This document shows, in pieces, positions 1 to 64,000 of a stretch of 64,000 nucleotides of DNA (positions are counted from its first letter, which is position 1; the number at the start of each line of letters is the position of its first letter). Where the stretch lies: contig CP000875.1 of NCBI GenBank assembly GCA_000018565.1, positions 569,199 to 633,198 of the forward strand, read 5' to 3'. The notes beneath the pieces are model-generated. The model saw nothing but the letters and a program-made list of their open reading frames with translations, ran no database searches and was not told the DNA's origin. Source of the DNA: Herpetosiphon aurantiacus DSM 785 (GTDB lineage: Bacteria; Chloroflexota; Chloroflexia; Chloroflexales; Herpetosiphonaceae). Made by a program: the position numbers and the translations under genes.

Positions 1-2338
1 GTCGGTTAACAAGGCTGAGTTTGGAATTTGGTTCCAAGCTGAGCCACCATCAGTTGAAACTTCAACCAATGCACCGTCATAACAGCCACCAGCATTGCGA
101 TCTTCGATGGTTTGCGAGTTCCAGAATTGCAACGTTGGAGTCAACCCTTCGGTCAAGCTGATAGCTGGAGTCGTAATCCATTGATCAGATGTCGAGTCAG
201 GGTCAATTGCCTTGATGCCGTTGCCACCGTTATAGCCGAACGCGCCATGGGCCCAGGTATCACCAGTGCCGCCGTGAGTCCAGCTTGGGTCGCTATCAAA
301 GGTTTCGTTGAAGGCAACCACAGTTTCGGTGCCAATTGGACAATCGCCTGGCGCAGCTTCGGTGGTGAAACTGAAGATGCTGCTATTGGCGCTGACTCCA
401 CAAGCATTGGCAGCACGGACGCGCCAGTAGTGCTTGGTGTTGGTGCTCAATGGAGCGCTGGTCAAGCTGGTCAACTCAGTGGTTGCGGTGTAAACCAAGT
501 TGCTGAAGCTGGCATCGCTAGCAACTTCCAGCACGTAGTTGGTTGCACCAGCAGCGCTTGACCAACTGAATGCAGGGGTTTCGCTAACGTTGGTCGCATT
601 ATTAGCAGGAGCCGTCAAGCTTGGGGCAGCACTTGGCAAACCGCCTGAGATACTAAGATCGAGGTCGGTGGTGCGGCTAATCGTCGTGCTATCGCCACGG
701 ATAACCACGCTATAATCGCCTGCCATTGCTGTGCTGAGGTTGCCAATCGTGAGTTGGCTACTTAAGGTTGGCGAAATAACTGGATTTGGCGTAAAGCTGG
801 CAGTTGCCCCAGCAGGCAAGTTGCTGGCCGAGAGGGTTACTGGCTCGCTGAAGCCTTGAACCCAACCGAGGTTAACCGTTGTTTGGGCTGAAACAGGCGC
901 ACAAACTGCCACGCTCGCAGGGTTGACGTTCATAGTGAAGGCTGGCGTTCCACCTGTGCCATCAAGCACTAATGAGCCTGAGTTAGTTGGATCAAGCCAA
1001 TCTTTCAAGCGACTTGTGCTTGAGCCGCCACCGTTCCACGAAACCGAAATCCGGCCATACCAGTCGTCGCGGTCGTTACCACAGGCGGCATAACCACCAT
1101 GGAGCTGACCAACGATCCGGTGATTGGGATCATACAATGGTGAGCCTGATGAACCACCTTCAGTTGTCCCCAGATCCCAGTCGATGACCCGAATGTGGGT
1201 GCCGCCGCCTGGGACGGTTGTGCCAAGGTAATCGGTGGTTTGGGTTGCTTGGTTTTCGAAGCTGATGCGTTTTTCTTCAACGCCAGGGTGGTGAATCGCC
1301 ACAACACTGGGGAAGTCGCCACTTTGGGCATTCCAACCAGACCAGAATGGGGCATATTCGGTTGGAACTTCGTCATCAAGTTCAATCAAGGCAAAGTCGG
1401 ATGCGGCATAGTTGGCCAGTAAAGTTGCCCCAGTCATCGTGGTGTTGGGCTTGGGCAATGGCGTGCCGTTCTCGGCTGAGCCAACCGTGCGACACAGGGT
1501 TGATTCGTAATTCCAATAGGTTACGACCGTTGCTGCGTTTTCTGCGGTGATGCCACAGTGATTCGCGGTTAGGAAGTAGGGTTTTTGGTCGTTGGCCGTG
1601 GTGTTGATCAATGCACCACTACACATATCCAAGCCATTGCGGGTATAAGCGGCAACTGAGTTAATTTCGGCCCGCCAGTCATCACCCTCAGGACAGACCA
1701 CATCGACGTTACACGAGCCAGATTTATCGACCAACAGATCGCGGGGAATACCGAAGCCACTGAAGCCACGGTTAATTGCGCTCAAGGTCAAATCGGCAAG
1801 GGCAAACTCGCCACTATCGGCGCTGTATTCGATAACCATTTGATCGCCAGCGACGATTGGAGTCCATAATTGGCCGTGCTCTTCGTTATCAGCAGCACTG
1901 TATGGCCCAAGAATTGAGCGATAATCAGGGCTATAGAGAAACAATTGGCCACTCTTGGGGAGGTTGTAGCTGGTAAAGCCTACGTTGATCGACAAGGCCT
2001 TTGGTGCGTCGATGCGTAAACGAGCGACGGTACGATTGCCAACAATTTCGATTGAAGCCACTTGCTTGATGTCAAGCGTGGTTTGGTAATCTTTGGCGAA
2101 ACGCGTTGGCAAATTACTTGGGCGCTTAGCGGCATCAGCACGTTCTTTGGCAAGGTCAAGTTCTGGCACAGCAATCTGGGCTACTGTGTTCAAATCCTTC
2201 AAGCCTTGCGCCAATGCTAATGGACGGTCGGAAGTGCTGGCTTGATTTTGCGCAGCGGTGAACGGCACCTTAGCCCCGATGACCGATAATAAAACGGTAA
2301 TCGCAAGTAAGGCAAATACCCAACGGGATCGAACCATG
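1..2338 (-). CDS. Secreted S1-family serine endopeptidase (lysyl-endopeptidase-like) with long C-terminal extension; 3' end runs off window start
   Basis: By-eye minus-strand translation from ATG at 2338 is open to position 1. N-terminal signal-like hydrophobic segment (MVRSRWVFALLAITVLL). Contains LTANHCG (catalytic His context) and GGSSGSPL (catalytic Ser context typical of Lys-C/Achromobacter protease I-like enzymes), then a long Thr/Ser/Gly-rich extension. Absent from ORF track because it has no stop in window. Confidence 0.6.
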
Positions 2339-2571
2339 CCATAACCTCCTGAGGCGTGTTCCACACAACATTGAGGGGAATTTGGAGAGGATTTTGTGAA
2401 TGAGTCTACTATAAAAATAATTAGATGATTTGTCAAATTTATTAACTATTGTCTTATCGCGATAAGTCGATATATGTTTGGATGACATGAAGTAGGCGTA
2501 ATGTCCGATATTAGCTAGCTAGATGGGGATTTATTATGGCGATAGAATGATTAAATATCTGATTTAGGCCA

Positions 2572-2624
2572 CAAAAAAACAGCATTCTGGAAATAATGTA
2601 GTTTTGTCAGAATGCTGTTTTTAT
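2572..2624 (-). terminator. Rho-independent terminator downstream of FAH-family gene
   Basis: Inverted repeat cagcattctg...cagaatgctg flanked by an A-run on one side and a T-run on the other; reads as hairpin plus U-tract on the minus strand (bidirectional potential). Confidence 0.5.
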
Positions 2625-2629
2625 AAACA

Positions 2630-3550
2630 TTAGCCTGCCACGACAGGGTTACGAAGAATACCAATGCCCTCAACTTCGGTTTCGAGCAAATCGCCTGGGC
2701 GTAAAAATTCTTGGGGAGTACGCGCAAAACCTACGCCAGCCGGTGTGCCAGTTGCAATAATATCGCCTGGCTCAAGGGTCATGCCTTGGGAAAGCACATG
2801 AATTAATGTAGGAATATTAAAAATAAGATCGTTGGTATTAGACTCCTGTTTGATCTCGCCGTTGACGCGTAGCCGAACCACCAAATTATGCGGGTCGGTC
2901 AACTCATCGCTGGTGATGATCCACGGCCCCATTGGGCATGAGCCATCGAGCGCTTTGCCTTTGAAAAATTGCTGATGGCGCATTTGTAAATCTCGCGCCG
3001 AAACATCGTTAATCACCGTATAGCCCCAAACATGCTCCATGGCTTGCTCGTGGCTGATGTTTTTGCCAGCTTTGCCGATCACCACACCCAATTCAACTTC
3101 CCAATCAATCCGTTCGGAAACTGCTGGATCAATCACAATTTCGCCAGTTGGGCTGTTGATGGCGGTTGGTGGTTTGGTGAAAAATACCGGATGCTCGGGC
3201 ATTTTGACTTCTAGCCCTTTGGCTTGCAACGATTCACGAGCGTGGGCTGCATAATTAAGGCCCACACAAAACACATTTTTCAATGGGCGGGGCAAGGGAG
3301 CCAACAATTGATCCATATTTAATTGGATGCCTGCACGGCTTTGATAGTCGGGCAAGGCCGCCTTGATTGTGTCCAAGCCAGCATCGCCTGCTTCGATTAA
3401 GGCTTGGAGCGATTGATAGCCATCGAGCAACATCACCCGATCGCCAAGCACAATGCCTGGACGTGGCCCAACCGCAGTTTTGAGGGTTACAAATCGCATG
3501 GTTTCTCCGCAACATCGCCATGATAACGGTTTCACATTATCGTTTGGCAA
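2630..3550 (-). CDS. Fumarylacetoacetate hydrolase (FAH) family protein (2-keto-4-pentenoate hydratase-like)
   Basis: 306 aa ORF with VFCVGLNYAAHARE metal-binding motif region and C-terminal GDIIATGTPAGVG typical of the FAH fold. Confidence 0.75.
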   Translation of the reverse strand: MPNDNVKPLSWRCCGETMRFVTLKTAVGPRPGIVLGDRVMLLDGYQSLQALIEAGDAGLDTIKAALPDYQSRAGIQLNMDQLLAPLPRPLKNVFCVGLNYAAHARESLQAKGLEVKMPEHPVFFTKPPTAINSPTGEIVIDPAVSERIDWEVELGVVIGKAGKNISHEQAMEHVWGYTVINDVSARDLQMRHQQFFKGKALDGSCPMGPWIITSDELTDPHNLVVRLRVNGEIKQESNTNDLIFNIPTLIHVLSQGMTLEPGDIIATGTPAGVGFARTPQEFLRPGDLLETEVEGIGILRNPVVAG

Positions 3551-3593
3551 AAAAACTATAGTTGCATTATAACGATATTCGTTTCTGGTGATG

Positions 3594-4841
3594 CTACGCT
3601 TCAGGATTGAACTTAACGACCAGCAAGGTTAAATCGTCGATTGGTGGTGTGCCGCTTTGAAAAGCGCGAACATCACCAAGGATGGCATCGGCCAACCCAT
3701 GGGCAGGCAGGCGACCATAGGCTTGCACCGCTGAAATCAAGCGTTCACGGCCATAGGTATCGCCAGCGAAGTTGCGGGCATCGCACAAGCCATCGGTATA
3801 AAACACCAAGGCATCACCTGGCTCTAAATCGGTATGCATCTCTTCGAAAAAAGCTTCTTCAGTGATGCCAACTGGCATGCCGCCGCCCTCAAGCATGGTC
3901 ACGCGGCCTTGTTTGGAGCGATAATGTAATGGCCAATCGTGGCCAGCCCGTACATAGGTAAAGCGCCGTCGTGCAATATCCAAATGCGAATAAACCATGG
4001 TAATCACGGCAGCATCAAGGTTTGTTGCCCGAATCAGTTGGTTGAAACGCTCAACCAAAGCCAACGGATGGCGCTGATCCATCCCCAGCAACAAACCTTT
4101 GGCCATGGCCATAACCAAAGCAGCTCCAGCGCCCTTATCGCAAACATCGGCCATCACAATCGAGAGCATATGCTCGCTCAGTTGGCGCACCTCATAGAAA
4201 TCACCGCTCATCTCATAGGCAGGAAAGGTGGCGGCAGCAATCACCACGCCATGCAGATTAGGAAAGATGGTCGGCACAAGTCGGCGCTGTAATTCGCGGC
4301 CTAACTCCAATTCGCGGGCGGCGCGAGCACGGCGTAGAGCTTCAGCTTGGGCTTGCTCCAACGCGGTGTAAGCATCAGTCAGTAGCCGATTTTTATGGCG
4401 TAAATCTTCTAAGCGCCGTTCATCGGAGCGCCGTACATGAGCCGCGACCCGCCGCAACATATTGTAGGCAATGGCGGGGTAAGTGTGTAATAAGGTTTCA
4501 AAGGCGGCAATTGGGATCTCTAAAACTTCACTTTGCACCACCGCGATTGCCCCAGCGGCGCGGGTTCCATCAGGCTCCAATAAACTTAGCTCGCCAAAAA
4601 ATGCCCCAACCCCCAACAACCCAAGGGTCGTTTCCTCAGAACTACCTTGCTCAAGCACCAGCCGCAAGGTTCCGCTGACTACCACATAACAAGCATCGCC
4701 ACGATCACGCTGGTGAAACAACCAGGCATCGGCTGGCAACGCACGAATTCGCGCCTGACTATCGAGCATTTGCAAGCCTTCGAGCGAAAGATCGGCAAAT
4801 AGTGGGACTCGACGTAGGAACTCCATTTGGGACATACCCAC
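3594..4841 (-). CDS. Cyclic-nucleotide-binding domain / PP2C (SpoIIE/RsbU-type) serine phosphatase fusion
   Basis: N-terminal cNMP-binding signature (VVSGTLRL...FGELSLL); C-terminal PP2C-like region (MADVCDKGAGAALVMA, YTDGLCDARN). Confidence 0.75.
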   Translation of the reverse strand: MGMSQMEFLRRVPLFADLSLEGLQMLDSQARIRALPADAWLFHQRDRGDACYVVVSGTLRLVLEQGSSEETTLGLLGVGAFFGELSLLEPDGTRAAGAIAVVQSEVLEIPIAAFETLLHTYPAIAYNMLRRVAAHVRRSDERRLEDLRHKNRLLTDAYTALEQAQAEALRRARAARELELGRELQRRLVPTIFPNLHGVVIAAATFPAYEMSGDFYEVRQLSEHMLSIVMADVCDKGAGAALVMAMAKGLLLGMDQRHPLALVERFNQLIRATNLDAAVITMVYSHLDIARRRFTYVRAGHDWPLHYRSKQGRVTMLEGGGMPVGITEEAFFEEMHTDLEPGDALVFYTDGLCDARNFAGDTYGRERLISAVQAYGRLPAHGLADAILGDVRAFQSGTPPIDDLTLLVVKFNPEA

Positions 4842-4978
4842 CTCCTAGCAACGACCAAAATGCAGCATAGCACGCTCGCTATGCTGATGCAAGATAGGCC
4901 TGATTGCGGCGATTAAGTTGGTATAGGCGCTGGCTGCGGTACAATACAGCTACGACTGCTTAGTGATGGAGGAAGCCC

Positions 4979-6109
4979 ATGCCTCGTCAGCTTTTAACCT
5001 ATGTTGATGCTTGCCTACCCGATCTGCTGGATGAAATGCGTCAATGGATCGAAATTGAATCGTTTACCCGTGATATTACGGCGGTTTCTTGGATGGTCAA
5101 CGTGGTTGGCGAGCGTTTGAGTAAGCTTGGTGCAAGTGTGCGCAAATATAATGGCAAGCCCCAAGCCGACCATTTGTTGGCAAGTTGGCCAGGCGAGGGC
5201 GAACCATTGCTAATTGTGGGCCATGTTGATACCGTTTATCCGCCAGGCACGATTGATCAATTTCCGTTCCGCATCGATGGCGATGTGGTGCGTGGGCCTG
5301 GAGTCAGCGATATGAAGGGCTGTATTTTGCTGACTTGCGCCGCCTTGCAAGCCTTACGCCACTTTAGCCGCTGGACCAGCCGCCCCTTGAAATTTTTAAT
5401 TACGACCGATGAAGAGATTGGTAGCCCAACCTCCCGACGGTATATTGAAGAACAGGCTCGCGGTTGTCGCGCAGCCTTGATTATCGAATCAGCAGAAGAG
5501 GGTGGTTGGCTCAAAACATGGCGCAAAAGTGTCAGTATGTATGACTTAACAATTACTGGCAAGCCCTCGCATGCGGGGGTAGCCCCGGAGCTTGGCATTA
5601 GCGCGATTCACGAATTAAGCTACCAAATTGGCCAGATTTTGCCCTTGGCGCGGCCTGAAATTGGCACAACGATCAATATTGGCAAAATTAATGGTGGTAC
5701 TGCCACCAATGTTGTAGCCGCCGAGGCCCATTGCACGATCGATGTGCGGGCATTAAAAGTTGGCGAGGCGGAACGGGTTGATCAAGCGCTGCATCAATTA
5801 GTGCCCCATTTGGCTGGCGCAAAATTAACTTTAGAAGGTGGCGTAAATCGCCCAGCCATGGAACAAACGCCTGCCACAATGGCATTATATGCTGCTGCCG
5901 AGCAAATTGCCAATCAATTGGATTTGCCGATTAAAGCTAGTGGCACTGGCGGCGGTTCGGATGGCAATTTCACGTCGGCGATCGGTGTGCCAACCCTCGA
6001 TGGGCTTGGTGGCTGGGGCAGTGATTCGCATAGCTTCGATGAATGGCTTTCGATCAGCCAATTTGCCCCACGGGCTGCCTTGCTGGCTCGTTTGATTGAG
6101 ACATTGTAG
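4979..6109 (+). CDS. M20 family metallopeptidase (carboxypeptidase G2 / ArgE-DapE-like)
   Basis: GHVDTVYP, DMKG and ITTDEEIGS metal-ligand motifs; 376 aa. Confidence 0.8.
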   Translation: MPRQLLTYVDACLPDLLDEMRQWIEIESFTRDITAVSWMVNVVGERLSKLGASVRKYNGKPQADHLLASWPGEGEPLLIVGHVDTVYPPGTIDQFPFRIDGDVVRGPGVSDMKGCILLTCAALQALRHFSRWTSRPLKFLITTDEEIGSPTSRRYIEEQARGCRAALIIESAEEGGWLKTWRKSVSMYDLTITGKPSHAGVAPELGISAIHELSYQIGQILPLARPEIGTTINIGKINGGTATNVVAAEAHCTIDVRALKVGEAERVDQALHQLVPHLAGAKLTLEGGVNRPAMEQTPATMALYAAAEQIANQLDLPIKASGTGGGSDGNFTSAIGVPTLDGLGGWGSDSHSFDEWLSISQFAPRAALLARLIETL

Positions 6110-6139
6110 GCATTGGGGATCGGTTACTGGGGGTTGGGG

Positions 6140-6430
6140 ATCGGAGCGAGGGATCTGGATTCAGGGAGTTCCAGCGTTGATTCCCCCTCGCCCGCCCAGC
6201 GGGCGAGGGGGCTAGCTTACAAGGGTAGGTTTTACGACCCCTCACCCCCAACCCCTCTCCCACTGCGGCGGGAGAGGGGCGATCAAATAATCATGGTGGT
6301 GCGATTCCCCCTCGCCTCGCGGGCGGGAGAGGGGGTTAGGGGGTGAGGGCATGCCAATTGACGATCCATCCCACTCAAGCATTGTTAACAACCTACCCTT
6401 GTAAGGAGGGGGCGAGGGGGTGAGGGAAAG
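6140..6430. repeat. GC-rich REP/MITE-like hairpin repeat cluster (family copy 1)
   Basis: Multiple perfect hairpins (ccccctcgcccgcccagcgggcgaggggg; cccctctcccactgcggcgggagagggg; ccccctcgcctcgcgggcgggagaggggg). Bounded by the inverted motif CCCTCACCCCC...GGGGGTGAGGG. An additional 16-bp terminal inverted repeat cttacaagggtaggtt (6216-6231) / aacctacccttgtaag (6390-6405). About 100 bp of this is near-identical to 13430-13532. Confidence 0.55.
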
Positions 6431-6469
6431 AAATGATCCACTCTGCGCCTCTGCGTTAAAGCTTGCTCC

Positions 6470-7594
6470 TTACTCAGCGGCGACTTTGACCCAGCCAGTG
6501 CGTTGGATTAACAGCTCATACAATGGCTTTGGTAAGCTACAAATCACATCGCCATCTTTGGCGGGCAAGGCTTGGCGTAAATCACTGCGGCCTGCTTTAA
6601 CCTTATTTGGCCAGTCTGGCTCCCACAAAGCGACCCGTCCAAGTGCCACGAGTTCGGCTCCATCGTGCAAGGGTAATTCGGCTTGTTCAGGCGTTTCGAT
6701 GCTGCCGACTGCCATTAAGGGAACCCGCCCAGCCAATTTTTCAATGACTAAAGGGCTCAGTCGTTGGGTTGATTCGGGGTTGCGCATCGAGCCAGCCGCA
6801 TAATTCCATAAAGAAATGTGCAAGTAATCCAAGCGGCAATCGGCTAAACGATCAACCAAAACTAAGGTATCTTCAATCGTAATGCCTGGATTTTCGATCT
6901 CCTCTGGCGAGAAGCGATAGCCCACAATAAACTGATCGCCAACGGCTTCGCGCACCGCTTTGGCTAAAGTAATTGGGTAGCGCAAGCGTCGTTCCAAGTC
7001 GCCACCCCATTCGTCGTCGCGGCGGTTGGAATGCGGCGAGAAAAATTGTTGAATCAAATAGGTATTTGCGCCGTGAATTTCAACGCCATCGAAGCCTGCG
7101 ACTGCTGCCCGTTTGGCGGCTGCCACAAAATCGGCGATGCTTTTTTCGACTTCAGCAGCGCTCATTGCCCGAGGTTCGAGGGAGCCTTGGCGTTCGGCGG
7201 CAACGGCTGAGGCTGAGCGTGGCGCTGGCTCGATCAACACCTTGGGGTCGGCCATGCGCCCGCCATCGTGAATTTGCAGAATGGCGATTGCGCCTTCGGC
7301 CTTGATGGCGCTAGCTGCTTGACGTAATGAATCGAGCTTGTCGTCATTATCGCAGCCCCATTGATTGATAAAGGCTTGGCCAGCCCTATCAACGTAACAA
7401 GCAGCGGTGATAACGGTTCCAAAGCCGCCAGCGGCACGGCGTTGCAATAAAGCCACTTCACCTGGGCTAATTTGGCCTTCAGGCGTGCCCGAATAGGTGG
7501 TCATGGGGGCGAGAACGAGACGATTGGGCAGGGTAACACCGCTAACAGGCAGCGTATATGGCTCGAACAATGACATAAATTCCTCGTAACACAA
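6470..7594 (-). CDS. NADH:flavin oxidoreductase, Old Yellow Enzyme family
   Basis: 374 aa; GFDGVEIHGANTYLIQQFFSPHSNRRDDEWGG TIM-barrel OYE signature. Confidence 0.85.
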   Translation of the reverse strand: MCYEEFMSLFEPYTLPVSGVTLPNRLVLAPMTTYSGTPEGQISPGEVALLQRRAAGGFGTVITAACYVDRAGQAFINQWGCDNDDKLDSLRQAASAIKAEGAIAILQIHDGGRMADPKVLIEPAPRSASAVAAERQGSLEPRAMSAAEVEKSIADFVAAAKRAAVAGFDGVEIHGANTYLIQQFFSPHSNRRDDEWGGDLERRLRYPITLAKAVREAVGDQFIVGYRFSPEEIENPGITIEDTLVLVDRLADCRLDYLHISLWNYAAGSMRNPESTQRLSPLVIEKLAGRVPLMAVGSIETPEQAELPLHDGAELVALGRVALWEPDWPNKVKAGRSDLRQALPAKDGDVICSLPKPLYELLIQRTGWVKVAAE

Positions 7595-7705
7595 TATATT
7601 GAATTACGCAGATATGCGTATCCCAATATATTGTGCCACAAGTCGATTTTGAAAACGGGCAGACTAGAGAAGAATTAACACAAATCTTATAGAAGGGCCA
7701 TGGGG

Positions 7706-7933
7706 TTACGAGCTAGCAACGAGACCTTCGATGCCAACCCAAAAGTTATCTTTGCGAACATAAGGCCGTGAAACCACCCGCACCCCTTCAACATCTTCGT
7801 TGAAAATTTGGGTAGCATTGACCAGCACGACATTTGGACGTTCGCCGAAACGATCTTCATAGGCAAAAATCGCTTCGGCAATTTTGAAGCGCAATTCTTT
7901 ACGCGGATGATCATCAAACCAAGCTAAATACAC
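7706..7933 (-). CDS. Hypothetical small protein
   Basis: 75 aa ORF, no recognisable motif; adjacent to and co-oriented with next small ORF. Confidence 0.3.
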   Translation of the reverse strand: MYLAWFDDHPRKELRFKIAEAIFAYEDRFGERPNVVLVNATQIFNEDVEGVRVVSRPYVRKDNFWVGIEGLVASS

Positions 7934-7945
7934 GGTCGGCCTCCT

Positions 7946-8221
7946 CTAGCGTTCAACGCACCACGCATTTAAGCGTACATCTTGGAAAATGTTGTAAACC
8001 TGATCGTTGGTGCAACGCACCCGAAAATAGTGGCGTGGTGGTCGTGCCCAACGCGCCTCTTTGCTCCAAACTCGTTCAATCTTAGCGACCTGATGGCTGA
8101 TACCCCGCCATAAAAAGGCCATCGGCAAATAATTATGGCGTTTATGGGTTAATTGAATTGGCTCAATCTGCATCTCGGTTACCCTTCGTGTTGTACTCAA
8201 TCGTTGCAAGGCTCCAAGCAT
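7946..8221 (-). CDS. Hypothetical small protein (likely starts at internal Met, MQIEPIQL)
   Basis: 91 aa ORF; no recognisable motif. Confidence 0.3.
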   Translation of the reverse strand: MLGALQRLSTTRRVTEMQIEPIQLTHKRHNYLPMAFLWRGISHQVAKIERVWSKEARWARPPRHYFRVRCTNDQVYNIFQDVRLNAWCVER

Positions 8222-8386
8222 GGCGGCTGGTAAAAGTCTAGAATCAAGCTTGAATCAAGCTTTTAAGCAATGGTGCGCACCGTGGATTACAAGCAGCAAC
8301 TTGGAGAATTTGTGCTTCGAGTATACACGAACATATGTTCTATGTCAATTAAATTGAGCCTGACTAGGGAAATGTAGCGGGAATTT

Positions 8387-8740
8387 CTAGAGCTGAATTC
8401 GTGGAACCAAATCCCAATCGATACGGCCTTGACCAGTTCGTAGATCAGCCGGAATCAAGCTGGCGCAGTCTTGAATGTATTCGCGAATACGGCGAATATC
8501 GAGGTTGTGCTGGTTGGTTTCAAAGGGAGCTAGCATATCGTAGGCGCTGGCCAGCAATTGGCGTGGGCTATCGACAATTCCCAAACGCAATTGGTTGAGC
8601 GCTACTGACAGCCGAATCAGGCCACGATAAAGATCGTTGCGGCTGGGAAACCACAATTCTTCCAATTGCAAAACCCCATCAACAAAACGCTCCTCGTTGA
8701 AGGCGGTGATAAAGCCTTGCCAATGCTCCTGCTCATTCAT
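8387..8740 (-). CDS. Hypothetical protein, possibly DUF309-like
   Basis: 117 aa; weak resemblance to DUF309 helical domain (…LQLEELWFPSRNDLYRGLI…). Confidence 0.35.
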   Translation of the reverse strand: MNEQEHWQGFITAFNEERFVDGVLQLEELWFPSRNDLYRGLIRLSVALNQLRLGIVDSPRQLLASAYDMLAPFETNQHNLDIRRIREYIQDCASLIPADLRTGQGRIDWDLVPRIQL

Positions 8741-9029
8741 GGGCTGCTACCTCAATCACAATCCCGCCGAAACGCGCTTCTCGGGCGGTGCAGCGCTGTC
8801 CGTTGATCCAACACTGATCAGAAGGATAGTCCGATTGATCATCACGATAGCTACCAGCGCAGCCAGTGCCTAAGAAACCCGTGTTGAAAAACTCAACCTG
8901 ACGGCCATGCTGATCAACCGCCAATGCCCGACAATCGACGCAAACATAGCGCGGATAGCGGGGCATTGGCTGAACGGGCTGATTACAAATTGGGCAAATT
9001 TGCGAACTAGCGGGCGTATTGTTGTTCAT
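8733..9029 (-). CDS. Cys-rich zinc-ribbon hypothetical protein
   Basis: CPICN…CVDC and additional Cys pairs in a 98 aa ORF. Confidence 0.35.
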   Translation of the reverse strand: MNNNTPASSQICPICNQPVQPMPRYPRYVCVDCRALAVDQHGRQVEFFNTGFLGTGCAGSYRDDQSDYPSDQCWINGQRCTAREARFGGIVIEVAAHE

Positions 9030-9501
9030 ATTCTGGCTGGCGCAATGGTTGGCTGTTGATGCGGGTGTTGGCTGGAGCTGCGCAGTAAGGGCAAACCTGC
9101 CAGGTCATATCGATCACCCGATCGCAGTTGCCACAGTTGCGACGCAAATGGGTTTGGCAATGTGGGCACAGAATAAAATCGGCCTGAATGCTGCGTTGGC
9201 AATTTGGGCAAACATGCTCATCCTCAATATCGCGACGCATAAAGGTTTCTTCTAATTCGCGCTCGTATTTTTGGCTGAGCGTTTCGCGAGGGCGCACCAA
9301 CATATATAACAACAACCCAGCAAATGGCAAAAAGAAGGCCATTGAGGTTGAAAGCACTTGCACCAAAATATCGTTGGAGCGGCTAGCAATATCGCGGTAG
9401 CTCCATACCAGCGAGGCAACCCATAAGAGCACCAAATAGCCCCCAACAATCATGCCAACAATTGGCAAGATGCTTTTAAGTTCTGCAATAATTTCTGTCA
9501 T
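9007..9501 (-). CDS. Membrane protein with C-terminal double zinc ribbon (start probably at MTEIIAELK)
   Basis: Two TM segments then CPNCQ…CPHCQ…CGNCD…CPYC motifs. Confidence 0.45.
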   Translation of the reverse strand: MTEIIAELKSILPIVGMIVGGYLVLLWVASLVWSYRDIASRSNDILVQVLSTSMAFFLPFAGLLLYMLVRPRETLSQKYERELEETFMRRDIEDEHVCPNCQRSIQADFILCPHCQTHLRRNCGNCDRVIDMTWQVCPYCAAPANTRINSQPLRQPEYEQQYAR

Positions 9502-9666
9502 GTTCCTATGCTTTCCTGAAGAAGGCCTCGGCTGTTTGAGGCGATTGCATGGGTTTAGAATACTGGCAATTAATTTGCCACGATTGGGATATTGTACCAT
9601 ATCAAACCAACGCCTAAGCGCATCTCAGCCTGATGCTCGACTGAGATGCAGCTTATACGGCGGGTT

Positions 9667-10377
9667 TTAGCTCAAGGTTTTAATCGTGGTGAGATGTGGC
9701 TGGACTGCCAAAAGCAGTTGCTCGGTGAGGCTTTCGCGCTCAATTCCTGCATCAAACACCTGCCAACGTTGTGGATCAGCGGCGATCATCTCAAGGTAGC
9801 CACTGCGCACTCGTTCATGGTAGGCAATTTCGCGGGCATCAAGCCGATTCCAATGTTCGTTTTGGCTGGGGCTTGGTTGGGGCAGGTGGGGCAAGGGCAA
9901 GGCTAATTGGCTTGATTCACGAAAATCGTCGCGCTGTTTACGTTTGCGCTGCAAGCCTTGCTCAACGGGCAAATCCAAAAAGAAGGTCAGATCAGGTTGT
10001 AAGCCGCCCGTTGCAAAGCGGGTGATTTCGCGTAGCTCGGTTAAGTTACGGCCCAAGCCATAGCCTTGGTGGGCAAAGGTCGAATCGGCGTAGCGATCGC
10101 ACAAAACAATGCCGCCCAGTTTCAGATAGGGCAAGATCACCTCGCCAACTAACTGAGCTCGAGCGGCAGCAAACAAAAGCGTTTCAGTTGTCGGCTCCAT
10201 CGCCGTCCATTGACCATCGAGCACAAGCCGCCGCACAGCATCGCTAATTGGCGTTCCGCCTGGCTCACGAGTTAAGATGACTGGATAGCCAGCCTGTTGT
10301 AGATAATCCTTGAGGTAGCGGGCTTGGGTGCTCTTCCCGCTACCTTCTGGGCCTTCAAAGGTAATGAACAAGCTCAT
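9667..10377 (-). CDS. tmk: Thymidylate kinase
   Basis: MSLFITFEGPEGSGKSTQ P-loop, DRY motif (LCDRYADST), and LID region; start assigned to MSLF. Confidence 0.9.
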   Translation of the reverse strand: MSLFITFEGPEGSGKSTQARYLKDYLQQAGYPVILTREPGGTPISDAVRRLVLDGQWTAMEPTTETLLFAAARAQLVGEVILPYLKLGGIVLCDRYADSTFAHQGYGLGRNLTELREITRFATGGLQPDLTFFLDLPVEQGLQRKRKQRDDFRESSQLALPLPHLPQPSPSQNEHWNRLDAREIAYHERVRSGYLEMIAADPQRWQVFDAGIERESLTEQLLLAVQPHLTTIKTLS

Positions 10378-10419
10378 GGTTCCCCTACAGTCCAACAAGT
10401 TGAGGCCACGTTGCCGATT

Positions 10420-12117
10420 TTAGCGAAAGATCCGAATGCGGCGACGTGGTTCTTTGCCAGTACTTTCTGATTGTAGATTGTACCGCTCAACAATCTGATG
10501 TTGCAACCTACGCACATAGGAACTTTGCGGACTCAGTTCGATACTTTCGGTTGAGCCATCCATGACTTGACTGATTGCTTCTTCAACCTCTTCCATGGCC
10601 TCGCTCAGCGGGTCGCTAGGACTGATGCTGATTTCGAAGGCCGAGCCGAGGCATTCTTCCATTTGGGTTTGGGTATTCGAGCGTAGCACATACACTGGAA
10701 TTCCACGTTCTTCGGCATCACGCAGCCGAGTTGGGTGCTGACGATAGTAATTTTTCAGCGTAATCACCATCGTGGCTTGTTCCATTTCGCGCACCAAACT
10801 AGCAGTAATGCCCAAACGATCTAAGGCTTTTTCCAAGCGATTGCGGCTAACCCCAAAGGCAAAAATCTTGGCTGGCGCATTTTTACCAGGCTTTTTAACC
10901 AGCACGCTTGGTTCTTCGGTTTTTGGGCTAGTGCTGCCATTCAGTGCCAAGCTATAGCGTTCGCGCTCTTCGCGTTGGGCTTCACGCCGTTCGCTTTTAC
11001 GCCGCCAGTCGCGTTCGCCATGGTCACGATCACGGTCGCGTTCACGGCTGCGATAGCCGCCACGCCGCGTGAGCATGGTGCTAGCTTCGCTATCAAGCCG
11101 TTCTGGGCGGCCTTCGTGCACCACAATTTCGCCTTGCTCGTCCTTGGTGCGTTGTTCGGCGGTTGGCTCATTGCCCTGCAAAATCGAATCGACGGCTGAA
11201 GCGACTTCTTGATAAATCGTTACATCGTCCCAGCTTTGAATTTCGACCAACACATCGAAGGTTGGCGGCGCTTTGCGTTCGAGCACGGTTTTTTGGGTTC
11301 CCCGCCGTCGAGCTTCTTCATCGCCCAAGGTTACTGCCTGAATCCCGCCGATCAGATCGGAGAGAGTTGGGTTGAGCATCAGGTTTTCCAAGGTATTCCC
11401 GTGAGCCGTACCAACCAATTGCACCCCACGTTCGGCGATGGTGCGAGCAGCTTGAGCTTCCAACTCCGTCCCAATTTCATCGATCACAATGACTTGGGGC
11501 ATGTGGTTTTCGACCGCTTCGATCATCACATTGTGCTGTTCGGCTGGCCGAGCTACTTGCATTCGCCGAGCGCGACCAATCCCTGGGTGAGGAATATCGC
11601 CATCGCCAGCGATTTCGTTCGAGGTATCGACGATCACCACCCGCTTGAGAAAGTCGTCGGCCAAGACGCGGGCGACTTCGCGCAGCATGGTGGTTTTACC
11701 TGTCCCAGGCTTGCCCAGAATCAAGATCGATTTACCAGCCTCGACCAAATCGCGCACGATTTCGATTGTGCCATAAACGGCGCGGCCAACCCGACAGGTC
11801 AGACCGATCACCACCCCAGAGCGGTTGCGAATGGCTGAAATGCGGTGCAGCGTGCGCTGAATCCCAGCGCGATTATCTTCACCAAATTGACCAATCCGCT
11901 CGGTCACATAATCGAGATCTTCGCGCGAGACCTCAGTTTCGCTAAGGAAACTTGATTGGTCGTGGCGAAAACGCGCCTCGGGCAAGCGCCCCAAATCCAT
12001 GACAATTTCTATAACTTGATCTTTCTGTTCATGGGTTGCCAACGGCTCGGCCAAACGTGGCGGCAAGGTTGACAGCAACAGATCGATATTATGGGTAATT
12101 TCGCGACGATCTAACAT
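10420..12117 (-). CDS. R3H-domain AAA ATPase (Ycf45/SpoIIIAA-like)
   Basis: Walker [14 protein letters not shown], Walker B VIVIDEIG, and a Lys/Arg/Glu-rich C-terminal region followed by an R3H-like segment. Confidence 0.55.
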
Positions 12118-12151
12118 AGTTGCATCCCTCTCAAACACACGCCGGGGTGTG

Positions 12152-13225
12152 TTAGATACACGGTTCGGATTGAACCGACGATGACAGCGACGGATTGACG
12201 ACGCTTTCTCGCGTTCCTTCGATCACAGGCCGCAACAATGGATTGCGTAGTGGCACTGTGAGTTCCTTGACCGTCAGGCGTTGATCTCCAATATGTTCAA
12301 AGCCGATTTCCTCCAAGTTGTGATGCAACTCGCCATGATATTCTGGCAAAAGGAGATAGACGACACCTTGATGGGCATTGGCCAATTGGCTCATTCCAAA
12401 TCGAATAACCGACGAGGCTAAGCGTTGCTCAGCAGGATCGATCAGAAGGCTCATAACTGCGGCGTGTGGGCCAAGCCACACATGCAAGGCCGCCCGTAAA
12501 ATATCATCTCGGCCATCGCGCCCAAGCACCCATGAGCGCTGACGAACCCCATGACGGGCAACGACCGGCAATTGCCACGATCGTGATGTTCGTCCTTCAT
12601 ATCGTACAACAGTTGCTGGGGTGATCGCCTCATACAATCGTTGGATTGCATGCGGGTCGCGACGCTGTTGTGGGCGTAACACAATAATTGAGCTACCTTC
12701 GGCAACATCGGGAGTTAAAGTCCGCCAAACCTGCCGCGTCGCATAACTTTGAAAGCCAAGTTGGCGAAAAACTTCTAAATGTGGTGAGTTCGAGGCCAAC
12801 GGTGCGAAGATACGCTCGATATTGCGCGAACCCATGCGCACCACAAATGCTTCTAACAAACGATACCAAACATCGGGGTCGGTTGGTTGGCGCATGCCAC
12901 GCCGAAACGGTTGCGATGCCAGATACACCAAATCGGCATCAGCACTATTTAAACGATACCAGCCTTGGACATAGCCACGCAGGCCACGCTCATGATAAAC
13001 CAAGGTATGGCGATCCTGGGCAAAAGGCATTAAACAGCGTAACGCAAAGCCCAACGGTCGATGGTTGCCCGCCAGCACATGCTCGCTGCCCAACAACATA
13101 TAGGTGTACGGCGTGCGCCGCAACTCAAGACTATCTACCAAGCGAACAGGTCGAATCAAGCCAGATTCTCCATTGCATGAGCTGTATGCCCGATTCCGCT
13201 GTGCCACATTGCACACTGGTATCAT
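12152..13225 (-). CDS. Hypothetical protein (possible GNAT-like fold)
   Basis: 357 aa ORF; only weak acyl-CoA N-acyltransferase-like features. Confidence 0.3.
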
Positions 13226-13282
13226 CGCACAATTTAGGCCAGAAAAAAACTAGCAGAGTATTAATAAGTGTGAAGGATGAAG

Positions 13283-13400
13283 GATGAAATCAAAAGGCAA
13301 TAGGCAATAGCCAACGACTTGATGAAGAACTATAGGATGAAGGCTCTGGGCTATCGGAACATGATAGTGGAATTGTAATGATGGCAATAGCCAATAGCTG
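13283..13400. repeat. About 120-bp direct repeat, copy 1 (partner at 14016-14140)
   Basis: Shared blocks ggatgaaatcaaaaggcaa, gaaggctctggRctatcggaacatg..gtggaatt..aatg, ccaatagc. Confidence 0.55.
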
Positions 13401-13429
13401 TAATGGTTATTCGGTTGGCAACCATGACC

Positions 13430-13532
13430 TCATGCCCTCACCCCCAGCCCCTCGCACACTGCGGCGGGCGAGGGGTGCACTCCTAGAGCGGTTCCCCCTC
13501 GCCTCGTGTGCGGGAGAGGGGGTGAGGGAACA
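13430..13532. repeat. GC-rich REP/MITE-like hairpin repeat (family copy 2)
   Basis: ccctcacccccagcccctcgcacactgcggcgggcgagggg ... ttccccctcgcctcgtgtgcgggagagggggtgaggg; near-identical to segments at 6236-6352. Confidence 0.55.
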
Positions 13533-13611
13533 CTGGCGGTTATTAATGCTATAAACCATTACAAATAGCCAATAAGCCTTACCCTTCGTAGATGAAACTA
13601 TCAATACTCTT

Positions 13612-13980
13612 TCAAGTCAACAATTGGTTTAATGTTTGCTGGAGTTGCTGATGTTGTTGATCATCAATGATTAAGCTCAGATCAACGCCTGCAAGTTGGA
13701 AAACCGCTTGCGCTGGTTGATTAAAATGAATGTGCAGATGGCCTAATTCAAGTTCCCAGCGTTCGATACAGCGATAATCAGTTGCGCCGTTGGGCAAGCA
13801 CACACAATACCCATCCAAATCACTAGCTTCGGCTTCGAAGTCATCTTGATCAAAACTACGCTGGATCGTTAGATATTCAGCTGGCTGATCAGTCTTATCG
13901 GCCAATCCCAAAATCAATAAATTCTCATCGGCGAGCTGCTCAATTGCTATAACCCTTGCGGTAAAATGCCACATTTCCAT
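13612..13980 (-). CDS. Hypothetical protein (122 aa), flanked by direct repeats
   Basis: ORF with acidic composition; sits between the two copies of the 120-bp repeat. Confidence 0.4.
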   Translation of the reverse strand: MEMWHFTARVIAIEQLADENLLILGLADKTDQPAEYLTIQRSFDQDDFEAEASDLDGYCVCLPNGATDYRCIERWELELGHLHIHFNQPAQAVFQLAGVDLSLIIDDQQHQQLQQTLNQLLT

Positions 13981-14015
13981 GCCAAAACTCCACTATGTTG
14001 TTAGGGTAACTATAA

Positions 14016-14140
14016 GGGATGAAATCAAAAGGCAACAATATGAGTTAACACGGAGGAAATATGGCTACAGGCTGAAGGCTCTGGACTATCGGAACATGGC
14101 GTGGAATTACAATGCTGCCAAAAGCCAAAAGCCAATAGCC
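14016..14140. repeat. About 120-bp direct repeat, copy 2
   Basis: See copy 1. Confidence 0.55.
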
Positions 14141-14248
14141 ATTCTTCCTTCGTGCCCTTTGTGGATCAAATTGTCAACGTTTTATGCTGTTTGTACGCTT
14201 GCCGATCCCCGATCCCCAACAACCGAAGCCCAAGGCCCGAAAAAAACC

Positions 14249-14277
14249 TTGCCTTTTGCATGCTGCTTCTGTATAAT
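14249..14277 (+). promoter_or_regulatory. Sigma70-like promoter upstream of rpsA
   Basis: TTGCCT -35, 17-nt spacer, TATAAT -10 about 70 nt upstream of rpsA ATG. Confidence 0.45.
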
Positions 14278-14344
14278 TTTCATATCGGTTTCACGCTGTC
14301 CGCCCTTCCTCGGGAATCCTCTTTTGGCAAAAGGACGACTCATT

Positions 14345-15592
14345 ATGGACGAGCAAACACAACCGGGCATGGATCAATCTGATGTGCTTCCCAGCACAGG
14401 ATTGAACGCGACCCCACAGGCCGATTATTCTGGCGATGATGATCGTGCCCTGCTGGAGGAGTATCTCCGTGATCCAGCCCACGATTATCGCAATCTCAAG
14501 TATGGTGATTCGGTCGATGGCACGATTGTTCGCGTTGATCGCGACGAGGTGTTGGTCGATATTGGCTCCAAGTCGGAAGGCGTGGTGCCAGGCCGCGAGA
14601 TGACCAGTCTGTCGTCGGAAGAACGCGCCGAACTCAAGGTTGGCGATGTCTTGCTTGTTACAGTCGTTCAAACCGAAGACGCTGAAGGGCGTATCGTGTT
14701 GTCGATAGATAAAGCACGCCAAGAAAAGAGTTGGCGAGCCTTGCAAGTCAACCATGAGGCTGGCGATGTGATTCACGCCGCCGTGACCAACTATAACAAG
14801 GGTGGTCTGTTGGTTAATTTAAGTGGGGTGCGTGGCTTTGTGCCATCATCACAGGTCAGCAGCGTCAGCCGTGGCTCCGATGTCCAAAAACAATCGGATA
14901 TGGCAAAACTGGTCGGCCAAACCTTGCCACTGAAAATTATCGAAATCAATCGTTCGCGCAATCGGCTGATTCTATCCGAGCGCCAAGCCGTCCAAGAGGT
15001 TCGCGATTCGCGCAAGGATCAACTGCTTGAAAAACTGGAACCAGGCGCAGTTCGCACTGGCCGCGTAACCAGTTTGTGCGATTTCGGCGCGTTTGTCGAT
15101 ATTGGCGGAGCAGACGGTTTGGTTCACCTTTCCGAGCTTTCTTGGAGCCGCGTCAAACATCCCGAGGAAGTGCTGAAAGTTGGCGATGCAGTCAGCGTCT
15201 ATATTTTAAGCGTCGATGAAGATAAAAAACGCATCGCGCTGAGTATCAAGCGCACCCAAGCTGAGCCTTGGACAACCGTTACCGACCGCTACCAAATTGG
15301 CCAAAGCGTTTCAGGGGTTGTTACTCAATTGACCGCCTTTGGCGCGTTTGTCCGGCTTGAAGATGGCATCGAAGGTCTGATCCACATCTCAGAAATGAGT
15401 GATGAACGGATTCAGCACCCACGCGATGTGATTAATGAAGGCGATAGCGTTTCAGCCCGCATTATTCGGATCGACCCAACGCGCAAGCGGATTGGCTTGA
15501 GTACCCGCAGTGGCAGCGCTGAAGCAACCGCTGAAGCAACTGCTGAAACAGCAACCGAAGAACCAAGCGCTGCAGCCGAAGACGAAGAATAA
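14345..15592 (+). CDS. rpsA: 30S ribosomal protein S1
   Basis: Four S1-domain repeats (GDSVDGTIVRV…, GDVIHAAVTNY…, GAVRTGRVTSLCDFGAFVDI…, GQSVSGVVTQLTAFGAFVRL…). Start at ATG 14345 with AAGGA RBS; the ORF-track upstream extension is non-coding leader. Confidence 0.9.
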   Translation: MDEQTQPGMDQSDVLPSTGLNATPQADYSGDDDRALLEEYLRDPAHDYRNLKYGDSVDGTIVRVDRDEVLVDIGSKSEGVVPGREMTSLSSEERAELKVGDVLLVTVVQTEDAEGRIVLSIDKARQEKSWRALQVNHEAGDVIHAAVTNYNKGGLLVNLSGVRGFVPSSQVSSVSRGSDVQKQSDMAKLVGQTLPLKIIEINRSRNRLILSERQAVQEVRDSRKDQLLEKLEPGAVRTGRVTSLCDFGAFVDIGGADGLVHLSELSWSRVKHPEEVLKVGDAVSVYILSVDEDKKRIALSIKRTQAEPWTTVTDRYQIGQSVSGVVTQLTAFGAFVRLEDGIEGLIHISEMSDERIQHPRDVINEGDSVSARIIRIDPTRKRIGLSTRSGSAEATAEATAETATEEPSAAAEDEE

Positions 15593-15913
15593 CGGAATGG
15601 GAGCGGAGAAGGTGCTGGGTCTGTGAAAACCCTGCTGGTTCCCCTGCTGCAACGGTCATGTCCGTTTCAAGCAAAACGCTAACTCAAACGGGCATGACTG
15701 ATCTGAAGATAGTGATACAATTAATGCACGACGCTTCCGATGCGGCACACCCATTGCCAAAGAATGAAGCCGAGATGCTGCCCCAGTTTCGAGAGCATTT
15801 CCGACCAGCAATGTCCGCCTATCGGCACTCAGCAGCATCGACTATTTGTCATAGATAACACGCCGAGGCCCAATCTTACTCATCCTAAGGTTGCCTCGCT
15901 TTGGAGCAAACAT

Positions 15914-18427
15914 ATGGGTGCATACGACAAAATGAGCCGCCGCGCTAAGCAAGTGATGAGCTTTGCCCAAGAAGAGGCGCGAGCGTTTAATCATCCTTAC
16001 ATCGGCACCGAGCATTTATTGCTGGGCTTGATTTTGGAAGGTGAAGGGGTCGCCGCTCGTGTGTTGGCTGAACTTGGTGTGACCATCACAAAAGCCCGCA
16101 ATGCTGTTGAATTTATTGTTGGCCACGGCGATGGTCCACGCTCGACTGCCGAGATTGATTTAACCGCCCGCGCCAAAAAAGTTTTTGAGTATGCAATCGA
16201 TGAAGCTCGCAAACTCAACCATACCTATATCAGCACCGAACATATTTTGCTGGGTTTGGTGCGCAATGCCGAAGGTGTTGCAACGGGTGTGCTCGAAATT
16301 ATGAATGTTGGGCTGGATCAGGTTCGCACCCAAGTGATGCGCATGATGCGTCAAGGGGTTGGCGGCAGCAGCACGCCTAGCCCAAGCGCTGGGGGCGAAC
16401 GCCAAGCCAAACAAAGCAAAACGCCCTATCTCGATGCGCTTTCAACCGATTTGACCGAGTTGGCCGAAGCTGGCCGACTTGATCCAGTGGTTGGTCGCAA
16501 AGATGAAATTGAGCGCGTGATTCAGATTTTGTCACGCCGCACCAAAAATAATCCGGCCCTGATTGGCGAGCCTGGGGTTGGTAAAACTGCGATCGCTGAG
16601 GGTTTGGCGCAACGAATTGTCGCTGATGATGTTCCAGATTCACTCAAAGGCAAGCGTTTGGTAACGCTTGATATGGGGGCTTTGGTGGCTGGAACCAAAT
16701 ATCGCGGCCAATTCGAGGAACGCCTCAAACGGGTCGTTGACGAAATTAAAGAAAGCCGTTGTATTTTATTTATCGATGAATTCCACACGATTATTGGCGC
16801 TGGTGGAGCCGAAGGCACACTCGATGCCGCCAATATTTTGAAACCAGCCCTTTCACGCGGCGAATTGCAATGTATTGGCGCAACGACGCTTGATGAGTTC
16901 CGCAAATATATCGAAAAAGATGCAGCACTCGAACGGCGTTTTCAACCAGTGATGGTCGATGAACCAACCATTGAAGAAACGATCGAGATTTTGCGCGGCA
17001 TCAAAACTCGCTACGAAGATTTCCATCAATTGCAAATTGAGGACGAAGCGATTACTGCCGCTGCCGTGCTAAGTGCTCGCTATGTGCCCGATCGTTTCTT
17101 GCCTGATAAAGCGATTGACTTGATCGACGAAGCCTCCTCGCGGGTGCGCATGTATCGCTCAGCCACGCCATCGGCCTTACGCGATGCCTTGCGTGGGCTT
17201 GATGCGATTCGCAAAGAAAAAGATGCAGCCTTGGAAGAAGGCCAATTCGAAGTCGTGCAAGATCTACGGGTTCGCGAAGAGCGTATGCTCCAGCGCATCA
17301 CCGATCTTGAAGACGAAGAAGAAAAGACCCGTGGCTCGGAGCAACGCAAAGGCAAGCCGTATGTAACCCAAGAAGATATTGCCGAAGTTGTGGCAATGTG
17401 GACAGGGATTCCCGTCATGCGCTTGGCCAGCGAAGAAACCGAACGACTCATGAAGATGGAAGACTATTTGCATGAGCGGGTAATCGGCCAAGAGGAACCA
17501 ATTTCGACGATTGCTCGGGCTGTGCGGCGTGCCCGCGCTGGCCTGAAAGATCCTAAGCGCCCAATTGGCTCGTTCATTTTCTTGGGCCCAACTGGGGTTG
17601 GTAAAACCTTGCTGGCCAAGGCCTTGGCTGAGTTTATGTTTGGCTCAGAAGATGCCTTGATCAAAATCGATATGTCGGAGTTCCAAGAGCGTTTCAATAC
17701 CTCGCGCTTGGTTGGCTCGCCTCCAGGTTATGTTGGCTATGGTGAGGGCGGTCAATTGACTGACGCTGTACGCCGTCGCCCCTATAGCGTGGTGCTGTTC
17801 GACGAAATCGAAAAAGCTCACCCCGATACCTTCAACTTGTTGTTGCAAGTGTTGGAAGATGGCAACTTGACCGATGGCAAGGGCCGACGCGTCGATTTCC
17901 GCAATACCGTGATTATCATGACTTCGAATGTTGGCACCGAACAAATTCGGCGTGGTTCGCGGATTGGCTTCGGTGGCAATCGCAACACGATCGATGTTGA
18001 GGATACCCGCAAGAAGGTTGATGATGAACTGAAGCGCATGTTCCGACCAGAGTTTCTCAACCGGATCGATGGAACAATCATTTTCCATCCATTGACCGAT
18101 ATCGAGATTCGCAACATTGCCCGCTTGGAAGTCAATCGCGTGCGCAAGCAATTGGTCGATCATCAAATTGATCTGTTGGTAACTGATGAAACCCTTGATC
18201 TGTTGGCCAAACGTGGTTACGATCCAACCTACGGCGCTCGTCCATTGCGCCGCGTCATCACCAATATGATCGAAGATGGCTTGGCTGAAGGCTTGCTACA
18301 AGGTCGCTTCAAAGACGGCGATAAGATTCATATCGAGCTTGAGGATAACGAAGTGGTGTTACGTTCAGAGCGTGAAGCTGCCGAGTTGGAAAATCCCAGT
18401 GTCGAGCCTGAAGCCGAATTAGTCTAA
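15914..18427 (+). CDS. clpC: ATP-dependent Clp protease ATP-binding subunit ClpC (class I Clp/Hsp100)
   Basis: Clp N-domain repeats ([23 protein letters not shown] / [25 protein letters not shown]), two AAA+ modules ([15 protein letters not shown]; [15 protein letters not shown]), and a UVR-like linker. Confidence 0.9.
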
Positions 18428-18432
18428 ACCTC

Positions 18433-18471
18433 AAAAAAACGCCCTGATCGCAATGATCAGGGCGTTTTTGC
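18433..18471 (+). terminator. Rho-independent terminator after clpC
   Basis: cgccctgatc-gcaa-tgatcagggcg followed by TTTTT. Confidence 0.65.
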
Positions 18472-18490
18472 ATTTCCTCGCCAATTGTTG

Positions 18491-19294
18491 TTATTGGGCG
18501 ACTGCGGTAGCAACCAAATCCAAGGTCAACAAAACTTCATCTTCGGCCTTGAGCATGCCACCGATGTCAGGAGCATCAACGTTAAAGCTGCTCATATTGA
18601 ATTTGGTGGTAGCCTTGCCGGTCAAGGTATCGCCATTCAAGGTTGCAGTGACATCGAAGGTCAATGGGTTGGTTGTATCGTGAATCGTCATATCGCCAGT
18701 GATTTGGAAACTGAATTCAACGCCTTCTTTGAGATCGCTGGGCAAATTGCTAATGACCCCGTTCTTGAAAACAGCATTAGGATATTTCGACGATTCGAGC
18801 CATTCGCGGCGAATCGCATTATCACGGCGTTCGCTATCTGATTGCAATTGGCTGATATCAACCACAATTTCGCCAACTTGTGAGTTGGCTGGAGTTGCAG
18901 TATCGATCAACAGCTCGCCAGCGATCGCTTTGGTCACGCCAACTGCATCAACGATTTTGTTATCTTGCAAGAAGGTTTCGCGCACTTGGTAGCTAGCACT
19001 TGATTGACTGGCATCAATGCGATAGATTTTTGCACCAGCAGCGGCTGGTTGTGAAGCATCTGTAGTTGGTTCGGTGCCAGTCGTGGCAGTAGCAGCAGCA
19101 GTGTTATCACTGGCGGTGGTGGCAGTGGCTGGAGCAGCCGCAGTCGTCGGAGCCGTCGTTGGCAAGACCAAGGTTGCAGCCACTGGCGTGCTCGTAGATA
19201 CTTCTACATCTGATGTGAGCCATAAGGTATAGGCAATTGCGCCAATCACAGCGATGGCGATAACACCACCAATAATTAAACCAAATTTCTTCAT
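18491..19294 (-). CDS. YceI-like family protein with N-terminal TM anchor and Thr/Ala-rich linker
   Basis: C-terminal YceI-like beta-barrel segment (ASYQVRETF…TIHDTTNPLTFDVTA…); low-complexity TTAAAPATATT linker. Confidence 0.75.
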   Translation of the reverse strand: MKKFGLIIGGVIAIAVIGAIAYTLWLTSDVEVSTSTPVAATLVLPTTAPTTAAAPATATTASDNTAAATATTGTEPTTDASQPAAAGAKIYRIDASQSSASYQVRETFLQDNKIVDAVGVTKAIAGELLIDTATPANSQVGEIVVDISQLQSDSERRDNAIRREWLESSKYPNAVFKNGVISNLPSDLKEGVEFSFQITGDMTIHDTTNPLTFDVTATLNGDTLTGKATTKFNMSSFNVDAPDIGGMLKAEDEVLLTLDLVATAVAQ

Positions 19295-19317
19295 TGAACA
19301 ATCCTTTCATGAGTTTA

Positions 19318-20300
19318 AAATGATGCAACAACTCGATCTTTTGTGGGAAACTGGCGATGCAGCCCAAGCCTTACAACAACGTTTTGGCTGGGATGCGGCC
19401 AGTGCCAGCGCGTGGGTGTCCGCACTGCTCCACGAGCACTATGGCCTCGACGATATCCAAATTGTGCGTTGGAGCATTAGTGCTGGCAATGCAATAATTT
19501 GGCTCAAGCACGATCAGGAGTGTTGGATTTTCAAAATAAGTGCTGATCGTGACCGCCATAGGCAAATCGAACAAAGTGTTGAGCTTCAACACTGGCTTTC
19601 AGTACAACAAATGTCTGTCCCGTTGATCGTCCCAACCACGGCTGAGCAACGGGTGCTTAAGATTAACGAACGATGTGTATATCTCCAACGGTGGCTTGAT
19701 GGAACACCTCCTAACCCTGATTCTAGCCAGCAGTTATGGAGAATTGGTGAAGAAACTGCCAAGCTTCAGCGAATATTGAGTGCTTACCCACAGGCTGGGC
19801 AACTTCCACAGGTGCTTTTGCCGCTCGAACAGGTGTGTATGGGCTTGGCAGCATGGCTTGGCAATACTGCGGATGCTGCGCCGTTGCAACAAGAATTGGC
19901 GCAACTTGCCCAACAAGGGCTAGAGCATCTGCCAAGTGGTGTTTGCCATAACGATATTCGAGCCGCCAATCTACTTTTCAATGGCGATCAATTGCAAGCT
20001 GTACTGGATTTTGAAGAAGTTGGTTGGCGCTGCTTGGTGCTTGAGTTGGCCTGGACGGCAGTTCATGGCCTGACCATGTATCGTAATTGGCAACCCTGCA
20101 CGGCATCCCAACAACAGGCGATTATCGCTGGCTATCAATCAATTCGGCCATTGACCGAAGCCGAGTTGGCGATTTTACCAAGTTTGTGCCGTTTACAAAG
20201 CCTTTACTTGTTATGTTCGCAGGGGGCAACGGCGGCGGATGCAATACAACGGTTAAAGGAAATTAACTTTCATTCAATATCCCCCCTAAATCACCCCTAA
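19318..20300 (+). CDS. Phosphotransferase-family kinase (APH / homoserine kinase type II-like)
   Basis: HNDIRAANLLF (catalytic loop) and VLDFEEVGW (DFG-equivalent) motifs. Confidence 0.6.
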
Positions 20301-20348
20301 AACCCCAGTATGTGGGATGGTGTTTTATAGTACTTGATGTATACTAAA

Positions 20349-20413
20349 GTCAAACCTTCTCCTCTCTCTTCTCTCCCACAAGCGGCTCCATTATGCGAGC
20401 CGTTTGTGGTTTT
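20349..20413 (+). ncRNA. Conserved CT-rich hairpin element (copy 1), possible terminator-type structured element
   Basis: aaacc..cctctctcttc..caYaagcg + hairpin (GGCTC/GAGCC) + cgtttgtggtttt. A second copy at 60361-60415 has the same flanks and a compensatory stem (GACCC/GGGTC). Confidence 0.35.
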
Positions 20414-20498
20414 AGGCATTTTCTTCACTCTGTAAAATCAGCGTGCTATAATCGCATAGAGGCAATGTCGCCTTTTTGCAATACGAAGGAGCACACTT

Positions 20499-21632
20499 GT
20501 GGATTATGGCTTTGCAACCCGCGCGATTCATGCAGGGCAAGACCCTGAATCAGTAACTGGCGCTGTGATTGTGCCAATTTATCAAACTTCGACCTATGCC
20601 CAACGCGGAGTTGGCGATCATACTGGCTATGAATATTCACGTACCGATAATCCAACCCGCACTGCCTTGCAAACGTGTTTAGCCGCTCTGGAAGAGGCCA
20701 AACATGCCTTGGTGTTTGCTTCGGGATTGGGGGCTTCAACCACCTTGATGCTTATGCTTAAGGCTGGCGATCATGTGATTTGTGGCGATGATGTTTATGG
20801 TGGCACCTATCGGCTGTTCCAACGGGTGATGACTGAGCATGGCCTGAGCTTTGATTTTGTCGATATGGCTGATCCTGAGGCGGTTCGAGCGGCAATCAAG
20901 CCTAATACTCGCTTGATTTGGCTGGAAACCCCAACCAACCCGCTATTAAAGCTCGCGCCGATTGCTGCTATTACCAAAGTTGCCCGTGAACATGGCATTT
21001 GGACGATTGTTGATAACACCTTTGCTTCGCCCTACAACCAACGCCCAATTACCTTAGGTGCGGATATGGTGCTGCACAGCACAACCAAATATATCGGCGG
21101 CCATAGCGATGTGGTTGGCGGGGCGATTATGACCTCGAACGATGAGCTGTATGAAAAATTGAAGTTCTTGCAAAATGCCGCTGGCGCTGTACCAGGCCCA
21201 TTCGATTGCTGGTTGGTCTTGCGCGGAGTCAAAACTCTGAGCATTCGCATGCGCGAGCACGAACGCAACGCTTTGGCAATTGCTCAATTCCTAACCGAGC
21301 ATCCAGCAGTTGAAAAAGTGATTTATCCAGGCTTGCCGTCGCATCCTCAGCACAACTTGGCGCGTGAGCAAATGCGCGGCTTTGGCGGGATGATCTCAAT
21401 CTTGCTGAAGGGCGGGGCGGAAGTTGCTAACGCCATGGTCAGCAAAACCAAGCTCTTTACCTTAGCTGAAAGCTTGGGCGGGATTGAATCGCTGATTGAA
21501 GTGCCAGCTGGCATGACCCATATGAGCGTTGCTGGCTCGAAACTTGAAGTACCCGCCAATTTAGTGCGGCTTTCGGTTGGAATCGAAGATATTAATGATT
21601 TATTGCGCGACCTTGAGCAAGCACTTGCGTAG
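20499..21632 (+). CDS. metB: Cystathionine gamma-synthase/gamma-lyase family PLP enzyme (Cys/Met metabolism)
   Basis: PLP-lysine region STTKYIGGHSDVVGG; GTG start with GAAGGAG RBS; 377 aa. Confidence 0.85.
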   Translation: MDYGFATRAIHAGQDPESVTGAVIVPIYQTSTYAQRGVGDHTGYEYSRTDNPTRTALQTCLAALEEAKHALVFASGLGASTTLMLMLKAGDHVICGDDVYGGTYRLFQRVMTEHGLSFDFVDMADPEAVRAAIKPNTRLIWLETPTNPLLKLAPIAAITKVAREHGIWTIVDNTFASPYNQRPITLGADMVLHSTTKYIGGHSDVVGGAIMTSNDELYEKLKFLQNAAGAVPGPFDCWLVLRGVKTLSIRMREHERNALAIAQFLTEHPAVEKVIYPGLPSHPQHNLAREQMRGFGGMISILLKGGAEVANAMVSKTKLFTLAESLGGIESLIEVPAGMTHMSVAGSKLEVPANLVRLSVGIEDINDLLRDLEQALA

Positions 21633-21728
21633 TACTTATGGTTAAGCCGCTATAGCCATGGCTTGGATTAGGCTATGGCTGTCTCGCTCGCTAATCCAAG
21701 CTCGGTTCTTTCTTGTTGGAGGTTGGCT

Positions 21729-22775
21729 ATGAAACAACGTCGCTGGGGCATACTTATGCTCTGGGTGCTCAGTTTAATGCTGTTTGCTGCGCCTAGTTTT
21801 GCCCAAGATGCGCGGGTGGTGATCGATAATAATGGGGTTGATGTTGATGAAAGTCGGATCAATACGGCGGCTCGTCAATTAACCGATAAAGGCGCGTTGG
21901 TGGTGGTGGTACTCACTGATAGCACCAATGGTCAAACTGAAACTGCCTATTTGGATAGCCGCCTGAAATCGCTTGGGATTGGCAATAGCTCAAAAGCTGG
22001 CGATCGCCCAAGCAATGTCTTGATCTATTATGTTTCATTCGACCCACGCTATAGCTCGATTTTGCCAGGTATCGACTACAATCAAGCTTTGACCACTGGC
22101 AATCAATCGGATTCGATTCGTAATAATCAACTGAATGCTGGACTAAAGGTCAACGACCCCACTCGTGGTTTGGTTGATGCCATGACTGCAACTGCGCGAG
22201 TGATTAATGATCCAGCTGGAGCCGCTTCGAGCAGCTCACAAAGCAGCAGTAGCAGCAGCGGGCTTGGCTCAAGCTTAGTTTGGGTGATTGTGATTATCGC
22301 CTTAGTCGCGATTGGCTTTTTTGTGGTGCCTGGCCTGCTCAAGCGCCGTTCTAACCAAGCCGCCGATTTAGGTGCACAAGCCAATACTCGTGCTCGCTTT
22401 GACCAAGCCAAACGCAATGCTGGGGTTGGAATTGCCGACCTTGGTCAGGCAATGCGCGATGCTGCTGAAAAACAGCGTTTCGATAAAATTAGCTATCCAT
22501 CAACCCAAGCCAACGAATTAGAACGACGGCATCGGGCGGTTGAAAGTAGCTTTACCCAGCTCAAAGTGCAGTTTGACGATATTAACGATCGAATCGGCGA
22601 TTTGCCAAGTCCATCGGTGACCGATTTAGAGGGCGCGGCTGGTGGCTACGATGGCATTACCAACCAAGTACGCCAAATTACCAGCGAATTGCAAGCAATG
22701 GATGCTTTGCGCAAGGAGCTTGATACGATCAATGCTCAAGCGCCAGGCGAGGTTGACCGCGCAAAAAAATGGTAA
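21729..22775 (+). CDS. TPM-domain membrane protein (signal peptide, TPM-like domain, TM helix)
   Basis: Signal peptide MKQRRWGILMLWVLSLMLFAAPSFA; YgcG/TPM-like N-domain; Ser-rich linker; TM LVWVIVIIALVAIGFFVV. Ends 7 nt into the next ORF at an A7 run. Confidence 0.55.
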   Translation: MKQRRWGILMLWVLSLMLFAAPSFAQDARVVIDNNGVDVDESRINTAARQLTDKGALVVVVLTDSTNGQTETAYLDSRLKSLGIGNSSKAGDRPSNVLIYYVSFDPRYSSILPGIDYNQALTTGNQSDSIRNNQLNAGLKVNDPTRGLVDAMTATARVINDPAGAASSSSQSSSSSSGLGSSLVWVIVIIALVAIGFFVVPGLLKRRSNQAADLGAQANTRARFDQAKRNAGVGIADLGQAMRDAAEKQRFDKISYPSTQANELERRHRAVESSFTQLKVQFDDINDRIGDLPSPSVTDLEGAAGGYDGITNQVRQITSELQAMDALRKELDTINAQAPGEVDRAKKW

Positions 22776-24649
22776 CCGACGCTGCCGACTTGTTGCAACG
22801 AATCGGTGGACAACAGGCGCAAGCCCAAGTTGCCACAATTCAACAACAAGTGGCGCAGGCCGCCGCAGCCTTAGCATCACAACATGCTAACGATGCGCGG
22901 CAATCTGCAAGTGCAGCGTCGGAACAATTGATCAAACTTCAGCCATTGCTTGATCGGCTAAAAAGCGCCGAAGCCCAACTCAATGCCGCCGAAGACAGTT
23001 TGGCTGGGTTAAGCGGCAAACGCGCTAGTGGCGTGAAACAGTTGGTTGCCGAAGGTCAGCAAGTTTTGCAAAATGCTGCGGTTCAAATTAACGAAACTGA
23101 TGCCAGTGATTTGGTCGATGAGGCTGAGCGAATTGCCCAACGCGCCTATAAACTTGGCCCAGATTTCGCTAACACTCAGCAATCGTTCAACCAACGCCTC
23201 GAAGCGGTTAATGCCCGTGGCTTGGAATTGAACAATCGCCTCGAAGCTAGCCGCAACGAGTTTAGCGAAGTCAATCAATATGCTCCCGAATCGTGGAGTG
23301 ATATTCGCGGCAATGGCAGCGAGGCAGCTTCAGCTGTGGCTCAAGCCCACCAACTTTGGCAAACTGCCCAAGCCAAAATTGCCCCCGATCAAGATGATTG
23401 GGCTGGTGGTTTGGAAGATTTGGAAACTGCCGAAGGTCGCTTGGTCTATGCAGATACCTTGTTGAGCGCGATTAGCCAGCGCTTGGCCGATTTACGCGAA
23501 GCCCAAAAAAGCGCAACCCATCAAATTGAAGATGCCAAGCGCGATATTAAGCTTGGTTGGGGCTATGTGCGTAACAACGATGCCGATGTTGGCAAAGTGC
23601 CCGAAAAAGCCTTGAATCAAGCCGAAGCCTTGATTCAAAACGTTGAAAGCCAATTGGCGCGTGAAAAACCCAATTGGATCAGCGTCTTGCAACAGGTTAC
23701 TCAAGCTCGCCAATATGCCGACCAAGCTTTGGCTGGCGCTCGTTCTGAAGTTGAAACAATGAACGCCAAGCGTGCTCAAGCCAAAGATTTGGCCAAAGCA
23801 GCCCAAGCTGAGCTAGGCAAGTTGCAAAATTTTGCTCAATTGCACCCAGTTGAGGCCACGCCTGAGCATCGTAAAAAAATCGATAGCTTGGGTCGCACGC
23901 TGAGCGAAGCCGATACCTCGTTGCTTTCTGCCGATCGCAATGAAGAAGAAGCCCGCGCTGGAGCGTTGGATGCGGCAATTGCTGGCTATAACACGGTTAT
24001 TAGCCAAGCAGCTCCGTTGTATAGCGCCATGTACGAAACCTTCCAATCGCTGGAAGTCTTGCGGCGCGAAGCTTCAGAGGCGTTTCAAGTTGCCCAACAA
24101 TCACTCAACAATGCCAATCAGTGGTATAACCAATATGGTCATGTGCTGCCAGCTAACTCGAATGGGCGCAGTTTGCTGACCCAAGCCCAACAAACGCTGC
24201 GGCAATATAACCCCAATGCCAATGCTGAGGAACTTAAAAAGATTGCGGCAAGTGCCCGTGAAGCCAATGGTTATGCCCATCAAGCAGCCCAAATTATTCA
24301 AGGTGCTGCCCAAACCTACCAACAAAGCCATCCCCAACAGTATGGCGGCCAATATCCAAGTGGCCAATATTCGGGCCAGCGCCGCGATCGCGATAACGAT
24401 TTTGGCGATTTGCTGACGGGGATGTTTATCGGCTCTATGATGAATAGTGGCGGTAATCATCACCATGGTGGCGGTTGGGGCAGTGGTGGCGGTGGCGGCT
24501 GGAGCGGCGGCGGTAGCTCCAATAGCTCTAGCAGCGACTCCGGTGATTCTGGTGGCGGCTGGGGCGGCATGTTCAGCGGCGGTTCCGGCGATTCCGGCGG
24601 CGATTGGGGCGGCGATAGCAGCTCCGGCGATTCCGGTGGTAGCTGGTAG
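22769..24649 (+). CDS. Long coiled-coil protein with Gly/Trp/Ser-rich C-terminal tail (possibly the continuation of the TPM protein)
   Basis: 626 aa, Ala/Gln/Glu-rich heptad-like sequence; C-terminal GGGWGSGGGGGWSGGGSS… tail typical of TPM/YgcG-family C-termini. Confidence 0.5.
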   Translation: MVTDAADLLQRIGGQQAQAQVATIQQQVAQAAAALASQHANDARQSASAASEQLIKLQPLLDRLKSAEAQLNAAEDSLAGLSGKRASGVKQLVAEGQQVLQNAAVQINETDASDLVDEAERIAQRAYKLGPDFANTQQSFNQRLEAVNARGLELNNRLEASRNEFSEVNQYAPESWSDIRGNGSEAASAVAQAHQLWQTAQAKIAPDQDDWAGGLEDLETAEGRLVYADTLLSAISQRLADLREAQKSATHQIEDAKRDIKLGWGYVRNNDADVGKVPEKALNQAEALIQNVESQLAREKPNWISVLQQVTQARQYADQALAGARSEVETMNAKRAQAKDLAKAAQAELGKLQNFAQLHPVEATPEHRKKIDSLGRTLSEADTSLLSADRNEEEARAGALDAAIAGYNTVISQAAPLYSAMYETFQSLEVLRREASEAFQVAQQSLNNANQWYNQYGHVLPANSNGRSLLTQAQQTLRQYNPNANAEELKKIAASAREANGYAHQAAQIIQGAAQTYQQSHPQQYGGQYPSGQYSGQRRDRDNDFGDLLTGMFIGSMMNSGGNHHHGGGWGSGGGGGWSGGGSSNSSSSDSGDSGGGWGGMFSGGSGDSGGDWGGDSSSGDSGGSW

Positions 24650-24659
24650 ATACTTCAAG

Positions 24660-24697
24660 AGTGCTGCACTCAATTATTGAGTGCAGCGCTTTTTGCT
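24660..24697 (+). terminator. Rho-independent terminator
   Basis: gctgcactcaat-tat-tgagtgcagc then GCTTTTTG. Confidence 0.55.
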
Positions 24698-25052
24698 ATG
24701 AGAATAAGGCTCGCAGATATACAAAAGCCACAAAAAGGATTGGTATGAGCGGTAGCCCGATGGTAAACCAGCGCATAAATGCTAAAGTGCGGGTAAAGTT
24801 CATTAAGCTATACAACAATAAGAGCGCCGCCAACCAACTGCTCCCCGAGAGCGCCATCCATGAAATACCACGACAGATTGCTTCGCGATCAACTCCACAG
24901 GCTCCACCAAAAATCAACACTACCAGCATGATAGAGAAACTGGTATTCAGTATATTGAGAATAACCGAAAATCTCCATTCAAATTTGGGCTTTTTGGGGT
25001 TGTTTGGCACATGATAGTCAGGTTGGGCCATAAATATCCTTTTTAATTTCAA
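24696..25052 (-). CDS. Small membrane protein, YHVPNN-family paralog 1
   Basis: 118 aa, 3 TM; N-terminal MAQPDYHVPNNPKKP. Confidence 0.5.
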   Translation of the reverse strand: MKLKRIFMAQPDYHVPNNPKKPKFEWRFSVILNILNTSFSIMLVVLIFGGACGVDREAICRGISWMALSGSSWLAALLLLYSLMNFTRTLAFMRWFTIGLPLIPILFVAFVYLRALFS

Positions 25053-25065
25053 TAATTAACTGCAT

Positions 25066-25380
25066 TTATCCCAAAAATGGTGCAATATAAATCCCAAGCA
25101 TTGGCAACAGTGGTAAGCCAAGCGTGATCCAGCGCAGTCGTTTCGGGGTTTGATTAAACCGATAAATTCCAATCAACAAGAGGATCATTGAGCTAAGCAA
25201 GCTGGGGATGAATAACCCCATAAAACTAAAAACATTGCATTCGCTGCGGCTACAGTTAAGCATCACAATAATCGCATAGCCAAATAGCCCAACACTGGCG
25301 AGATTGAAAAAGCACAACAGTTTTATGCCAAATGTACTACGTGGCTGGTTGTTGGGCACATGATAATTTGGCTCTTGCAT
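25066..25380 (-). CDS. Small membrane protein, YHVPNN-family paralog 2
   Basis: 104 aa; N-terminal MQEPNYHVPNNQPRS; C-terminal LRWITLGLPLLPML resembles paralog 1. Confidence 0.5.
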   Translation of the reverse strand: MQEPNYHVPNNQPRSTFGIKLLCFFNLASVGLFGYAIIVMLNCSRSECNVFSFMGLFIPSLLSSMILLLIGIYRFNQTPKRLRWITLGLPLLPMLGIYIAPFLG

Positions 25381-25471
25381 CTTAAACGCTCAATTATAAA
25401 AAAATCAGCGTAAGTTTACCTTAAATTGGGCTTAGGGTAAGCCGAAAGCGTGGGTTGAAGCATACCCTCTC

Positions 25472-25966
25472 CTATTCGATCGAGTCGAGTTGATCTAAAA
25501 ATAATGGTAAGAATAATAGCATCAATAAACTCATCAGCCAATTAGGGTAGCGAATAAAAATATAGAAGTAAAACAGCTGGGTTTCGCGACCGAAAAACAA
25601 GCCAATATATTCGCTCAGCGAGTAGTTAGCCGCGAAAAATGGATACCAACTGAGGCAGTGTAAACTACTTAATATGATTGGCGTTATCAGCCATAAGCCG
25701 AGATTGCCGATAAAATTTGCCGCAAACCATTTACGCCAATTGTAGATGATTATTGCCACAATTGGGCTGCCAATTAACCCCATGAAGAAACCATAAATGA
25801 GGCCAATGATTGCTGCCACCAAACCAACAAAAATATCAAATCCTACACCAAGCCCAAACCCATAGATACCGCCAATAATCGTGCCTAAGCGGATGCCATA
25901 GCCAAAACAATCATCGATCAATTGATCAAGGCTGGGTTTAGGAACATCACTCTGTTGACGATTCAT
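25472..25966 (-). CDS. Small membrane protein, paralog 3 (Gly-zipper TM)
   Basis: 164 aa; GIRLGTIIGGIYGFGLGVG resembles paralog 4. Confidence 0.45.
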   Translation of the reverse strand: MNRQQSDVPKPSLDQLIDDCFGYGIRLGTIIGGIYGFGLGVGFDIFVGLVAAIIGLIYGFFMGLIGSPIVAIIIYNWRKWFAANFIGNLGLWLITPIILSSLHCLSWYPFFAANYSLSEYIGLFFGRETQLFYFYIFIRYPNWLMSLLMLLFLPLFLDQLDSIE

Positions 25967-26050
25967 CTGAGATACTCCCGATTAAAGCCGATGTTTCGCT
26001 TAAACGGAAGTATCTCGCGGCCATGTTACAGTGCTTTTACAAGCCATAGC

Positions 26051-26524
26051 TTATGGAGTTTGACTTTTTTCAAGGATGATTGGTAGCCCGATCACCAGCG
26101 TGACGATAATGATCAAACTAGGCCATGTTACAAACCGACTCAATTGATTGGATACAGTTACGTTTGCCAAAAGTTGATAGAAATATTCACTCAAGTTAGC
26201 TTGCTGAGAAAGTAGGCTATAGCCGACCAAGCTATAGATTGAAACAATACTCAAGGGGGCAAACCAATACAGATGGTATAAGCCTAGATTGTGGGTCTGA
26301 AACAATTGCTGCCAACAATAAATCACGATTGCTAAGATCATGCTCCCAACAACTCCAACGATGCCACCAATAATCCCAGCCACAAGCAGACCATAGATTG
26401 CGGTGAAATAATAGCCATAGATTGCACCAATCGAAACACCCAGCCCAGGCCCACGTTGAATACATGCATCAAAAATGCTTGCGAATGATGATTGAATGTT
26501 GGGGTTGTTGGGAACGTGATACAT
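26051..26524 (-). CDS. Small membrane protein, YHVPNN-family paralog 4
   Basis: 157 aa; N-terminal MYHVPNNPNIQ; Gly-zipper TM. Confidence 0.5.
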   Translation of the reverse strand: MYHVPNNPNIQSSFASIFDACIQRGPGLGVSIGAIYGYYFTAIYGLLVAGIIGGIVGVVGSMILAIVIYCWQQLFQTHNLGLYHLYWFAPLSIVSIYSLVGYSLLSQQANLSEYFYQLLANVTVSNQLSRFVTWPSLIIIVTLVIGLPIILEKSQTP

Positions 26525-26694
26525 AGCTCAGACTCCTTAGTGAACTGAAAATCTTCGCTCGCAAGTAGTATCGCCAAGCCTTGTTACACCAGCGTTACAA
26601 CAGTGATTTGTGCCGCTGGATGGCTAAATTTGCAAAATCAAAAGAGCTGTGCTATACTTTCAAACGTTGCTGAAACGCAACGCAAACTCAACGC

Positions 26695-26770
26695 GACTCC
26701 GTAGCTCAGTGGATAGAGCGTTTCCCTGCGGAGGAAAAGGTCGGGCGTTCGACTCGCCCCGGAGTCGCCA
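26695..26770 (+). tRNA. tRNA-Arg (anticodon loop CTGCGGA, anticodon read as GCG), copy 1
   Basis: Cloverleaf: acceptor GACTCCG/CGGAGTC, D-arm GCTC-AGTGGATA-GAGC, anticodon stem TTTCC/GGAAA, T-arm GGGCG-TTCGACT-CGCCC, CCA encoded. Coordinates ±1. Confidence 0.7.
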
Positions 26771-26795
26771 CTTCTTTACAATCAAAACCCCACTA

Positions 26796-26887
26796 GGGAA
26801 GGTGGCAGAGTCCGGTTGAATGTACCGCCCTCGAAATGCGGCAAGGTGTAAAAACCTTCGTGGGTTCGAATCCCACCCTTCCCGCCA
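26796..26887 (+). tRNA. tRNA-Ser (anticodon CGA), class II with long variable arm
   Basis: Acceptor GGGAAGG/CCTTCCC, discriminator G, anticodon loop CTCGAAA, variable stem AAGG/CCTT, T-arm GTGGG-TTCGAAT-CCCAC, CCA encoded; one C·U mismatch at the anticodon-stem closing pair. Confidence 0.65.
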
Positions 26888-26947
26888 CCAACATGGCAGC
26901 ACTCGAAAGTGCTTTTTTTATTTAATGCAGGCTGTATTTCAAAATGC

Positions 26948-27023
26948 GACTCCGTAGCTCAGTGGATAGAGCGTTTCCCTGCGGAGGAAAAGGTCGGGCG
27001 TTCGACTCGCCCCGGAGTCGCCA
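26948..27023 (+). tRNA. tRNA-Arg (anticodon GCG as read), copy 2
   Basis: Identical in sequence to copy 1 over the tRNA body; followed by hairpin+T-run terminator (caccctagggtg ttttttt). Confidence 0.7.
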
Positions 27024-27057
27024 CACTTAAACAAAGCACCCTAGGGTGTTTTTTTGT

Positions 27058-27690
27058 TTAACTGGCTTTGCGCCATAAACGCCAACCATTGCTAGCCAAT
27101 ACCAAAAAGATTGCATATAGCAGCGCGACCAAGAGTGTGCCCTTAACGCTATACAGCCAAATCGCAATCACATCGACCGTAATCCAATAATACCAACATT
27201 CGATTCGGCGTTGGGCCATCAAAATCGTCGCCGTAAAGCTCATCACGGTGGTCAACGAATCGATCAAAACATAGGTTGCGGGTGCAGGAAAATAGGCAGG
27301 CAGCCATTGATCAAGATTGCCAATAATAAACGCTAAAATCAGCGTGCCAACCACAGTAATACCCAAGGCCAGCAGATTATAGTTGCGCGAACTGTAACGC
27401 GGTTTGGCGGCTTGCTCTTTCGGCTTCGACCAATGCCACCAGCCGTAAATGCCAGTAAAAAAGTAGTAAACTTGCTCAAACGTGTCGGCATAGAGTTGAA
27501 TTTGGTAGAACAACACGAAGAAGAGCACTACGCCGATTAAGCCAATTGGCCAATTGCTGATGCGCCCACGCCCAACCAGCCACACCGACCACAAATTGAA
27601 GATCGTACCAGCTAATTCGAGATAGCTCATGGGGTAGCCAAAGAGCGTAAAGGCAATCGTATTAATATCGAAGAAACTCGCAAGATCCAT
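27058..27690 (-). CDS. pnuC: PnuC-like nicotinamide riboside transporter
   Basis: 210 aa polytopic membrane protein with Trp-rich motifs (WSVWLVGRG…GWWHW) immediately downstream of the nadR-like gene (classic pnuC-nadR arrangement). Confidence 0.6.
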   Translation of the reverse strand: MDLASFFDINTIAFTLFGYPMSYLELAGTIFNLWSVWLVGRGRISNWPIGLIGVVLFFVLFYQIQLYADTFEQVYYFFTGIYGWWHWSKPKEQAAKPRYSSRNYNLLALGITVVGTLILAFIIGNLDQWLPAYFPAPATYVLIDSLTTVMSFTATILMAQRRIECWYYWITVDVIAIWLYSVKGTLLVALLYAIFLVLASNGWRLWRKAS

Positions 27691-27698
27691 AAAACACC

Positions 27699-28703
27699 TC
27701 AGGCTGGGTTGGCAAGCAGATTGTGATAAAGCTGATGGCGTTGTAATAAGCTTTGCACTTGGGCGATGCGCTGCTCAAGCGGGCCGCTAATTAAATAATA
27801 GGGTTGGCGACGTTGCTGCAATTGGGCGAAAAGTTGTTTTTGAAAGATCGTGCGCTGAACTTCGCCCGAGCGATCCCATGTATCGTCGTAGGGAATATCG
27901 CTATCGCAAACCAATACCAAATCGTAGCGCTGTTGGGCTTGGTCGGCCAGTTGGGCCAAACGTGGCTCCGCCCTGCCATGATAGCTCAGCGCAAAATGGT
28001 AGGTGGTTAAGGCATTGGTATCCACAAAAAGATAACGGTTGCTTTCCAGCAGGCGCTGTTCTTCGCGCTCACGATGGCCCTCGGCAATTTCGACCAATTG
28101 CTGGGGCGTGAGCCGCCGATTGCTCTGATGTTGCTCCCAATATTCACGGCCATATTCGGGCATCCATTGGGTGTTAAATGTTTCGGCCAGCGTGGCGGTG
28201 AGGGTGGTTTTGCCAGTTGAGGGCGCACCAAGCAGCACGATTTTCATAATCAAATCGCGGTAAACTCGGGGATGTAAAAACTCACGATAGCGATAGGGAT
28301 CGCTGCGAATTTGGGTGGCCGAGATCGGCACTTGGTTGCGCGGTGGATCAACTTGGCGATTGATTGCGCCCAGCGCTTGGCTCATATGCTCACCATAAAA
28401 TTCGCTCGAATAAAAATGGCTGATATTGCTAATGCCAAGCTGCTGGATTACATAATCTTCGTGGAGTTGCTGAATCTCGCGGGTATTGCCAATTACGCTT
28501 GGCCCATCCCACGCCTCAATCACTTGGGCTTGGGGGTAAAGCTCACGCAGCCAAGCGCTTCGAACTGGCAATGGCACGCTGGTTTGCTCGGGGCTATCGT
28601 AAATGATAATTTGCAACTCAGCCACTTCGCTGAGCGCTGTTTCAATCATCAGTTGATGGCCTTTGTGCAAGGGGGCAAATTTGCCGAGGGTCAAACCACG
28701 CAT
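27699..28703 (-). CDS. nadR: NadR-like bifunctional NMN adenylyltransferase / ribosylnicotinamide kinase (no HTH)
   Basis: N-terminal nucleotidyltransferase FAPLHKGHQ (HxGH); C-terminal P-loop kinase LLGAPSTGKTTL. Confidence 0.8.
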   Translation of the reverse strand: MRGLTLGKFAPLHKGHQLMIETALSEVAELQIIIYDSPEQTSVPLPVRSAWLRELYPQAQVIEAWDGPSVIGNTREIQQLHEDYVIQQLGISNISHFYSSEFYGEHMSQALGAINRQVDPPRNQVPISATQIRSDPYRYREFLHPRVYRDLIMKIVLLGAPSTGKTTLTATLAETFNTQWMPEYGREYWEQHQSNRRLTPQQLVEIAEGHREREEQRLLESNRYLFVDTNALTTYHFALSYHGRAEPRLAQLADQAQQRYDLVLVCDSDIPYDDTWDRSGEVQRTIFQKQLFAQLQQRRQPYYLISGPLEQRIAQVQSLLQRHQLYHNLLANPA

Positions 28704-28711
28704 AGATGTTC

Positions 28712-29482
28712 CTAAACTTCAGGCTGAGTAAATTCGCTATCAATTGTTTGATCATTGTTTGATTGATGCACATGCAGCACGATTGTATTGCTCTTGTTGC
28801 TATCAAGTGCTTGCAATACCCGCAAATTCATCAAGGCTGGGTTGCGCTCAAGCATGCGAGCAGCATTGGCTAAACTGCGTAGAACTGCTTGCTCACCACG
28901 CGCTTGTTCAAGTGCAGCGGCAGTTTCGCGTTGGACTTTGGCTTGTTGCAAGGCAGCCCGTTTCAACTCGGCAGGCAAACTAAAATCTTTGATTTGAATT
29001 GTTTGAATGCTTGCGCCCAGTTCGTTGGCCTTGGGTTGTACCAGCGCCAAAATTTGCGGAGCAATCATGCTGCGATCAGCCAAGAGTTGATCGAGGGTAT
29101 AGCCAGCGATCACCTCGCGCAAGGCCACCTGTAACTCATTATAAACAACTGTTTGGGCACTGATATGGCTATGCGTCCAACGATCAGGCTGGTCGATTTG
29201 GAAATTAGCCAGCAAATTGAGCTTAACACTGATCAAATCGGCGCTGAACATTTCTTGGCCGCTCAAACTAAGTGAACTTGGCCGCACATCGATCTTGGAG
29301 ATCTGATAAGCATTACGTAGAAAGCGGTATTTGCCAGGCTCAAGCACCCGTTGAAACTTGCCATGTTTATAAAGCAAGCCACGTTCATGCTCATAAATTA
29401 TGCTAGCTGGAAAGAAACGGATTGCAGTGATCGTGATAATAATTAATAGCAGAATGATTAAACCCAAAACATCATCACCCAT
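28712..29482 (-). CDS. SPFH/Band-7 (stomatin/prohibitin-like) membrane protein
   Basis: N-terminal TM then SPFH domain and coiled-coil ELKRAALQQAKVQRETAAALEQARGE. Confidence 0.75.
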   Translation of the reverse strand: MGDDVLGLIILLLIIITITAIRFFPASIIYEHERGLLYKHGKFQRVLEPGKYRFLRNAYQISKIDVRPSSLSLSGQEMFSADLISVKLNLLANFQIDQPDRWTHSHISAQTVVYNELQVALREVIAGYTLDQLLADRSMIAPQILALVQPKANELGASIQTIQIKDFSLPAELKRAALQQAKVQRETAAALEQARGEQAVLRSLANAARMLERNPALMNLRVLQALDSNKSNTIVLHVHQSNNDQTIDSEFTQPEV

Positions 29483-29708
29483 ACGATCTACCTCTCAAAA
29501 ATGATGTTACACGCCGCCCCACATACCACAATCGGCGGAAAGCCCGTAGCTTTGCAGAGCCTTTTGCGGGTACAATAGTGGATAAGCGTGTAACGGGTCA
29601 GGAATCGAACCTGCTGTTCCAAAGTGATAAGCCAGAGTGGCAATTGCTTGGCTGCTACGCGACCAACAAGCCTAAGCTCATCAGCCTAAGCATAACAAAG
29701 AGTTGAGC

Positions 29709-29748
29709 ATAAAAAAAGCCCCAATCTACCGAGGTAGACTAGGGCTTG
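29709..29748 (-). terminator. Rho-independent terminator downstream of serine protease gene
   Basis: On minus strand gccctagtctacctcggtagattggggc hairpin followed by TTTTTTT. Confidence 0.5.
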
Positions 29749-29774
29749 CGATGGATTATTGGTCAGGCGTTGGC

Positions 29775-31199
29775 TTATTGCAGAGTTACATCGTCCACGA
29801 AGAACGAGGTGGTCAAGCTGCTATCGGTAGTGCCAACGAATTGGACACGCACGGTTTGGCCAGCGTAGGCTGAGAGGCTAATCGTGTCAAGCGTCCAAGT
29901 GTTCTTGGTGCTCGCGTTGCTCCAGGTGCGCAAGGTGGTGATCAAGCTGCCGCTGCTGTTGTAGAGGCGAACATACAAGCGGTCGTAGACAGTGCTGCCA
30001 CTTTCTTGGGTGCTCATGTACCAGTAGTAGCGCAACACACCATTTGATGGAACCGTCACGCTTTGATAGATGTTATCGGTGCCGCTGTTGTAGCCACCCA
30101 AGAAGGCGCTATACGAGCCGCTGCGTGGGCGAGTGGTTGAGATGATATTGCTTGGTGATTGAACCCAGCTAGCGCTGCTTTCGAAGCCACCATTTTGCAA
30201 GCTACCACCTGGCACTGGCGTGCTGGTTGGCACTGGAGTACCTGGTACTGGCGTGCTGGTTGGCACTGGAGTACCTGGCACTGGCGTGCTGGTTGGGGTT
30301 ACCGTACCGACATAGCTGTTGATCCAGCTGGTGTAGTTGGAAACTTTGGTGTACACGCCATACTTATTGGCGCGGGCACAACCATCGCCCCAGCTCACAA
30401 CACCGCTGAGTTTCCATGAGCCGCTGCTTTGAGCGACGAATGGACCACCGCTATCGCCTTGGCATGAGTCTTTGCCGCCAGCAGCGTAGCCAGCACACAC
30501 CATGTTGCCAGTGATTTGGCCGTTGTAGGCGTTTGAGGCGTTACAGGTAGCGGTTGAAACCACAGGCACTTGCACTTTGTACAAGACGTTTGGTGATGAA
30601 CCACCTTCGGTCAACGCGCCCCAACCAGTGACGGTTGAAACAACGCCAGCGTTGTACAAGGCGCTATCAGCGCTGGTGGCGAACGGAATCACGGCAACGC
30701 GGCTGTTGAGGGTTACAGCGCTGCTGAGTTTCAACAAAGCAATGTCGTTGTCGTAGGTTGATGAATTGTAGCTTGGGTGAACAACTGCTTGAGCAATTGT
30801 GCGGCTTTGTTCGGTGCCTTCGTTGGTCGTCCAGTTATGGTCGCCCATCACCACGCTGAGTGATGATACCGAGAAGCCTTGAACACAGTGCGCAGCAGTC
30901 AAAACCCATTGGGGAGCAATCAACGAGCCACCACAATGTAGGCTGCCGTTACGAGCTATCCGAGCTTGCCAGGGGAATTCACCAGCAGTAGCCGCCGAGC
31001 CACCGACAATTTTATCTGGTGGGGGCAATTGTTCGGAACCAGGTTGCTTTTCGTCAACAACAGGGAGCGGATAAACTTCGACTTTTTTGTTGTCTTTGGC
31101 TGAGGCAGCGTAGCCGCCTAACAATACTGATGTGCTCAACACCGTTGCAATGACCGCAGACCGTACCCGACGAATTGTCCAGCGTCCAGATCGTTCCAT
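29775..31199 (-). CDS. Secreted trypsin-like (S1A) serine protease with Pro/Thr-rich repeat linker and C-terminal beta-rich domain
   Basis: IVGGSAATAGEFPWQ (mature N-terminus), TAAHC (His), DNDIALLKL (Asp), GDSGGP (Ser); tandem TPVPGTPVPTS repeats; signal peptide. Confidence 0.9.
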   Translation of the reverse strand: MERSGRWTIRRVRSAVIATVLSTSVLLGGYAASAKDNKKVEVYPLPVVDEKQPGSEQLPPPDKIVGGSAATAGEFPWQARIARNGSLHCGGSLIAPQWVLTAAHCVQGFSVSSLSVVMGDHNWTTNEGTEQSRTIAQAVVHPSYNSSTYDNDIALLKLSSAVTLNSRVAVIPFATSADSALYNAGVVSTVTGWGALTEGGSSPNVLYKVQVPVVSTATCNASNAYNGQITGNMVCAGYAAGGKDSCQGDSGGPFVAQSSGSWKLSGVVSWGDGCARANKYGVYTKVSNYTSWINSYVGTVTPTSTPVPGTPVPTSTPVPGTPVPTSTPVPGGSLQNGGFESSASWVQSPSNIISTTRPRSGSYSAFLGGYNSGTDNIYQSVTVPSNGVLRYYWYMSTQESGSTVYDRLYVRLYNSSGSLITTLRTWSNASTKNTWTLDTISLSAYAGQTVRVQFVGTTDSSLTTSFFVDDVTLQ

Positions 31200-31513
31200 G
31201 ATAGCTCCTTATGCACAGACCAAACGATGTTGTGTTATTGAGCCAAAGCCGTGTCCCAGCAAAGCCGGTTTGCTCAAGAAGTAAAAACTTCTTAACACAC
31301 AACCTACTATAATTGACGAAATTGTTTGAATCAACTAGATTGTTTGTTAGATTGTTTGATGATTACGGCCTTTTTATGACGTGGCTCAAGCAATAACACT
31401 GCCGGAGAAGCGCGAAGGCGCACACCTCAACATCGTCGTTGCCTATCATCAACCTATCAATTGTTGAACCCTCGTGGCCGGCTCAGCCATAGGGGTTCAC
31501 CGAGGTACTGCCT

Positions 31514-33025
31514 GTGGGACGCAAATCCAAGCAAGGTACGTCGTACCTTCGTCTACTCCGCGAAGAACGTGGGATTTCACTAACCGAGATGGTCGGGCTG
31601 GTCGGCTATACCAAAGGCTATATTTCAGCTGTCGAGACGGGGGTTTCTAAGCCAACCAGTTCATTTTTGCATGCCTACGAGCGGGCCTTGGGTTTGGACG
31701 AGGGCAGTTTGGCCGCCAGCGCCGAACAAGCAATTAGCCAAGTGCTCACCACTGCCCAAGCAGGCTTGATGCCTGAACCACCGAAACTTGACCCGACGTT
31801 ATTGCCGATTGCCAATAAAGGCGCAGTTTTAGAGGGTGTCCAATCAATTCTGTTGCAGGCGATCGCCATGGTGACCGCCGCCGCCAAGCAAAGCCCATGG
31901 CCTGGGGCCGAAATTGTCGTGACTTTTCAAAGTGAGCATGACCCATTGACCGTATTTCCTGAATTGGCGGTGCCATGGCGAGCAGCTTTACGCCAAGCCC
32001 TACACGCTGGCTGGAATGTGGTGCATCTCTGGCGTTTACGGATTGAAAATCAACATCGCTTCGAATTAATTGCCCGAATGCTCTCGATGCTCGGCTATCG
32101 TGGCAAATATCAGCCCTATCTTTTCCCCAATCATGTGCTGCCTGGTGCACCTGCCGATGTGATTATTGTGCCTGGACAAGGGGCTTTATGGCTGTTTGGC
32201 AGTCGTCAATCCAGACATGTTGATAGTGGCTTTTTCTTTCCCCCTGATAGCCCGCATTATCCATTGATTAGCCAATTTGCTACCACCATGCGTTCGCAAA
32301 CCCAACCACTGCTCGAGGTCTATCCCGAACGCTCGTTAGATTTCAAAGCCTTGGCCTTGCAATTTGAGGTTGAGGATGGCGCTCAATTGTTGTTAAAAGA
32401 AGGCCTGAGTTTTCAATCGATGCCAATTGCAATTCGCAACGCTTGTATTCAACGGATTTTGCAAGCGCCCTTAGTGCGTTCGCTGCAAGAACAGACCCAT
32501 TTGGAAGTGTGGTGTCAGCAACTGTTAGATCATCATCGCCAACGTGTCCATTTATTTGAGCAATTTCTGCAAGATCGCCAGCACGAGGCGCGTCATGTTG
32601 TTACCAAAACCGCAATTTTGCGTTTATTGAGCCATGGCGAATTGCCTGCCGATGATTGGCTGCGCGATCAGCCGCAAAGTCAATTGACAGTAGCCGAGGC
32701 TTTGGCCTGGTTGCGCCATGTGATCTGGCTCTTGCAGGTGTACCCAAATTATCAATTGGCGATTGTTGATGCGATTGATCCAGCTTATTTTCCCGTAGCT
32801 TGGAAGGTCGAAGGTCGTCAAACCTTGATTTTGGAATCGTGGCAAGCAGCCGATACTGAAGATGGTCGCGAAAACGTCAATATTATTATTCATGATCGGA
32901 CAATTGCCCAATCATTCCGTGAACATTTTTTCAACTACTGGGAGCGTTTGAGTAATCGCGAACGCAACAAAGATTGTGTGATCGATTGGTTGCAGAGCCA
33001 AGTGATGCAGCCTGTCAAACTATAA
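31514..33025 (+). CDS. XRE-family HTH transcriptional regulator with large C-terminal domain of unknown function
   Basis: N-terminal LRLLREERGISLTEMVGLVGYTKGYISAVETG helix-turn-helix; 503 aa. Confidence 0.55.
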   Translation: MGRKSKQGTSYLRLLREERGISLTEMVGLVGYTKGYISAVETGVSKPTSSFLHAYERALGLDEGSLAASAEQAISQVLTTAQAGLMPEPPKLDPTLLPIANKGAVLEGVQSILLQAIAMVTAAAKQSPWPGAEIVVTFQSEHDPLTVFPELAVPWRAALRQALHAGWNVVHLWRLRIENQHRFELIARMLSMLGYRGKYQPYLFPNHVLPGAPADVIIVPGQGALWLFGSRQSRHVDSGFFFPPDSPHYPLISQFATTMRSQTQPLLEVYPERSLDFKALALQFEVEDGAQLLLKEGLSFQSMPIAIRNACIQRILQAPLVRSLQEQTHLEVWCQQLLDHHRQRVHLFEQFLQDRQHEARHVVTKTAILRLLSHGELPADDWLRDQPQSQLTVAEALAWLRHVIWLLQVYPNYQLAIVDAIDPAYFPVAWKVEGRQTLILESWQAADTEDGRENVNIIIHDRTIAQSFREHFFNYWERLSNRERNKDCVIDWLQSQVMQPVKL

Positions 33026-33094
33026 TCGCGTTTGTCTTCAATGGAGTAGCGTTCTTGGGTTGGTTGAAGAATTGCTTGTACTAAGGAGCCAACC

Positions 33095-34543
33095 ATGGCG
33101 AATCAATGGAATCCGAATATGTCGCCCTATCGGCAAGATCGTTCCTCGTGTATGCCAGTATTACTAATTATTTTTGTGCTAACGCTCGGAATTGGTGGTG
33201 GAATCTATTTTTTCGTCAATAATGTGATGAGCGATGCCTTTGAATCGAGCATTACCCAAGTCTCATCGCAAATGGAAACAGCAGTGGTTGGTAGTAGTGC
33301 GAATGAACCAGCGATTGCCGGCTCGGTGCTCTATAGTTCAACCCAATTAGCCTATGATCGCAATGGCGACGAGCGTAACGAACTTTTAGTGCAACTTTCA
33401 AACAATAGCCAATATTCAATGGCCTTGCTTGATGGTGCTGATGGCAAACCAATTTGGCAAACTGAACTTGGCAGCGAATCCTATGAGCTGATCGCGCTTG
33501 ATCAATATGTTGCAGTGATTAAAGAACGTGATTTTCGCTTATTTAATAGTCAAGATGGCACATTTGGCTGGCAAACCCGCTTAACTGATCGGCTCCAAAG
33601 CAGCCCACCGATGCTATTTATTGCTGATGATCTATTGGTAATTCAGACTTACGATAATATTTTGACGGCCTATGAATTGAAAACAGGCAGCCAACGATGG
33701 CAAAAACCCTTGGAAGCGAGCTATGCCAGTGATTTGGTGCGGCTTGGCGATGAATTATGTGGAACCGAGCGTGATGCTGAATCGCTAGAGTTTGTCGTTT
33801 GCTACGCCTTGAAAACTGGCGAACAGCGCCAAGCCATCCAATTGAATAACGATTGGACTGAACAAGTGGAATGGATTGCTGATCCGTTAAGCAACGATGG
33901 AATTTTGCGCTTGCAAAGTGACCCTGAGCCAATTACGCTCTCAGCGATTGGGCTTGATCAGCAGCAGCGCTGGAGTGTTGAGCTAGATGAGGCGTTTTAC
34001 TATAGTTTTCGTGGTAGTGAGCAACGCTTTGCCAATAGTAGTGATCATATAGCGATTGGGGCTGAACAGCATATCGCGATTATTACCGCTGAACGCAAGG
34101 TAGTTATGTATAGTTTGACCGATTATGCGCTGACTCCGTTGGGTTTTGATAATGATGTTTTATATGTTTCGGCAGTCAAGCAGCGCGGCACAAATACAGT
34201 CAGCATTTTAGCGATCAATGCCCAAACCGCCGAACTCATTTGGCGGCTTGACGATTTGGGCGAGTCGCATGAGTGGAGTGGTAGCGGTAAAATTCAAGGG
34301 GTTGTTGTGCCTGGCGAGGGTATGATTTTTGGCTGGCTTGACCCCGAAATTGATGATTTGGTGCGGGTGCAATTGCTCAAACGCCAAGATGGCACGGTTG
34401 GTTGGTCGTTTCAACAACAGATGTTTATTGGTCAAGTACCTGTATTAACTCGAACCGGCAATGCCTTGCTAATTCAAACCAGCGATGGCTTAACGATGAC
34501 CAATTTACGGACTGGCGAAAGTTTGTGGACGCTGACGCGCTAA
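33095..34543 (+). CDS. PQQ-like beta-propeller repeat protein, membrane-anchored
   Basis: N-terminal TM; seven or more repeats of G-x-x-x-W (GKPIWQTELG, GTFGWQTRL, GSQRWQKPL, QQRWSVEL, AELIWRLDDLG, GTVGWSFQQ, GESLWTLTR). Confidence 0.7.
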   Translation: MANQWNPNMSPYRQDRSSCMPVLLIIFVLTLGIGGGIYFFVNNVMSDAFESSITQVSSQMETAVVGSSANEPAIAGSVLYSSTQLAYDRNGDERNELLVQLSNNSQYSMALLDGADGKPIWQTELGSESYELIALDQYVAVIKERDFRLFNSQDGTFGWQTRLTDRLQSSPPMLFIADDLLVIQTYDNILTAYELKTGSQRWQKPLEASYASDLVRLGDELCGTERDAESLEFVVCYALKTGEQRQAIQLNNDWTEQVEWIADPLSNDGILRLQSDPEPITLSAIGLDQQQRWSVELDEAFYYSFRGSEQRFANSSDHIAIGAEQHIAIITAERKVVMYSLTDYALTPLGFDNDVLYVSAVKQRGTNTVSILAINAQTAELIWRLDDLGESHEWSGSGKIQGVVVPGEGMIFGWLDPEIDDLVRVQLLKRQDGTVGWSFQQQMFIGQVPVLTRTGNALLIQTSDGLTMTNLRTGESLWTLTR

Positions 34544-34588
34544 AAACCAAAAAGCCCCTTGAGTTCGTTCAAGGGGCTTTGACTTGGC

Positions 34589-35374
34589 TTACTGCGGGTG
34601 GGCAAAATTGTGTAGCACTTGGACTAATGCATTAAGATCGAGATTGCGCACATAGAGCGAACCTTCAGCTTCGGGCACAAGTAACCATTGTTGTTGCTCA
34701 CCACAAACCAAGGTAAAAGCCTGTTGCACGCTACTTTCTGGCTTATTTTGAAGCAATGCTAAGGCACTGATCGAACGCAATTGCTCAAAACTTTGGCCAA
34801 ATGCTTCAGCCACATTGGCAGTTAAACCGCCAGCTTGCAATTGCTCAACCACCTGTTCGCGTTTGATTGTACGCATGCTGGCGATGCTTCGAAACACTGC
34901 TTCGCTCAAGCTTCCCGTTAACGTTTCGGCAACTTCAACTTCGGCTGGCTCAATAATATCCAGCGCTGCTTGCACAATCTCGCGCGTGTGGGGTAGGGCA
35001 ATCAGTTGGTGAATACCGCCTTGTCCGCGATGAAAAAGGTATTGCTGTTTAGCATGATGAATATAGTTTGCCTGTTGTTTTTGGCCAGCAGGCTGATGCA
35101 AAATCACCCAAGTTTGGCTGGGTTGGCTAATAATGCTCAGCCACTCGGCCACCATCGGCTCCAAAACAGGCTGGTCATCGGTTAATTCGAGCAGGCCGTG
35201 GGCGATCAGGCTCCGTTCGGCGGCTCCTAATAAATATTGTTGATATTGCTCAGGCAAATCGCCAAAGACTTGATTGGCCAAATCGTCAAAGCCCAGCGGC
35301 AAGGGCAAATCGGCCACAATCAAACAAACAAATAATTCCTCTTGGCTTAACGAAAAGCCGCGTAATTCACTCAT
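34589..35374 (-). CDS. Hypothetical protein
   Basis: 261 aa ORF, no recognisable motif. Confidence 0.35.
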   Translation of the reverse strand: MSELRGFSLSQEELFVCLIVADLPLPLGFDDLANQVFGDLPEQYQQYLLGAAERSLIAHGLLELTDDQPVLEPMVAEWLSIISQPSQTWVILHQPAGQKQQANYIHHAKQQYLFHRGQGGIHQLIALPHTREIVQAALDIIEPAEVEVAETLTGSLSEAVFRSIASMRTIKREQVVEQLQAGGLTANVAEAFGQSFEQLRSISALALLQNKPESSVQQAFTLVCGEQQQWLLVPEAEGSLYVRNLDLNALVQVLHNFAHPQ

Positions 35375-35540
35375 TTGGATACTCCATGGATTAGTTTGAA
35401 AATGCGATTATACCAGTACTCCAACTACGGCTAGCGTTGTTGGTGATAGGCTCGCTTGTTAATCCTAAACGGCTGAATCTGCGTAAATCGTGATACAATG
35501 CACAAAGATTGGCGAGCAGCATCTGCAATGGAGCGTTATT

Positions 35541-37022
35541 GTGTCAACAAAAATACCTACTACTTTTGGTGATTTACGCGAATGGATCGCCTTTTTGGAA
35601 AAACGCGGCGAATTGAAACGGATCAAAACGCCGGTTTCGGCTGATCTTGAAATCACTGAAATTACTGATCGCGTTTCTAAAATGAAGCAAGGTCAAGGAA
35701 ATGTCGCTTTACTCTTTGAAAATGTGATTGGCTCAGATCTGCCAGTTTTGATCAATGGAGTGGGCACTGAGCAACGCATGGCTTGGGCCTTGGGCTTAGA
35801 AAAACTCGACGATCTGCGGGCACGCTTGGCGAGTGTGGTTAAGCCTGAAGTTCCCGAGGGGGTTTTCGACAAGCTTAAAAAAGTCAGCGAGCTTTCAGAA
35901 ATTGTGCGCTATCGGCCTAAAACGGTTGCCAGCGCTCCCTGCCAAGATATTGTCTGGACGGGCGACCAGATTGATTTGAATAAATTGCCAATTTTAAAAT
36001 GCTGGCCCGATGATGGTGGCCGCTACGTCACCCTAACCACAGTCATTTCACGCGATCCCTACAAAGGCATTCGCAATGTGGGGATGTATCGGGTGCAGGT
36101 TTACGATGAAAAAACCGTCGGCATGCACTGGCAAATTCACAAAGGTGGCACTGAACATCAACGCGAGGCGCTGCGCAAAGGTGGGGTGAAATTGCCGGTT
36201 GCCGTAGCAATTGGCGGCGATTATGCCACGATCTACTCGGGCTCGGCTCCACTGCCACCAGGCATCGATGAAATTATGTTGGCTGGTTGGTTGCGGCGCG
36301 AACGGGTTGAGATGGTCAAATGCAAAACGATCGATCTCGAAGTGCCCGCCAATGCCGAAATTATTCTCGAAGGTTATGTTGACCCCAGCGAAAGTCGGCT
36401 TGAAGGGCCATTCGGCGATCATACTGGCTACTATTCGCTGGCCGATCAATATCCCGTGATGCACCTGACCGCCATCACCATGCGCAAGGATGCGATTTAT
36501 CCGACGACGATTGTGGGTTATCCACCGCAAGAAGATTATTGGCTTGGCAAAGCGACTGAGCGCTTGTTCTTGCCATTGATGCAGTTGGTCGTGCCTGAGG
36601 TGATCGATGTCAATATGCCTGCCGAAGGGACGTTCCATAATCTATTGGTGGTCAGCATCAAGAAAAAATACCCCGGCCAAGTGCGCAAAGTGATGTATGG
36701 CCTGTGGGGCTTGATGCTCATGTCGTTGACCAAATTTATTATTGTGGTCGATGAAGATATTGATGTACAGGATATGAACCAAGTCTTGTTTCATGTCACA
36801 TCGAATGTTGATCCGCAGCGCGATACGGTGATTGTGGAAGGGCCACTTGATGCGCTCGACCACTCGGCAGATCATTTTGCTTATGGCCACAAAATGGGGA
36901 TTGATGCTACCCGCAAGCGCCAAGATATCGATCGGTTTCCGCGTGAATGGCCTCAAGACATTCGCATGACCCAATCGATTGTGGATCGGGTGACCAAACG
37001 CTGGCGTGAATATGGCTTCTAG
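35541..37022 (+). CDS. ubiD: UbiD-family decarboxylase (3-octaprenyl-4-hydroxybenzoate carboxy-lyase-like)
   Basis: N-terminus FGDLREWIAFLEKRGELKRIKTPVSADLEITEITDRV resembles E. coli UbiD; GTG start at 35541 with GGAG RBS; conserved …GPFGDHTGYY… region. Confidence 0.85.
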   Translation: MSTKIPTTFGDLREWIAFLEKRGELKRIKTPVSADLEITEITDRVSKMKQGQGNVALLFENVIGSDLPVLINGVGTEQRMAWALGLEKLDDLRARLASVVKPEVPEGVFDKLKKVSELSEIVRYRPKTVASAPCQDIVWTGDQIDLNKLPILKCWPDDGGRYVTLTTVISRDPYKGIRNVGMYRVQVYDEKTVGMHWQIHKGGTEHQREALRKGGVKLPVAVAIGGDYATIYSGSAPLPPGIDEIMLAGWLRRERVEMVKCKTIDLEVPANAEIILEGYVDPSESRLEGPFGDHTGYYSLADQYPVMHLTAITMRKDAIYPTTIVGYPPQEDYWLGKATERLFLPLMQLVVPEVIDVNMPAEGTFHNLLVVSIKKKYPGQVRKVMYGLWGLMLMSLTKFIIVVDEDIDVQDMNQVLFHVTSNVDPQRDTVIVEGPLDALDHSADHFAYGHKMGIDATRKRQDIDRFPREWPQDIRMTQSIVDRVTKRWREYGF

Positions 37023-37179
37023 TTAATCGATTGCCTTGATCAAACAGCGCTGACCAATGTTGGTTGGCGCTGTTTTTTTATTAGGTGTGACAACGTTTGA
37101 TCGAAACAATTGTCGCATGGCTGTCGCATGGCCTTCGCTAAGCTGTCGCTGTGTCAATTGAGCGAGACACAGCTAGACA

Positions 37180-38007
37180 ATGGTGGAGGCCAGAATGAAC
37201 TCGCATACCCAATATTTGACGCTTGTCGCAACCGTCGCAACGACCCAAGCTTGGAATTTAACCCCAGAACAACACCAGCACATAGCAACATTACTTGCCC
37301 ACTATAGTCAACATGCGACAAACGCTCCATTAACTGACATAACGATCAACCTTTGGCATGATTATGCGACAGTTCAAGCGGCGCTTGATCCACTCCATCC
37401 TGAGCATGAAGCAGTCTGCCACCAAGTGTATCAATATATTCTGCACTGTTTGAAACAACGCCATGTATTAGGTGTTGATGATCTTTATCTTGATGATCGC
37501 TCACCGGATGTATGCGCCTATGCTGATGTGATCCAAAAGCTTGGTCAATTTCGCTTTGAAGCACGACTGAGCACCTATATTTATCAGATAACGCGGCGAG
37601 CTGTGTTGCAATGGCGACGGGCTACTAATGCCTTAAAACGTGGTGGAATGGGCTTTAATCAGCAACCAAATGATGCGACGAGCCGATCAATCCAACAAAT
37701 TGTCTATTTAAGCCAAAGCCACCTTGAGCAAGATAGCTTGGTCGCGCCAGATCCATCAGTTGATGATCTAGTGGTGTTGCGTCAACTGAAACGCGAAGTG
37801 CTCAAAGTTGTCGTTACAATGGATGATGACCCGCTGTATGCGGTTGCGCAGCGTTTATGGAATGAACTCTTGTTTGAGCAAACCAATATTTCGGCCTTAG
37901 CCCAAGCAGAGGGCTTAACGGTCAATGAATTATTTAATTTGCGGGCACGCTTGGGGCGGCGCTGTCGTGGCGTGGTTGAAAGTTGGCGCGAGGGTTTCGG
38001 TGAGTGA
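37180..38007 (+). CDS. Sigma-70 family (ECF-like) RNA polymerase sigma factor
   Basis: Region 2-like FEARLSTYIYQITRRAVLQWRR and region 4-like HTH ALAQAEGLTVNELFNLRARLGRR. Confidence 0.5.
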   Translation: MVEARMNSHTQYLTLVATVATTQAWNLTPEQHQHIATLLAHYSQHATNAPLTDITINLWHDYATVQAALDPLHPEHEAVCHQVYQYILHCLKQRHVLGVDDLYLDDRSPDVCAYADVIQKLGQFRFEARLSTYIYQITRRAVLQWRRATNALKRGGMGFNQQPNDATSRSIQQIVYLSQSHLEQDSLVAPDPSVDDLVVLRQLKREVLKVVVTMDDDPLYAVAQRLWNELLFEQTNISALAQAEGLTVNELFNLRARLGRRCRGVVESWREGFGE

Positions 38008-38127
38008 AATTTAACCTAGATCGCTCCTACACTTTATGGTAAGATAGTCAACAATTATTGAATAGATAAGCCAGTGGCAACGGCGCTGCTGGCTTTTAGC
38101 TAGTTCAAAATCAAGGAGTATGGCCCC

Positions 38128-39315
38128 ATGAGCAACGAGCGCGAACCGGTGTTGTTGAGTGCTGCCCGCACGCCAATTGGCAAGTTTGGCGGGAGCCTCG
38201 CTGATTTAACTGCGCCTCAACTCGGTGCGATCGCAATTAAGGCCGCATTGGAGCGAGCTGGAATCAACGGCGATGTGGTTGATGAAGTGATTATGGGTAA
38301 TGTCGTTGGGGCGGGCTTGGGTCAAGCACCTGCGCGACAAGCAGCTTTGGGTGCTGGTGTGCCCGATAGCGTGAGCGCCCTAACAATTAATAAGGTTTGT
38401 GGTTCGGGCTTAAAGGCCGTGATGTTGGCCGCCAGCATGATCAAAGCTGGTGATGCTGAGCTGATTGTGGCTGGTGGCATGGAAAACATGTCGCGAGCGC
38501 CCTACCTTTTGCCTCAAGCCCGCTTTGGCTATCGGCTTGGCAACGGTGAAATTCAAGATGCCGTAGTGCATGATGGCTTGTGGTGTGCGGTTGAGCATCA
38601 TCATATGGGCAACTCAGCTGAGTGGGTCGCCGATGCTTGCAATGTTAGTCGCGAAATGCAAGATGAATTTGCCTACAATTCACATCGCAAAGCAGCAGCA
38701 GCGATTGCTCGTGGCGCGTTCAAAAACGAAATTGTGCCTGTTGAACTCAAGAGCCGCAAAGGCACAACCATTTTTGATACCGACGAGCCAGTTCGTGCCG
38801 ATAGCACGGTTGAAGCCTTGGCCAAATTAAAGCCAGCCTTCAAAGCTGATGGCTCTGTTACTGCTGGCAATGCACCTGGCATTACCGATGGCGCTTCGGC
38901 TTTGGTGGTCGCAAGCATGGCCAAAGCCCAACAACTGGGAGCCAAGCCGCTGGCCCGCATTACTGGCTATGCCCAGGCTGGCGTGAAACCACTCGAAATC
39001 TTTACAGCTCCAGCCTTTGCTGTGCGCCGCTTGCTTGAAGTAACCAACACCAGCTTGGCCGATTACGATTTGTATGAATTCAATGAAGCCTTTGCCGCCC
39101 AAGCGCTTGCCAACGGCCACGACCTCAAGATCGATTGGGATCGCTTGAATGTCAATGGTGGAGCGGTCGCTTTGGGTCACCCGATTGGGGCTAGCGGCGC
39201 ACGCGTATTGACGACGCTGGTGTATGCCTTGCAAGAACGTGGTGGCAAGCGTGGCCTCGCGACCCTCTGTTTAGGTGGTGGCGAAGCCGTTGCCTTGGCA
39301 ATTGAATTGATTTAA
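38128..39315 (+). CDS. Acetyl-CoA C-acetyltransferase (thiolase II)
   Basis: [11 protein letters not shown] active-site Cys, [16 protein letters not shown]-terminal [19 protein letters not shown] and CLGGGEAVA. Confidence 0.95.
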
Positions 39316-39368
39316 GCCAGAGCGGAGAAGGTGATGACGGCACCAAACAACCAACATAAGGAGGAACA

Positions 39369-39569
39369 ATGGGTACTGTTGAGTTGATCTCTACTTTGGA
39401 TGAAGGCGTTCGTGAAGGTCGAATTGCGCCCTACTTGGCCGATTTTATTGCAGCGCAAGCCCTGAATGTTTCAGCCGACGAAGTTGGCTTTAGCGAATGG
39501 GGCAGCCCCGACCACGACGTACTATCCTGCGATGGAGCAACCACCGAAGCCCTTTCCCGTCATCAATAA
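39369..39569 (+). CDS. Hypothetical small protein
   Basis: 66 aa ORF followed by strong GC hairpin (39575-39615). Confidence 0.25.
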   Translation: MGTVELISTLDEGVREGRIAPYLADFIAAQALNVSADEVGFSEWGSPDHDVLSCDGATTEALSRHQ

Positions 39570-39668
39570 AAAAGAGCGTGCGGCGCGACCAAATTGGTCG
39601 CGCCGCACGCTGCGATTGAGCCTAAAAAGTTTGTGAACCTTATCATTTGCAATTTTATTACGAGTGTG

Positions 39669-41183
39669 CTATACTCTCACGCGTTGGGCCGGTAGCTCAG
39701 TGGTAGAGCATCGGACTTTTAATCCGCTGGTCGTGGGTTCGATCCCCACCCGGCTCACCAAGCGGGATTGTTGCAAACTTCCTACGAGTTCCAGAAATGG
39801 TTCTCGTGGTTGGTAGGCGACAATCCCTTTTTTTGTGCCCCAAACGGCTGCAATGAGTGATTGTAAGGCTACGCGCTTCTCGGCTAATGCCCTCTTCTGC
39901 TTAAATGTCCAACTAATTGATTCTAATAAATCTAAGGCTTGCTCCATGTTAAAGGATGCAGCTGGTTTTTGGCGTGGTGCTTGGGCTTGAGCCAACAACG
40001 CTGATTTGCGCTGCTCATATTCATCAGCCCGGATGTGATCATTGAGAAACAGGCGCTTGAGTGCGGCAAGCTCGGCTTCAATGTTGGGGGCTTCGGGGGC
40101 TGGTTGTTGGTGTGCGTCCCACTGTTGCTGAGCAACCCGAAGAATATCGCGCTTCCAATCGCTGGGAAACGCCAAGGCATCAAGCACGGCAATCATATGC
40201 TGATCAAGCACATCGTTGCGCACCATGGCCATGGGGCATTGGTTGTAGCGGTGTTGGCTGCACTCATAGTACACAACGTTGGTTGTGCGCTTGTAGTGTT
40301 GCCACATGCGGCTGCCACATTGCTCACAATACAAAATTTCACTGAGCAGCCCACGGCCTTGGCTCACAGGAGTCCAGCCGCGCTTTTGGCCGCGCCGATC
40401 AAGCAAAACTTGTACCGCGTCCCATGTTTGTTGATCAATCAGCGCTTCATGTTGGCCAGCATAGGTTTGGCCTTTGTAGCTCACCTTGCCAATATAGGCT
40501 TGGTTGCGTAGCATCGATGCAACGTTGTCTTTGGTGTAGGGAACATAGCGCCCTTGTTGAGTGTTCCAAACTCGCGCACCACGTTGGTTCATGGCATCGG
40601 CGACGGTGCTGAAGCTATACAGTCCTGTGGCATAGAGTGTAAACAGCATGCGTTGATGCTCGGCATCGGCTGAAGGAACCAGCACCCCGTGCTCATTGCG
40701 TTGGTAGCCCGTTGGCACGGGGCCAGGTAATTTGCCTGATTCCGCAGCTGCACGGCGGGCACGTGCAACCCGTTCGCCTGTTAGTCGGCTATAGAGTTCG
40801 GCCCCAGCTCCTAACATCGTCAGATTGAAGCGGCCAGCAGCGGTATCCATCTCAATTGGCTCGGTAATTGAAATGAGTTGAATCCCCAGCGCGTGGAATT
40901 CATCAACCACCCGCAGCTGGAGCGAAGTGTTACGGGCGCAGCGGTCGAGCTTCCAAACTAACACAACATCAAAGCATCGTGGTTTCCGAGCGGCATCTTC
41001 ACGAAGCTGCATAAACGCGGGACGATCAGCATTGCGGCCACTCTTGCCAGCATCTTGATAGACCTGCACAACGTGCCAACCATGGCGTTGGGCATAGGCC
41101 TGACAATCACGCTCTTGGCTTGCAAGGCTGCTGTTTTCAGCTTGTTCACGGGTGGAAACCCGTGTATAGATAACGGCTCGCAT
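39669..41183 (-). CDS. Large serine recombinase (resolvase/invertase-domain site-specific integrase)
   Basis: N-terminal RAVIYTRVSTREQ catalytic Ser motif, recombinase domain, and zinc ribbon (CEQCGSRMW…YYECSQHRYNQCP). The C-terminal ~25 codons are the antisense of tRNA-Lys. Confidence 0.85.
   Translation of the reverse strand: MRAVIYTRVSTREQAENSSLASQERDCQAYAQRHGWHVVQVYQDAGKSGRNADRPAFMQLREDAARKPRCFDVVLVWKLDRCARNTSLQLRVVDEFHALGIQLISITEPIEMDTAAGRFNLTMLGAGAELYSRLTGERVARARRAAAESGKLPGPVPTGYQRNEHGVLVPSADAEHQRMLFTLYATGLYSFSTVADAMNQRGARVWNTQQGRYVPYTKDNVASMLRNQAYIGKVSYKGQTYAGQHEALIDQQTWDAVQVLLDRRGQKRGWTPVSQGRGLLSEILYCEQCGSRMWQHYKRTTNVVYYECSQHRYNQCPMAMVRNDVLDQHMIAVLDALAFPSDWKRDILRVAQQQWDAHQQPAPEAPNIEAELAALKRLFLNDHIRADEYEQRKSALLAQAQAPRQKPAASFNMEQALDLLESISWTFKQKRALAEKRVALQSLIAAVWGTKKGIVAYQPREPFLELVGSLQQSRLVSRVGIEPTTSGLKVRCSTTELPAQRVRV
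39686..39760 (+). tRNA. tRNA-Lys (anticodon TTT)
   Basis: Acceptor GGGCCGG/CCGGCTC (one G·U), D-arm GCTC-AGTGGTA-GAGC, anticodon loop CTTTTAA, T-arm GTGGG-TTCGATC-CCCAC, CCA encoded. Confidence 0.9.
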
Positions 41184-41328
41184 GAATAATCCCTTCTACG
41201 CTGCTTTCGATTGAGGCGGTTGTGCAGATGATTGATCCGCTTCTTGGTCTTTGTCAAGCATCAATGCAACCAACAAGGCTGCAAAGGCTTGAACAACGCT
41301 TTCACGTTGCCCATCGGCGTGGCCCCGT

Positions 41329-41568
41329 TCAATTGGTGTTGGTAGTGCTTGCATTGCGACCTTCCCATAATGGAATCAGAATCGTTCGTGCGCGGACGGT
41401 ATGATCAGAGAAATCAATATAGCCACGCCGTTTCAGTTCGAGTAAGGAGCGGCGACAAGGGCCGTATGGGATACCAACAGCCGTAGCCAATTCTTGAATC
41501 GATGCTTGCGGTTGCTGACTTACAGCGGCCCAGACTTTACGGACAAGATCAGTATTCATTCGGCTCAT
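41329..41568 (-). CDS. Small winged-HTH DNA-binding protein
   Basis: 79 aa; IQELATAVGIPYGPCRRSLLELKRRGYI HTH-like. Confidence 0.4.
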   Translation of the reverse strand: MSRMNTDLVRKVWAAVSQQPQASIQELATAVGIPYGPCRRSLLELKRRGYIDFSDHTVRARTILIPLWEGRNASTTNTN

Positions 41569-42275
41569 GCGGCTTTACCTCGTCGCTTGGCTAGATTCAA
41601 TCGTCGATAATCGGCAATGCCCGTGAAATCCAAGTGTTCAACCAGCGCAACATCAGCCAAACGGCTCGCGATACGCCCATCAAAGCGCTTCAAATCTTCG
41701 TTGGTGGTAAACACCGTTGGTAGCTCGCGGTTGTAGCGGTGATTGATCAGCTGAAAGTGTTTTTCTTTGGCCCAGCTAGTAAGGTGCTCAGTACCAGCAT
41801 CATCAAGCACCAGTAAGGGAACATTGCGAATGCGGTCAAAGCGCTGTTGAAACGATTCGCCTTGTTGGCCATCAAAGGTTTCGCGTAAGGCATCGAACAA
41901 ATCAGGCACTACGAAAAACATGGCGCTCTTGCCGCTGGCAACGACAGCATGAGCAATCGCAGCGGCTAGGTGGCTCTTGCCACAACCATATGGCCCCGAA
42001 AGTAATAACCAGCCTTTGGGGTCACTTGCATAATCCATGCAGGCCTGAGCCAGCGGTGCTACCTGTGGCAAGCTCACAAAGGTTTCAAATGTTTTTTTGG
42101 CGACAAGGCTTAAGTCGCCATGCTTCTGTAGTATGGTTGGTTTGCGACAGTCGCAAGGAATATACTCAATCGCCTTGCGGGTTTTATCATCGCTATAGCG
42201 ATAGCCGAGCACGCCACTATCTTGACAGCGCTCACAGGTGATCGTTTCTTCACGTTCCCAAACAGCATTGGTCAT
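41565..42275 (-). CDS. DnaC/IstB-like AAA+ ATPase (replicative helicase loader-like)
   Basis: Walker A LSGPYGCGKSHLAAAIA, Walker B LLVLDDAGTE, N-terminal zinc-binding CxxC…CDC. Confidence 0.75.
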   Translation of the reverse strand: MTNAVWEREETITCERCQDSGVLGYRYSDDKTRKAIEYIPCDCRKPTILQKHGDLSLVAKKTFETFVSLPQVAPLAQACMDYASDPKGWLLLSGPYGCGKSHLAAAIAHAVVASGKSAMFFVVPDLFDALRETFDGQQGESFQQRFDRIRNVPLLVLDDAGTEHLTSWAKEKHFQLINHRYNRELPTVFTTNEDLKRFDGRIASRLADVALVEHLDFTGIADYRRLNLAKRRGKAA

Positions 42276-43168
42276 TGTGTCCCCCCAGCAGCTTCAACCA
42301 GCCTGTTGGCCAATGGCCCCCAGCGCTTGTAGATCATTTCAGTCCAATCATCGTATTGGGCTTGAATTCGGCCATTCACCAGTTGGGCATATTGCAAGGC
42401 ATCACGTTGATTTGAGGTCAGGCCTTGCCATTGATCGAGTCCAATCCATGCAGGCCGCCGATCATCGTTGGCTGGTTCGGTGTGCGGTGGTGATGGTTCT
42501 GGCTCAGGAGTGAGGCGATGGTGAACGCCTGCTTTGAGGTCAAGGGCGATTTGGGCGGCGGGGTAGTTTGGCCCAACATGGTCAAGATAGGCTTGAATTA
42601 TTTCAAGCGGCTCATGGGCATGTTTTTTTGCCGTCCAAACTTGCCGATCCCGAAGTAGTCGATAGGTTTCAGTATCCGTTGGTTTTTTTGGCTGCGCAGC
42701 AGGAGTATTATTATTATTTCTTATTAATTGATTCTTGTTAATTAAACCATGCGACACTGGTGTCGCCTCTGACACGACACTGGTGTCGCCTCTGACGCGA
42801 TCCTGATGTCGTGTCTGACACGACACTGGTGTCGTCTCTTCGACACTGGTGTCGCGTTGCTGAGATTCAAACAGTTCGTAAATATTGCCATGGCGGGTTT
42901 GAATTGAGGCTAACCAGCCATAAGTTTCAAGTTCTTTAAGCCAGCGCTGGATTGTCCGAATATGGGGTACTTTGTCATCTTCAGCACATGCTTGGGCTAG
43001 GTCTTTTTGTTGGGGCCATGCAGCTTCCTCGTTTCCTGCATAGGATGCAAGAATACCCCACAGTAATCGCGCACTACGTGATAATCGCGAATCACGCAAG
43101 ATGGTATGGGGGATTGCAGTCCACCCATTGCGCCATCGCACCTGAATACGATCAGATTGTGGTGCCAT
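42272..43168 (-). CDS. Replication initiator-like protein (N-terminal winged HTH, DnaD/replisome-organizer-like) containing internal iterons
   Basis: wHTH segment IPHTILRDSRLSRSARLLWGILASYAGNEEAAWPQQKDLAQACAED…TIQRWLKELETYGWL; tandem palindromic iterons inside the ORF (42750-42857). Start chosen at an internal Met because the upstream extension overlaps the next ORF. Confidence 0.5.
   Translation of the reverse strand: MAPQSDRIQVRWRNGWTAIPHTILRDSRLSRSARLLWGILASYAGNEEAAWPQQKDLAQACAEDDKVPHIRTIQRWLKELETYGWLASIQTRHGNIYELFESQQRDTSVEETTPVSCQTRHQDRVRGDTSVVSEATPVSHGLINKNQLIRNNNNTPAAQPKKPTDTETYRLLRDRQVWTAKKHAHEPLEIIQAYLDHVGPNYPAAQIALDLKAGVHHRLTPEPEPSPPHTEPANDDRRPAWIGLDQWQGLTSNQRDALQYAQLVNGRIQAQYDDWTEMIYKRWGPLANRLVEAAGGTQ
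42750..42857. repeat. Tandem palindromic iterons (GACACTGGTGTCG core), candidate replication origin
   Basis: Four to five copies of gacactggtgtcg(c/t)ctct within about 110 bp, each itself an inverted repeat GACAC-TG-GTGTC; located inside the initiator ORF, as in lambda O / ori-in-rep arrangements. Confidence 0.6.
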
Positions 43169-43175
43169 ACAACGC

Positions 43176-43439
43176 CTACTTTCCATCATCAGAAGAATCG
43201 GTTGCACGTTTCGCCACAAGTTGACGAATAGTGTGCAACACACCCTGTTGCTTACGCCGGCTCTGCTCGGCATGCCTGAGTTCATCGAGCGATTCACGGC
43301 TCATGCTGTTAGCTCGCAGAGCTATATGCTTATGGGCATCACCAATTTCATTGTTGAGGGCGGTTGCATCTTCGACCAGGCCAATCAGTTCATCTTGCTT
43401 AGTTTTGCCCATCGTTATCCAACCCAACAATTTGGCCAC
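43176..43439 (-). CDS. Hypothetical small protein
   Basis: 87 aa ORF. Confidence 0.3.
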   Translation of the reverse strand: MAKLLGWITMGKTKQDELIGLVEDATALNNEIGDAHKHIALRANSMSRESLDELRHAEQSRRKQQGVLHTIRQLVAKRATDSSDDGK

Positions 43440-43740
43440 GGATAAAACCCGCAGCCTCGGCCTCAGTTTCGATTCGTTGTAAGCGTGACCGAATCCACCA
43501 AGCTACTAAATCAGCCGAGCCAGCCAGGCCAGCAATCGCCCAAAAACCGATAATCGTTGCTGGTTGGTTGAGTAATAGCGCCCAGATGGTGAGCACAATG
43601 CCAATACAGGCGGTGCCTACCGTATAGGCCTGCGGTCGTGATAAGCGCCAATGGCGATGCCAAAGCAATCCATGAATGGCAACCATCAACACGGCACAGG
43701 CAAGACCTGCTATGATGGCTGTCAAAATTGTGTAAAGCAT
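43399..43740 (-). CDS. Hypothetical membrane protein (3 TM)
   Basis: 113 aa hydrophobic ORF. Confidence 0.35.
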   Translation of the reverse strand: MLYTILTAIIAGLACAVLMVAIHGLLWHRHWRLSRPQAYTVGTACIGIVLTIWALLLNQPATIIGFWAIAGLAGSADLVAWWIRSRLQRIETEAEAAGFIRGQIVGLDNDGQN

Positions 43741-43803
43741 CTTGCCCTCGAATCCTTAAACAGGGATTGAAACAGAAATACGTTGTCACAAATCCGACGA
43801 TGA

Positions 43804-44019
43804 CTAGTAGGATGGTGTAGTGGATTCTGCGGTTTGATTCCGTTCAGCATCGTCGGCCAAGGCACGGAGTAGCTGGGGATGATTTAGTAGCCATAAGATG
43901 CCCTTTGGTAAATCACCGTTTGCATAACGCCACCTAGTGGCTTGGGATAAATTTTGTAACGGTATTTCTTTTAAGCATTCTCGGAATTTTTCGAGGTGTG
44001 GTTTAGGTGGAATTGTCAT
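43804..44019 (-). CDS. Hypothetical small protein
   Basis: 71 aa; divergent from XRE gene across an AT-rich promoter region. Confidence 0.3.
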   Translation of the reverse strand: MTIPPKPHLEKFRECLKEIPLQNLSQATRWRYANGDLPKGILWLLNHPQLLRALADDAERNQTAESTTPSY

Positions 44020-44142
44020 CCTAACCCCATTTCATATACGATATTCATATATGAAATATTATAGAAATAACTTGAGTTTGTCAAATTTGAAATTCAAATA
44101 TGATTATTTCATTTTTGAATTAGGCACGATATACTAGGGACT

Positions 44143-44565
44143 ATGAGTATGATTGCAACAGGCGCATATCTTTGGACACTACGAGAAGCCATTGGCTTAT
44201 CGCGTGATGACGTTGCCCATGAGGCTGGAACTAACAATGTTCAAATAATGAGGATAGAAAAAGGAGAGATTGATACAAGAGGATCATTGTTATTATCAGT
44301 TGTTAGAGCAGTTAAGGGGAATGCCGAGCATATTGCCCAGTTATTACTTGATGCTAGTGCTACTGAAGAAGATGGACGCAATCTAGCCATTTCTTGGATT
44401 AATCGAGAAACAACATCTGCAATAGATGAATTTATTGCAGATGTAAAAAAGGATAATAAAGTTTCTGAGGCGCTGAAACTTATTCAGCAGCTGGAGGCGC
44501 TTGATCCTTCTTCCCTTGATCGGTTGTTAGGTTATGGACAAAGTTTGCTTGATCGGAATCGCTAA
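44143..44565 (+). CDS. XRE/Cro-CI family HTH regulator
   Basis: LWTLREAIGLSRDDVAHEAGTNNVQIMRIEKGE HTH; AT-rich, TATACT -10 element upstream. Confidence 0.65.
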   Translation: MSMIATGAYLWTLREAIGLSRDDVAHEAGTNNVQIMRIEKGEIDTRGSLLLSVVRAVKGNAEHIAQLLLDASATEEDGRNLAISWINRETTSAIDEFIADVKKDNKVSEALKLIQQLEALDPSSLDRLLGYGQSLLDRNR

Positions 44566-45014
44566 GACGTTCGCGTAGATACGCTAAGATTTGCTTTACC
44601 AAAGAATCTTTTTCTTCAACTAGCAGGATTAATAAAAGGAGACAGGCTGTTCCAGTAAAAAAAACTCGTTGATCTAACATTTCAAAAAGGGTGGATGACA
44701 TAAATATTATGAGGCACGCCCAAGTTCCATTGTTTATCTTTTTCATCTCTTATCCCTATACATAGGCAAACGTATGAGGGAGTATACCATTTTTTATCGT
44801 CCCCGAACATGAAAATTTGATGACAACGAATCTAGGTAGTGCCTTTGTGGCGCTAGAAACAATACCTAGCATAGTAATGCAGTTAATGAAATCCATACAT
44901 TTATGGGAGTACCATGAAGGAGGTAGTTAAAATCCCCCTCGATGAGAAGTACATTCTGTGATATGCTCTGTACTCGATAGTACCATTCACTCTTGATGCT
45001 TTGTGGAGGTTAGC

Positions 45015-46079
45015 ATGGTTGGCGCAGTCATTGATCTATTCTGTGGAGTTGGTGGGCTAACCCACGGGCTTATTCTTGAAGGTTTTGGCGTACTGGCAGG
45101 GATTGATAACGATCCTTCTTGTAAGTATGCCTATGAGCAAAATAATAGAACTCGTTTTATTGAAAAGTCTATTACTGAAGTTGATGGCAGAGAGTTAAAT
45201 GCCCTCTATCCCAATAATCAACATAAAATCTTAGTAGGCTGTGCCCCATGCCAAGATTTTTCTCAATATACGAAGAAGAGTCGTACTGGAACAAAGTGGC
45301 AATTACTCACAGAATTTTCGCGCCTTATTAGAGAGATCGAGCCTGATATTATATCAATGGAAAATGTTCCTGAGGTTCGAACATTCAATAGAGGGGAAGT
45401 TTTTAACAATTTTATTCAAGCACTTGAACAATTAGGGTATCACGTTTCGCATAGCGTGGTGCATTGTCCTGATTATGGAATTCCGCAGCAACGTGACCGA
45501 CTAGTCTTATTTGCTGCTAAACAGGGCGTTATTAAGATTATACCCCCAACCCACACTCCTGAGAACTATCGAACTGTACGTGAAGTTATTGGTTCTCTGC
45601 CACCAATTACTGCTGGCGGACACTGGGAGGGTGATAGCATGCATGCAGCCAGCAGACTAGAAGATATAAACCTTCGACGTATTCAGCATTCTGTGCCTGG
45701 TGGTACTTGGGCCGATTGGCCGGAAGAATTGATTGCAGAATGTCATAAAAAGGAAAGCGGTGAGAGTTATGGGAGCGTCTATGGTCGAATGGAATGGGAT
45801 AAAGTAGCACCTACCATCACTACACAATGCAATGGGTATGGTAATGGTCGCTTTGGTCATCCAGAGCAGGATCGCGCTATTTCGCTCCGTGAGGCTGCCT
45901 TACTTCAGACATTTCCGCGAAGTTATCAATTTGCCCCTGAAGGCCAACTGAAATTTAAGACAGTTAGTCGTCAAATAGGGAATGCTGTTCCGGTCGCACT
46001 AGGTCGTGTTATTGCAAAAAGTATTAAGCGTTTTTTGGAGGGTTTACATGAGCGACAGCGGGTACGAATTATCATTTAG
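45015..46079 (+). CDS. DNA cytosine-5 methyltransferase
   Basis: Motif I DLFCGVGG, motif IV GCAPCQDFS, motif VI ENV, motif VIII QQRDRLVLF, motif X GNAVPV; GGAGG RBS before ATG 45015. Confidence 0.9.
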   Translation: MVGAVIDLFCGVGGLTHGLILEGFGVLAGIDNDPSCKYAYEQNNRTRFIEKSITEVDGRELNALYPNNQHKILVGCAPCQDFSQYTKKSRTGTKWQLLTEFSRLIREIEPDIISMENVPEVRTFNRGEVFNNFIQALEQLGYHVSHSVVHCPDYGIPQQRDRLVLFAAKQGVIKIIPPTHTPENYRTVREVIGSLPPITAGGHWEGDSMHAASRLEDINLRRIQHSVPGGTWADWPEELIAECHKKESGESYGSVYGRMEWDKVAPTITTQCNGYGNGRFGHPEQDRAISLREAALLQTFPRSYQFAPEGQLKFKTVSRQIGNAVPVALGRVIAKSIKRFLEGLHERQRVRIII

Positions 46080-47877
46080 TCTTAATACATTGAATCACTT
46101 AAGCGAAGGTCTTTATAGTAATATTCCTGCGGTTTTATCTGAATTAGTTGCTAATGCTTGGGATGCCGATGCAACTGAGGTATCTATTAATATACGACAA
46201 GATGAAATAGTCATTCAAGATAATGGTATAGGAATGTCAATTGAGGATGCTAATACTAAGTTCTTACGAATTGGGCATCAAAAGAGAGAAGATTCAGCCA
46301 ACACTATAAGTGGACGGCATGTTATGGGCAGGAAAGGGATCGGTATACTGGCAATATTTGGTATAGCCAATATTGCTGAGGTTTATTCTTGTAAGGATGG
46401 AGTACCCCATGGATTTATAATTCGTAAAGGCGATATAGAAAGAGGGATAAGTAGCGATGTAACGTTGTATAGGCCATCACCGGTTCCTCAAGATGATTTA
46501 TCTATTGAATCAGGAACAAAGATTATATTACGAGAAATAAAATCTTCTATTGTAAATGCGGAGAAAACTCTAAGAACTGATCTTGCCCGGAGATTTACAA
46601 TTATTAATAATAATTGTAATTTTTCTGTAATTATTAATAATATACCAATTAGTGATAATGATCGTGATTATTTAAATAAAGTACAATTTCTTTGGTATCT
46701 TGGTGAAGAAAGTAGTAAATATGCTGATTTTTTTACTAAGCTAAAGAAATCATTTGAAATTACGAATCTAGTAGATGGAATGTCAGGTATAACTGTTAAG
46801 GGTTGGATTGGTACTGTATATCGTCCAAGTAATATTCCAACGAGCCACCGTACCATCTCTATTTTTGCTCATGGTAAAATGATTCAAGAAGATATTTTAA
46901 TAGATATAACTGATGCGGGTGTATATCGACAATATATCATTGGTGAAATTGAAGCAGATTTTATGGATAGCGATGATGAAGATGACATTATTACCAGTAA
47001 TAGACAAAGAATAAAGCAAACTGATCCTAGATATCTCAAGCTACTACAGTATGTCAAGGCAGATATTATGCGAGTTATTGCATCAATGTGGACTAACTTG
47101 CGAAAGGAATACCCATCTAAGCCAAAAAAAGAGGAAGTTAATGATAGTTCATCATCAAAAGATGCCAATTCTTCTGAACAAGAGAATACAAATGCTAGTA
47201 GTGATTCATCAAACACTACCGATGCTAGTAGTGATTCATCAAACACTACCGATGCTAGTAGTGAGACGAATGATGGTGATGTGGAAGATAATTCTTTTTT
47301 TGATGATGATATTCCTGAACCTAGCCCTCCACCTAAACAAGAAATTACTACTGCATTTAGAGAGATGAAGAATCTTGTTAAGAATAGTAATATTCCCGAT
47401 CAAATGAAAAATATTATTTTATATGATATTCAACAAGCAGCCTATGCTTATAAAGGAACATCATTTAAAGCTTGTATTGTAATGTTGGGAGCTATTCTAG
47501 AAGGTGTTATGCTTGGAACAATCCAGAGGACGGATGTACTAGAATACTTGATTACTTTACAGACAGTACCAAAGCCATTAAGTGATTTAGGCCCTAGAAA
47601 TCCTAAATTTGCTGATCGTACAGTGCTAGCCCAGTATATAGGGACTACCTTTTCATTTCAGGACTGTAAGGAAATAATAGAGCTATGTGTACAAGGTACT
47701 AATAAACTAGGTGTCGATATACTTCAAACGGTTAGAAATTCTATACATCCAGGTTCAGTATTAAAAGATATGAAACAACTAGCAAGGTTCAATCATCAAA
47801 GCGCTGTTGGTTACATTGCCAAACTACATGAAATTATTAATTTAGTGATTCTATGGAATCCTCCATCTATTCCATAG
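46048..47877 (+). CDS. GHKL (MORC/MutL-like, HATPase_c_3-type) ATPase with low-complexity repeat linker and unassigned C-terminal domain
   Basis: Bergerat-fold motifs: N-box SELVANAWDADA, G1 box IQDNGIGM, G2 box GRKGIGILAIFG. Ser/Asp/Thr-rich tandem repeat (SSDSSNTTDA x2). About 230 aa C-terminal domain without recognisable nuclease motifs. Start overlaps the MTase stop by 32 nt (translational coupling). Confidence 0.75.
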   Translation: MSDSGYELSFSLNTLNHLSEGLYSNIPAVLSELVANAWDADATEVSINIRQDEIVIQDNGIGMSIEDANTKFLRIGHQKREDSANTISGRHVMGRKGIGILAIFGIANIAEVYSCKDGVPHGFIIRKGDIERGISSDVTLYRPSPVPQDDLSIESGTKIILREIKSSIVNAEKTLRTDLARRFTIINNNCNFSVIINNIPISDNDRDYLNKVQFLWYLGEESSKYADFFTKLKKSFEITNLVDGMSGITVKGWIGTVYRPSNIPTSHRTISIFAHGKMIQEDILIDITDAGVYRQYIIGEIEADFMDSDDEDDIITSNRQRIKQTDPRYLKLLQYVKADIMRVIASMWTNLRKEYPSKPKKEEVNDSSSSKDANSSEQENTNASSDSSNTTDASSDSSNTTDASSETNDGDVEDNSFFDDDIPEPSPPPKQEITTAFREMKNLVKNSNIPDQMKNIILYDIQQAAYAYKGTSFKACIVMLGAILEGVMLGTIQRTDVLEYLITLQTVPKPLSDLGPRNPKFADRTVLAQYIGTTFSFQDCKEIIELCVQGTNKLGVDILQTVRNSIHPGSVLKDMKQLARFNHQSAVGYIAKLHEIINLVILWNPPSIP

Positions 47878-47892
47878 GGATAGTTAAGGGGT

Positions 47893-47940
47893 AAAAAAGC
47901 ACCGTGGGCTGCTTGGCTCCACGGTGCTTTTTTATTTTTA
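47893..47940 (+). terminator. Rho-independent terminator after MTase-GHKL operon
   Basis: agcaccgtgg…ccacggtgct hairpin then TTTTTTATTTTT. Confidence 0.65.
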
Positions 47941-48238
47941 CCTCTTGAATACCCCTTGATGACCACAATAACTTGCAGCATTAAGTTCTGCTTCATTTAG
48001 CTGTAGGGAGAATATCGACTACGCTGTTTGATCATAGCCGTGGGCGTGCTCGAGCTGTTTGGCTAATGTTTGGGCTGGTGTTGGCTATCCTACTGTATTC
48101 TCCTCAAATACCGTCGTATTGTGCCTATCCATTCATAAGAAATCAGCCAAAAATCTTAATTCACTCCATCATGATCCAAAAAATGGGTCTGAATTGCACC
48201 TAACTTAGTTGAAGGAAACGCTTTGTTTAGGAGACGCT

Positions 48239-49321
48239 ATGTCATACCCACAACCCTCTATGCCACCTTATATGCAACCAGTACCACCAAACAAGCCAGG
48301 CTGGCGGAAAAATATCAAATGGATTGCAATTGGCAGTGTCGTGTTTGTGTGTTCATGTTTGGGACTCGCCTATAACCAAGGCTCAAAGCTACAGGCCGAG
48401 CAGACGGCTACGGCTATTGTAGTTGCTAATGTTACCGCAACCGCCCAGCAAAGCAATACGAATGCAACCAGTGAGGCGGTTGCGATTGCGGCGACCGTCG
48501 AGCAGGATAATGCCAATGCTACGAAGGAAGCTATTGCAATTGCGGCGACCCAGACTGAAGAGGCTCGGCCAACCAATACTCCAGTGCCAACCAATACACC
48601 GCTTCCGCCAACGGCAACGCCATTCGTAGCAGAGATTGGCCAAAGTAATCCGATTGGCCAATGGGAAATTACCATCCTCGATATCAGCATTGCGAATGAT
48701 TTTAGCGAAGCGGCAACTGGTAAGTGGCTGGTTGTCCATGGGACGATAACCAACAAGGGCGATGACCACCTGATTGGTAAGCAAGAATTGAAGGTACGAA
48801 CAGATACCAAAACAATTGAATTAGACCGGAATGCTTCCAACCAAGCGGCAAAACGCCTCAATGTTACCTCGATCGGCGATTTAGGCGGGAAGATGATTAA
48901 GCGTGGTGAACGCGAAGAATGGGCAATTGCTTTCGATATTCCCCAAGACAGCAATGAGTTATGGTTTACGCTTGAAGGGACTGATGCCGTGAAGTTTGGG
49001 GCGATTGGTGAGACGGCAGAATTACCAACGGTAACACCACGTCCAACTGCTACGGCGGTTCCTGATCTTGCCACCGAGGCGGGTGCTATTGATGTCTGTA
49101 AGCAGGCAGTCAAGCAACGCCTTACCCATCCCTCAACCGCTGATTTCCCATGGTTCGATTATCAAACCGTGCAGGAAGGCGATCTAACTTGGTATGTCCA
49201 ATCGACAGTCAAAGCGAAGAACTCGTTTAATCTGGAAGTGGAATTTGTATGGGTTTGTAAAGTAACTTATGAAGGCAATAGCCGATGGAATATTGATGAT
49301 GTACAAATGGCTGAACAATAG
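48239..49321 (+). CDS. Secreted/membrane-anchored DUF4352-like domain protein with Pro/Thr-rich linker
   Basis: N-terminal Pro-rich region then TM; central segment GKWLVVHGTITNKGDDHLIGKQELKVRTDT…FDIPQD resembles DUF4352 (phage/lipoprotein-associated). Confidence 0.5.
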   Translation: MSYPQPSMPPYMQPVPPNKPGWRKNIKWIAIGSVVFVCSCLGLAYNQGSKLQAEQTATAIVVANVTATAQQSNTNATSEAVAIAATVEQDNANATKEAIAIAATQTEEARPTNTPVPTNTPLPPTATPFVAEIGQSNPIGQWEITILDISIANDFSEAATGKWLVVHGTITNKGDDHLIGKQELKVRTDTKTIELDRNASNQAAKRLNVTSIGDLGGKMIKRGEREEWAIAFDIPQDSNELWFTLEGTDAVKFGAIGETAELPTVTPRPTATAVPDLATEAGAIDVCKQAVKQRLTHPSTADFPWFDYQTVQEGDLTWYVQSTVKAKNSFNLEVEFVWVCKVTYEGNSRWNIDDVQMAEQ

Positions 49322-49340
49322 ACCATCCTAGATTAATCCC

Positions 49341-49378
49341 TTGCACCATGGAGCCAGTCGGCCCATGGTGCTTTTTTA
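49341..49378 (+). terminator. Rho-independent terminator (sequence-related to the one at 47893)
   Basis: gcaccatgg…ccatggtgc hairpin then TTTTTTAT. Confidence 0.6.
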
Positions 49379-49417
49379 TGGTCTAAATCCTATTGTTGCC
49401 TTGGATACTACTCCAGC

Positions 49418-49440
49418 AAATTCCGAAAATTTCGGAATTT
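49418..49440. promoter_or_regulatory. 23-bp palindrome AAATTCCGAAAATTTCGGAATTT (candidate operator), copy 1
   Basis: Perfect inverted repeat in the AT-rich promoter region upstream of the long + strand operon; a near-identical copy at 56951-56972. Confidence 0.5.
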
Positions 49441-49512
49441 GTGTTTCATATCTGTAATTCATTATTGACATCATTTCAAATATGATTTATATTTCAGATA
49501 TGAATTTCAGGA

Positions 49513-50388
49513 GTGAAATATATGCAACCTCAAGAAACCACACGTCGAGAATTGACCACCCTAAGCCATGCCGCTGTTGGAATTACATTGTGGCTTGAGC
49601 ACAACAACCATGGCTGGAGCGCATTTCTCTCAACCCCCAAAATGACCATTCAACACATTGGCAGTCGATATTACGAATTTTTTGTTGATGAGCTAATCCA
49701 ACACGCGATTAACTACGCCGACGAAGTAGCCGAAGAGTTTAACCCAACCCCAGCTGCACCAGCTGCCCCACTCAAGCCTGCTAAGAAAAAACCAACCCGC
49801 AAACAACCAAAGCAGCCTGTGTGCTATTGCCAATGCTGTAGCCCAACCCAAGGCGCAACAGGTGTTACCTATTGCCTGAAGGACAAAGAGTACGTTGCCC
49901 ACAATGGTGGCGAGTTGATCGGCTACTTCCCAACCAGCGATGCTGCTAGTAGCAAATTGAACAAGCTGCGTTATGAAATTTTATCGCGGGAGTTTCCAGA
50001 GCAGCCAGCGCACAAGTTTTTTGAGCCACTTGAAGATGAACTAACACGCGAGCCTGCTGCATCTTCAGCATCGGCTATTCCCCAAGCCCCAAGCTATTTC
50101 GTGATTGGTCAATTGGTTGGCCAACTACGCCAACTCTATGCTGGAAAAAAAGTTCAGCTTAATGCCATCAACAAAGCCTTTAGCGAATTGGCCGTGCCTG
50201 GCTGGTCGTGGGATGGCTCAAGCCTCACCATTCGTAGCCGCTCTAATCCTTCCATTTTGTATCACGTCAATGGCGATACCTGCCAATGTACTGCCTTTGC
50301 CAAAGGTGCGACGTGTTGGCATCGAGCAGCCTACAAGATCCTCTTGCAAGCAGCAGCGGCCCCAAATCATTATCAGAAAGCCGCCTAG
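49513..50388 (+). CDS. SWIM zinc-finger domain protein
   Basis: C-terminal CQCTAFAKGATCWHRAAY fits SWIM CxCx(n)CxH; Pro/Ala/Lys-rich linker. Confidence 0.5.
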   Translation: MKYMQPQETTRRELTTLSHAAVGITLWLEHNNHGWSAFLSTPKMTIQHIGSRYYEFFVDELIQHAINYADEVAEEFNPTPAAPAAPLKPAKKKPTRKQPKQPVCYCQCCSPTQGATGVTYCLKDKEYVAHNGGELIGYFPTSDAASSKLNKLRYEILSREFPEQPAHKFFEPLEDELTREPAASSASAIPQAPSYFVIGQLVGQLRQLYAGKKVQLNAINKAFSELAVPGWSWDGSSLTIRSRSNPSILYHVNGDTCQCTAFAKGATCWHRAAYKILLQAAAAPNHYQKAA

Positions 50389-50491
50389 GCCTGAGCAGTC
50401 CTACCTGCTCACCATCGCGACTGCATCACTGTGTGCAGTGCCGCATGCGTAAGCGGCAACCAAGCACCAACCACTTAAAACAGGAGGATGA

Positions 50492-50692
50492 ATGGAATTC
50501 GAAATTATTGATTGCAACGGCACATCGTGGGAATTGTTTTTTGGGGATAGCAATTGGGGCAAACTCTTTTTCCAAGGCCAGTTCATTCAAAACTTTGATA
50601 ACGAAGTTGATGCCATCGCCTACGTTGAAAACCAAACGGGCAGCCCAATTCAATCAAGCCAGCGCGTGGACAACTGGCGGATACAACTCTAA
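50492..50692 (+). CDS. Hypothetical small protein
   Basis: 66 aa. Confidence 0.3.
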   Translation: MEFEIIDCNGTSWELFFGDSNWGKLFFQGQFIQNFDNEVDAIAYVENQTGSPIQSSQRVDNWRIQL

Positions 50693-51091
50693 CCAAGCCG
50701 CCATGGCCTGAGCAATCCTACCTGCTCACCAGCGCCAACGTGGCGCAACTCGGTATGTATCAATCAACGCTCACCCGCTGTTGTGCGGAACAGCGGCAAT
50801 GTTCGCAAGTAAAACTACCTTAACAAGTAAATACGCAGTCGTGGCATATCGTGCGCAGCCAGCGCGGGATGGCTTGCCTCAAGGATAGAAGGCTATGGGC
50901 GATGACCCCACCTCGGCATAAGCGCCGCGTCCTTACTAGCAGCACCACGATCAACGGGTAGGAAATCACGTAGGCCTACCCACAATTAATTCAATTATCA
51001 GCGCGAGGTTTGATCATGAGCCAAGCAGAAATTTTGGCCGCTATTGCCGCCGAACGACAGACACAAGATAGTTTCAATCCCCTAGCGGTGG

Positions 51092-51508
51092 ATGCTGATA
51101 CCGATTGACAATATACCAATTTTCAAATCAATTATCAAAATCGCCTTGATTGAAGATATGGAGCCAGCAATGATCGAAAGTCTTATCCCCATGCTCGGCA
51201 TAGTTGCCAGCGCGATAGCAATAGCACTTCTAACCAAGCACCCTAAGCAACAATTAATCAGTAGTGCTAGTGCTGTAGTTTTTTGGTTTGCCGTATGGTG
51301 TGTTTTGGTTGGGCCAGAATATCTGTTGTTTGTAGCTTATTTGGTTTGGCTGGTTGTGTTGGCCGTGGTGATTGTGATGGCTATCAATATGGCCCGGGCG
51401 CTGCTGCGAACATTTCAAAAGGAAGCACACAAGCGACCTGAGCCAACGACACACTATCCACCCATAACCCAAGGTGACATTGACCAAGGGATTAACCAGA
51501 TTCGCTAG
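51092..51508 (+). CDS. Hypothetical membrane protein
   Basis: 138 aa, 3-4 TM. Confidence 0.35.
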   Translation: MLIPIDNIPIFKSIIKIALIEDMEPAMIESLIPMLGIVASAIAIALLTKHPKQQLISSASAVVFWFAVWCVLVGPEYLLFVAYLVWLVVLAVVIVMAINMARALLRTFQKEAHKRPEPTTHYPPITQGDIDQGINQIR

Positions 51509-51541
51509 TGCGATGGCTGCCCAGCTGGGCAGCCATTCGTT

Positions 51542-51973
51542 TTGAGGAGATCATCAATGGAAGTAGAAGTAACCGTCAAAGGCATCATCGTGTTTGATGA
51601 AGCTGGAGTCTATGGCGAATATGAAGAGGTAGAGATTGAAACCAAAGCGGTTTGGATACCTGGCTTTGGGCTACTGGTCAATGCAAATATTGGTATTGGC
51701 GGACACTATCCTCTGCTGCATTGTGCTGGTTTTGATAGCACTACCCATGCTGAGGCTGTTCGCACGGCGGTTGCCTACAGCGATGCCGTAATTCACCATC
51801 TGACCAAGCATGAGGCGATGGTCAAAACCATTGATACCTATATGAGTGCCAAGAAAGCCTTTTACGCTCAGGGTGGAACGAATGCCAAACTTGAAGGCGC
51901 ATTCCTTGATAGCCAAGAGCCACTTGATCAAGTTTGGGCAACCTTCACGTTTACCCCTGAGGCCTATGAATGA
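51542..51973 (+). CDS. Hypothetical protein
   Basis: 143 aa; GGAG RBS. Confidence 0.35.
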   Translation: MRRSSMEVEVTVKGIIVFDEAGVYGEYEEVEIETKAVWIPGFGLLVNANIGIGGHYPLLHCAGFDSTTHAEAVRTAVAYSDAVIHHLTKHEAMVKTIDTYMSAKKAFYAQGGTNAKLEGAFLDSQEPLDQVWATFTFTPEAYE

Positions 51974-52164
51974 GCAACTACAAAATCATCATGAATTATG
52001 GCGATACCGAAGTTTCGCTAGCGATTGGCCGCCTTGATCAAGATGAAGCCTTGATCATTCAACGGCAACTAACCAGTGCTGTTCGCTCGGTATTTGATGA
52101 TATTCCGGTAGTTGGTTTGCGTTGCATGCCCAATTATCGAGTGGAGTTTATTTCAATCCCCTAA
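51970..52164 (+). CDS. Hypothetical small protein
   Basis: 64 aa; start overlaps previous stop (ATGA). Confidence 0.3.
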   Translation: MSNYKIIMNYGDTEVSLAIGRLDQDEALIIQRQLTSAVRSVFDDIPVVGLRCMPNYRVEFISIP

Positions 52165-52207
52165 CGGCGGATTAGAGCGTGTCTAGCAAAACAAAGGAGC
52201 ATACCTA

Positions 52208-52438
52208 ATGGCTGCATGGATTTATACCGCCGATGGCGAATTCGAGAGCCTAGCCGAAGCCATTGAAGCCTATAAGGAACGGGTACGAAAACAAGAGCAA
52301 GAGGAACATCGGGCTGCGTTGCAGGCAGCCCAGCATGATCCTGGCGTTCAAAGTTGGATAGAACTAGCGAACAATGAAGCAGCGCTACAAAGTGTTGCCA
52401 AACACATCCTGCCAATAAAACCTATCACTACTGCCTAG
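52208..52438 (+). CDS. Hypothetical small protein
   Basis: 76 aa, helical/charged. Confidence 0.3.
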   Translation: MAAWIYTADGEFESLAEAIEAYKERVRKQEQEEHRAALQAAQHDPGVQSWIELANNEAALQSVAKHILPIKPITTA

Positions 52439-52473
52439 TAGTTTGTTTTAATCCCTGAACAGGATACCTCATT

Positions 52474-52929
52474 ATGACACAACCATTCACCACTATCAAA
52501 CCCAAGCTTGAAGCCCCGTTCCCCATGGATATTATTGAGATAAAGCCCACTGTTGTCACGAAGGATAAGACCCGCGCTTTAGCTATTGCCTATGCCGAAG
52601 TCCGAGCCTATCAGGACAGGCTTGATGCTGTGGTTGGTGGTGAATGGGCTGTGACCTATCGCCCCTTAGGGCCAGGTGCGGTTATTTGCCAGCTGACCCT
52701 AGTTGGCATCACTCGTGAAGATGTTGGGGAAGCCGAGCAAACTGACCCGAATAAAGCGACGGTTGCCGTTGCCCAAGCGTTCAAACGCGCCTGCTCGGCA
52801 TTCGGGCTGGGCCGCTATCTGTACAGCATGCCAAAAGTATGGGCCGAATACGATCAGGAAAAAAAGTGCTTTGTGTACCCTGATCGCATTATTGCCCATA
52901 TGTATAAGCAGATTGGGATAAAGGTATGA
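52474..52929 (+). CDS. Rad52/Sak-family single-strand annealing protein
   Basis: …ATVAVAQAFKRACSAFGLGRYLY… matches the conserved Rad52/22 core (KRA..FGiGRYLY). Confidence 0.65.
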   Translation: MTQPFTTIKPKLEAPFPMDIIEIKPTVVTKDKTRALAIAYAEVRAYQDRLDAVVGGEWAVTYRPLGPGAVICQLTLVGITREDVGEAEQTDPNKATVAVAQAFKRACSAFGLGRYLYSMPKVWAEYDQEKKCFVYPDRIIAHMYKQIGIKV

Positions 52930-53132
52930 ACCTAGTCAATCTTGCAGGCACACAACTTCAGGTGCAGGAATATTTGCGGGCAGGCCAACTAGAGGCGGCC
53001 CGCAATATTTTAATCAATCGCAATATAAGCCCCCAGTTAATAGCGAAATGGCTAACGCCTGAGCAGCAAGAGGCACTGGGGTTTATTTCGCCGGAATTGA
53101 TGGCCGAGCTACAAACTGATAATCAAGCATAA
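52926..53132 (+). CDS. Hypothetical small protein
   Basis: 68 aa helical. Confidence 0.3.
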   Translation: MNLVNLAGTQLQVQEYLRAGQLEAARNILINRNISPQLIAKWLTPEQQEALGFISPELMAELQTDNQA

Positions 53133-53148
53133 GTAAAGGAAGCAAATC

Positions 53149-53604
53149 ATGGCAGCGGATACCAAGATCATCATCGTTGAAGGACAAGAGTTTCGGGTAC
53201 CGAGCGCAATGGAGATTGATGCAATTCGTTCCCATCTTGCCACCACATACCCTTCAGTAACATCGGCAATCATCACCAAGGGCAAACGCACAATTGAGGG
53301 TGAAGAGTACGAAACCATCGAGTTCGTCAAAAAAGTTGGCACAAAAGGCCTTGATTTAGTTGCAGCCTTGGAAGAGATCCCCCCTGCTTGGGATCTCTTC
53401 GATCTCTTCAGCACCAAACCACCAGTACCTATAGAGAAGTTACTAGCTGGTGGTTTGACCTTTGGCGAAGCCATGCTCATGAATTTGGATACTGAGCTAA
53501 GCAAACGATTTGAAAAAAAATATAACCGCGAGGAATCAGCACTATGCCTGCACTTAGCCGAATTGCCCGCAAGCGCCGATCAAGATCTGCCATTGGGTTG
53601 GTAA
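53149..53604 (+). CDS. Candidate ubiquitin-like (beta-grasp, ThiS/MoaD-like) protein with C-terminal extension
   Basis: N-terminal about 70 aa KIIIVEGQEFRVPSAMEIDAIRSHL…TIEGEEYETIEFVKKVGTKG has a ThiS/MoaD-like pattern; downstream KLLAGG motif; lies immediately upstream of the E2-JAB-E1 genes. Confidence 0.35.
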   Translation: MAADTKIIIVEGQEFRVPSAMEIDAIRSHLATTYPSVTSAIITKGKRTIEGEEYETIEFVKKVGTKGLDLVAALEEIPPAWDLFDLFSTKPPVPIEKLLAGGLTFGEAMLMNLDTELSKRFEKKYNREESALCLHLAELPASADQDLPLGW

Positions 53605-54542
53605 AGGTTAGCTCTTTGACCCCTGCGGGCTTTAGTGATGAAACCATCATTAAAGAATGGAATGATGTACTGCATGGGGTTCGGCTAATGCAGCGTTACG
53701 ATCCTAGTTATTATGAACAGATTCGCGATGAACCATTGACGTTGGTAAAGGGTAAGTCTTGTTTTATCAGAATGGCATATCTGGTTGAAGATCTTGTTTC
53801 CACAACCATGAATTTTCAAGATTATATGGAGTGGAGACAAGAGGACTTCGATCCCTATGATGATGCCGATGATATTGCCAATGATGATCCTGCCCTCTCG
53901 GAAAGCTATAGTCTTGATCTGCGATTTGAGATTGCCGGGCAATGGCTTGATGAAACCCCTTTAGCCGTTTTTGGTTTACCGATTCATGCTGGTGAAGCTG
54001 GAGATATGTTTCATCTTGCAATGTGGCTTACGCGGTATCCATTTCATACTACACCCTACGATGTTATGCGGTTCGATGGTGATCGCTATTTCGTGAAAGA
54101 TAAAGAAATTTTTCAAGCGCTGAAAACATTTGACCCTTTGCCTGAGCATATTCATATCCATGGATTAATTCAAGAATTAAATCGCAAAAAGATCTATGGG
54201 TTTGAGCTTGGAACCTTGATTCAATATGCATTGCGCATTACTGGTGATGTGTTTGCCGATGTTTCTATGGCAGAACTGGAAGTTGGTGGATGGGATGACG
54301 GCATAGATTGGGCTAACCCTGATATGGTCGCCTCAGTCCAAGATCGTCAACGTCGAGCCGATGCGCTGTGCAGCCAATTCCATGACTTTGCAGCATGGCT
54401 TGATCGCAACAATGAATATGCGATCGATATTTTGCTCAATATTTATGGAGCCGCTGCGGTCGTACTGGCTAATGATACCCAACGCCCAGCAACCTTAATG
54501 GAGTTAGTCAATGCCAACGATGAAGTACCCCAGACCATATAA
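53544..54542 (+). CDS. Hypothetical protein (332 aa) within Ubl-conjugation cassette
   Basis: No recognisable motif. Confidence 0.35.
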   Translation: MPALSRIARKRRSRSAIGLVKVSSLTPAGFSDETIIKEWNDVLHGVRLMQRYDPSYYEQIRDEPLTLVKGKSCFIRMAYLVEDLVSTTMNFQDYMEWRQEDFDPYDDADDIANDDPALSESYSLDLRFEIAGQWLDETPLAVFGLPIHAGEAGDMFHLAMWLTRYPFHTTPYDVMRFDGDRYFVKDKEIFQALKTFDPLPEHIHIHGLIQELNRKKIYGFELGTLIQYALRITGDVFADVSMAELEVGGWDDGIDWANPDMVASVQDRQRRADALCSQFHDFAAWLDRNNEYAIDILLNIYGAAAVVLANDTQRPATLMELVNANDEVPQTI

Positions 54543-55191
54543 GCGAGAAATCGTGTTTGATAAAAGCCCGAAGCTTCAGCTAGATTTCTTCGATAATGCG
54601 GTGATTATGACCCGCCGTGAGCCATCTGGTTGGTCATCATACCCAGTCGATGTTAGTGAGGTTGCAAAGGTATTAAGCGGTATCCCCCAATCATCGGGAT
54701 TGCTCCCTCAAAATACCTTAGGCTATGGAAGCTATAAAGGCAGTTCCTTCTACTGCATGTATATTCCACCAAAATCCATCACGATAGAGCTTGCCAATAA
54801 TGATCGGTTAACGATTCCCATTCCACCGCTCGTTTGGCGTGGTTGGAAACAAAACTATCAGATTTGGGCATTAGCCACTGAAGCCTATCCTTTAGCGTCA
54901 ACACCCTTATTTATGGCTCCCTTCCCTAATGTGTACCCGAATGCGATGATTTGCTGGGGTGATAGTGATGATCGTTTGCCTGCTGGCCCAAGCACGATGC
55001 AGGCAATGCTTGACCTCTTTTTGATAGGCAGTCGTTTCAATACCCATTTGGTTGGTGGTAAGAGCATGCGTTCATCTGGCAATATTATCAATCTGTACCA
55101 TAGGATTAAAGGTAAGGCTATGTATCCACTTCATGATTTATGTGCTACTGATTTAGTTCTTGAAAACGTGTTGGAAGGGGGATTTGCATGA
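54511..55191 (+). CDS. E2-like (UBC-fold) ubiquitin-conjugating enzyme homolog
   Basis: FPNVYPNAMICWG aligns with the eukaryotic E2 HPNIYSNGSIC(LDIL) active-site motif (Asn and catalytic Cys at identical spacing). Confidence 0.55.
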   Translation: MPTMKYPRPYKREIVFDKSPKLQLDFFDNAVIMTRREPSGWSSYPVDVSEVAKVLSGIPQSSGLLPQNTLGYGSYKGSSFYCMYIPPKSITIELANNDRLTIPIPPLVWRGWKQNYQIWALATEAYPLASTPLFMAPFPNVYPNAMICWGDSDDRLPAGPSTMQAMLDLFLIGSRFNTHLVGGKSMRSSGNIINLYHRIKGKAMYPLHDLCATDLVLENVLEGGFA

Positions 55192-55841
55192 TCCCAAACC
55201 TTCACCGCTACCATATTGTTACTGAAGCGGAACCATATCCCCCTAATCAGCCAGGCTTGACGTGGCTGATCGCAGCGAACGGCATCTTCAAAAGTGGCTG
55301 CGATCGCCATCAGCGCTTGATTATTCAAGTCTCCGAGCAGCGCATTGATCTACCTGGCATGGTCGCGATTATGCCGATGATTCACTGGTTCAATTATCCC
55401 AAACGCTTACCATCTGCTTGGTTATCAATGCTGCTTGCAGATGCCCAAAAGGCTTCTATTATCACCAATGGAGTAGCACGACCAATCGAGAAACAATACT
55501 TTGTAGTTAATAAAGATGATCGGCTGAAGCTGATTATTGCTCCCCAACAAGCTAGTGCCTTGAGGGTGCATTATCAAATGCCGTCGGCACCAATCTTTGT
55601 TGATATTCATAGCCATCATGGTATGCCTGCTTACTTTTCGGCCACCGATGATGCTGATGATACAGGCCTCTCAATTTCATGTGTGATCGGCAACATCTAT
55701 AGCAACCCTGAAATCATTTGTCGATTAAACATCTATGGCCAACATCAAGTTGTGCCTATTACCACCATTTTTGATGGTTGTGGCCCTTTTGCCGATGTGG
55801 GACAACGAGAGGGGGATCGCTATGCAAATGCTCAGTTTTGA
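55188..55841 (+). CDS. JAB/JAMM (MPN+) metalloprotease
   Basis: IHSHHGMPAYFSATDDADD fits the JAMM motif HxHx7Sx2D. Confidence 0.65.
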   Translation: MIPNLHRYHIVTEAEPYPPNQPGLTWLIAANGIFKSGCDRHQRLIIQVSEQRIDLPGMVAIMPMIHWFNYPKRLPSAWLSMLLADAQKASIITNGVARPIEKQYFVVNKDDRLKLIIAPQQASALRVHYQMPSAPIFVDIHSHHGMPAYFSATDDADDTGLSISCVIGNIYSNPEIICRLNIYGQHQVVPITTIFDGCGPFADVGQREGDRYANAQF

Positions 55842-56700
55842 GCCTATTGCCCCGTTTGTAATAGGAAACCAGTCACGCTTTCATATCACTATTGTTGGGG
55901 CTGGTGGTACTGGCTCTTATATCGTGCAAACTGTGGCTCGGTTAATGGCGCATGCCAATGAGAAGGGTTCCCCCAAAATCGATGTAACGCTGGTTGATGG
56001 CGATACAATTGAAGCAAAAAATATTGGTCGTCAACTCTTTGCCCCAGCCGAAATAGGCCGAAATAAAGCACAATCATTGGCTACTCGGTTCAACCAAGCC
56101 CTAGGCCTCAAAATACAAGCTATACCCACAATGATCGATCAATATTCGCTTCCGCATGTTGATCGCTATCAATGGCATCAATCGGCTGCGCTTGATAAGC
56201 GGCCCTACTCAATTGTTGTGGGCGCTGTCGATAATGCCGAAGCACGCAAGGTTATTCATGATGGTTTAGCTAAATATGTCTTTAACCTATGGATTGATAG
56301 TGGCAACCACGAGCATGGGGGACAAGTGCTTGTAGGCAACTGCGTAGCACCGCATAAGCTAAAAGGAAGCTTTGCCCTTGAGGGAATGGTGCAATCATTA
56401 CCAGCACCATCGTTGATGGCACCATCGCTGATAACACCACCAGAGCCACTGCCTGAATCGCAGCAGCTTGATTGTGCAACCGCGATGGAGAATAACCGCC
56501 AATCCTTACTTATTAATCAGCAAATGGCCTCAATTGTTGGCCAATACTTACATCAAATCATCTTTACCCAACGCTTGACCACTTTTGAAACAATTGTCGA
56601 TATGAGCACACTCACGATGCGAAGCACCCCAATCACGGTTTCTAATGTGGCTCAATGTCTTGGGGTAACGTCTGCATTTTTAAAAGGAATTAACGCATGA
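55822..56700 (+). CDS. E1-like ThiF/MoeB-family adenylyltransferase
   Basis: Rossmann ITIVGAGGTGSY; DGDTIEAKNIGRQLF (ThiF D-x-D-x-x-E-x-x-N-x-x-RQ); GAVDNAEAR. Confidence 0.7.
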   Translation: MQMLSFEPIAPFVIGNQSRFHITIVGAGGTGSYIVQTVARLMAHANEKGSPKIDVTLVDGDTIEAKNIGRQLFAPAEIGRNKAQSLATRFNQALGLKIQAIPTMIDQYSLPHVDRYQWHQSAALDKRPYSIVVGAVDNAEARKVIHDGLAKYVFNLWIDSGNHEHGGQVLVGNCVAPHKLKGSFALEGMVQSLPAPSLMAPSLITPPEPLPESQQLDCATAMENNRQSLLINQQMASIVGQYLHQIIFTQRLTTFETIVDMSTLTMRSTPITVSNVAQCLGVTSAFLKGINA

Positions 56701-57617
56701 CCACACAACTAACCTTATTCGATTACAACGCGCTGGATACTGAAACCCGCGTTATCGTTCAGCAAAAAGCGGTCGAAATTCGGGATCGAATGCGCAGCGC
56801 TGCGCAGGCCGTCATCGAGATTGGTGAGCGGCTGATCGATGTGAAAGAACGCTTGGGCCATGGCAAGTTTGGGCAATGGCTTGATGCAGAATTCCAATGG
56901 TCAGCTGATACCGCCCGTAACTATATGAATGTTGCTGAGCGGTTTGGTCAAAATCCGAAAATTTCGGAATTTGCACCATCGGCCTTATATTTGTTGGCAG
57001 CCCCATCAACACCAGAGGATGCCAGAACTGAAGCGATCAATCTAGCCGAGCAGGGCCAAAAGATTACCCATGCAGTAGCAAAGCAAATTGTAACCACCCA
57101 CAAAGAGCAAGCAGCGCCAAAGCCCAAGCCAGCAGCTGCACCAGCAGTGCCAAAACCTGAACCTAAGCTTGAGATCCCCCCAATGCTCATCATTGGCGAT
57201 AAGACGGTTCCTAGTGCTGAATTCACAGGCACGCCAACACCAAACACAATTGATGATAGTGAGAGCGAAGAGCTAGCCAGCCAGCCACTGGTTGAAACGC
57301 CATCTGAACAACCAGACTTACCACCAATGCTTACCATTGGCCAACCAAGCCCAGCGGCTGCCGTTGAAATCGATACGAAGCCCTTGGCTTATGCAATCGT
57401 GGTGCAGGAGTTGGCGCGGCAAATGGTTACACTTGCCAACCAGCGCGTGAAGTTATTAGAAGATCAAATTGAGGCCCAAGGGAAAGAGGTTATTCAACCA
57501 TTCATTGATACAGAGCAGATGGCTGAAGCAGCTGCATCATTTATTGGAACGCCTGCATTCAAGTCACAAGCTGGCTTGTTGGCCTTTGGGGTGAAGGTTA
57601 ACCTTCGGGATTTCTAA
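56697..57617 (+). CDS. Hypothetical protein with N-terminal DUF3102-like helical domain and Pro/Ala-rich linker with internal PPML(I/T)IG repeats
   Basis: N-terminal YNALDTETRVIVQQKAVEIRDRMRSAAQAVIEIGERLIDVKERL; contains the second copy of the 23-bp palindrome in its coding sequence. Confidence 0.4.
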   Translation: MTTQLTLFDYNALDTETRVIVQQKAVEIRDRMRSAAQAVIEIGERLIDVKERLGHGKFGQWLDAEFQWSADTARNYMNVAERFGQNPKISEFAPSALYLLAAPSTPEDARTEAINLAEQGQKITHAVAKQIVTTHKEQAAPKPKPAAAPAVPKPEPKLEIPPMLIIGDKTVPSAEFTGTPTPNTIDDSESEELASQPLVETPSEQPDLPPMLTIGQPSPAAAVEIDTKPLAYAIVVQELARQMVTLANQRVKLLEDQIEAQGKEVIQPFIDTEQMAEAAASFIGTPAFKSQAGLLAFGVKVNLRDF

Positions 57618-57620
57618 ACA

Positions 57621-57656
57621 AGCCTGCCTGCTGTCTGAAACAGCAGGCAGGCTTGA
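57621..57656 (+). terminator. Strong hairpin at end of long + operon
   Basis: caagcctgcctgctgt-ctgaa-acagcaggcaggcttg perfect 16-bp stem; weak T-tract. Confidence 0.45.
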
Positions 57657-57700
57657 CATTTGTGCTAGGATTTAAAAGATTTACATATTTGGGTATTTCT

Positions 57701-58891
57701 ATGATGCAACCACTTACAAATATCAGTAAAGCTGTAGATAGGATTATTGAATCACTTCCACAATTACAGCCTGTTTTGGAATCAACGACTTATAGACTTG
57801 GTGATGACTCTATTATCATTCGAAATAAGTATCCAGAATATCGAAACCAATTAAAATTACATAAAGATTTACTATCTAATATAATATTGGAAGAGTTAGA
57901 TAATAAGGAATTTAATTTTATTATAGATGAATCTGATATTAATTTTATTGAATTCGATAGAATTTCTTCAAAAAGATCAGTATCTAAAAATATAAATCAT
58001 AATTTTAATATAGAAAATAATATAAATTTAAATTTCTATACTTCTCAATCAATAGATGTAATAGATTCTGGTATATCACAATATTTAGATGATTTTAAAA
58101 AAAGAATGGTGTGGCCTCACTACAAAATAATAAGAAAAAAAGAAAATTCATCAAAAATAGTTTACGAAATATCATTCATTTCGATTGGTGAATTGGGGTT
58201 TATCACAGATATGACGGGAAAGATCTATTTAAGGAAAATAGGCGGAGGTGGATTTAACATCAAATATATAAATCCATTCCATATAAAAGATAATATAGAT
58301 AAGTTAGTTGAATTTCACCTCGAGGAATTTGATAAAATAAAGAAATGGCATAACTTTGAAATAGATATTCTTGAATCATCTATAGATTCTTCAAGAAATA
58401 TTATAGTTATTTCTAGAGAGATATTTGAATATATTGAATATAGCTTAAAAGAAGATGAAATAATTGAAGATAATGATTTATATAGAATTAATAGAAATAA
58501 TGAATATTACGTAAACCTTGATAGAATAAAAGAACTATCAAAAATTCAATCAAAAGATTTTGATATTACTAAACTAGTGAAATTATGTTTAGAATTAAAT
58601 ATATCATTTTCAAATGAGTGTTATTTTGCAGCTATATTTATTCTTAGGGCTATTATAGATCATATACCACCAATATTTGGACATATTAATTTTGATAATG
58701 TAGTAAGTAACTATAAAGGTAATTCTGGCAAAAAAATATTAAATCATCTTTTGGTTACGTTAAAAAATACTGCTCATATAAATATCCATAAACCTATTTC
58801 TAGGAAAGAAATTATTCCAAATCGACAACAAGTTGATTTTAAAAGTGAGATAGACTTTCTATTATCAGAGATAATACAAGAACTGTCATAG
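57701..58891 (+). CDS. Hypothetical protein encoded by an extremely AT-rich orphan gene (about 397 aa)
   Basis: Asn/Ile/Lys-rich composition; GC far below flanking DNA; no recognisable catalytic motif. Confidence 0.45.
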   Translation: MMQPLTNISKAVDRIIESLPQLQPVLESTTYRLGDDSIIIRNKYPEYRNQLKLHKDLLSNIILEELDNKEFNFIIDESDINFIEFDRISSKRSVSKNINHNFNIENNINLNFYTSQSIDVIDSGISQYLDDFKKRMVWPHYKIIRKKENSSKIVYEISFISIGELGFITDMTGKIYLRKIGGGGFNIKYINPFHIKDNIDKLVEFHLEEFDKIKKWHNFEIDILESSIDSSRNIIVISREIFEYIEYSLKEDEIIEDNDLYRINRNNEYYVNLDRIKELSKIQSKDFDITKLVKLCLELNISFSNECYFAAIFILRAIIDHIPPIFGHINFDNVVSNYKGNSGKKILNHLLVTLKNTAHINIHKPISRKEIIPNRQQVDFKSEIDFLLSEIIQELS

Positions 58892-59375
58892 TGAGAAGGC
58901 AGTCATACATCAAGTATGACCGCCTTCTCATATTTAAACCGCTAGTTGAGCCGGCAATACATCCAACTAGGGCAAGGGCAATTCCACCACCACCTCAACC
59001 GTATCTGTGACTGGCAGATACTTCATTTCGCCGACGGTAAAGCTCCGCAACTCTGGCGATGCCAGGAGCAGTGGCAGATTGCTAATCGTGATCGTATCGT
59101 TGTGCTGAATTAAATCCAGAATGTATTGTGGTTACCTGCTCCAGCTAGAGGTGTAATGTACCCAAACTGGTAATTATGATTGTTTTGGACACAATTGCAG
59201 ACCATCTTAATTACCATTCATATCGTGTTCATATCGTATTCAAACCGCATTCAGATGGTATACAAACCGCCAAAAAAAGAATAGCCCATCAGAAAGGCCT
59301 AAACTGGCCGTTTGGTCGTGCCGACATTCTTTAACAGGCTGCATCGCCACCGTTTTCATCCTGAGGAGGTTGTTC

Positions 59376-60314
59376 ATGGCTTCATCACTCGCGATTGGCC
59401 TCAATCCCATCGAGTTACACATCCTGTTGCTCGTCGCTCGGTTGGGCCGCTTGCTTTCACGTCACCTTCGCACAGCGTGGGGCCATCCGTTTACGGTGAC
59501 GATTCAAACGGTTAATCGCACCTTGGCCAAGCTCGTCGATGCCAAACTGCTCACCTATTGCGAACACTTTCAATCGCATGGCTATGACCCACGTGGTGCG
59601 CTGGGCTGGACACGCCATGGCCGCTTATATAGCCTCACGCCCCTCGGCTGGGAGATCGTCAAACAGGCTTTTCCGATGCTTGAAGAAGGCAGTGAGCGGC
59701 TGGCTCCCACGATGTTCAATCCCCAACATCAAGCGGAACACCAGATTGAATATGCCGAGGTCATCACCAGTTTGATTCAGTCATTACCCTACGTGCCTGG
59801 CATTGTCGGGATGAGCAGTTATATCGAAATGGACTTAGGGCCAACCGCACGGCCACGCGCCGACGGCATTGTCGTGGTGCGCCGCTGGGCCGATGCAACG
59901 CAGACCGATCGTGAGCGCTCGTCGCTCTATCCATGGCTGGGGGTTAGCCAACAAGCAGGCCAGATCGATCAACTGTATGCCATTGAGATTGATCGGGGAA
60001 CCGAGGAACTGAGCATTATTACGGGTAAGGCCCACTCCTATGGGGAGTTATATCGCTCGAAGTATTGGGAAGGGCGCTATCAATGGCCGCTGATTGCCTT
60101 TACCGTGCCGAGCGAACGCCGCAAACGGGCTGTGCTCGATGCGTGGGAAATCGGCTGGCCCGGCAGTCAGCTGCTGATTGCCACTATCGACGAGGTGCGT
60201 GAGTCAGGTATTCTCACGCCGATCTGGACAACCCAGTACACCAAGGATGGGCAACGTATCCAGCAGCCACATCGGTTTTTGAAGGTAAAGTGGTTTGAGA
60301 AGATTGTGGCGTAG
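59376..60314 (+). CDS. Hypothetical protein with N-terminal winged-HTH-like segment
   Basis: GAGGAGG RBS 6 nt before ATG 59376; LLLVARLGRLLSRHLRTAWG…LAKLVDAKLL HTH-like. Confidence 0.4.
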   Translation: MASSLAIGLNPIELHILLLVARLGRLLSRHLRTAWGHPFTVTIQTVNRTLAKLVDAKLLTYCEHFQSHGYDPRGALGWTRHGRLYSLTPLGWEIVKQAFPMLEEGSERLAPTMFNPQHQAEHQIEYAEVITSLIQSLPYVPGIVGMSSYIEMDLGPTARPRADGIVVVRRWADATQTDRERSSLYPWLGVSQQAGQIDQLYAIEIDRGTEELSIITGKAHSYGELYRSKYWEGRYQWPLIAFTVPSERRKRAVLDAWEIGWPGSQLLIATIDEVRESGILTPIWTTQYTKDGQRIQQPHRFLKVKWFEKIVA

Positions 60315-60360
60315 GTACAATATTATAATGCGTATAACCTACATACTTATAATACTGTTA

Positions 60361-60415
60361 AACCCTCATCCTCCTCTCTTCCATAAGCGACCCCTAGTGG
60401 GTCGTTTGTGGTTTT
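60361..60415 (+). ncRNA. Conserved CT-rich hairpin element (copy 2)
   Basis: aaaccctcatcctcctctcttccataagcg + GACCC-ctagt-GGGTC hairpin + tttgtggtttt; see copy 1 at 20349-20413. Confidence 0.35.
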
Positions 60416-61105
60416 CGGAATACGCGACAGTAGTATAAATGTTCTAATTTGGGTGATCTGAAGATTCTTGATTATCGATCTTTGTTTCTAGAGTTAGTTT
60501 TTTCTTGTAATATGTGGTGTTCTCGGCTTAGCACAATTTATTTACTTGGCATAACAAAATGGTATCGTGATGTAAGTATATGTTTGGCAACAAAAGATCA
60601 ACTGGAAGTCATATGATTATAGTTATGAATACACTATTTGAAGATTTTTTTAGACACTTCATTCTATTATACGATTTTAACTCTTCTTTTTTTGATTTCA
60701 TATGTCATTTGAATCATTTTGATTGGATATCAGCTAGTCTTTATCTTTTCTAATGCTAATTTAAGACTGTCATTATAAGGCTTTCTAATGATAAATTAAC
60801 CATAATATCAAATTGAAACCATTACTTATATAAAGCCTAGGATGGAATTTTGCGAACAGACAATATGCTATACTGTTCTAGATTAGGCCCCCTCCCGCTA
60901 GGAAGCATCGAGGGGGCTTCTCTTATGATGTATGTTGTGTACCACATTTTATCCTCAATTCCTCTACGGGCATCAAAATGTGATGTACAAGTAAAGGTTT
61001 CTGTGCTGTCCTTCATAACCTTCCTTTTTCTACATGCATGGCTTTGGCCGCATTAACGTGGGTTACATCAGCAGTCCTATCGATTCTTGATATGGAGGGT
61101 TCTTT

Positions 61106-64000
61106 ATGTATGCTCAGCGTGTGGCTAATTTTGTTCAGGAATATCAACGATATATCAATAATTCAGCGAATGAAGAGGAGCTTCGGAGCGGGTTTTATCT
61201 GGCTGCTACTAATGCTTTGGGTATTCCAAATTTTACCCTAGAACGAGGCCGGCAGGATATCCGCCGGAATCGTGTCATTCTAGAGTTTAAGAATAAAGGC
61301 CTATTTCGAGGTCAATCCACCAGCCTTAAATTTAAAGAGGCGCAGGATCAACTCATTAATAGGTATATCCCTCAGCAATCGCTTCGTGATGGGAGAAGGC
61401 CCTCAGATTATATTGGCGTGTGTTTTGATGGAGAACATCTTGCCTTTACCTTTGTTGAACCAGATCAAACGGTTCGGGTCACGAAACTATTGCCATTTGA
61501 TGAACATAGTGCTGGGGCTTTGGTTATGGCGCTTGACGTTGATGATCGGCGTGAACTAACCCCACAAAATGTTATTGATGATTTTGGTCCATCTTCCTTT
61601 ATTGCGCGACAGACCCTACAAGCATTATGGCATCACTTAAATGTATCTCTTGATATGGGTGTCAAGCGGATACACATGCTCTTTACCGAATGGAAAAGTC
61701 TTTTCCAACAAGGAACAAGCATTGGTACACGAGGGCGACAGAAACTTCAGGCGTATCTTCAGTCAGTGGGTTTACCTGAATCTGCTGATATCACCCGTCT
61801 CCTTTTTGTCCTTCATACCTATCATGCACTTTTTTTCAAATTGCTTGCGGCTGAGGTTGTGCTGACAAATGCTATTATCCCGGGTATGACCCAAACCGAT
61901 TTTTGTTTTTCTACCGCAGGACTTCCTGATCGATCCCTTATTAAGTTGTTGGTAGATGATATCGAGGAATCAAAAGTATTTCGCCGTGTCAACATCCTCA
62001 ATTTTGTTGAGGGGACTTTTTTTACCTGGTATACACATGAGGCTCCCGCAGGATTGATTGAAGCAATTCGACAGATTATGCAGCGGCTTAACCTTTATCG
62101 GCTAAGCGATCTTCAACTGGAACGAACACGCGATATTGTGAAGTATGTTTACGAGCAAATAGTTCCTGAACCGCTTCGTCATAGTCTGGGGGAATATTTC
62201 ACGCCAGAATGGCTGGTTGAGTTTACTCTTGATCGTGTTGGATATCAAGGCTCCCAAATTTTGGATCAGAAGATTCTCGATCCATGCTGCGGCTCAGGCA
62301 ATTTCCTTATTCATGCTATTGAGCGCTATAAACAGGCGGCTCACGCCCAAGGATGGGATGATTCTGCTATTCTTCATGGCATTACCAATCACATCTTTGG
62401 ATTTGACCTAAACCCTCTTGCCATGTTAACTGCACGGGTTAACTATCTTATTGCGATTTCGGATCTCTTGAAAACTTCATCTGCGGTTGAAATCCCTGTA
62501 TATCAAGCCGATGCCGTTTACATTCCAAAGCCCCGACCTGATGATCCGACTATTTATCGCTATGATATTTCAACCCGTCTAACAGGGTGTCCTATACTCG
62601 CCCTAGATATCCCTGTATCCCTAATTCACAAACAACATTTGTTTGCACGAGTGCTTGAGGAGATGGAAGAGTCGATAAATGAGCACCAGCATACCTCTGC
62701 ATTTATTACACATCTTAAGAGAAATCCTGAATTCTGTAGAGTAGAGGATCATCTTGACTGGATTCCATATCTGGAAAAAATGTTTAATGACATCCAGTTT
62801 CTTGAATCACGCTCATGGAATCGGATATGGTGTCGGATTGCGCGAAATTACTTTGCCTCCGTTGCAATAGGGTCTTGCGATATCGTTGCTGGTAATCCAC
62901 CCTGGGTTCGTTGGTCTGAATTACCCCAGCTTTATGCGGAGAAAATTAAACCGATTTGTGATGAATATGGAATTTTCTCTGATGAACGTTTTTTTGGGGG
63001 GAATGAGCTTGATATATCGGGGATGATAACCTATACCGTTATTGACCAGTGGTTGGATGAGGGTGGTAAGCTGGCCTTTATTCTTCCACAAAATCACCTG
63101 CAATCTCAGTCATCTGGTGGATTTCGTCAGTTTCAGATTCGCGAAACCCCGTTAGAGGTTTTACAGGTTGATGATTTTAGCGAGGTTAAACCATTCCGCC
63201 GCGTAGGTAATCGTCCCGCAGTGATAACCATCTACAAGGGGCGAGCTACAACCTATCCTGTTCCCTATAACATATGGAAACGTATAACCCCAACAACTAT
63301 CTCTGAAAATGTAAGCTATGCGACTGCGGCTGAGAATCTTCTATCGATACCTCATGAAGCTTATGCATTAGAGGACGCAGGAAAACGTTGGAGTATTCTT
63401 CCGCTAGGACGATTTCCTCTCCTTTCCATGTTGAATGGTGAGGACAGGTCAATTGAAGGCCGTAAGGGTATTGTTACCGATTTGAATGGGGCATACTTTA
63501 TTCGAATTCTTGGCCATGGTTATCGGACTGGAACTCTTCGTTTTAAAACTTCTCCAGATCAGGGTCAAAAACCTGTACCAGAGCGAACATATGAGATTGA
63601 GGCTGACCTTGTATATCCTCTGATAAAAGGGGCAAAAAATGTTCAACCATTTTATGCCACCACAAGCGAGTTAGCCGTAATTGTTCCTAATAAGGGGATT
63701 AATTCATCCTCTATGCCATCCATGTCTCGACTGACTTATCAGGGGTATCCACTAGCAGCACGTTATTTCCAGTCTCTGAATCGCGATGTGCTCATTGATG
63801 GTGTTGGCCTACTCGATCAACGATCAACTTGGCGAACCCGAATGCGGCCATTTTTGGAAAAACAATATGCCGATAATCTTGCCGATATACCCTTTTATGC
63901 AATCTATAACGTAGGAGACTATACATTTGCTCCCTATAAGGTTGTATGGGCAGAAATGTCTGGAAGTCTTAAGGCGGCAGTGATTTCTGATGGTCTTGTA
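61106..64000 (+). CDS. Type IIG-like fused restriction endonuclease / N6-adenine DNA methyltransferase (MmeI/BREX-PglX-like), 3' end beyond window
   Basis: N-terminal PD-(D/E)xK-like motif (RQDIRRNRVILEFKNKG); MTase motif I LDPCCGSGNFL and motif IV GNPPW (gamma-class N6A MTase); GGAGGG RBS; ORF open to window end (965 codons). Confidence 0.7.
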   Translation, partial: MYAQRVANFVQEYQRYINNSANEEELRSGFYLAATNALGIPNFTLERGRQDIRRNRVILEFKNKGLFRGQSTSLKFKEAQDQLINRYIPQQSLRDGRRPSDYIGVCFDGEHLAFTFVEPDQTVRVTKLLPFDEHSAGALVMALDVDDRRELTPQNVIDDFGPSSFIARQTLQALWHHLNVSLDMGVKRIHMLFTEWKSLFQQGTSIGTRGRQKLQAYLQSVGLPESADITRLLFVLHTYHALFFKLLAAEVVLTNAIIPGMTQTDFCFSTAGLPDRSLIKLLVDDIEESKVFRRVNILNFVEGTFFTWYTHEAPAGLIEAIRQIMQRLNLYRLSDLQLERTRDIVKYVYEQIVPEPLRHSLGEYFTPEWLVEFTLDRVGYQGSQILDQKILDPCCGSGNFLIHAIERYKQAAHAQGWDDSAILHGITNHIFGFDLNPLAMLTARVNYLIAISDLLKTSSAVEIPVYQADAVYIPKPRPDDPTIYRYDISTRLTGCPILALDIPVSLIHKQHLFARVLEEMEESINEHQHTSAFITHLKRNPEFCRVEDHLDWIPYLEKMFNDIQFLESRSWNRIWCRIARNYFASVAIGSCDIVAGNPPWVRWSELPQLYAEKIKPICDEYGIFSDERFFGGNELDISGMITYTVIDQWLDEGGKLAFILPQNHLQSQSSGGFRQFQIRETPLEVLQVDDFSEVKPFRRVGNRPAVITIYKGRATTYPVPYNIWKRITPTTISENVSYATAAENLLSIPHEAYALEDAGKRWSILPLGRFPLLSMLNGEDRSIEGRKGIVTDLNGAYFIRILGHGYRTGTLRFKTSPDQGQKPVPERTYEIEADLVYPLIKGAKNVQPFYATTSELAVIVPNKGINSSSMPSMSRLTYQGYPLAARYFQSLNRDVLIDGVGLLDQRSTWRTRMRPFLEKQYADNLADIPFYAIYNVGDYTFAPYKVVWAEMSGSLKAAVISDGLV

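Follow-up and report, generated by a model that had tools for sequence, protein, structure and literature searches.

Background

Tandem palindromic repeats inside a gene for a putative replication initiator raise the question of whether the repeats form the replication origin of the element that carries the gene or are a by-product of what the gene encodes at that place. We addressed this question for a locus of Herpetosiphon aurantiacus DSM 785, within a stretch of 64,000 nucleotides that is referred to as the window throughout, positions being counted from its first letter. An earlier note, made from the letters of the sequence, had described four to five tandem copies of such a unit in a gene for a winged-helix initiator-like protein.

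Winged-helix initiators that bind direct iterons beside an A+T-rich unwinding element are found in iteron theta plasmids (Rep_3/RepA, pi, TrfA). Classical iteron plasmids have their iterons outside rep, and RepA_N plasmids have origin repeats within the rep coding sequence. In lambda, ori-lambda is located in the middle of gene O and consists of four 19-bp imperfect inverted-repeat iterons that are bound by O, and the A+T-rich tract beside them is where the DNA is unwound (PMC7466680). SPP1 has its oriL inside gene 38, where repeats bound by G38P have an unwinding element adjacent to them (PMC5737612).

Results and discussion

Repeat array and A+T-rich tract

Tandem Repeats Finder reported the array as one match at 42752-42855 (period 23, 4.7 copies, 80% matches, consensus CGACACTGGTGTCGCCTCTGACA), and a motif scan divided it into five iterons over 42752-42854 with start-to-start spacings of 23, 23, 23 and 20 bp. 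Four iterons are exact copies of the 14-mer CGACACTGGTGTCG: iteron 1 (42752-42765), which is closest to the A+T-rich tract described below and is transcribed last, iteron 2 (42775-42788), iteron 4 (42821-42834) and iteron 5 (42841-42854), which is transcribed first. The remaining one, iteron 3 (42798-42811, CGATCCTGATGTCG), is degenerate with 3 mismatches and stands in register with the array. With four exact copies and a degenerate one, the copy number given in the earlier note was accurate. The iteron unit is an inverted repeat, or near-palindrome, with 6-bp arms (CGACAC and GTGTCG) around a 2-bp centre, which bears out the internal inversion that had been described. The longer unit proposed at that time, GACACTGGTGTCG(C/T)CTCT, is correct for copies 1, 2 and 4 and does not hold for copy 5, which ends in ...CGCGTTG, or for the degenerate copy 3. 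A lambda-type origin calls for at least three dyad-symmetric direct repeats spaced by about two helical turns, and five are present here, four of them exact.

Outside the array, no other copy of the 14-mer was found in the 64-kb window, either exact or with 1-2 mismatches. When up to 3 mismatches were allowed on both strands of the 64 kb, 14 matches were obtained, compared to 2.9 +/- 1.8 in 100 dinucleotide shuffles; none of the shuffles (0/100) reached 14 matches. There are no DnaA-box-like sites within 8 kb of the array, the nearest being at 36518 and 51183.

An A+T-rich tract at 42706-42746, with 10% GC over 40 nt, lies 5 bp past iteron 1, on the side that is downstream relative to transcription of the initiator gene, and it encodes ...LINKNQLIRNNNN... 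in that gene. It is the sole 40-mer at or below 10% GC in positions 1-44000 of the window and is a candidate DNA-unwinding element. This tract was absent from the earlier note.

The initiator and its domains

The array is inside a minus-strand ORF (42272-43297) that has a match to Pfam HTH_36 (E=4e-11; ORF residues 71-129), and its location in the coding region of a winged-helix initiator-like gene was thus confirmed. The listed ORF reaches a GTG at 43297. The ATG at 43186 yields a protein of 304 aa that is identical to database entry P0001 and overlaps the stop of the upstream ORF, and on these two grounds we took the gene to be 42272-43186 on the minus strand, the ATG at 43186 being probably the true start. 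Among PHROG families, the protein matches 'replication initiation protein' and 'DnaD-like' and, weakly, 'O-like' families (3.4e-5 and 5e-4). Its protein family is currently annotated merely as 'helix-turn-helix domain'.

Searches for better characterised relatives of the initiator were negative in each of the following collections. No NCBIfam model matches it, a sequence search of the PDB returned no relative, and a Foldseek search of the PDB with the predicted structure returned generic winged-helix matches alone (E>0.3). Neither blastn and tblastn against GenBank phages (50,697 records) nor tblastn against PLSDB (72,556 plasmids) found a relative. At the level of Pfam, the initiator has no match to Rep_3 or RepA_N, and the SPP1 G38P family (pfam09524) is absent from its matches at E<=0.01. 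It is not a member of Phage_rep_O (PF04492) either, since the Pfam scan gave HTH_36 alone, and in a profile comparison with a PF04492-type homologue the N-domains do not align.

In order to place the repeats on the protein, we used an AlphaFold model that is of modest quality (8-sequence alignment, mean pLDDT 59.7). The model has a winged-helix domain at residues 14-105 (42872-43147; block-mean pLDDT about 60-88), a linker predicted to be disordered at residues 110-171 (42674-42859; pLDDT below 35), and a helical C-domain at residues 172-304 (42275-42673). As predicted by this model, the iterons and the A+T-rich tract encode exactly the linker between the winged helix and the C-domain. Residues R77, R81 and W82, in the helix formed by residues 76-88, are invariant across the N-domain relatives that were compared; they are plausible recognition residues, and helix 76-88 is likely the recognition helix.

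Constraint on DNA and on peptide

The linker is rich in S, T, P and V, and a predicted disordered region of such composition could itself account for the repeats, which would then simply reflect, in the DNA, a low-complexity or repetitive linker under protein-level selection. Three distant relatives, on contigs L013-L015, would agree with this explanation, as their repeat units are in frame (24, 21 and 24 nt) and the encoded peptide repeats TPGS. The earlier note had named conservation at the peptide level only as the finding that would speak against an origin, and we performed this check. The five copies in the window have codon phases 2, 1, 0, 2 and 1, that is, all three phases, and they encode DTSV, TTPVS, RHQDR, DTSV and ATPVS, respectively. 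Periods of 23 and 20 bp place the copies in different codon phases, and it is therefore the DNA that is repeated and not the peptide. Across relatives, the same DNA core is read as DTGV, DTSV or TPVS.

Constraint was then assessed from a three-way alignment of Herpetosiphon genes with about 92% nucleotide identity, in which two of the sequences are very close to each other. The block formed by the iterons and the A+T-rich tract (158 nt) has 4/158 variable columns, compared to 84/760 elsewhere in this gene (p=3e-4). For third codon positions the values are 0/53 in the block and 52/252 in the rest of the gene (p=2.8e-5). The longest stretch of the gene without a variable third position spans 59 codons (42860-42683) and coincides with the block, the next longest being 20. 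The four changes within the block all affect codon position 1 or 2 and are confined to the spacers, the A+T tract and the central dinucleotide of a single iteron; this is iteron 5, which has a different central dinucleotide in both other Herpetosiphon genes (coding strand CGACACCCGTGTCG). The 50 nt just past the block are the most variable of the gene, with 14/50 columns.

Invariant third positions over 59 codons, with non-synonymous changes as the sole changes, are the opposite of what protein-level selection leaves. In the aligned sequences, the DNA is most constrained where the protein is structurally least constrained, which is the signature of a cis-acting site. Since the copies occur in all codon phases and synonymous sites are invariant, the explanation by a peptide repeat was rejected, and we find it barely conceivable that the array arose in that way.

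Folding of the array

A cis-acting array could also act through the structure of the nucleic acid, as a stack of hairpins in the initiator mRNA that alters its translation or stability, as a cruciform, or as a recombination site. The predicted RNA folding of 42700-42870 is strong (-60.8 kcal/mol, z=-6.0 compared to shuffles), and the gene for a large serine recombinase is 1.1 kb distant. However, any array of palindromes folds well, and the lambda iterons do so too (PMC7466680). The units of L013-L015 (CGACACCAGGATCG) retain little dyad symmetry, yet they keep the CGACAC-CAG sequence and the spacing; since these relatives lose most of the symmetry and keep the sequence, it is sequence that is conserved and not pairing. 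In addition, the site of integration is found where the element meets the tRNA-Lys and not at the array. A structural role of this kind is therefore very improbable in our estimation. Two further candidates were tried at the array and rejected, namely a known RNA family (no Rfam match) and a terminator (no terminator-like site).

Neighbouring genes and a possible regulatory role

The gene directly downstream of the initiator gene encodes a helicase loader of the DnaC/IstB-type AAA+ class (41565-42275, minus strand; IstB_IS21, 6e-17; phrog_50 'DnaC-like helicase loader', 9e-47), and its start overlaps the initiator stop codon. The replication operon ends with a gene for a small winged-helix protein (41329-41568, minus strand; 79 aa, HTH_24). 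The left end of the element has a gene for a large serine recombinase (39669-41183, minus strand; Resolvase, Recombinase and Zn_ribbon_recom domains), which reads antisense into a tRNA-Lys on the plus strand (39686-39760). Serine recombinases leave no long att duplication. On the other side of the initiator gene, three small ORFs lie between it and a divergent control region at 44020-44142, which is A+T-rich, bears palindromes and has promoter-like sites on both strands. The leftward site (44084 to 44056, TTGACA-17-TAATAT) is directed towards the initiator operon, and the rightward site faces a gene for a cI-like HTH protein (44143-44565). Transcripts that start in this region, near 44.05 kb, would run through the candidate origin, as in lambda.

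Plasmid iterons serve initiation and control alike, and this dual role would allow the five sites to be regulatory, bound by the initiator or by another regulator and acting as an autoregulatory roadblock, in copy-number 'handcuffing' or in incompatibility. The origin would then be elsewhere, for example at 44020-44142, which is a second A+T-rich region with palindromes, and both the small winged-helix protein (41329-41568) and the cI-like HTH protein (44143-44565) are encoded close by. Several observations speak against such a role. No promoter region contains the motif, nor does any other part of the window, and the type of repeat tracks the N-domain of the initiator and not the neighbour genes, as described in the next section. 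The extreme A+T tract stands right beside the array, an arrangement shared with ori-lambda and the relative L004, and the region near 44.05 kb, between divergent promoter-like sites and beside a cI-like gene, has the usual layout of an immunity operator. We consider it unlikely that the sites are regulatory and that the origin is located elsewhere.

Relatives of the initiator and their repeats

A full HMMER scan with the N-domain gave 342 relatives, and the comparison of repeats covers those for which DNA was fetched (L012 and L013-L015). Scans of viral contigs with two further alignments (A4 and A5) gave no relatives. Initiators that are 33-47% identical in the N-domain carry related repeats immediately past the winged helix. 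In the closest N-domain relatives, the linker peptides DTGV(T/S)S or (A/T)TPVS correspond to the GACACnnGTGTC core in different frames. L012 has at least two copies of GTGACACGGGTGTCAC with a period of about 22.5, and L013-L015 (three contigs of about 7.36 kb, initiators 33-38% identical) have 3-4 copies of CGACACCAGGATC(G/A) spaced by 24, 21 and 24 bp. This last unit is nearly identical to the degenerate iteron 3 of the window, which reads CGACATCAGGATCG on the coding strand and is near the CGACACCAGGATCG units of these distant relatives. The C-domains and neighbour genes of these relatives differ from those of the window, and a DnaC-like neighbour is lacking. Since the relatives differ in both C-domain and neighbours, the HTH_36-type winged helix is, in the sequences compared, the sole constant partner of the CGACAC repeats.

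The converse comparison can be made with homologues that share only the C-domain (TYRLLRDRQVW...IQAYLDHVGP.YPAAQIA.DLKAGVH). These have unrelated N-domains and are the sole distant full-length matches of the initiator. L004, with an N-domain like that of Phage_rep_O proteins (Phage_rep_O type), shows GTCAACGAAGTAGAC about six times at the equivalent position, spaced by 22, 17, 17, 23 and 23 bp, and a tract of 12.5% GC directly after its repeats, in a layout like that of the window. L003, with a third N-domain type, has 2-3 copies of a 41-nt unit at the equivalent place. In L003 as in L004, a DnaC/IstB-like gene follows. One C-domain is therefore found with three types of N-domain that have three unrelated types of repeat, and the repeat sequence tracks the N-domain type of the initiator, as expected of a cognate pair of protein and site. 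The A+T tract is weak or missing in L003, L012 and L013.

The integrated element in Herpetosiphon

The two other genes of the three-way alignment above (87-91% aa identity) are initiator homologues, 90-91% identical to that of the window, from Herpetosiphon llansteffanensis CA052B and H. giganteus DSM 589, in both cases inside 48-kb stretches that IMG/VR classes as proviruses. The two loci are collinear with positions 38274-48297 of the window at about 92% nucleotide identity, and the collinear region includes the tRNA-Lys and host flank. On the basis of this alignment, the same integrated element is common to the window and to both of these genomes. As all three copies are at the same tRNA-Lys site with about 92% identical host flank, the element may have been inherited vertically, and it need not be active.

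Right of the replication module, GC falls to 35-49% and the cargo consists of DNA methyltransferases, a HATPase protein, a ubiquitin-like/E2/JAB/E1 operon, a Replic_Relax protein and a type IIG-like restriction-modification enzyme. The restriction-modification gene and a 412-aa ORF are both absent from the Herpetosiphon UViGs. The part of the element inside the window has restriction-modification genes, the ubiquitin-like (Bil-like) operon and the Replic_Relax gene, and no phage structural or virion genes were found there.

Origin interpretation and comparison with known systems

We consider it quite probable that the five iterons and the A+T-rich tract are the initiator-bound vegetative (theta-type) replication origin of the element, located inside its own initiator gene. 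The sequence has the features that go with an origin inside rep, the arrangement put forward in the earlier note: the repeats, their position between the two domains, the A+T-rich tract and the loader gene downstream. These are also what a lambda-type origin would lead one to expect, and they support the claim that the array is the likely origin of the element; binding by the initiator and firing at this site are inferred. The label 'lambda O-like' holds for the architecture and does not hold for the protein family, as the initiator is not a member of Phage_rep_O.

The likeness to lambda, lambdoid and Stx phages extends over several features. In those phages, too, the origin is in the middle of the initiator gene, with 4-6 imperfectly inverted direct repeats and an A+T tract downstream, and in lambda the repeats encode a non-essential linker between the N-terminal origin-binding domain and the C-terminal domain (PMC7466680). 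As here, the gene immediately downstream of the lambda initiator encodes the helicase loader (lambda P). Exchange of N-domain and iterons as a cassette is established for lambdoids, and here as well the two are swapped together among relatives with a common C-domain. The differences are in the components. The iteron is the 14-bp CGACACYRGTGTCG here, whereas the lambda unit has 19 bp; the initiator is of the HTH_36 type and does not align with a Phage_rep_O-type N-domain; and the loader is a DnaC/IstB-type AAA+ protein and not lambda P. The host is a filamentous glider of the Chloroflexota, and the integrase is a large serine recombinase.

SPP1, with the initiator G38P, the loader G39P and the helicase G40P, is similar in that its origin is in the initiator gene, with initiator-bound repeats (binding being a prediction in the present case) beside an A+T-rich unwinding element, and in that an initiator with no AAA+ domain is followed by a loader gene (PMC5737612). 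Unlike in SPP1, the initiator has no Pfam match to the G38P family and the repeats are arranged otherwise (AB boxes in SPP1), and no element-encoded helicase was seen beside the loader. With iteron theta plasmids the locus shares a winged-helix initiator, direct repeats and an adjacent A+T tract, and with RepA_N plasmids the presence of origin repeats inside the rep coding sequence. It differs from classical Rep_3 replicons in having its iterons inside the gene, in lacking nearby DnaA boxes, and in giving no match to Rep_3 or in PLSDB.

By analogy with lambda O/ori-lambda and with SPP1 G38P/oriL, the origin may be used in the following manner. Derepression would allow transcription of the leftward operon to start in the control region at about 44.05 kb. 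Dimers of the N-terminal winged helix of the initiator would bind each dyad-symmetric iteron and, given the spacing of about 22-23 bp, could assemble into a wrapped nucleoprotein complex on about 100 bp. On supercoiled DNA, this complex would melt the adjoining A+T tract at 42706-42746, and the C-domain of the initiator would bring the DnaC-like loader, together with the replicative helicase of the host, to the melted region. Each of these steps, from initiator binding and melting to helicase loading and origin use at the array, is to be read as a prediction from the two phage systems.

Conclusions

Origins inside initiator genes have been known since lambda, and the present locus adds nothing conceptually new in this respect; the prediction of an origin is well supported and unsurprising. 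A broader proposal concerns the initiators. HTH_36-type initiators with CGACAC-type iterons in the linker could form a distinct replicon family, with members that range from small replicons of about 7.4 kb to integrated islands. The element in the window could then be a non-phage, defence-carrying element that replicates episomally after excision, and not a lambda-like prophage. We put this forward tentatively and regard it as possible though somewhat doubtful. The family so proposed has 342 detectable relatives, none of them in curated phage or plasmid collections.

The findings may be of use in three ways. They offer an annotation aid for a family that now has the label of a helix-turn-helix domain. 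The conserved CGACAC half-site together with the invariant R77, R81 and W82 provides a small comparative set for recognition of iterons by winged helices. To our knowledge, hardly any phages or plasmids of the Chloroflexota have been characterised and genetic tools for them are few, and a shuttle vector for Herpetosiphon and other Chloroflexota might be built on the pair of candidate origin and initiator, which takes up about 1.6 kb together with the loader.

Recombinase gene and tRNA-Lys end of the element

A serine recombinase ORF on the minus strand (39669..41183) crosses the plus-strand tRNA-Lys(ttt) gene (39686-39760) antisense over about 92 nt (39669-39760). Because the ORF runs antisense through the tRNA, the complement of tRNA-Lys encodes the final ~30 residues of the recombinase. 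The recombinase ORF in the H. giganteus copy of the locus (L002) has 504 aa, equal in length to that of the window. This arrangement suggests that the recombinase gene contains the attachment site within its 3' end, in which case integration would rewrite the C-terminus of the recombinase. Mx8 intP is a comparable case. Separately, tRNA genes in the order Arg(gcg)-Ser(cga)-Arg(gcg) cluster at 26695-27023 in the host portion of the window, with the tRNA-Arg in duplicate.

Control region and cargo genes

The divergent intergenic region between the cI-like HTH gene and the leftward initiator operon (44020-44142) is A+T-rich (18-30% GC). Its palindromes include TTTCATATA...TATATGAAA (about 44030-44062) and AAATTTGAAATTCAAAT, and both of its strands bear promoter-like sites. 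The region has the appearance of an operator-bearing immunity switch. The block that encodes a C5 DNA methyltransferase (45003-46079) and a HATPase_c_3 protein (46006-47877) spans 44886-47895 with a GC content of 35-41%; it is present in the H. giganteus copy, and other DNA occupies its place in H. llansteffanensis. The block is a variable cargo slot that directly adjoins the putative immunity region.

The operon at 53149-56700 is also cargo of the island. Its products are a prokaryotic ubiquitin-like protein (53149-53604), a 332-aa protein with no assigned function, Prok-E2_D (54511-55191), Prok-JAB (55188-55841) and a ThiF-type E1 (55735-56700), and it resembles the ubiquitin-like anti-phage systems of the 'Bil' type. 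A type IIG-like restriction-modification ORF with N6_Mtase and Eco57I-type domains (61106-64000, >964 aa) runs past the end of the window. This ORF was not found in the Herpetosiphon viral-contig entries (UViGs) of IMG/VR, and its closest viral-contig relative, L016, has 54% identity to it.

Nature of the element and related replicons

The island also encodes a protein of the Replic_Relax (replication-relaxation) family whose N-terminus is MarR-like (59370-60314), and a Rad52-like annealing protein (52474-52929). No virion genes were seen among the ORFs scanned at 45-64 kb of the window, and therefore either the element may not be a prophage of the conventional kind, or the genes for its structural proteins may lie beyond the window.

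In L003, whose initiator represents a third N-domain type on the common C-domain, two 41-nt repeats (TGTGATTCTAATGGGACACCTCCCnCAACAGAATCGCA) and one partial copy lie at 6424-6530 and a distinct 11-bp tandem repeat, AGACTACCCAG, is present in 2.3 copies at 6539-6563, with no marked A+T tract, a variant of the putative origin layout. In each of the N-domain relatives L013, L014 and L015, the initiator is of the HTH_36 type and its CGACACCAGGATCG iterons are in frame. Their contigs, which come from separate samples, are near-equal in length (7358, 7358 and 7359 bp), and the longest contig recorded for the database protein P0156 is 7414 bp. L013-L015 are probably complete small circular replicons.

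Follow-up and report, generated by a model that had tools for sequence, protein, structure and literature searches.

The R.HgiDII-type restriction enzyme carried by a Herpetosiphon prophage-like element is predicted to end in a HEPN-type domain

A catalogued restriction enzyme of the R.HgiDII type was found to end in a domain that our structure model places with the HEPN type, whose other known bearers are enzymes that cut RNA. The enzyme was encoded in Herpetosiphon aurantiacus DSM 785, in the stretch of 64,000 nucleotides analysed here (the window), by one of two genes forming a cassette at 44887-47894 (Table 1). Judging from protein identities, this cassette was the HgiDII (GTCGAC) m5C restriction-modification (R-M) gene pair, long catalogued in Herpetosiphon. 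As a genome feature, an already-catalogued Type II R-M system was ordinary, and the remaining value of the locus was mechanistic and curatorial: either the restriction enzyme (REase) label was wrong for the whole HEPN branch, or a HEPN scaffold was recruited for DNA hydrolysis. [quoted passage not shown]

Table 1. Features of the cassette and of the element that carries it, in window coordinates
Feature	Position	Strand	Basis
Element backbone: large serine integrase, DnaC-like loader, replication initiator	39669..43297	-	PHROG profiles
tRNA-Lys abutting the serine integrase	39686-39760	+	ARAGORN
23-nt iterons with the replication initiator	42728-42839		repeat family D1
HTH (XRE-like) gene, 140 aa, element backbone, outside the R-M module	44143..44565	+	retained beside other cargo in L014
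R-M cargo cassette, M and R genes only, AT-rich	44887..47894	.	homology breakpoints, blastn of L014 (GCA_003205875.1); GC 0.34-0.44
m5C MTase, probable M.HgiDII orthologue (GTCGAC), 354 aa	45015..46079	+	PF00145, MTD2_HERAU identity
Overlap of R start and M 3' end, 32 nt (translational coupling)	46048..46079	+	ORF coordinates
'R.HgiDII' orthologue, 609 aa from ATG: MORC-type ATPase, linker, HEPN-like domain	46048..47877	+	NCBI, UniProt, PADLOC
GHKL (Bergerat) and S5 transducer ATPase module, residues 1-362	46048..47133	+	
Ser/Asp/Thr/Pro low-complexity linker, residues 363-422	47134..47313	+	unalignable, length varies among homologues; direct repeat D3
C-terminal domain, predicted HEPN fold, residues 423-609	47314..47874	+	
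R563-N564-S-I-H567-P568, putative HEPN catalytic motif (Rx3H)	47734..47751	+	invariant in homologues; helix placement

The MTase was 98% identical to M.HgiDII (MTD2_HERAU, P0125) and matched Pfam PF00145 over its full length (267 bits). Its mechanical ORF began at a GTG (45003-46079, + strand), but the true start was likely the ATG at 45015, which gives 354 aa as in M.HgiDII; sister genomes were also called with 354 aa. The partner, a GHKL protein, was an exact match to NCBI ABX03177 / WP_012188085 and was 92% identical to the UniProt entry 'Putative type II restriction enzyme HgiDII' (100% coverage, 1100 bits). PADLOC scored the pair as MTase_II and REase_II, and the REase_II model PDLC03485 aligned with the GHKL protein end to end (1324 bits, 1-609 of 611). 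The reference system, from Herpetosiphon giganteus Hpa2 (REBASE Type IIP, GTCGAC), had the same overlapping gene order; in the present strain, DSM 785, the pair was visible as the cargo that an integrated element carries. The differences between the two R proteins fell mostly in two blocks that were recovered in other reading frames of the DSM 785 DNA and are therefore frameshift errors in the 1991 R.HgiDII entry. The N-box glutamate E32, kept in the DSM 785 copy, was missing from the deposited 1991 sequence. The GHKL N-terminus and unassigned C-terminus of R.HgiDII had already been described (Orlowski & Bujnicki 2008, PMC2441816). Thus, the uncharacterised defence module proposed in an earlier note on this DNA was a catalogued system; its C-terminal domain nominally matched a known Type II REase, namely R.HgiDII, and the novelty claim failed. 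The ORFs, the MTase and Bergerat motifs, the 32-nt overlap, the repeat linker and the low-GC islet were all present as that note described, and Vsr was indeed absent from the cassette. Its statement that no recognisable restriction nuclease was present did not hold for the GHKL protein, which was the catalogued REase, but it did hold for the C-terminal domain, which was no recognisable DNase.

Residues 1-362 were fully explained by a GHKL domain followed directly by an S5-fold transducer domain, the arrangement that defines MORC and paraMORC proteins (Iyer et al. 2008). The Bergerat ATP-binding motifs of these families (N-box E/N/D, G1 DxGxG, G2 GxxGxG) were read as E32-xxx-N36-A-x-D39-A, D58-N-G-I-G-M and G94-RK-G97-I-G99, with E32, N36, D39, D58-G60-G62 and G94-G97-G99 invariant among 20-23 homologues. 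HATPase_c_3 matched with 62 bits, its cut-off being 25. The earlier description of the module as MORC/MutL-like was supported, and MORC proteins outscored MutL against it. Residues 130-360 aligned throughout to MORC GHKL+S5, so a nuclease hidden there was rejected. In the linker, a 30-nt tandem duplication (47187-47246) encoded ASSDSSNTTD twice; among homologues, the disordered tether measured 60-150 aa.

Beyond the tether lay the domain that had been noted as unassigned and about 230 aa long. It was conserved and had no Pfam family, but its size was about 187 aa (423-609), and the linker before it, about 60 aa long, was disordered. Pfam gave no match for this domain of the window protein and no HEPN model above threshold, Hypoth_Ymh included; Pfam, NCBIfam and PDB sequence searches returned nothing usable, and Foldseek found nothing significant in the PDB (best E = 0.39). 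DUF4145 gave sub-threshold matches in 8 of 19 relatives (best E = 0.012). The evidence for HEPN came from the structure model, which was all-helical, and from the placement of an R-N-x-x-H motif. HEPN domains are defined by Rx4-6H where helix 3 ends, the arginine being followed by a polar residue, and by an acidic residue in helix 2, typically within Ex3[KR] (PMC3710099). Here, the motif closed model helix 134-143, as the definition places it, and had N564 after R563, but its Rx3H spacing was one residue under the definition. R563, N564, H567 and P568 were invariant in 23 homologues and retained in distant relatives. E485 was invariant in helix 2 without K/R at +4, and an invariant K474 lay 11 residues upstream. 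With D460, a further invariant residue of the alignment, these two might make up a site binding metal for the hydrolysis of DNA. The predicted HEPN fold would answer the question left in 2008 about the unassigned domain of R.HgiDII.

As had been suggested, this domain was the likely effector. The same HEPN domain was elsewhere fused to an nSTAND2 NTPase, which is the behaviour of an effector module, and in the BbrUII branch it was exchanged for a PD-(D/E)XK/Shedu-type nuclease. The N-terminal MORC-type GHKL+S5 module was 45-53% identical to that of the BbrUII branch, where the C-terminus carried an invariant D...E-L-K; six of nine branch members matched PDDEXK_4 (best 4.8e-5) and five of nine matched SduA_C. 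Homology between the two C-termini was rejected (hhalign probability 0.2%), and so was a PD-(D/E)XK identity of the window protein's domain, which was all-helical with no alpha/beta core bearing D...(D/E)xK. In BbrUII-type enzymes the DNase was joined through a structured helical connector, in contrast to the unrelated predicted HEPN domain on its disordered tether. NF050001, 'BbrUII/HgiDII family restriction enzyme', whose majority carries the PD-(D/E)XK domain, gave 401.8 bits against a cut-off of 550 and aligned only with residues 6-363 (model 1-372 of 659). Both branches adjoined PF00145 MTases with a conserved TRD; in the BbrUII-type loci examined, the m5C MTase next door shared its TRD with the one here. 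BbrII is reported to be a neoschizomer of SalI. The N-terminal module was also common to paraMORC3 and VcSduA. VcSduA (GHKL + PD-(D/E)xK), which functions without an MTase, unlike the cassette here, has been validated by experiment as a defence protein that depends on the Glu of its ATPase as well as on the Lys of its nuclease (PMC12137116). In a 2023 IMPRINT preprint, M.BbrUII alone added little to transformation. The swap of PD-(D/E)XK and HEPN domains on one MORC-type module, beside one MTase type, provides a natural experiment on the gating of effector nucleases by a GHKL clamp.

We propose that M.HgiDII would methylate GTCGAC and so shield the host from its partner, a MORC-type ATPase carrying a HEPN-fold nuclease on a linker. 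The N-terminal module would recognise or clamp unmethylated GTCGAC DNA; on binding ATP it would dimerise, as GHKL ATPases do, and thereby join two HEPN domains into a composite active site, so that the nuclease fires. We credit this working with slightly less than an even chance. The BbrUII/Shedu-like branch, paired with MTases of the same TRD, had the N-terminal module in common. As to the substrate, we lean somewhat towards RNA, and away from cleavage of DNA at a specific site; the result would be a methylation-gated growth-arrest or abortive response like those of PrrC and RloC. What pointed this way was the fold of HEPN type, with its R/N/H triad in the canonical place, and the floppiness of the tether. 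More tentatively, then, 'R.HgiDII' may be no DNA endonuclease at all but a MORC-clamp-gated HEPN RNase, licensed by unmethylated GTCGAC and blocked by M.HgiDII. If true, it would be an abortive or growth-arrest system in the shape of R-M, with DNA methylation status controlling RNA cleavage. The converse would be equally novel, as the first HEPN-fold enzyme hydrolysing DNA site-specifically.

Against an RNase, HgiDII is listed among the Type II DNA endonucleases, and the R gene was the sole partner of the MTase in the 3-kb cargo; by parsimony, the protein should cut DNA. Under this reading, which we consider possible while leaning against it, a true R.HgiDII would use a C-terminal DNA endonuclease on a HEPN-like scaffold to cut unmethylated GTCGAC, as in REBASE, UniProt and PADLOC. 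The close identity to the catalogued enzyme, the overlap with the cognate MTase gene, the bona fide DNase domain that the sister branch has in this position, the non-canonical R-H spacing and the extra invariant D, K and E were all consistent with it. The window was also free of GTCGAC (0 sites against 6.5-7.9 expected), a point in favour of either reading, but many GC-rich palindromes were absent too, so the depletion was not specific; the homologues' loci had 0-2 sites against about 2 expected, counts too small to interpret. On the other hand, the characterised active HEPN domains are all RNases that need no metal and whose nucleophile is the 2'-OH (PMC3710099), a group that DNA lacks, and the 60-150-aa tether was a poor fit to precise cutting within a 6-bp site. 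Moreover, UniProt labels the R.HgiDII assignment 'putative', and the 1991 paper on the cloning, going by its title in PMC5867850, covers the MTase gene only. R.HgiDII seeds the HMMs by which annotation pipelines call 'Type II REase'.

The 'putative' label would also suit a decayed or decoupled system, in which the R gene was inactive and the prophage's MTase worked as an orphan, or as an epigenetic methylase. This was improbable, since every invariant GHKL and HEPN residue was intact, the ORF was full-length, several Herpetosiphon genomes carried identical or 92%-identical R copies, and the tight coupling of M and R was conserved across phyla. A PF00145 MTase adjoined the GHKL gene in every locus examined, in agreement with the proposed linkage; in most loci M lay upstream on the same strand, abutting or overlapping R, while in one (L009) the MTase was on the opposite strand. 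The HEPN branch comprised 66 cluster representatives (E <= 1e-30, library clustered at 50% identity).

A role in repair was less probable still. In this case a MutL/MORC-like protein would aid very-short-patch or mismatch repair of T:G arising from m5C deamination and have no restriction or toxin role. However, the MutL C-terminal dimerisation/endonuclease domain was absent, MORC scored above MutL, and the cassette had no Vsr. In addition, the terminal domain alternated between PD-(D/E)XK/Shedu-type and HEPN, both effectors of conflict systems, and the distribution was sporadic and cargo-like.

The carrier was a prophage-like element integrated at tRNA-Lys, and the R-M pair was a 3-kb AT-rich cargo in its defence hotspot. 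The backbone proteins matched PHROG 95 (integrase, 4e-96), PHROG 50 (loader, 9e-47) and PHROG 270 (initiator, 3e-12). By blastn, the sister genome L014 was 91% identical to the window up to 44886 and again from 47895, with a PD-T4-6-like kinase cassette between these points in place of the R-M genes. The tRNA-Lys, integrase, replication genes and cargo exchange thus bore out the proposed location within a mobile element. The low-GC islet had been drawn at 44020-47940; the DNA was AT-rich (GC 0.34-0.44 over 44-48 kb, about 0.50 in the surroundings), but the swappable islet was 44887-47894 and left the HTH gene outside. This gene, matched by Pfam HTH_31 and HTH_3 only below gathering thresholds, had been taken for an XRE controller. 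It was kept at 91% identity beside the L014 kinase cargo and was absent from seven M-R loci outside Herpetosiphon; therefore it belonged to the element backbone, and the hypothesis of a C protein, which should be co-inherited with the R-M genes, was rejected. Promoter and terminator sites between 43.7 and 48.3 kb were no commoner than in shuffled controls and were therefore not used to infer an operon or a controller. A new XRE-controlled, modification-guarded defence system outside any R-M type was thus extremely improbable: the architecture was unusual for a Type II REase and the effector had no Pfam assignment, but the system was already named and discussed, R-M systems with paraMORC-nuclease and paraMORC-HEPN proteins were a described kind, and the cargo swap refuted XRE control as the cataloguing refuted novelty.

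Of this kind are the paraMORC-HEPN(Ymh) fusions such as R.NmeAIP, which likewise set a GHKL+S5 ATPase with a HEPN domain at its C-terminus beside R-M genes and have been predicted to be PrrC/RloC analogues (PMC3710099, Anantharaman et al. 2013). Their HEPN family differed, the protein here having no Hypoth_Ymh, a weak DUF4145-like signal and Rx3H, and the C-terminal extension of NmeAIP differs from that of HgiDII (Orlowski & Bujnicki 2008, PMC2441816). PrrC and RloC themselves, which are anticodon nucleases with a link to R-M systems of Type I, may be functional analogues, as NTPases with a HEPN RNase embedded in R-M. However, they have ABC-type rather than GHKL ATPases, show no sequence relationship, and guard against anti-restriction, whereas the protein here was paired one-to-one with an MTase. 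Eukaryotic sacsin, a giant chaperone without R-M context, also joins Hsp90-like GHKL repeats to a C-terminal HEPN domain, which in the human protein lacks the catalytic motif (PMC3710099). Two short HEPN-domain proteins (P0245 and P0264) were also noted.

The cassette that the earlier note had proposed as a new defence module was real, yet it was the known HgiDII restriction-modification (R-M) system located within a prophage hotspot. All sequence-level features that the note had listed were present as claimed, namely the three open reading frames, the 32-nt overlap between the MTase and GHKL genes, the Bergerat motifs visible in the GHKL protein (E32xxxN36AxD39A, D58NGIGM, and G94RKG97IG99), and the low GC content of the 44-48 kb region (down to 0.34-0.44, compared to ~0.50 in the surroundings).

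Coordinates of the cassette, its carrying element and the alternative cargo in a sister genome (L014); window positions unless prefixed
Feature	Position	Strand	Remarks
Serine integrase, mechanical ORF	39669-41183	-	reaches into the tRNA-Lys(ttt) gene
tRNA-Lys(ttt)	39686-39760	+	overlapped by the integrase ORF
Four tandem 23-nt iteron-like repeats	42728-42839		inside the replication-initiator gene; core ACGACACTGGTGTCGCCTCTG
HTH gene	44143-44565	+	140 aa
m5C MTase gene	45003-46079	+	Pfam PF00145, 267 bits
GHKL protein gene	46048-47877	+	609 aa counted from ATG; Pfam HATPase_c_3, 62 bits
L014 cargo	L014:6782-9346		three genes, GC 0.35; slot equivalent to window 44887-47894

The proteins ABX03175 and ABX03177 of Herpetosiphon aurantiacus DSM 785 were exact-sequence matches at this locus, the latter being the GHKL protein (hereafter the R protein). 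It matched the PADLOC model REase_II end to end (1324 bits, positions 1-609 of 611); for the MTase, the PADLOC match was to MTase_II. In homology searches, the R protein was 92% identical, at 100% coverage, to the UniProt entry "Putative type II restriction enzyme HgiDII", and the MTase was 98% identical to M.HgiDII (MTD2_HERAU). Moreover, R residues 6-363 matched the NCBIfam "BbrUII/HgiDII family restriction enzyme" with 401.8 bits, which was under the cut-off of 550. Experiments have characterised M.HgiDII as an m5C MTase acting on GTCGAC (Düsterhöft & Kröger 1991, cited in PMC5867850), and R.HgiDII has been described as an N-terminal GHKL domain with a C-terminal domain lacking a known fold (Orlowski & Bujnicki 2008, PMC2441816). 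Thus, the PADLOC, UniProt and M.HgiDII matches together with the 2008 description identified the locus as a named, catalogued system. The differences between the 1991/UniProt R.HgiDII and its orthologue in the window were concentrated in two short blocks, LRFYLK and NEQPYHIY (46123-46143 and 46834-46860, R residues 26-32 and 263-271). Since both could be found in alternative reading frames of the window DNA, they are compensating frameshift errors in the 1991 entry, and one of these blocks removed the catalytic N-box Glu from the deposited protein.

The cassette was located within an integrated element that was also present in other Herpetosiphon genomes. The element encoded a large serine integrase, whose gene abutted tRNA-Lys, as well as a DnaC-like loader and a replication initiator, the gene of the latter containing the 23-nt iterons. 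Iterons at this position are a usual feature of phage or plasmid origins that lie inside the initiator gene. The integrase ORF ran into the tRNA-Lys(ttt) gene, so the element is integrated at or in this gene, and the far-end attachment-site repeat was not found within the window. A separate tRNA cluster was noted at 26695-27023 (Arg(gcg), Ser(cga), Arg(gcg)), with tRNA-Arg duplicates ~250 nt apart. The late region of the element contained a 25-nt perfect palindrome, CAAATTCCGAAAATTTCGGAATTTG, at 49417-49441 and 56949-56973 (7.5 kb apart, copies 96% identical). The window also had a second, more extreme AT-rich patch at 58001-59000 (GC 0.265) overlapping the 3' part of the ORF 57653-58891.

A sister Herpetosiphon genome (GCA_003205875.1, locus L014) had flanks, HTH gene included, that were 89-91% identical to window positions 38157-44886 and 47895-50460, while the M-R pair was absent from the slot and another AT-rich cargo was in its place. 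Therefore, the R-M cargo corresponded to 44887-47894 and the HTH gene belonged to the backbone. The product of the first L014 cargo gene was a Ser/Thr kinase with matches to the anti-phage kinase PD-T4-6 and the mad6 defence kinases (E ~1e-36); the other two cargo proteins, of 404 and 155 aa, gave no family match. Since the slot held a kinase cargo in one genome and the M-R pair in the other, it is a defence-cargo hotspot. The XRE-like HTH gene, previously taken for the controller of the MTase and GHKL genes, turned out to be unrelated to them, being kept in L014 with other cargo and absent at 7/7 non-Herpetosiphon M-R loci. The Pfam matches of its product, HTH_31 and HTH_3, were both sub-threshold. 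An 88-aa antisense ORF (44480-44746, minus strand), annotated in all sister genomes, overlapped the HTH gene at its 3' end. This ORF had no family match and could be either a spurious call or a small gene of the element backbone.

The R protein did have the separate C-terminal domain described in the earlier note, but its size was corrected to ~187 aa (residues 423-609), following a disordered linker of ~60 aa with a 30-nt tandem duplication (47187-47246). An AF2 model of this domain, built on 19 homologues, was all-helical (pLDDT 87, pTM 0.84). It had two long helices, with an invariant acidic E485 in helix 2; a helical insert separated H2 from H3, and the invariant R563-N564-x-x-H567-P568 was located exactly at the end of H3, with a long H4 next. 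This topology agreed with the published HEPN definition (PMC3710099), whereas the R-H spacing was Rx3H rather than Rx4-6H. Weak matches to DUF4145, a HEPN-clan family, were present in 8/19 family members, and distant relatives retained RNxIHP. None of the curated HEPN models matched the domain at threshold, and Foldseek gave no significant match to the model (best E = 0.39), though 1wol had a probability of 0.87. Overall, a HEPN fold was considered likely.

The HEPN-type family was small, with 66 representatives at E <= 1e-30 among 1.84 billion representative proteins. The RNxIHP domain was also fused to an nSTAND2 NTPase (P0247, 532 aa) and to a tyrosine-integrase-like domain (P0272, 472 aa), and many proteins of 250-470 aa carried it after unassigned N-terminal domains. 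In terms of domain architecture, this is the behaviour of a portable effector. The sister BbrUII branch was larger, and its N-terminal module was 45-53% identical to that of the R protein, but its members ended in a different domain, in which D...E-L-K was invariant (typically GRxDI[RK]Y...IIIELKK). This domain matched PDDEXK_4 in 6/9 cases (best E = 4.8e-5), Shedu SduA_C in 5/9 and NucS_C in 4/9, and had no relationship with the HEPN domain (hhalign probability 0.2%). GHKL proteins with PD-(D/E)xK domains are known as paraMORC3 (Iyer 2008), and one of them, VcSduA, is a validated defence protein requiring the ATPase Glu and the nuclease Lys (PMC12137116).

A PF00145 MTase gene was adjacent to the R gene at every locus examined, usually abutting or overlapping it and, in L009, on the opposite strand. 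The variable/TRD region was strongly conserved among the partner MTases and M.HgiDII, suggesting the same or similar specificity. Vsr genes were observed beside three homologous cassettes from both branches (L005:7107-7526, L009:1621-2040, L010:2430-2855), and none was present in the cassette of this window. The L009 cassette was also adjoined by GmrSD_N and HEPN_MAE_28990 genes, forming a defence island.

Taken together, these comparisons showed a two-gene, putatively MTase-guarded module whose second protein is a predicted MORC-type ATPase with an exchangeable C-terminal nuclease-type domain. Since both effector variants were paired with same-TRD MTases, the N-terminal module that they have in common is the most likely seat of site recognition. 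HEPN nucleases form their active site only on dimerisation. In the R protein, ATP-driven GHKL dimerisation would bring two effector domains side by side.

With respect to the substrate, we tentatively favoured RNA, which would make this a methylation-gated response like that of PrrC. The arguments for RNA were the HEPN fold, the canonical position of the R/N/H triad, and the floppy tether of 60-150 aa. ParaMORC-HEPN(Ymh) fusions in R-M contexts have been predicted to be PrrC/RloC analogues (PMC3710099). A DNA substrate was a somewhat less likely alternative: HgiDII is catalogued as a DNA-cleaving activity, the cargo had no further gene, the R-H spacing was non-canonical, and D460, K474, and E485 were additionally invariant. 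Other readings were jointly unlikely. What we added here was a HEPN assignment of the R.HgiDII domain, which had long lacked one, together with the swap between PD-(D/E)XK and HEPN domains. These two findings make the "Type II restriction endonuclease" label of the HEPN branch experimentally questionable.

GTCGAC occurred 0 times in 64 kb (6.5-7.9 expected; Poisson P ~4e-4 to 1.4e-3). Over the whole window, other palindromes were equally absent, namely GGCGCC (0 observed, 18-27 expected), GCGCGC (0, 14-33), CGGCCG (0, 13-16), CCGCGG (0, 7-16), and GGATCC (0, 5-12), so the depletion fitted GTCGAC restriction but was not specific to this site. CTGCAG occurred once (11-20 expected). Such strong avoidance of GC-rich palindromes was in keeping with the large number of Hgi-type R-M systems in the genus.

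Follow-up and report, generated by a model that had tools for sequence, protein, structure and literature searches.

What does a set of ubiquitin-like (Ubl) conjugation genes do inside a bacterial mobile element, and to which of the known classes of such systems does it belong? The question was raised by a 64,000-nucleotide stretch of the Herpetosiphon aurantiacus DSM 785 genome (the window), for which the original prediction, made from the letters alone, had proposed an E2/JAB/E1 conjugation cassette with a beta-grasp Ubl, lying in a recombinase-bearing element beside a Rad52 SSAP gene and a DUF3102-like gene. Our analysis bears this picture out: the E2, JAMM and ThiF genes and their motifs are all present where they had been placed, with family matches far beyond chance, the two neighbours match their Pfam families, and a large serine recombinase lies in the same element. 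The features, in positions of the window, are as follows.

39669-41183: large serine recombinase of the same element.
52474-53132, + strand: two context genes 5' of the cassette, packed tightly into the same operon and lying outside the exchanged block.
52474-52929, + strand: Rad52-like SSAP (Rad52_Rad22, E=1.3e-5).
52926-53132, + strand: 68-aa protein, with a 4-nt start/stop overlap with the Rad52-like SSAP gene.
53149-53604, + strand: Ubl-X precursor gene, 151 aa.
53149-53349, + strand: beta-grasp Ubl, residues 1-67, with the tail K-K-V-G-T-K-G.
53338-53349, + strand: GTKG, the conserved Ubl C-terminus, residues 64-67.
53350-53601, + strand: helical 'X' domain, 84 aa, residues 68-151, with a conserved C-terminal Trp at its end.
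53598-54542, + strand: F-position protein, 314 aa, TTG start (a longer ORF runs from 53544).
54520-55191 (223 aa), or from 54511 (226 aa), + strand: E2-like protein, Prok-E2_D (Pfam E=2.3e-18).
55188-55841, + strand: JAB/JAMM metallopeptidase, 217 aa (Prok-JAB, E=2.2e-8).
55822-56700, + strand: predicted E1-like adenylyltransferase, 292 aa (55822 is the likely start; the ORF extends back to 55735).
56697-57617, + strand: DUF3102 protein, 306 aa (Pfam DUF3102, E=5.4e-12).
57620-57654, + strand: putative end of the transcription unit, a 15-bp perfect hairpin directly 3' of the DUF3102 stop codon.

Family profiles, catalytic residues, structure models and synteny all support the cassette, and we consider it likely, at a probability of roughly 60%, that this is a complete Ubl conjugation and deconjugation module of the PRTRC/'6d' class (PRTRC standing for ParB-Related, ThiF-Related Cassette), carried by an integrated element in its early operon for replication and recombination. 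Its core is formed by five tightly overlapping genes on the + strand (53149-56700), encoding Ubl-X, the 314-aa F-position protein, a Prok-E2_D E2, a JAMM peptidase and a ThiF-type E1, with start/stop overlaps of 4-23 nt from Rad52 through DUF3102. The start of the DUF3102 gene overlaps the E1 stop, the gene is co-transcribed with the Ubl-to-E1 genes, and it follows E1 in every locus of the Chloroflexi-type clade (L001, L003, L004, L008, L009, L013, L014 and the P0005 contig). The hairpin behind it, read from the sequence as AAGCCTGCCTGCTGT-CTGAA-ACAGCAGGCAGGCTT, probably closes the transcription unit; it has no T-run, and for this reason was missed by the terminator scan, in whose list it does not appear.

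The catalytic residues of the E2, JAB and E1 proteins are intact and conserved across 9-10 relatives. In the E2 (residues numbered on the 226-aa form) these are FPN 138-140, the predicted catalytic Cys148, His179, Lys184 and Ser185. F138-P-N140 and C148 lie within an APFPN...ICWG block that is invariant in 10 homologues, and both C148 and H179 are invariant in the 10 sequences, with FPN standing in place of HPN; the loss of a conserved Cys among homologues, named beforehand as a weak point, was thus not observed. The JAMM residues of the peptidase, E101, H141, H143 (as H141-S-H143), S151 and D154, are conserved across loci, and since they span residues 101-154 of 217 they leave an extra N-terminal domain of about 95 aa. 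The nearest solved chain is the BilC DUB, at E=0.09. The E1 carries GAGGTG at 26-31, GRQ at 69-71 (with R70), D137 and a conserved Cys218, and consists of a single adenylation domain encoded by a separate gene (Pfam ThiF, E=7.5e-18).

A minimal ThiF-type E1 could also belong to a pathway with no protein conjugation at all, in which a ThiS/MoaD-type sulfur carrier, or the modification of a small molecule or peptide, would be served by an 'E2' that relays acyl groups or sulfur. The nearest solved chains of the E1 are UBA5 and Uba4 (E about 6e-5), and the beta-grasp domain shows likeness to MoaD and ThiS as well, both of which suit such a pathway. Against it, the E1 scores only 20-42 bits with the ThiF, MoeB and TcdA equivalog models, whose cut-offs are 150-450 (41.6 versus 159 bits for ThiF, 22 versus 376 for MoeB), but passes the NCBIfam PRTRC_ThiF model (148.3 bits, cut-off 144.75), and the neighbourhood lacks thiamine, molybdopterin, rhodanese and cysteine-desulfurase genes. 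We therefore rejected a ThiF/MoeB biosynthetic enzyme, the identity that the original prediction had singled out as speaking against a conjugation system. The FPN...C E2 and the JAMM peptidase are moreover conserved partners, and poly-Ubl and Ubl-fusion precursors, described below, are hallmarks of protein modifiers, so that the sulfur-carrier reading appears very improbable.

The modifier itself is encoded as a precursor. In the AF2 model of the Ubl the beta-grasp fold has a pLDDT above 90 and residues 61-67 form an unstructured tail; the protein matches Pfam Prok_Ub, and its matches to Ubl families lie under the curated cut-offs. G64, T65, K66 and G67 are each kept in at least 90% of 69 representatives (G67 in 66/69). 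A point against the proposed terminus is that the alternative Herpetosiphon allele carries GTKA there instead of GTKG. The X extension is found in 75 of the 91 representatives of the Ubl family, and in L008 and L017 X is a separate overlapping ORF. Six of the 91 end exactly at the GTKG-type motif, three have short tails of 3-14 aa after it, and three are tandem poly-Ubls (two with 4 repeats, one with 2) in which a G-T/E-K-G motif closes every repeat; one of those with 4 repeats, P0054, sits in the same operon type, with E2_D, JAB and ThiF. Together the fused, exact-end and poly-Ubl gene forms imply that the precursor would be processed by the JAB after G67. The original prediction had noted an internal LLAGG and suggested a pro-Ubl that the JAB could process; the idea of processing stands as a deduction from these gene forms, but LLAGG is not the site, since G102 is found in only 6/69 homologues and GTKG 64-67 is near-invariant.

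Eukaryotic ubiquitin genes encode poly-ubiquitin or fusions of ubiquitin to the ribosomal proteins L40 and S27a. Repeats, N-terminal fusion to an unrelated protein and a short C-terminal cap are common to them and to this Ubl family, and all three forms need a peptidase to expose the terminal Gly. The Ubl differs in its tail, GTKG rather than LRGG, in its fusion partner, which is a system-specific helical domain, and in the proposed processing enzyme, a JAMM metalloprotease from the same operon.

Between Ubl-X and E2 lies a conserved gene (53598-54542) that is absent from the original prediction. Its 314-aa product occupies this position in all related loci, has a TGN-x-F/Y-A/L-D motif with D221 and E226 conserved, and diverges fast, its 42% identity being the lowest among the cassette proteins. 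It has no Pfam, NCBIfam, PHROG or PADLOC match. By hhalign it aligns with its cyanobacterial counterparts (E=0.0018), but shows no detectable homology to the canonical PRTRC_F of BgVeeders33 (E=0.52). It is the likely counterpart of the 'novel alpha-helical protein' described for 6d and, by position, of PRTRC_F.

The '6d' operon class was predicted in 2006 by Iyer, Burroughs and Aravind (PMC1779556, Table 1). In the parts of that paper dealing with this class it comprises a Ubl, an alpha-helical protein that evolves fast and keeps a set of charged residues, an E2 in which the classical His is absent, the Cys is conserved and an absolutely conserved His lies C-terminal to it, a JAB with an extra N-terminal domain, and a separate E1-like protein. 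The same set recurs here on mobile DNA, with the F-position protein as the likely counterpart of the helical one, a Ubl that is a stand-alone beta-grasp gene within the operon, as in the 6d description, an E2 lacking the HPN His with H179 after the Cys, and the N-terminal extra domain of the JAB. By these sequence features the cassette is a 6d operon, of the same kind as the TIGRFAM PRTRC, and a divergent new member of it. Cyanobacterial 6d members on Anabaena/Nostoc plasmids are its nearest plasmid relatives, at about 28% E2 identity. It differs in belonging to a Chloroflexi (Herpetosiphon-type) lineage that was unsampled in 2006 and in always having DUF3102 downstream. In the sections of PMC1779556 that treat the class there is no mention of a Ubl-X fusion, a GTKG terminus or block exchange. 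The PRTRC/'6d' class already has Pfam and TIGRFAM models.

How far the locus differs from canonical PRTRC is seen in a comparison with the isolated Burkholderia phage BgVeeders33, whose cassette lies beside DnaB in the order E-C-(61 aa)-F-B-A-ThiF. The two share the core order (C/Ubl, F position, B/E2, A/JAB, ThiF/E1) and a beta-grasp Ubl that ends in GTKG before a C-terminal extension. The PRTRC profile search that had been proposed gave a split answer: PRTRC_A, B and C are the best and only NCBIfam hits for JAB, E2 and Ubl, but all fall below their cut-offs (56.7 bits against 101.8, 55.2 against 131.45 and 18.2 against 45.95, respectively), and the E1 alone passes. PRTRC ParB, E and F gave no NCBIfam match in the neighbouring ORFs even at E<=10, and the Rad52 and 68-aa genes upstream and DUF3102 downstream stand in ParB's place.

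This bears on the view of such operons as a 'ParB/ThiF partitioning cassette', a partition, maintenance or addiction module in which protein modification and de-modification would stabilise inheritance of the element. Canonical PRTRC does include a ParB homologue, in L010 ParB lies directly upstream of Ubl-X, the assumption is repeated in the ICE and plasmid literature, and an addiction-like role is among the speculations of Iyer et al. in the relevant part of PMC1779556. On the other hand no ParB domain was found among the element's larger ORFs (39.7-60.3 kb) scanned against Pfam, the neighbouring slot being taken by DUF3102; some copies of the cassette lie in integrated elements or in a virulent-capable phage genome, neither of which needs partition; and according to PMC13366799 the idea has never been put to the test. 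We regard this role as improbable.

The other two groups of systems to which the cassette had been likened, Bil/Bub and Cap2/Cap3, fared less well than PRTRC. No Bil, Bub or CBASS model in PADLOC matches the Ubl, E2 or JAB, which also answers the suggested Bil/Bub profile check in the negative, and the E1 matches CBASS E1-E2 models only weakly and in part (E of at least 6e-11 over about 90 residues). Type II CBASS Cap2/Cap3, in which an E2-E1 fusion lies next to a CD-NTase and an effector, was rejected on the separate E2 and E1 genes and on the lack of a nucleotidyltransferase match to Pfam in the neighbouring ORFs scanned. BilABCD, which has a CEHH-type or Bil-type E2 and a multidomain E1 (IAD+AAD+CYS) (PMC10557695), shares with our locus the Ubl-E2-JAB(DUB)-E1 order and logic and a conserved Gly in the Ubl with further residues beyond it, which in BilABCD the DUB has to trim off ahead of adenylation; its BilC is also the nearest solved JAB. 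It was rejected because the E2 here is Prok-E2_D and not of the CEHH type, the 292-aa single-domain E1 is much smaller and without IAD/CYS architecture, and PADLOC finds no hit for Ubl, E2 or JAB; the extra X and F components and the location in an early operon of the element rather than a defence island are further differences.

Nevertheless, the same biochemistry could serve anti-phage defence or superinfection exclusion, the cassette being cargo that protects the element's lysogen or host and acting, by analogy, much as BilABCD does when it ubiquitinates a phage tail protein. Defence is the function of the related E1/E2/JAB classes of operon, 6b (CBASS type II), 6c (Bil type II) and 6A-MBL, PADLOC finds a Type II R-M system in the element, and the possibility is raised by Iyer et al. 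in the part of PMC1779556 concerned; an arms race would also fit the block exchange and the fast divergence of X and F shown below. But PADLOC has no match for Ubl, F, E2 or JAB, the cassette is no separately oriented moron but is translationally coupled in a recombination and replication operon, lying between Rad52 and DUF3102, and at other loci it is accompanied by ParB, DnaB, relaxase, DnaC-like and ParM-like genes, not by defence islands. A defensive role thus seems rather unlikely, at about the level of a serious minority view.

Comparison with the elements of H. llansteffanensis and H. giganteus showed that the flanks have about 87-94% nucleotide identity and 53150-56749 about 37-74%, and that the change is sharp at both ends, where the Ubl gene starts and the E1 gene stops. 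Against Herpetosiphon elements with about 90% identical flanks, the Ubl-to-E1 block as a whole reaches only about 55-65% identity; DUF3102 is 91-93% identical where the cassette is only 42-63%, and the Rad52-like SSAP and the 68-aa protein show 86-95% identity to the Herpetosiphon loci. Against L013 the pattern is reversed (cassette 96-99%, flanks 89-92%). The low identity of the block amid its conserved flanks indicates that the cassette, from Ubl through E1, is exchanged as a unit, and DUF3102, Rad52 and the 68-aa gene lie outside it. Two alleles about 60% identical inside otherwise about 90% identical elements amount to a natural experiment, and comparing them defines the functional unit. 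X and the F-position protein are its fast-evolving parts and, judged by this divergence, probably its specificity determinants. Cyanobacterial plasmids carry relatives (43 plasmid records, 26 of them conjugative), as do IMG/VR proviruses.

From all this we infer the following enzymatic steps and role. The Ubl would be made as a beta-grasp domain fused to the 84-aa helical X, and the JAMM peptidase would cut after Gly67 of GTKG to yield one free X for each mature Ubl, comparable to the maturation of eukaryotic ubiquitin from ribosomal-protein fusions and poly-ubiquitin. The ThiF-type E1 would adenylate Gly67 and might form a thioester on the conserved Cys218, which is a guess because the E1 is short and without a recognisable Cys or UFD domain. 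The Ubl would then pass to E2 Cys148 in the FPN...C core and be attached to target lysines, X and the F-position protein would lend the system its specificity or regulate it, and the JAB would undo conjugation as well. Neither an E3 nor a target was identified for the cassette. As to its role, we tentatively suggest that it serves the element during replication or establishment in the host, by modifying host, rival-element or its own DNA-handling proteins; the evidence does not separate this from anti-phage defence, and it is our leading guess.

The E2 and E1 were already named by standard annotation, and the kind of system is real and already known. PRTRC/6d operons occur widely across plasmids, ICEs and phages, yet no member has been studied experimentally, as explicitly stated in PMC13366799 (2026), and we found no functional studies in the literature searched, which makes this the sole such class among 6a-6e. 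The locus contributes a clean, intact and divergent example, together with comparative evidence on the Ubl maturation site, where GTKG and the fusion and poly-Ubl precursors parallel eukaryotic ubiquitin genes. A bolder and decidedly speculative possibility is that this is an offensive system of mobile elements rather than a defence of the host, with eukaryote-style Ubl precursors matured by their own JAMM and with X/F/E2/JAB/E1 as a swappable specificity cartridge. If that were true, the cartridge would let phages, plasmids and ICEs mark host immune or rival-element proteins during establishment, the 20-year-old PRTRC enigma would have a function, and there would be a bacterial precedent for the precursor processing of ubiquitin genes.

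The window segment 52474-57617 (+) is an uninterrupted run of tightly packed genes, all reading in one direction, with start/stop codon overlaps of 4-23 nt at nearly all of its junctions. The gene starts listed here match the independent gene calls made on an identical metagenome contig (L014). Ubl-X denotes a ubiquitin-like protein (Ubl) with an 84-aa helical C-terminal extension (X), and the F-position protein is the product of the gene between Ubl-X and E2.

Genes of the run, with window coordinates, strand and best family match
52474-52929, +, Rad52-like SSAP, 151 aa (Pfam Rad52_Rad22, E=1.3e-5)
52926-53132, +, small protein, 68 aa
53149-53604, +, Ubl-X, 151 aa (Pfam Prok_Ub, E=6.8e-4, below cut-off)
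53598-54542, +, F-position protein, 314 aa
54520-55191, +, E2-like protein, 223 aa (Pfam Prok-E2_D, E=2.3e-18)
55188-55841, +, JAB, 217 aa (Pfam Prok-JAB, E=2.2e-8)
55822-56700, +, E1-like protein, 292 aa (Pfam ThiF, E=7.5e-18)
56697-57617, +, DUF3102 protein, 306 aa (Pfam DUF3102, E=5.4e-12)

Just 3' of the DUF3102 stop codon lies a 15-bp perfect hairpin (57620-57654), which was not listed in the terminator scan because it has no T-run. The 68-aa protein encoded upstream of Ubl-X shares the exact heptapeptide KWLTPEQ (window 53068-53088) with a 214-aa protein (4826-5470; heptapeptide at 4835-4855) encoded upstream of the Nostoc Ubl-X in the related locus L011, a match that may reflect a common motif or be fortuitous.

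The original prediction had read these genes as a ubiquitin-like conjugation cassette, and the Pfam and NCBIfam matches, together with the conserved catalytic residues, confirm that the cassette is real and that its general nature was read correctly. Among the NCBIfam models, the E1 exceeded the cut-off for PRTRC_ThiF (148.3 bits; cut-off 144.75), and the JAB, E2 and Ubl matched only PRTRC_A (56.7 bits; cut-off 101.8), PRTRC_B (55.2; 131.45) and PRTRC_C (18.2; 45.95), respectively. The ThiF, MoeB, TcdA and SAMP-E1 models scored far under their cut-offs, and a role in thiamine or Moco biosynthesis was rejected in view of the model scores and the gene context; membership of the Bil, Bub or Cap2/3 systems was likewise rejected. 

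In the 2006 study by Iyer and colleagues (PMC1779556), the operon type 6d is described as having an E2 that lacks the classical His and carries a conserved His C-terminal to the Cys, a JAB with an extra N-terminal domain, and one additional, rapidly diverging protein; all the testable traits agree with the window cassette. The TIGRFAM PRTRC (ParB-Related, ThiF-Related Cassette) is the proteobacterial core of this 6d class, and the canonical PRTRC cassette of phage BgVeeders33, in which PRTRC_E, C and F exceed cut-off, has the order C, F, B, A, ThiF, the same as in the window. The cassette is a divergent new member of a class that has been known computationally since 2006 and has Pfam and NCBIfam names. 

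The remaining classes of that series were characterised later: 6b is CBASS type II and 6c is Type II Bil (PMC10557695), and 6A-MBL is an anti-phage system, going by its NCBIfam name. That the window cassette is likewise cargo for defence or exclusion seems to us rather unlikely. Literature searches found no functional study of PRTRC, Prok-E2_D or DUF3102 and gave annotation-level mentions only, as did those on ThiF in papers about leading regions or anti-defence; one preprint wrongly expands PRTRC as a pilus system.

The residues expected of each enzyme are well conserved. In an alignment of ten E2 homologues (A1; numbered on a 226-aa form), APFPN 136-140, I-C-W-G 147-150, H179, K184 and S185 are invariant. 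The spacing from N140 to C148 is 8, the same as between HPN and Cys in UbcH5-type E2s. The JAB conserves a Glu (E101) and H-x-H-x7-S-x2-D (H141, H143, S151, D154), and the E1 conserves GxGGTG, the arginine of NxGRQ, the aspartate of VD and one Cys (C218, 'DCA') in all correctly extracted sequences. The AF2 model of E2, built from 10 sequences only, reached a pLDDT of 76. Since neither a Foldseek search with this model nor a search of the E2 alignment as a sequence profile against the PDB gave a match, the putative UBC assignment is based mainly on family membership and motif, with a structural test that leans towards it. We consider a Ubl conjugation cascade the probable biochemical scheme (probability roughly 0.6), and a chemistry that uses these proteins for something other than conjugation highly improbable.

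The Ubl-X model (69 sequences; pLDDT 82.6) comprises a beta-grasp at residues 5-60 (pLDDT 91-98), an unstructured tail at 61-67, helices at 68-137 and a floppy C-terminus. HMMER, run in full against 1.84 billion representatives, yielded 91 Ubl clusters; in an alignment of 69 of these, K61, G64, T65, K66 and G67 are each at least 90% conserved, with G67 present in 66/69. The internal LLAGG noted earlier was rejected as the di-Gly processing site, since its second Gly, G102, is found in just 6/69 homologues against 66/69 for G67; in X, G101-x-L-T serves as a structural motif.

The 91 clusters were sorted by what comes after the terminal motif (GTKG, residues 64-67, in the window Ubl). An X extension of more than 15 aa follows the motif in 75/91 clusters (64 of these with a terminal Trp), six end exactly at the motif, three have a 3-14 aa tail, three are tandem poly-Ubls, and the motif is absent from four (two truncated fragments and two variants). 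Two poly-Ubl representatives, P0054 and P0099, consist of four head-to-tail repeats each, with GTKG closing every repeat, and P0054 belongs to the same operon type, being followed by genes for proteins of 173 and 502 aa and then by Prok-E2_D, JAB and ThiF. In the loci L008 and L017 the Ubl ends with GTKG, X being encoded by an ORF of its own with an ATGA overlap, and the canonical PRTRC_C of BgVeeders33 reads ...AVGTKG followed by an extension, as in the window Ubl. An alternative Herpetosiphon allele has GTKA at the proposed terminus. These forms, which mirror those of eukaryotic ubiquitin genes, suggest that G67 is most likely the mature Ubl C-terminus and the operon JAB the maturing enzyme.

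A larger-format version of the window operon is present at L016 (NCBI NGLF01000003.1, 6001-12280), where the poly-Ubl has four beta-grasp units in tandem, all with SGTKG at the end. Downstream of it come genes for 173-aa and 502-aa proteins, then Prok-E2_D, a JAB that is unusually long at 506 aa, and ThiF (364 aa); ParA is nearby.

No match to the F-position protein was found in Pfam, NCBIfam, PHROGs or PADLOC, and hhalign against PRTRC_F gave no signal; in word-indexed protein searches, with the single sequence or a 9-sequence profile, its only match besides itself was a cyanobacterial sequence. In L009 (IMG/VR 3300005985_000004, 3081-5128), two copies apparently lie in tandem between Ubl-X and E2, one of 339 aa and a second of ~340 aa within a 466-aa ORF. 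This apparent duplication fits the F-position protein being the diversifying component.

When the window proteins were compared with those of three other Herpetosiphon elements (L001, L003, L004), identity was high at both ends of the run and lower within it: 93-95% for Rad52, 86-87% for the 68-aa protein and 79-83% for the Ubl beta-grasp, then 42-43% for both X and the F-position protein, 55-56% for E2, 62-63% for JAB and 59-60% for E1, returning to 91-93% for DUF3102 and 87-89% for Replic_Relax (L003 and L004 only). Nucleotide identity with L003 is 89-92% ahead of the Ubl start (53150), drops there to 74%, stays at 37-74% until 56749, and is back to 94% in DUF3102. The comparison with the related locus L013 gave the opposite pattern, with 96-99% in the cassette versus 89-92% in Rad52, DUF3102 and a 291-aa gene (49513-50388). 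Judged by these identities, Ubl-X, F, E2, JAB and E1 (53149-56700) are inherited and exchanged as a single unit, in which constraint is strongest on the Ubl and weakest on X and F.

The start of the element carrying the cassette, at about 39.7 kb, is marked by a large serine recombinase (39669-41183, -), and further genes include a DnaC/IstB-like ATPase, HTH proteins, a Replic_Relax protein and a Type II R-M pair (45003-47877). A complete tRNA-Lys(UUU) gene (39686-39757, +; Rfam 73 bits) is wholly contained, in antisense orientation, in the final ~35 codons of the recombinase ORF. This suggests that the element is integrated at or beside tRNA-Lys and that the coding sequence for the C-terminal end of the recombinase runs across the attachment region. 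One member of the R-M pair is a C5-cytosine methylase (Pfam 267 bits); the other contains HATPase_c_3 and matches REase_II PDLC03485 of PADLOC over its full length (1324 bits). The pair looks recently acquired because its GC (35-41%) is much below that around it (~47-53%). Between DUF3102 and Replic_Relax, a 412-aa ORF (57653-58891; GC ~39%) with no family match is missing at the same position in L003 and L004 and has 31-32% identity in L001, so that this is a variable cargo slot. The last 3.7 kb (60300-64000; GC ~42%) has no ORF >74 aa on either strand, no Rfam match at E<=0.1, no notable repeats, and no blastn or tblastx similarity to related Herpetosiphon loci or the rest of the window.

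Herpetosiphon llansteffanensis and H. giganteus contain the closest relatives, in regions listed by IMG/VR as ~48-kb proviruses. No virion genes were seen in the 10-kb flanks of relatives that were searched; the genes there were for replication, recombination and segregation, along with integrases and peptidases only. In H. llansteffanensis (L003, 14563-17587, -), a three-gene operon absent from the window adjoins Replic_Relax. Its products, one DprA/SLOG-like, one with HAD plus phosphoribosyltransferase and one a trypsin-like peptidase, give it the look of a conflict system. More distant relatives occur on cyanobacterial plasmids (43 records, 26 typed conjugative), and in Nostoc pANSO36B the cassette is ~5 kb from a relaxase; at the DNA level, the window cassette had no similarity to any plasmid record.

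On two indirect grounds, the translational coupling of the cassette within a recombination/replication operon and the recurrence of ParB, DUF3102, SSAP, DnaB and relaxase as its partners, we tentatively favour a role in which it serves the element during replication or establishment. ParB is immediately upstream in L010, a cyanobacteria-like relative; PRTRC_E, PRTRC_F and ParB were undetectable in the window lineage, where DUF3102, whose protein had no match among PDB sequences, is always 3' of E1. A function in partition or addiction is, in our judgement, improbable, and other roles take up the small remainder. For comparative work the window locus is useful in two respects, through the precursor forms of the Ubl around GTKG and through the block exchange of the cassette.

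Follow-up and report, generated by a model that had tools for sequence, protein, structure and literature searches.

A probable solitary, single-chain Type IIG restriction-modification enzyme carried by a low-GC island of Herpetosiphon aurantiacus

The 64,000-nucleotide stretch of the Herpetosiphon aurantiacus DSM 785 genome analyzed here (the window) ends inside a long open reading frame. An earlier note, made from the letters of the window, had read this frame as a partial Type IIG-like endonuclease-methyltransferase fusion at the edge of a genomic island. It had called the fusion typical of MmeI-family enzymes or of the PglX-like methylases of BREX and DISARM systems, with partners, if any, beyond the window. 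In the public annotation the product (ABX03192.1/WP_012188100.1) is labeled "N-6 DNA methylase", nothing more. The locus therefore raises the question of what kind of enzyme the gene encodes, and whether it acts with partners. Our analysis indicates that it is very probably a solitary, single-chain Type IIG restriction-modification (RM) enzyme with the organization R~gammaM~TRD (nuclease, gamma-class methyltransferase (MTase), target-recognition domain), carried as island cargo.

From ATG 61106 to base 64000 of the plus strand the frame is open throughout, over 965 codons, and it continues up to the window end. The earliest possible start is 61106, because the closest upstream in-frame stop is a TGA at 61088. 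With stop codons at a frequency of about 5%, an open frame of this length cannot have arisen by chance. Two public contigs (L001 and L002), which agree with the window over 12,895 common bases with 0 mismatches, carry the frame on to a stop at codon 1094, and the gene ends at L001:13282, 387 nt past the window. The full product has 1093 residues. No premature stop or disruption is present in this downstream extension; the gene is intact and is truncated by the window alone, so that "partial" describes the piece in the window and not the gene itself. Its GC content is 42%, vs. about 50% in the host.

The family assignment is supported by a match of the protein (residues 1–1093) to the PADLOC profile PDLC03630 (REase_MTase_IIG; positions 3–1100 of 1100) at 1603 bits. 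In Pfam, the protein exceeds the cut-offs of both N6_Mtase (41 vs. 20.4 bits) and Eco57I (34 vs. 25.3 bits). The features by which Type IIG membership is judged are found together: a gamma-class N6-adenine MTase in one polypeptide with the nuclease, an N-terminal PD-(D/E)xK cleavage domain (typically ~200 residues) with its D, E, and K, and a C-terminal recognition domain of its own, with no S-subunit gene found nearby. A Type ISP or Type I-like assignment is not borne out, as the protein has no Pfam match to a helicase or ATPase and its model comprises nuclease, helical, MTase, and recognition domains. Relatives number at least 1249 cluster representatives at E ≤ 1e-30; full-length copies are found on 21 plasmids, and there are at least 594 genomic relatives. 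Enzymes of Type IIG are found in ~40% of sequenced genomes (PMC3874165), and the gene is an ordinary, as yet uncharacterized member of a large known anti-phage family. A literature search returned nothing on the biochemistry or methylome of this protein or a close homolog, and the supplementary data published by Blow et al. (2016) list no entry for Herpetosiphon. The enzyme name HauII (TGGCCA, 11/9) appears in REBASE-derived tables, and no published literature on it was found. The Herpetosiphon protein might be this named enzyme.

Structure prediction by AlphaFold2 gave a full-length model of high confidence (pLDDT 89.4, pTM 0.87; pLDDT 91.9 for the N-terminal part modeled alone), whose sole low-confidence part is residues 47–49, the loop right before D51. 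The model shows four predicted parts, namely a PD-(D/E)xK nuclease, a helical connector, a gamma-class N6-adenine MTase, and a CamA/M.BseCI-like recognition domain (Table 1). The modeled nuclease fold most resembles its counterparts in DrdV, BpuSI, and HsdR, and carries the string D51-x8-E60-F-K62 (61256–61291). Together with E23, these candidate catalytic residues are invariant in 40 homologs of 28–58% identity, whereas the nuclease domain overall is just 37% identical among them, which argues for selection on catalysis. A like arrangement of the helical connector has been described in BpuSI (PMC3185434). In the MTase domain, motif I (DPCCGSGNF, residues 392–400, 62279–62305) retains the SAM-binding DPxxGSG, and GNPPW (residues 596–600, 62891–62905) contains an intact catalytic motif IV, NPPW (597–600, 62894–62905). 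Motif I lies N-terminal to motif IV, the order characteristic of the gamma class, and a poorly conserved insertion of ~110 residues (465–575) separates them. Residues D392-P393, G396-S397, F400, and N597-P-P-W600 are invariant in the same alignment of 40 homologs. The open frame from 61106 and the motifs DPCCGSGNFL and GNPPW are in place as claimed in the earlier note, the fusion of the two catalytic domains that it proposed is borne out by the alignment and the PADLOC score, and the D, E, and K on which the nuclease reading depended are conserved, not lacking. The predicted recognition domain lies inside the protein itself, at ~701–1030, where residues match the corresponding part of M.BseCI and CamA. 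Past the window follow the remainder of this domain and, in the model, two long C-terminal helices (1033–1086). Queried with the full model, Foldseek ranks CamA and M.BseCI highest (E 2e-18, target TM ~0.70); profile searches likewise gave CamA (E 2e-13) and M.BseCI (E 7e-12, spanning profile positions 583–1045).

Table 1. Positions in the window of the Type IIG gene, its predicted parts, and the sequence upstream
Feature	Position	Strand	Basis or remark
AT-rich intergenic stretch, non-coding, 34.9% GC	60315..61105	.	Upstream of Type IIG gene
Shine-Dalgarno-like GGAGGG	61094..61099	+	6 nt 5' of start codon; read directly from sequence
Type IIG RM gene, codons 1–965 of 1093	61106..64000	+	ORF, contigs, homologs, PADLOC
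Predicted PD-(D/E)xK nuclease domain, ~residues 1–165	61106..61600	+	N-terminal
Candidate catalytic residues	E23 61172–61174; D51 61256–61258; E60 61283–61285; K62 61289–61291	+	
Predicted all-helical connector, ~residues 166–340, nuclease to MTase	61601..62125	+	AlphaFold2 secondary structure
Predicted gamma-class N6-adenine MTase domain, ~residues 341–700	62126..63205	+	Pfam matches, invariant motifs
Predicted target-recognition domain, first part (residues 701–965 of ~701–1030)	63206..64000	+	Foldseek, profile matches, AlphaFold2

The solitary status of the gene was examined at its own locus and at 80 homolog loci. No MTase gene flanking the Herpetosiphon gene was found. The most frequent neighbor family occurs in just 10 of the 80 loci, and a neighboring ORF with amino-methyltransferase motifs lies within 5 kb in only four. 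No partner gene or companion MTase is conserved beside the homologs. Partners beyond the window, for which the note had allowed, were not found in the 5.6 kb downstream of the gene.

A low-GC mobile island, starting at a tRNA-Lys and a large serine recombinase (~39.7 kb), carries the gene as cargo. A second Type II RM pair is situated 15 kb upstream, and downstream lie a GmrSD/HEC-06 nuclease gene and then an OLD-like ATPase-TOPRIM gene, both on the opposite strand. Past these two low-GC defense genes, sequence common to another Herpetosiphon-like genome begins; the "island edge" of the earlier note is therefore roughly right, with two further defense genes still to come before the common sequence. 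A search for attachment-site repeats gave no k-mer of ≥10 common to the island's tRNA-Lys end and its right-hand junction, a comparison that is uninformative for a serine recombinase. The one match in a viral collection (L087) is a related yet different genome, in which a 559-aa gene alone is common (90.7% identity) before the sequences diverge. A 42-mer taken from the L001 end has no exact match in metagenome contigs, and a relative of the Type IIG protein was not found in IMG/VR. Directly upstream of the gene, the stretch 60315–61105 is AT-rich, as the note had said, with no Rfam match, no significant repeats, and promoter-like sites no commoner than in shuffled sequence. The AT-rich gene before it (57653–58891, 24.4% GC) has no Pfam, PADLOC, or PHROG match, and a segment of ~130 aa is common to it and 23 hypothetical proteins. 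Its function is unrecognized, and on present evidence it cannot be counted as defense cargo. The suggestion of "stacked defense cargo" holds through the GmrSD/HEC-06 and OLD-like genes downstream, not through this upstream orphan. The right-hand end of the island is a small defense cluster of the Type IIG, GmrSD/HEC-06, and OLD-like ATPase genes.

One may ask whether the three genes of this cluster form one coupled system instead of three separate defenses. They adjoin, all are low in GC (42%, 33%, and 38.5%, respectively, vs. ~50% in the host), and a GmrSD-like ORF lies near a Type IIG homolog in two further loci. However, the GmrSD and OLD-like genes run toward the Type IIG gene in convergent orientation, the association with GmrSD repeats in only those 2 of 80 loci and that with the OLD-like gene in none, and all three come from families known to work independently, which makes a coupled system highly improbable. 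The PglX-like reading offered in the earlier note, under which the protein would be the MTase of a BREX, DISARM, or MADS system with no cleavage of its own, is likewise highly improbable and close to refuted. The motif X–I region gives weak local matches to MAD2, BREX-2 PglX, and PADLOC PglX models, Foldseek returns PglX/BrxX structures at E ~1e-15, and a BrxH/DrmD-like SNF2 helicase lies 3' of the gene in 4 of 80 homolog loci. Nevertheless, the NCBIfam scores fall far below their cut-offs (MAD2, 41 vs. 720 bits; BREX-2 PglX, 34 vs. 400; BREX-6, 22 vs. 900; BREX-1, 15 vs. 500), no PADLOC PglX model scores above 33 bits, and the structural matches reach TM values of just 0.36–0.41, whereas the Type IIG profile fits over its full length and the catalytic residues of the nuclease are invariant. 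Moreover, the genes called over the 10 kb upstream, the larger ORFs back to ~39.7 kb, and the 5.6 kb downstream yielded no BREX, DISARM, MADS, or helicase gene (PglZ, BrxC, BrxL, DrmA/B/C, and MAD proteins among those sought), and no BREX/DISARM core gene is conserved in the 80 homolog loci.

The protein could also be in effect an orphan or regulatory MTase, which methylates without restricting because its nuclease domain has decayed or been repurposed. The database label names the methylase alone, published cleavage data for the protein were not found, and some family members of ~800 aa seem to be without the nuclease part, implying that MTase-only derivatives exist. Against this stand the invariance of E23, D51, E60, and K62 in so divergent a domain, a high-confidence nuclease fold that resembles those of active Type IIG/IIL nucleases, and the setting of the gene among the defense genes of a mobile island. 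An orphan MTase is thus unlikely, if less so than the two readings above, and a complete Type IIG RM enzyme is the preferred one.

What we infer for the activity, recognition sequence, cleavage distance, and methylated strand or strands of this Type IIG enzyme may be put as follows. The recognition domain and the MTase would together bind a short specific sequence (PMC3874165, PMC2582602, PMC3185434), and the MTase would flip an adenine out and methylate it with SAM, so that host DNA is marked as self. Incoming DNA that is not methylated would be cut by the one nuclease site per molecule, at a fixed distance on one side of the recognition site; for a double-strand cut two molecules would have to meet, probably each bound at its own site. 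Because a companion MTase is absent, host protection would have to rest on the enzyme's own methylation, either of a lone strand, as in MmeI-type (Type IIL) enzymes, or, given a symmetric site, of both strands. The absence of an accompanying MTase agrees with Type IIL as a matter of genomic organization, and says nothing of lone-strand methylation.

The label "N-6 DNA methylase" undersells a complete RM enzyme. Beyond annotation the significance is slight, and a specialist would find no surprise, although for work on restriction enzymes the family could supply new specificities. It is conceivable, though rather doubtful, that the family (at least 1249 representatives, with a TaqI/BseCI/CamA-type module and no companion MTase) constitutes a second "lone" Type IIG lineage, distinct in sequence from MmeI, whose enzymes protect the host by their own methylation only. 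If this were true, such a lineage could be another scaffold with readable, re-programmable specificity.

Comparison with known enzymes places the protein near several systems. It resembles MmeI and DrdV in the order of its parts (PD-ExK nuclease, helical connector, gamma MTase, recognition domain, and C-terminal helices), in the single nuclease site per chain, and in being without a companion MTase at its locus and most homolog loci (PMC2582602, PMC3874165). In contrast, the MmeI_Mtase model, its sole MmeI match in Pfam, stays below its cut-off of 27 bits, with 19.6 bits over a span of 28 residues. MmeI_N, MmeI_hel, MmeI_TRD, and MmeI_C are absent at E ≤ 0.01, and none of the 120 homologs listed has any of these four. 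Membership of the MmeI family, one of the two options in the earlier note, was rejected by sequence on these model scores. The profile match to DrdV is marginal (E 1e-3) and covers the MTase part alone, and the whole-chain TM is 0.33–0.37. The Herpetosiphon protein further differs from both enzymes in the ~110 additional residues between motifs I and IV and in a recognition module nearer to those of CamA and M.BseCI.

RM.BpuSI (Type IIG/IIS, PDB 3S1S) acts together with two further MTases, M1 and M2, which the Herpetosiphon gene is without. It is an 878-aa protein with a recognition domain like that of a Type I S subunit; its whole-chain TM to the Herpetosiphon model is only 0.25–0.30, and a significant sequence match between the two was not found. 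The Thermus enzymes TaqII, TspGWI, TspDTI, and Tth111II (~1100 aa) are similar in size, in the order R-helical-M-TRD, and in being solitary (PMC5587805, PMC3874165), and their NPPY lies near residue 473 (PMC3968444), vs. NPPW at 597 in the Herpetosiphon protein. In tblastn against Thermus plasmids, ~residues 293–466 (the motif X–I region, 11–15% of the protein) align at ~34% identity; an alignment limited to the N-terminal segment of the MTase argues against a close relative. The Thermus family was rejected as an assignment because the plasmid matches are partial; as an indirect comparison, these matches may themselves not be to genes of the TaqII family. For the MTase-recognition half (~residues 340–1045), the best structural and profile matches are to the M.BseCI/CamA/M.TaqI type, which comprises MTases only, of ~580 aa, without the 340 residues of nuclease and connector found in Herpetosiphon. 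Against the REBASE-derived Type IIG family of PDLC03630, the match runs from end to end with no detectable difference, and the length of the protein is like that of its homologs, in the ~1050–1100 aa class.

The ATG at 61106 opens a frame of 965 codons that runs to the final base of the window. Because an in-frame TGA lies at 61088, this ATG is the first possible start, and a GGAGGG Shine-Dalgarno sequence is situated 6 nt 5' of it. The gene had been called partial. It is indeed cut at the window end, but in two public contigs that overlap the window (L001 and L002; 12,895 shared bases, 0 mismatches) the ORF is intact, with 1093 codons and a stop 387 nt beyond the window end; no premature stop or disruption was seen in this continuation. 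A search of 5.8 billion protein sequences found a 1093-aa protein with 100% identity from Herpetosiphon (P0001; ABX03192.1, WP_012188100.1, UniProt A9AVB4), encoded on six contigs and publicly annotated only as 'N-6 DNA methylase'.

The motifs quoted in the earlier note are both present: DPCCGSGNF at residues 392-400 (62279-62305) and GNPPW at 596-600 (62891-62905), motif I thus preceding motif IV in the gamma-class order. The 790 bases upstream of the gene are non-coding with 34.9% GC, and the AT-rich gene before them has 24.4% GC. With the frame open, the motifs in place and the upstream GC as low as described, the original observation is confirmed.

The fusion of a PD-(D/E)xK N-terminus to a gamma-class N6-adenine methyltransferase is likewise borne out. 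The PADLOC Type IIG model PDLC03630 ('REase_MTase_IIG') scores 1426 bits against the window fragment and 1603 bits against the full protein, which it covers over its entire length (residues 1-1093 on model positions 3-1100 of 1100), and the Pfam domains N6_Mtase (341-450) and Eco57I methylase (428-684) are above cut-off. A D51-x8-E60-F-K62 string lies close to the N-terminus. The catalytic and SAM-binding residues are conserved: when 40 full-length homologues with 28-58% identity are aligned, E23, D51, E60 and K62, motif I D392, P393, G396, S397 and F400, and motif IV N597-P-P-W600 are invariant, whereas mean identity over the whole nuclease domain is only 37%. Loss of the catalytic D/E/K, proposed earlier as a refutation, was seen in none of these 40 homologues. 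An AlphaFold2 model built on the homologue alignment is confident (pLDDT 89.4, pTM 0.87), and its domains are listed in the table. The predicted architecture is that described for Type IIG enzymes (PMC3874165; PMC3185434), in which a PD-(D/E)xK cleavage domain of ~200 aa at the N-terminus precedes the gamma methyltransferase and the same chain supplies the recognition domain. Clustered at 50% identity, the family has 1249 representatives at E<=1e-30, and full-length copies occur on 21 plasmids. The gene is therefore a real, intact and ordinary one, an uncharacterised member of a large, catalogued, solitary Type IIG family, and the public 'methylase' label is an under-annotation.

Two more specific assignments offered earlier, an MmeI-family enzyme or a PglX-like BREX/DISARM methylase, did not hold. 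For the MmeI family, the sole match is MmeI_Mtase over 28 residues, below threshold; MmeI_N, _hel, _TRD and _C are absent from the protein and among the 120 homologues listed. PglX and MAD2 models reach 15-41 bits against cut-offs of 400-900, and BREX or DISARM genes are lacking nearby: neither PglZ, BrxC, BrxL nor Drm genes occur in the 5.6 kb downstream, whose three genes all run on the opposite strand, among the called genes of the 10 kb upstream, or among the larger ORFs back to about 39.7 kb. A Type ISP enzyme was rejected, the protein having no translocase domain (Pfam), as was close kinship to the Thermus TaqII/TspGWI family, since matches on Thermus plasmids (presumed TaqII-family genes) cover residues about 293-466 only. 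In Foldseek searches with the whole chain, CamA and M.BseCI rank first (E about 2e-18, target TM about 0.70), whereas PglX/BrxX, DrdV and BpuSI give low TM only (0.25-0.41). The family profile likewise matches CamA (2e-13) and M.BseCI (7e-12, profile positions 583-1045) among solved structures; both are monomeric gamma methyltransferases, and the likeness lies in the methyltransferase-plus-recognition module.

It had been suggested that partners, if any, would lie beyond the window. At least 594 relatives occur in bacterial and archaeal genomes, and all neighbouring ORFs were clustered at 80 homologue loci sampled from them. The commonest neighbour family is found at only 10 of these, and a crude motif scan gave a possible amino-methyltransferase within 5 kb at only four. 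The enzyme is therefore solitary, with no conserved partner.

Other features were observed among the homologues. A conserved same-strand gene pair flanks the Type IIG gene at 7-10 of the 80 loci (L031:8495-11327; also, for example, L042, L050, L067, L072, L078 and L086). One gene encodes 376 aa without a family match, the other a P-loop protein of 565 aa whose HerA/mad8-like matches are weak; in L067 and L086 the pair is followed by a 410-aa SPPY methyltransferase. The two genes could form an accessory module, not described so far, that belongs to a subfamily. At four loci (L046:6928-9735, L055, L076, L081) a ~930-aa SNF2 helicase, which matches PADLOC BrxHI (358 bits) as well as DrmD and HmaA, lies within about 200 nt after the homologue. 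P0017 (55% identity, 1232 aa) carries TIR domains PF01582 and PF13676 and looks like a Type IIG enzyme that has acquired a TIR module by fusion.

The region that contains the gene is low in GC, at 44.7% where the preceding sequence has 50.3%, and starts at a tRNA-Lys gene. This tRNA-Lys/recombinase site is probably the left end of an integrated element of roughly 29 kb; a search of the right junction for a repeat of the tRNA-Lys end found none. Elsewhere, three tRNA genes (Arg-gcg, Ser-cga, Arg-gcg) in about 330 bases (26695-27023) adjoin another lower-GC stretch (25-27 kb, 41-46% GC). Within the island, a C5 methyltransferase and a REase form a complete Type II RM pair with overlapping genes of only 34-36% GC. 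The AT-rich orphan has no Pfam, PADLOC or PHROG match, and only a ~130-residue segment of it is common to 23 short hypothetical proteins among the 5.8 billion sequences.

Features of the island and domains of the Type IIG protein
Feature	Position	Strand	Remarks
tRNA-Lys(ttt)	39686-39760		left end of low-GC region
Large serine recombinase	39669-41183	minus	Resolvase, Recombinase, Zn_ribbon_recom; 3' end overlaps tRNA-Lys(ttt)
IstB-like ATPase and HTH proteins	within island		
C5-cytosine methyltransferase, second RM pair	45003-46079		Pfam DNA_methylase, 267 bits
REase, second RM pair	46006-47877		623 aa; HATPase_c_3; PADLOC REase_II PDLC03485, 1324 bits
Erf-like ssDNA-annealing protein	52474-52929		precedes PRTRC-like cassette
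PRTRC-like cassette	54511-57617		the next four genes
Prok-E2_D	54511-55191		
Prok-JAB	55188-55841		
ThiF/E1-like protein	55735-56700		
DUF3102 protein	56697-57617		
AT-rich orphan	57653-58891		396-412 aa; 57701-58891 as called in public contigs
Replic_Relax protein	within island		
Alpha/beta N-terminal domain	residues about 1-165		AlphaFold2 model
Helical connector	residues 166-340		AlphaFold2 model
Rossmann-type methyltransferase	residues 341-700		AlphaFold2 model
Poorly conserved insertion in methyltransferase	residues 465-575		AlphaFold2 model
Beta-rich recognition domain	residues 701-1030		AlphaFold2 model
Two long C-terminal helices	after recognition domain		AlphaFold2 model
GmrSD and OLD-like genes	L001:13358-17274 (window-equivalent about 64463-68379)	opposite	directly past window
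GmrSD_N/GmrSD_C nuclease		opposite	568 aa; 33% GC; PADLOC HEC-06, 605 bits
AAA_15/AAA_21 and OLD-type TOPRIM ATPase		opposite	708 aa; 38.5% GC; AriA, AriAB, GajA, Old models
Gene without family match, 3' part only	L001:17594-18922	opposite	57.5% GC

The suggestion of stacked defence cargo is right by virtue of the genes downstream, GmrSD/HEC-06 and OLD-like, but not of the upstream orphan, which has no recognisable function. GC climbs to 57.5% in the gene after the OLD-like gene. This gene has 90.7% DNA identity to L087:2520-4199 (559 aa), on a 78.8-kb contig in IMG/VR that belongs to another genome, and the likeness stops exactly at its stop codon, after which L087 has CheY-like genes where L001 has the defence cluster. 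From this comparison the stop codon is the apparent breakpoint at the island's right end. Since GC rises and the likeness ends here, the island probably ends about 4 kb outside the window, shortly after the OLD-like gene; the placement of the Type IIG gene at the island edge was thus approximately right, the low-GC island ending nearby, but only after these two further genes.

By analogy with the Type IIG literature, the recognition domain and methyltransferase would together recognise a specific short site and use SAM to methylate one adenine. Where the DNA is unmodified, the enzyme's single nuclease site would cut at a fixed distance downstream, and double-strand scission would require a second molecule, probably at another site. 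The two C-terminal helices would be compatible with a role in dimerisation, as has been proposed for such helices in MmeI-type enzymes (PMC3874165). HauII (TGGCCA, 11/9) is listed in Biopython's REBASE table and, from the naming convention, may come from Herpetosiphon aurantiacus; no source was found to tie it to this gene or to confirm its organism, so it is only a lead. In having no conserved companion methyltransferase, the Herpetosiphon enzyme differs from Eco57I and BpuSI, which require one or two, and resembles MmeI-type (Type IIL) enzymes, in which host protection needs no such companion (PMC2582602).
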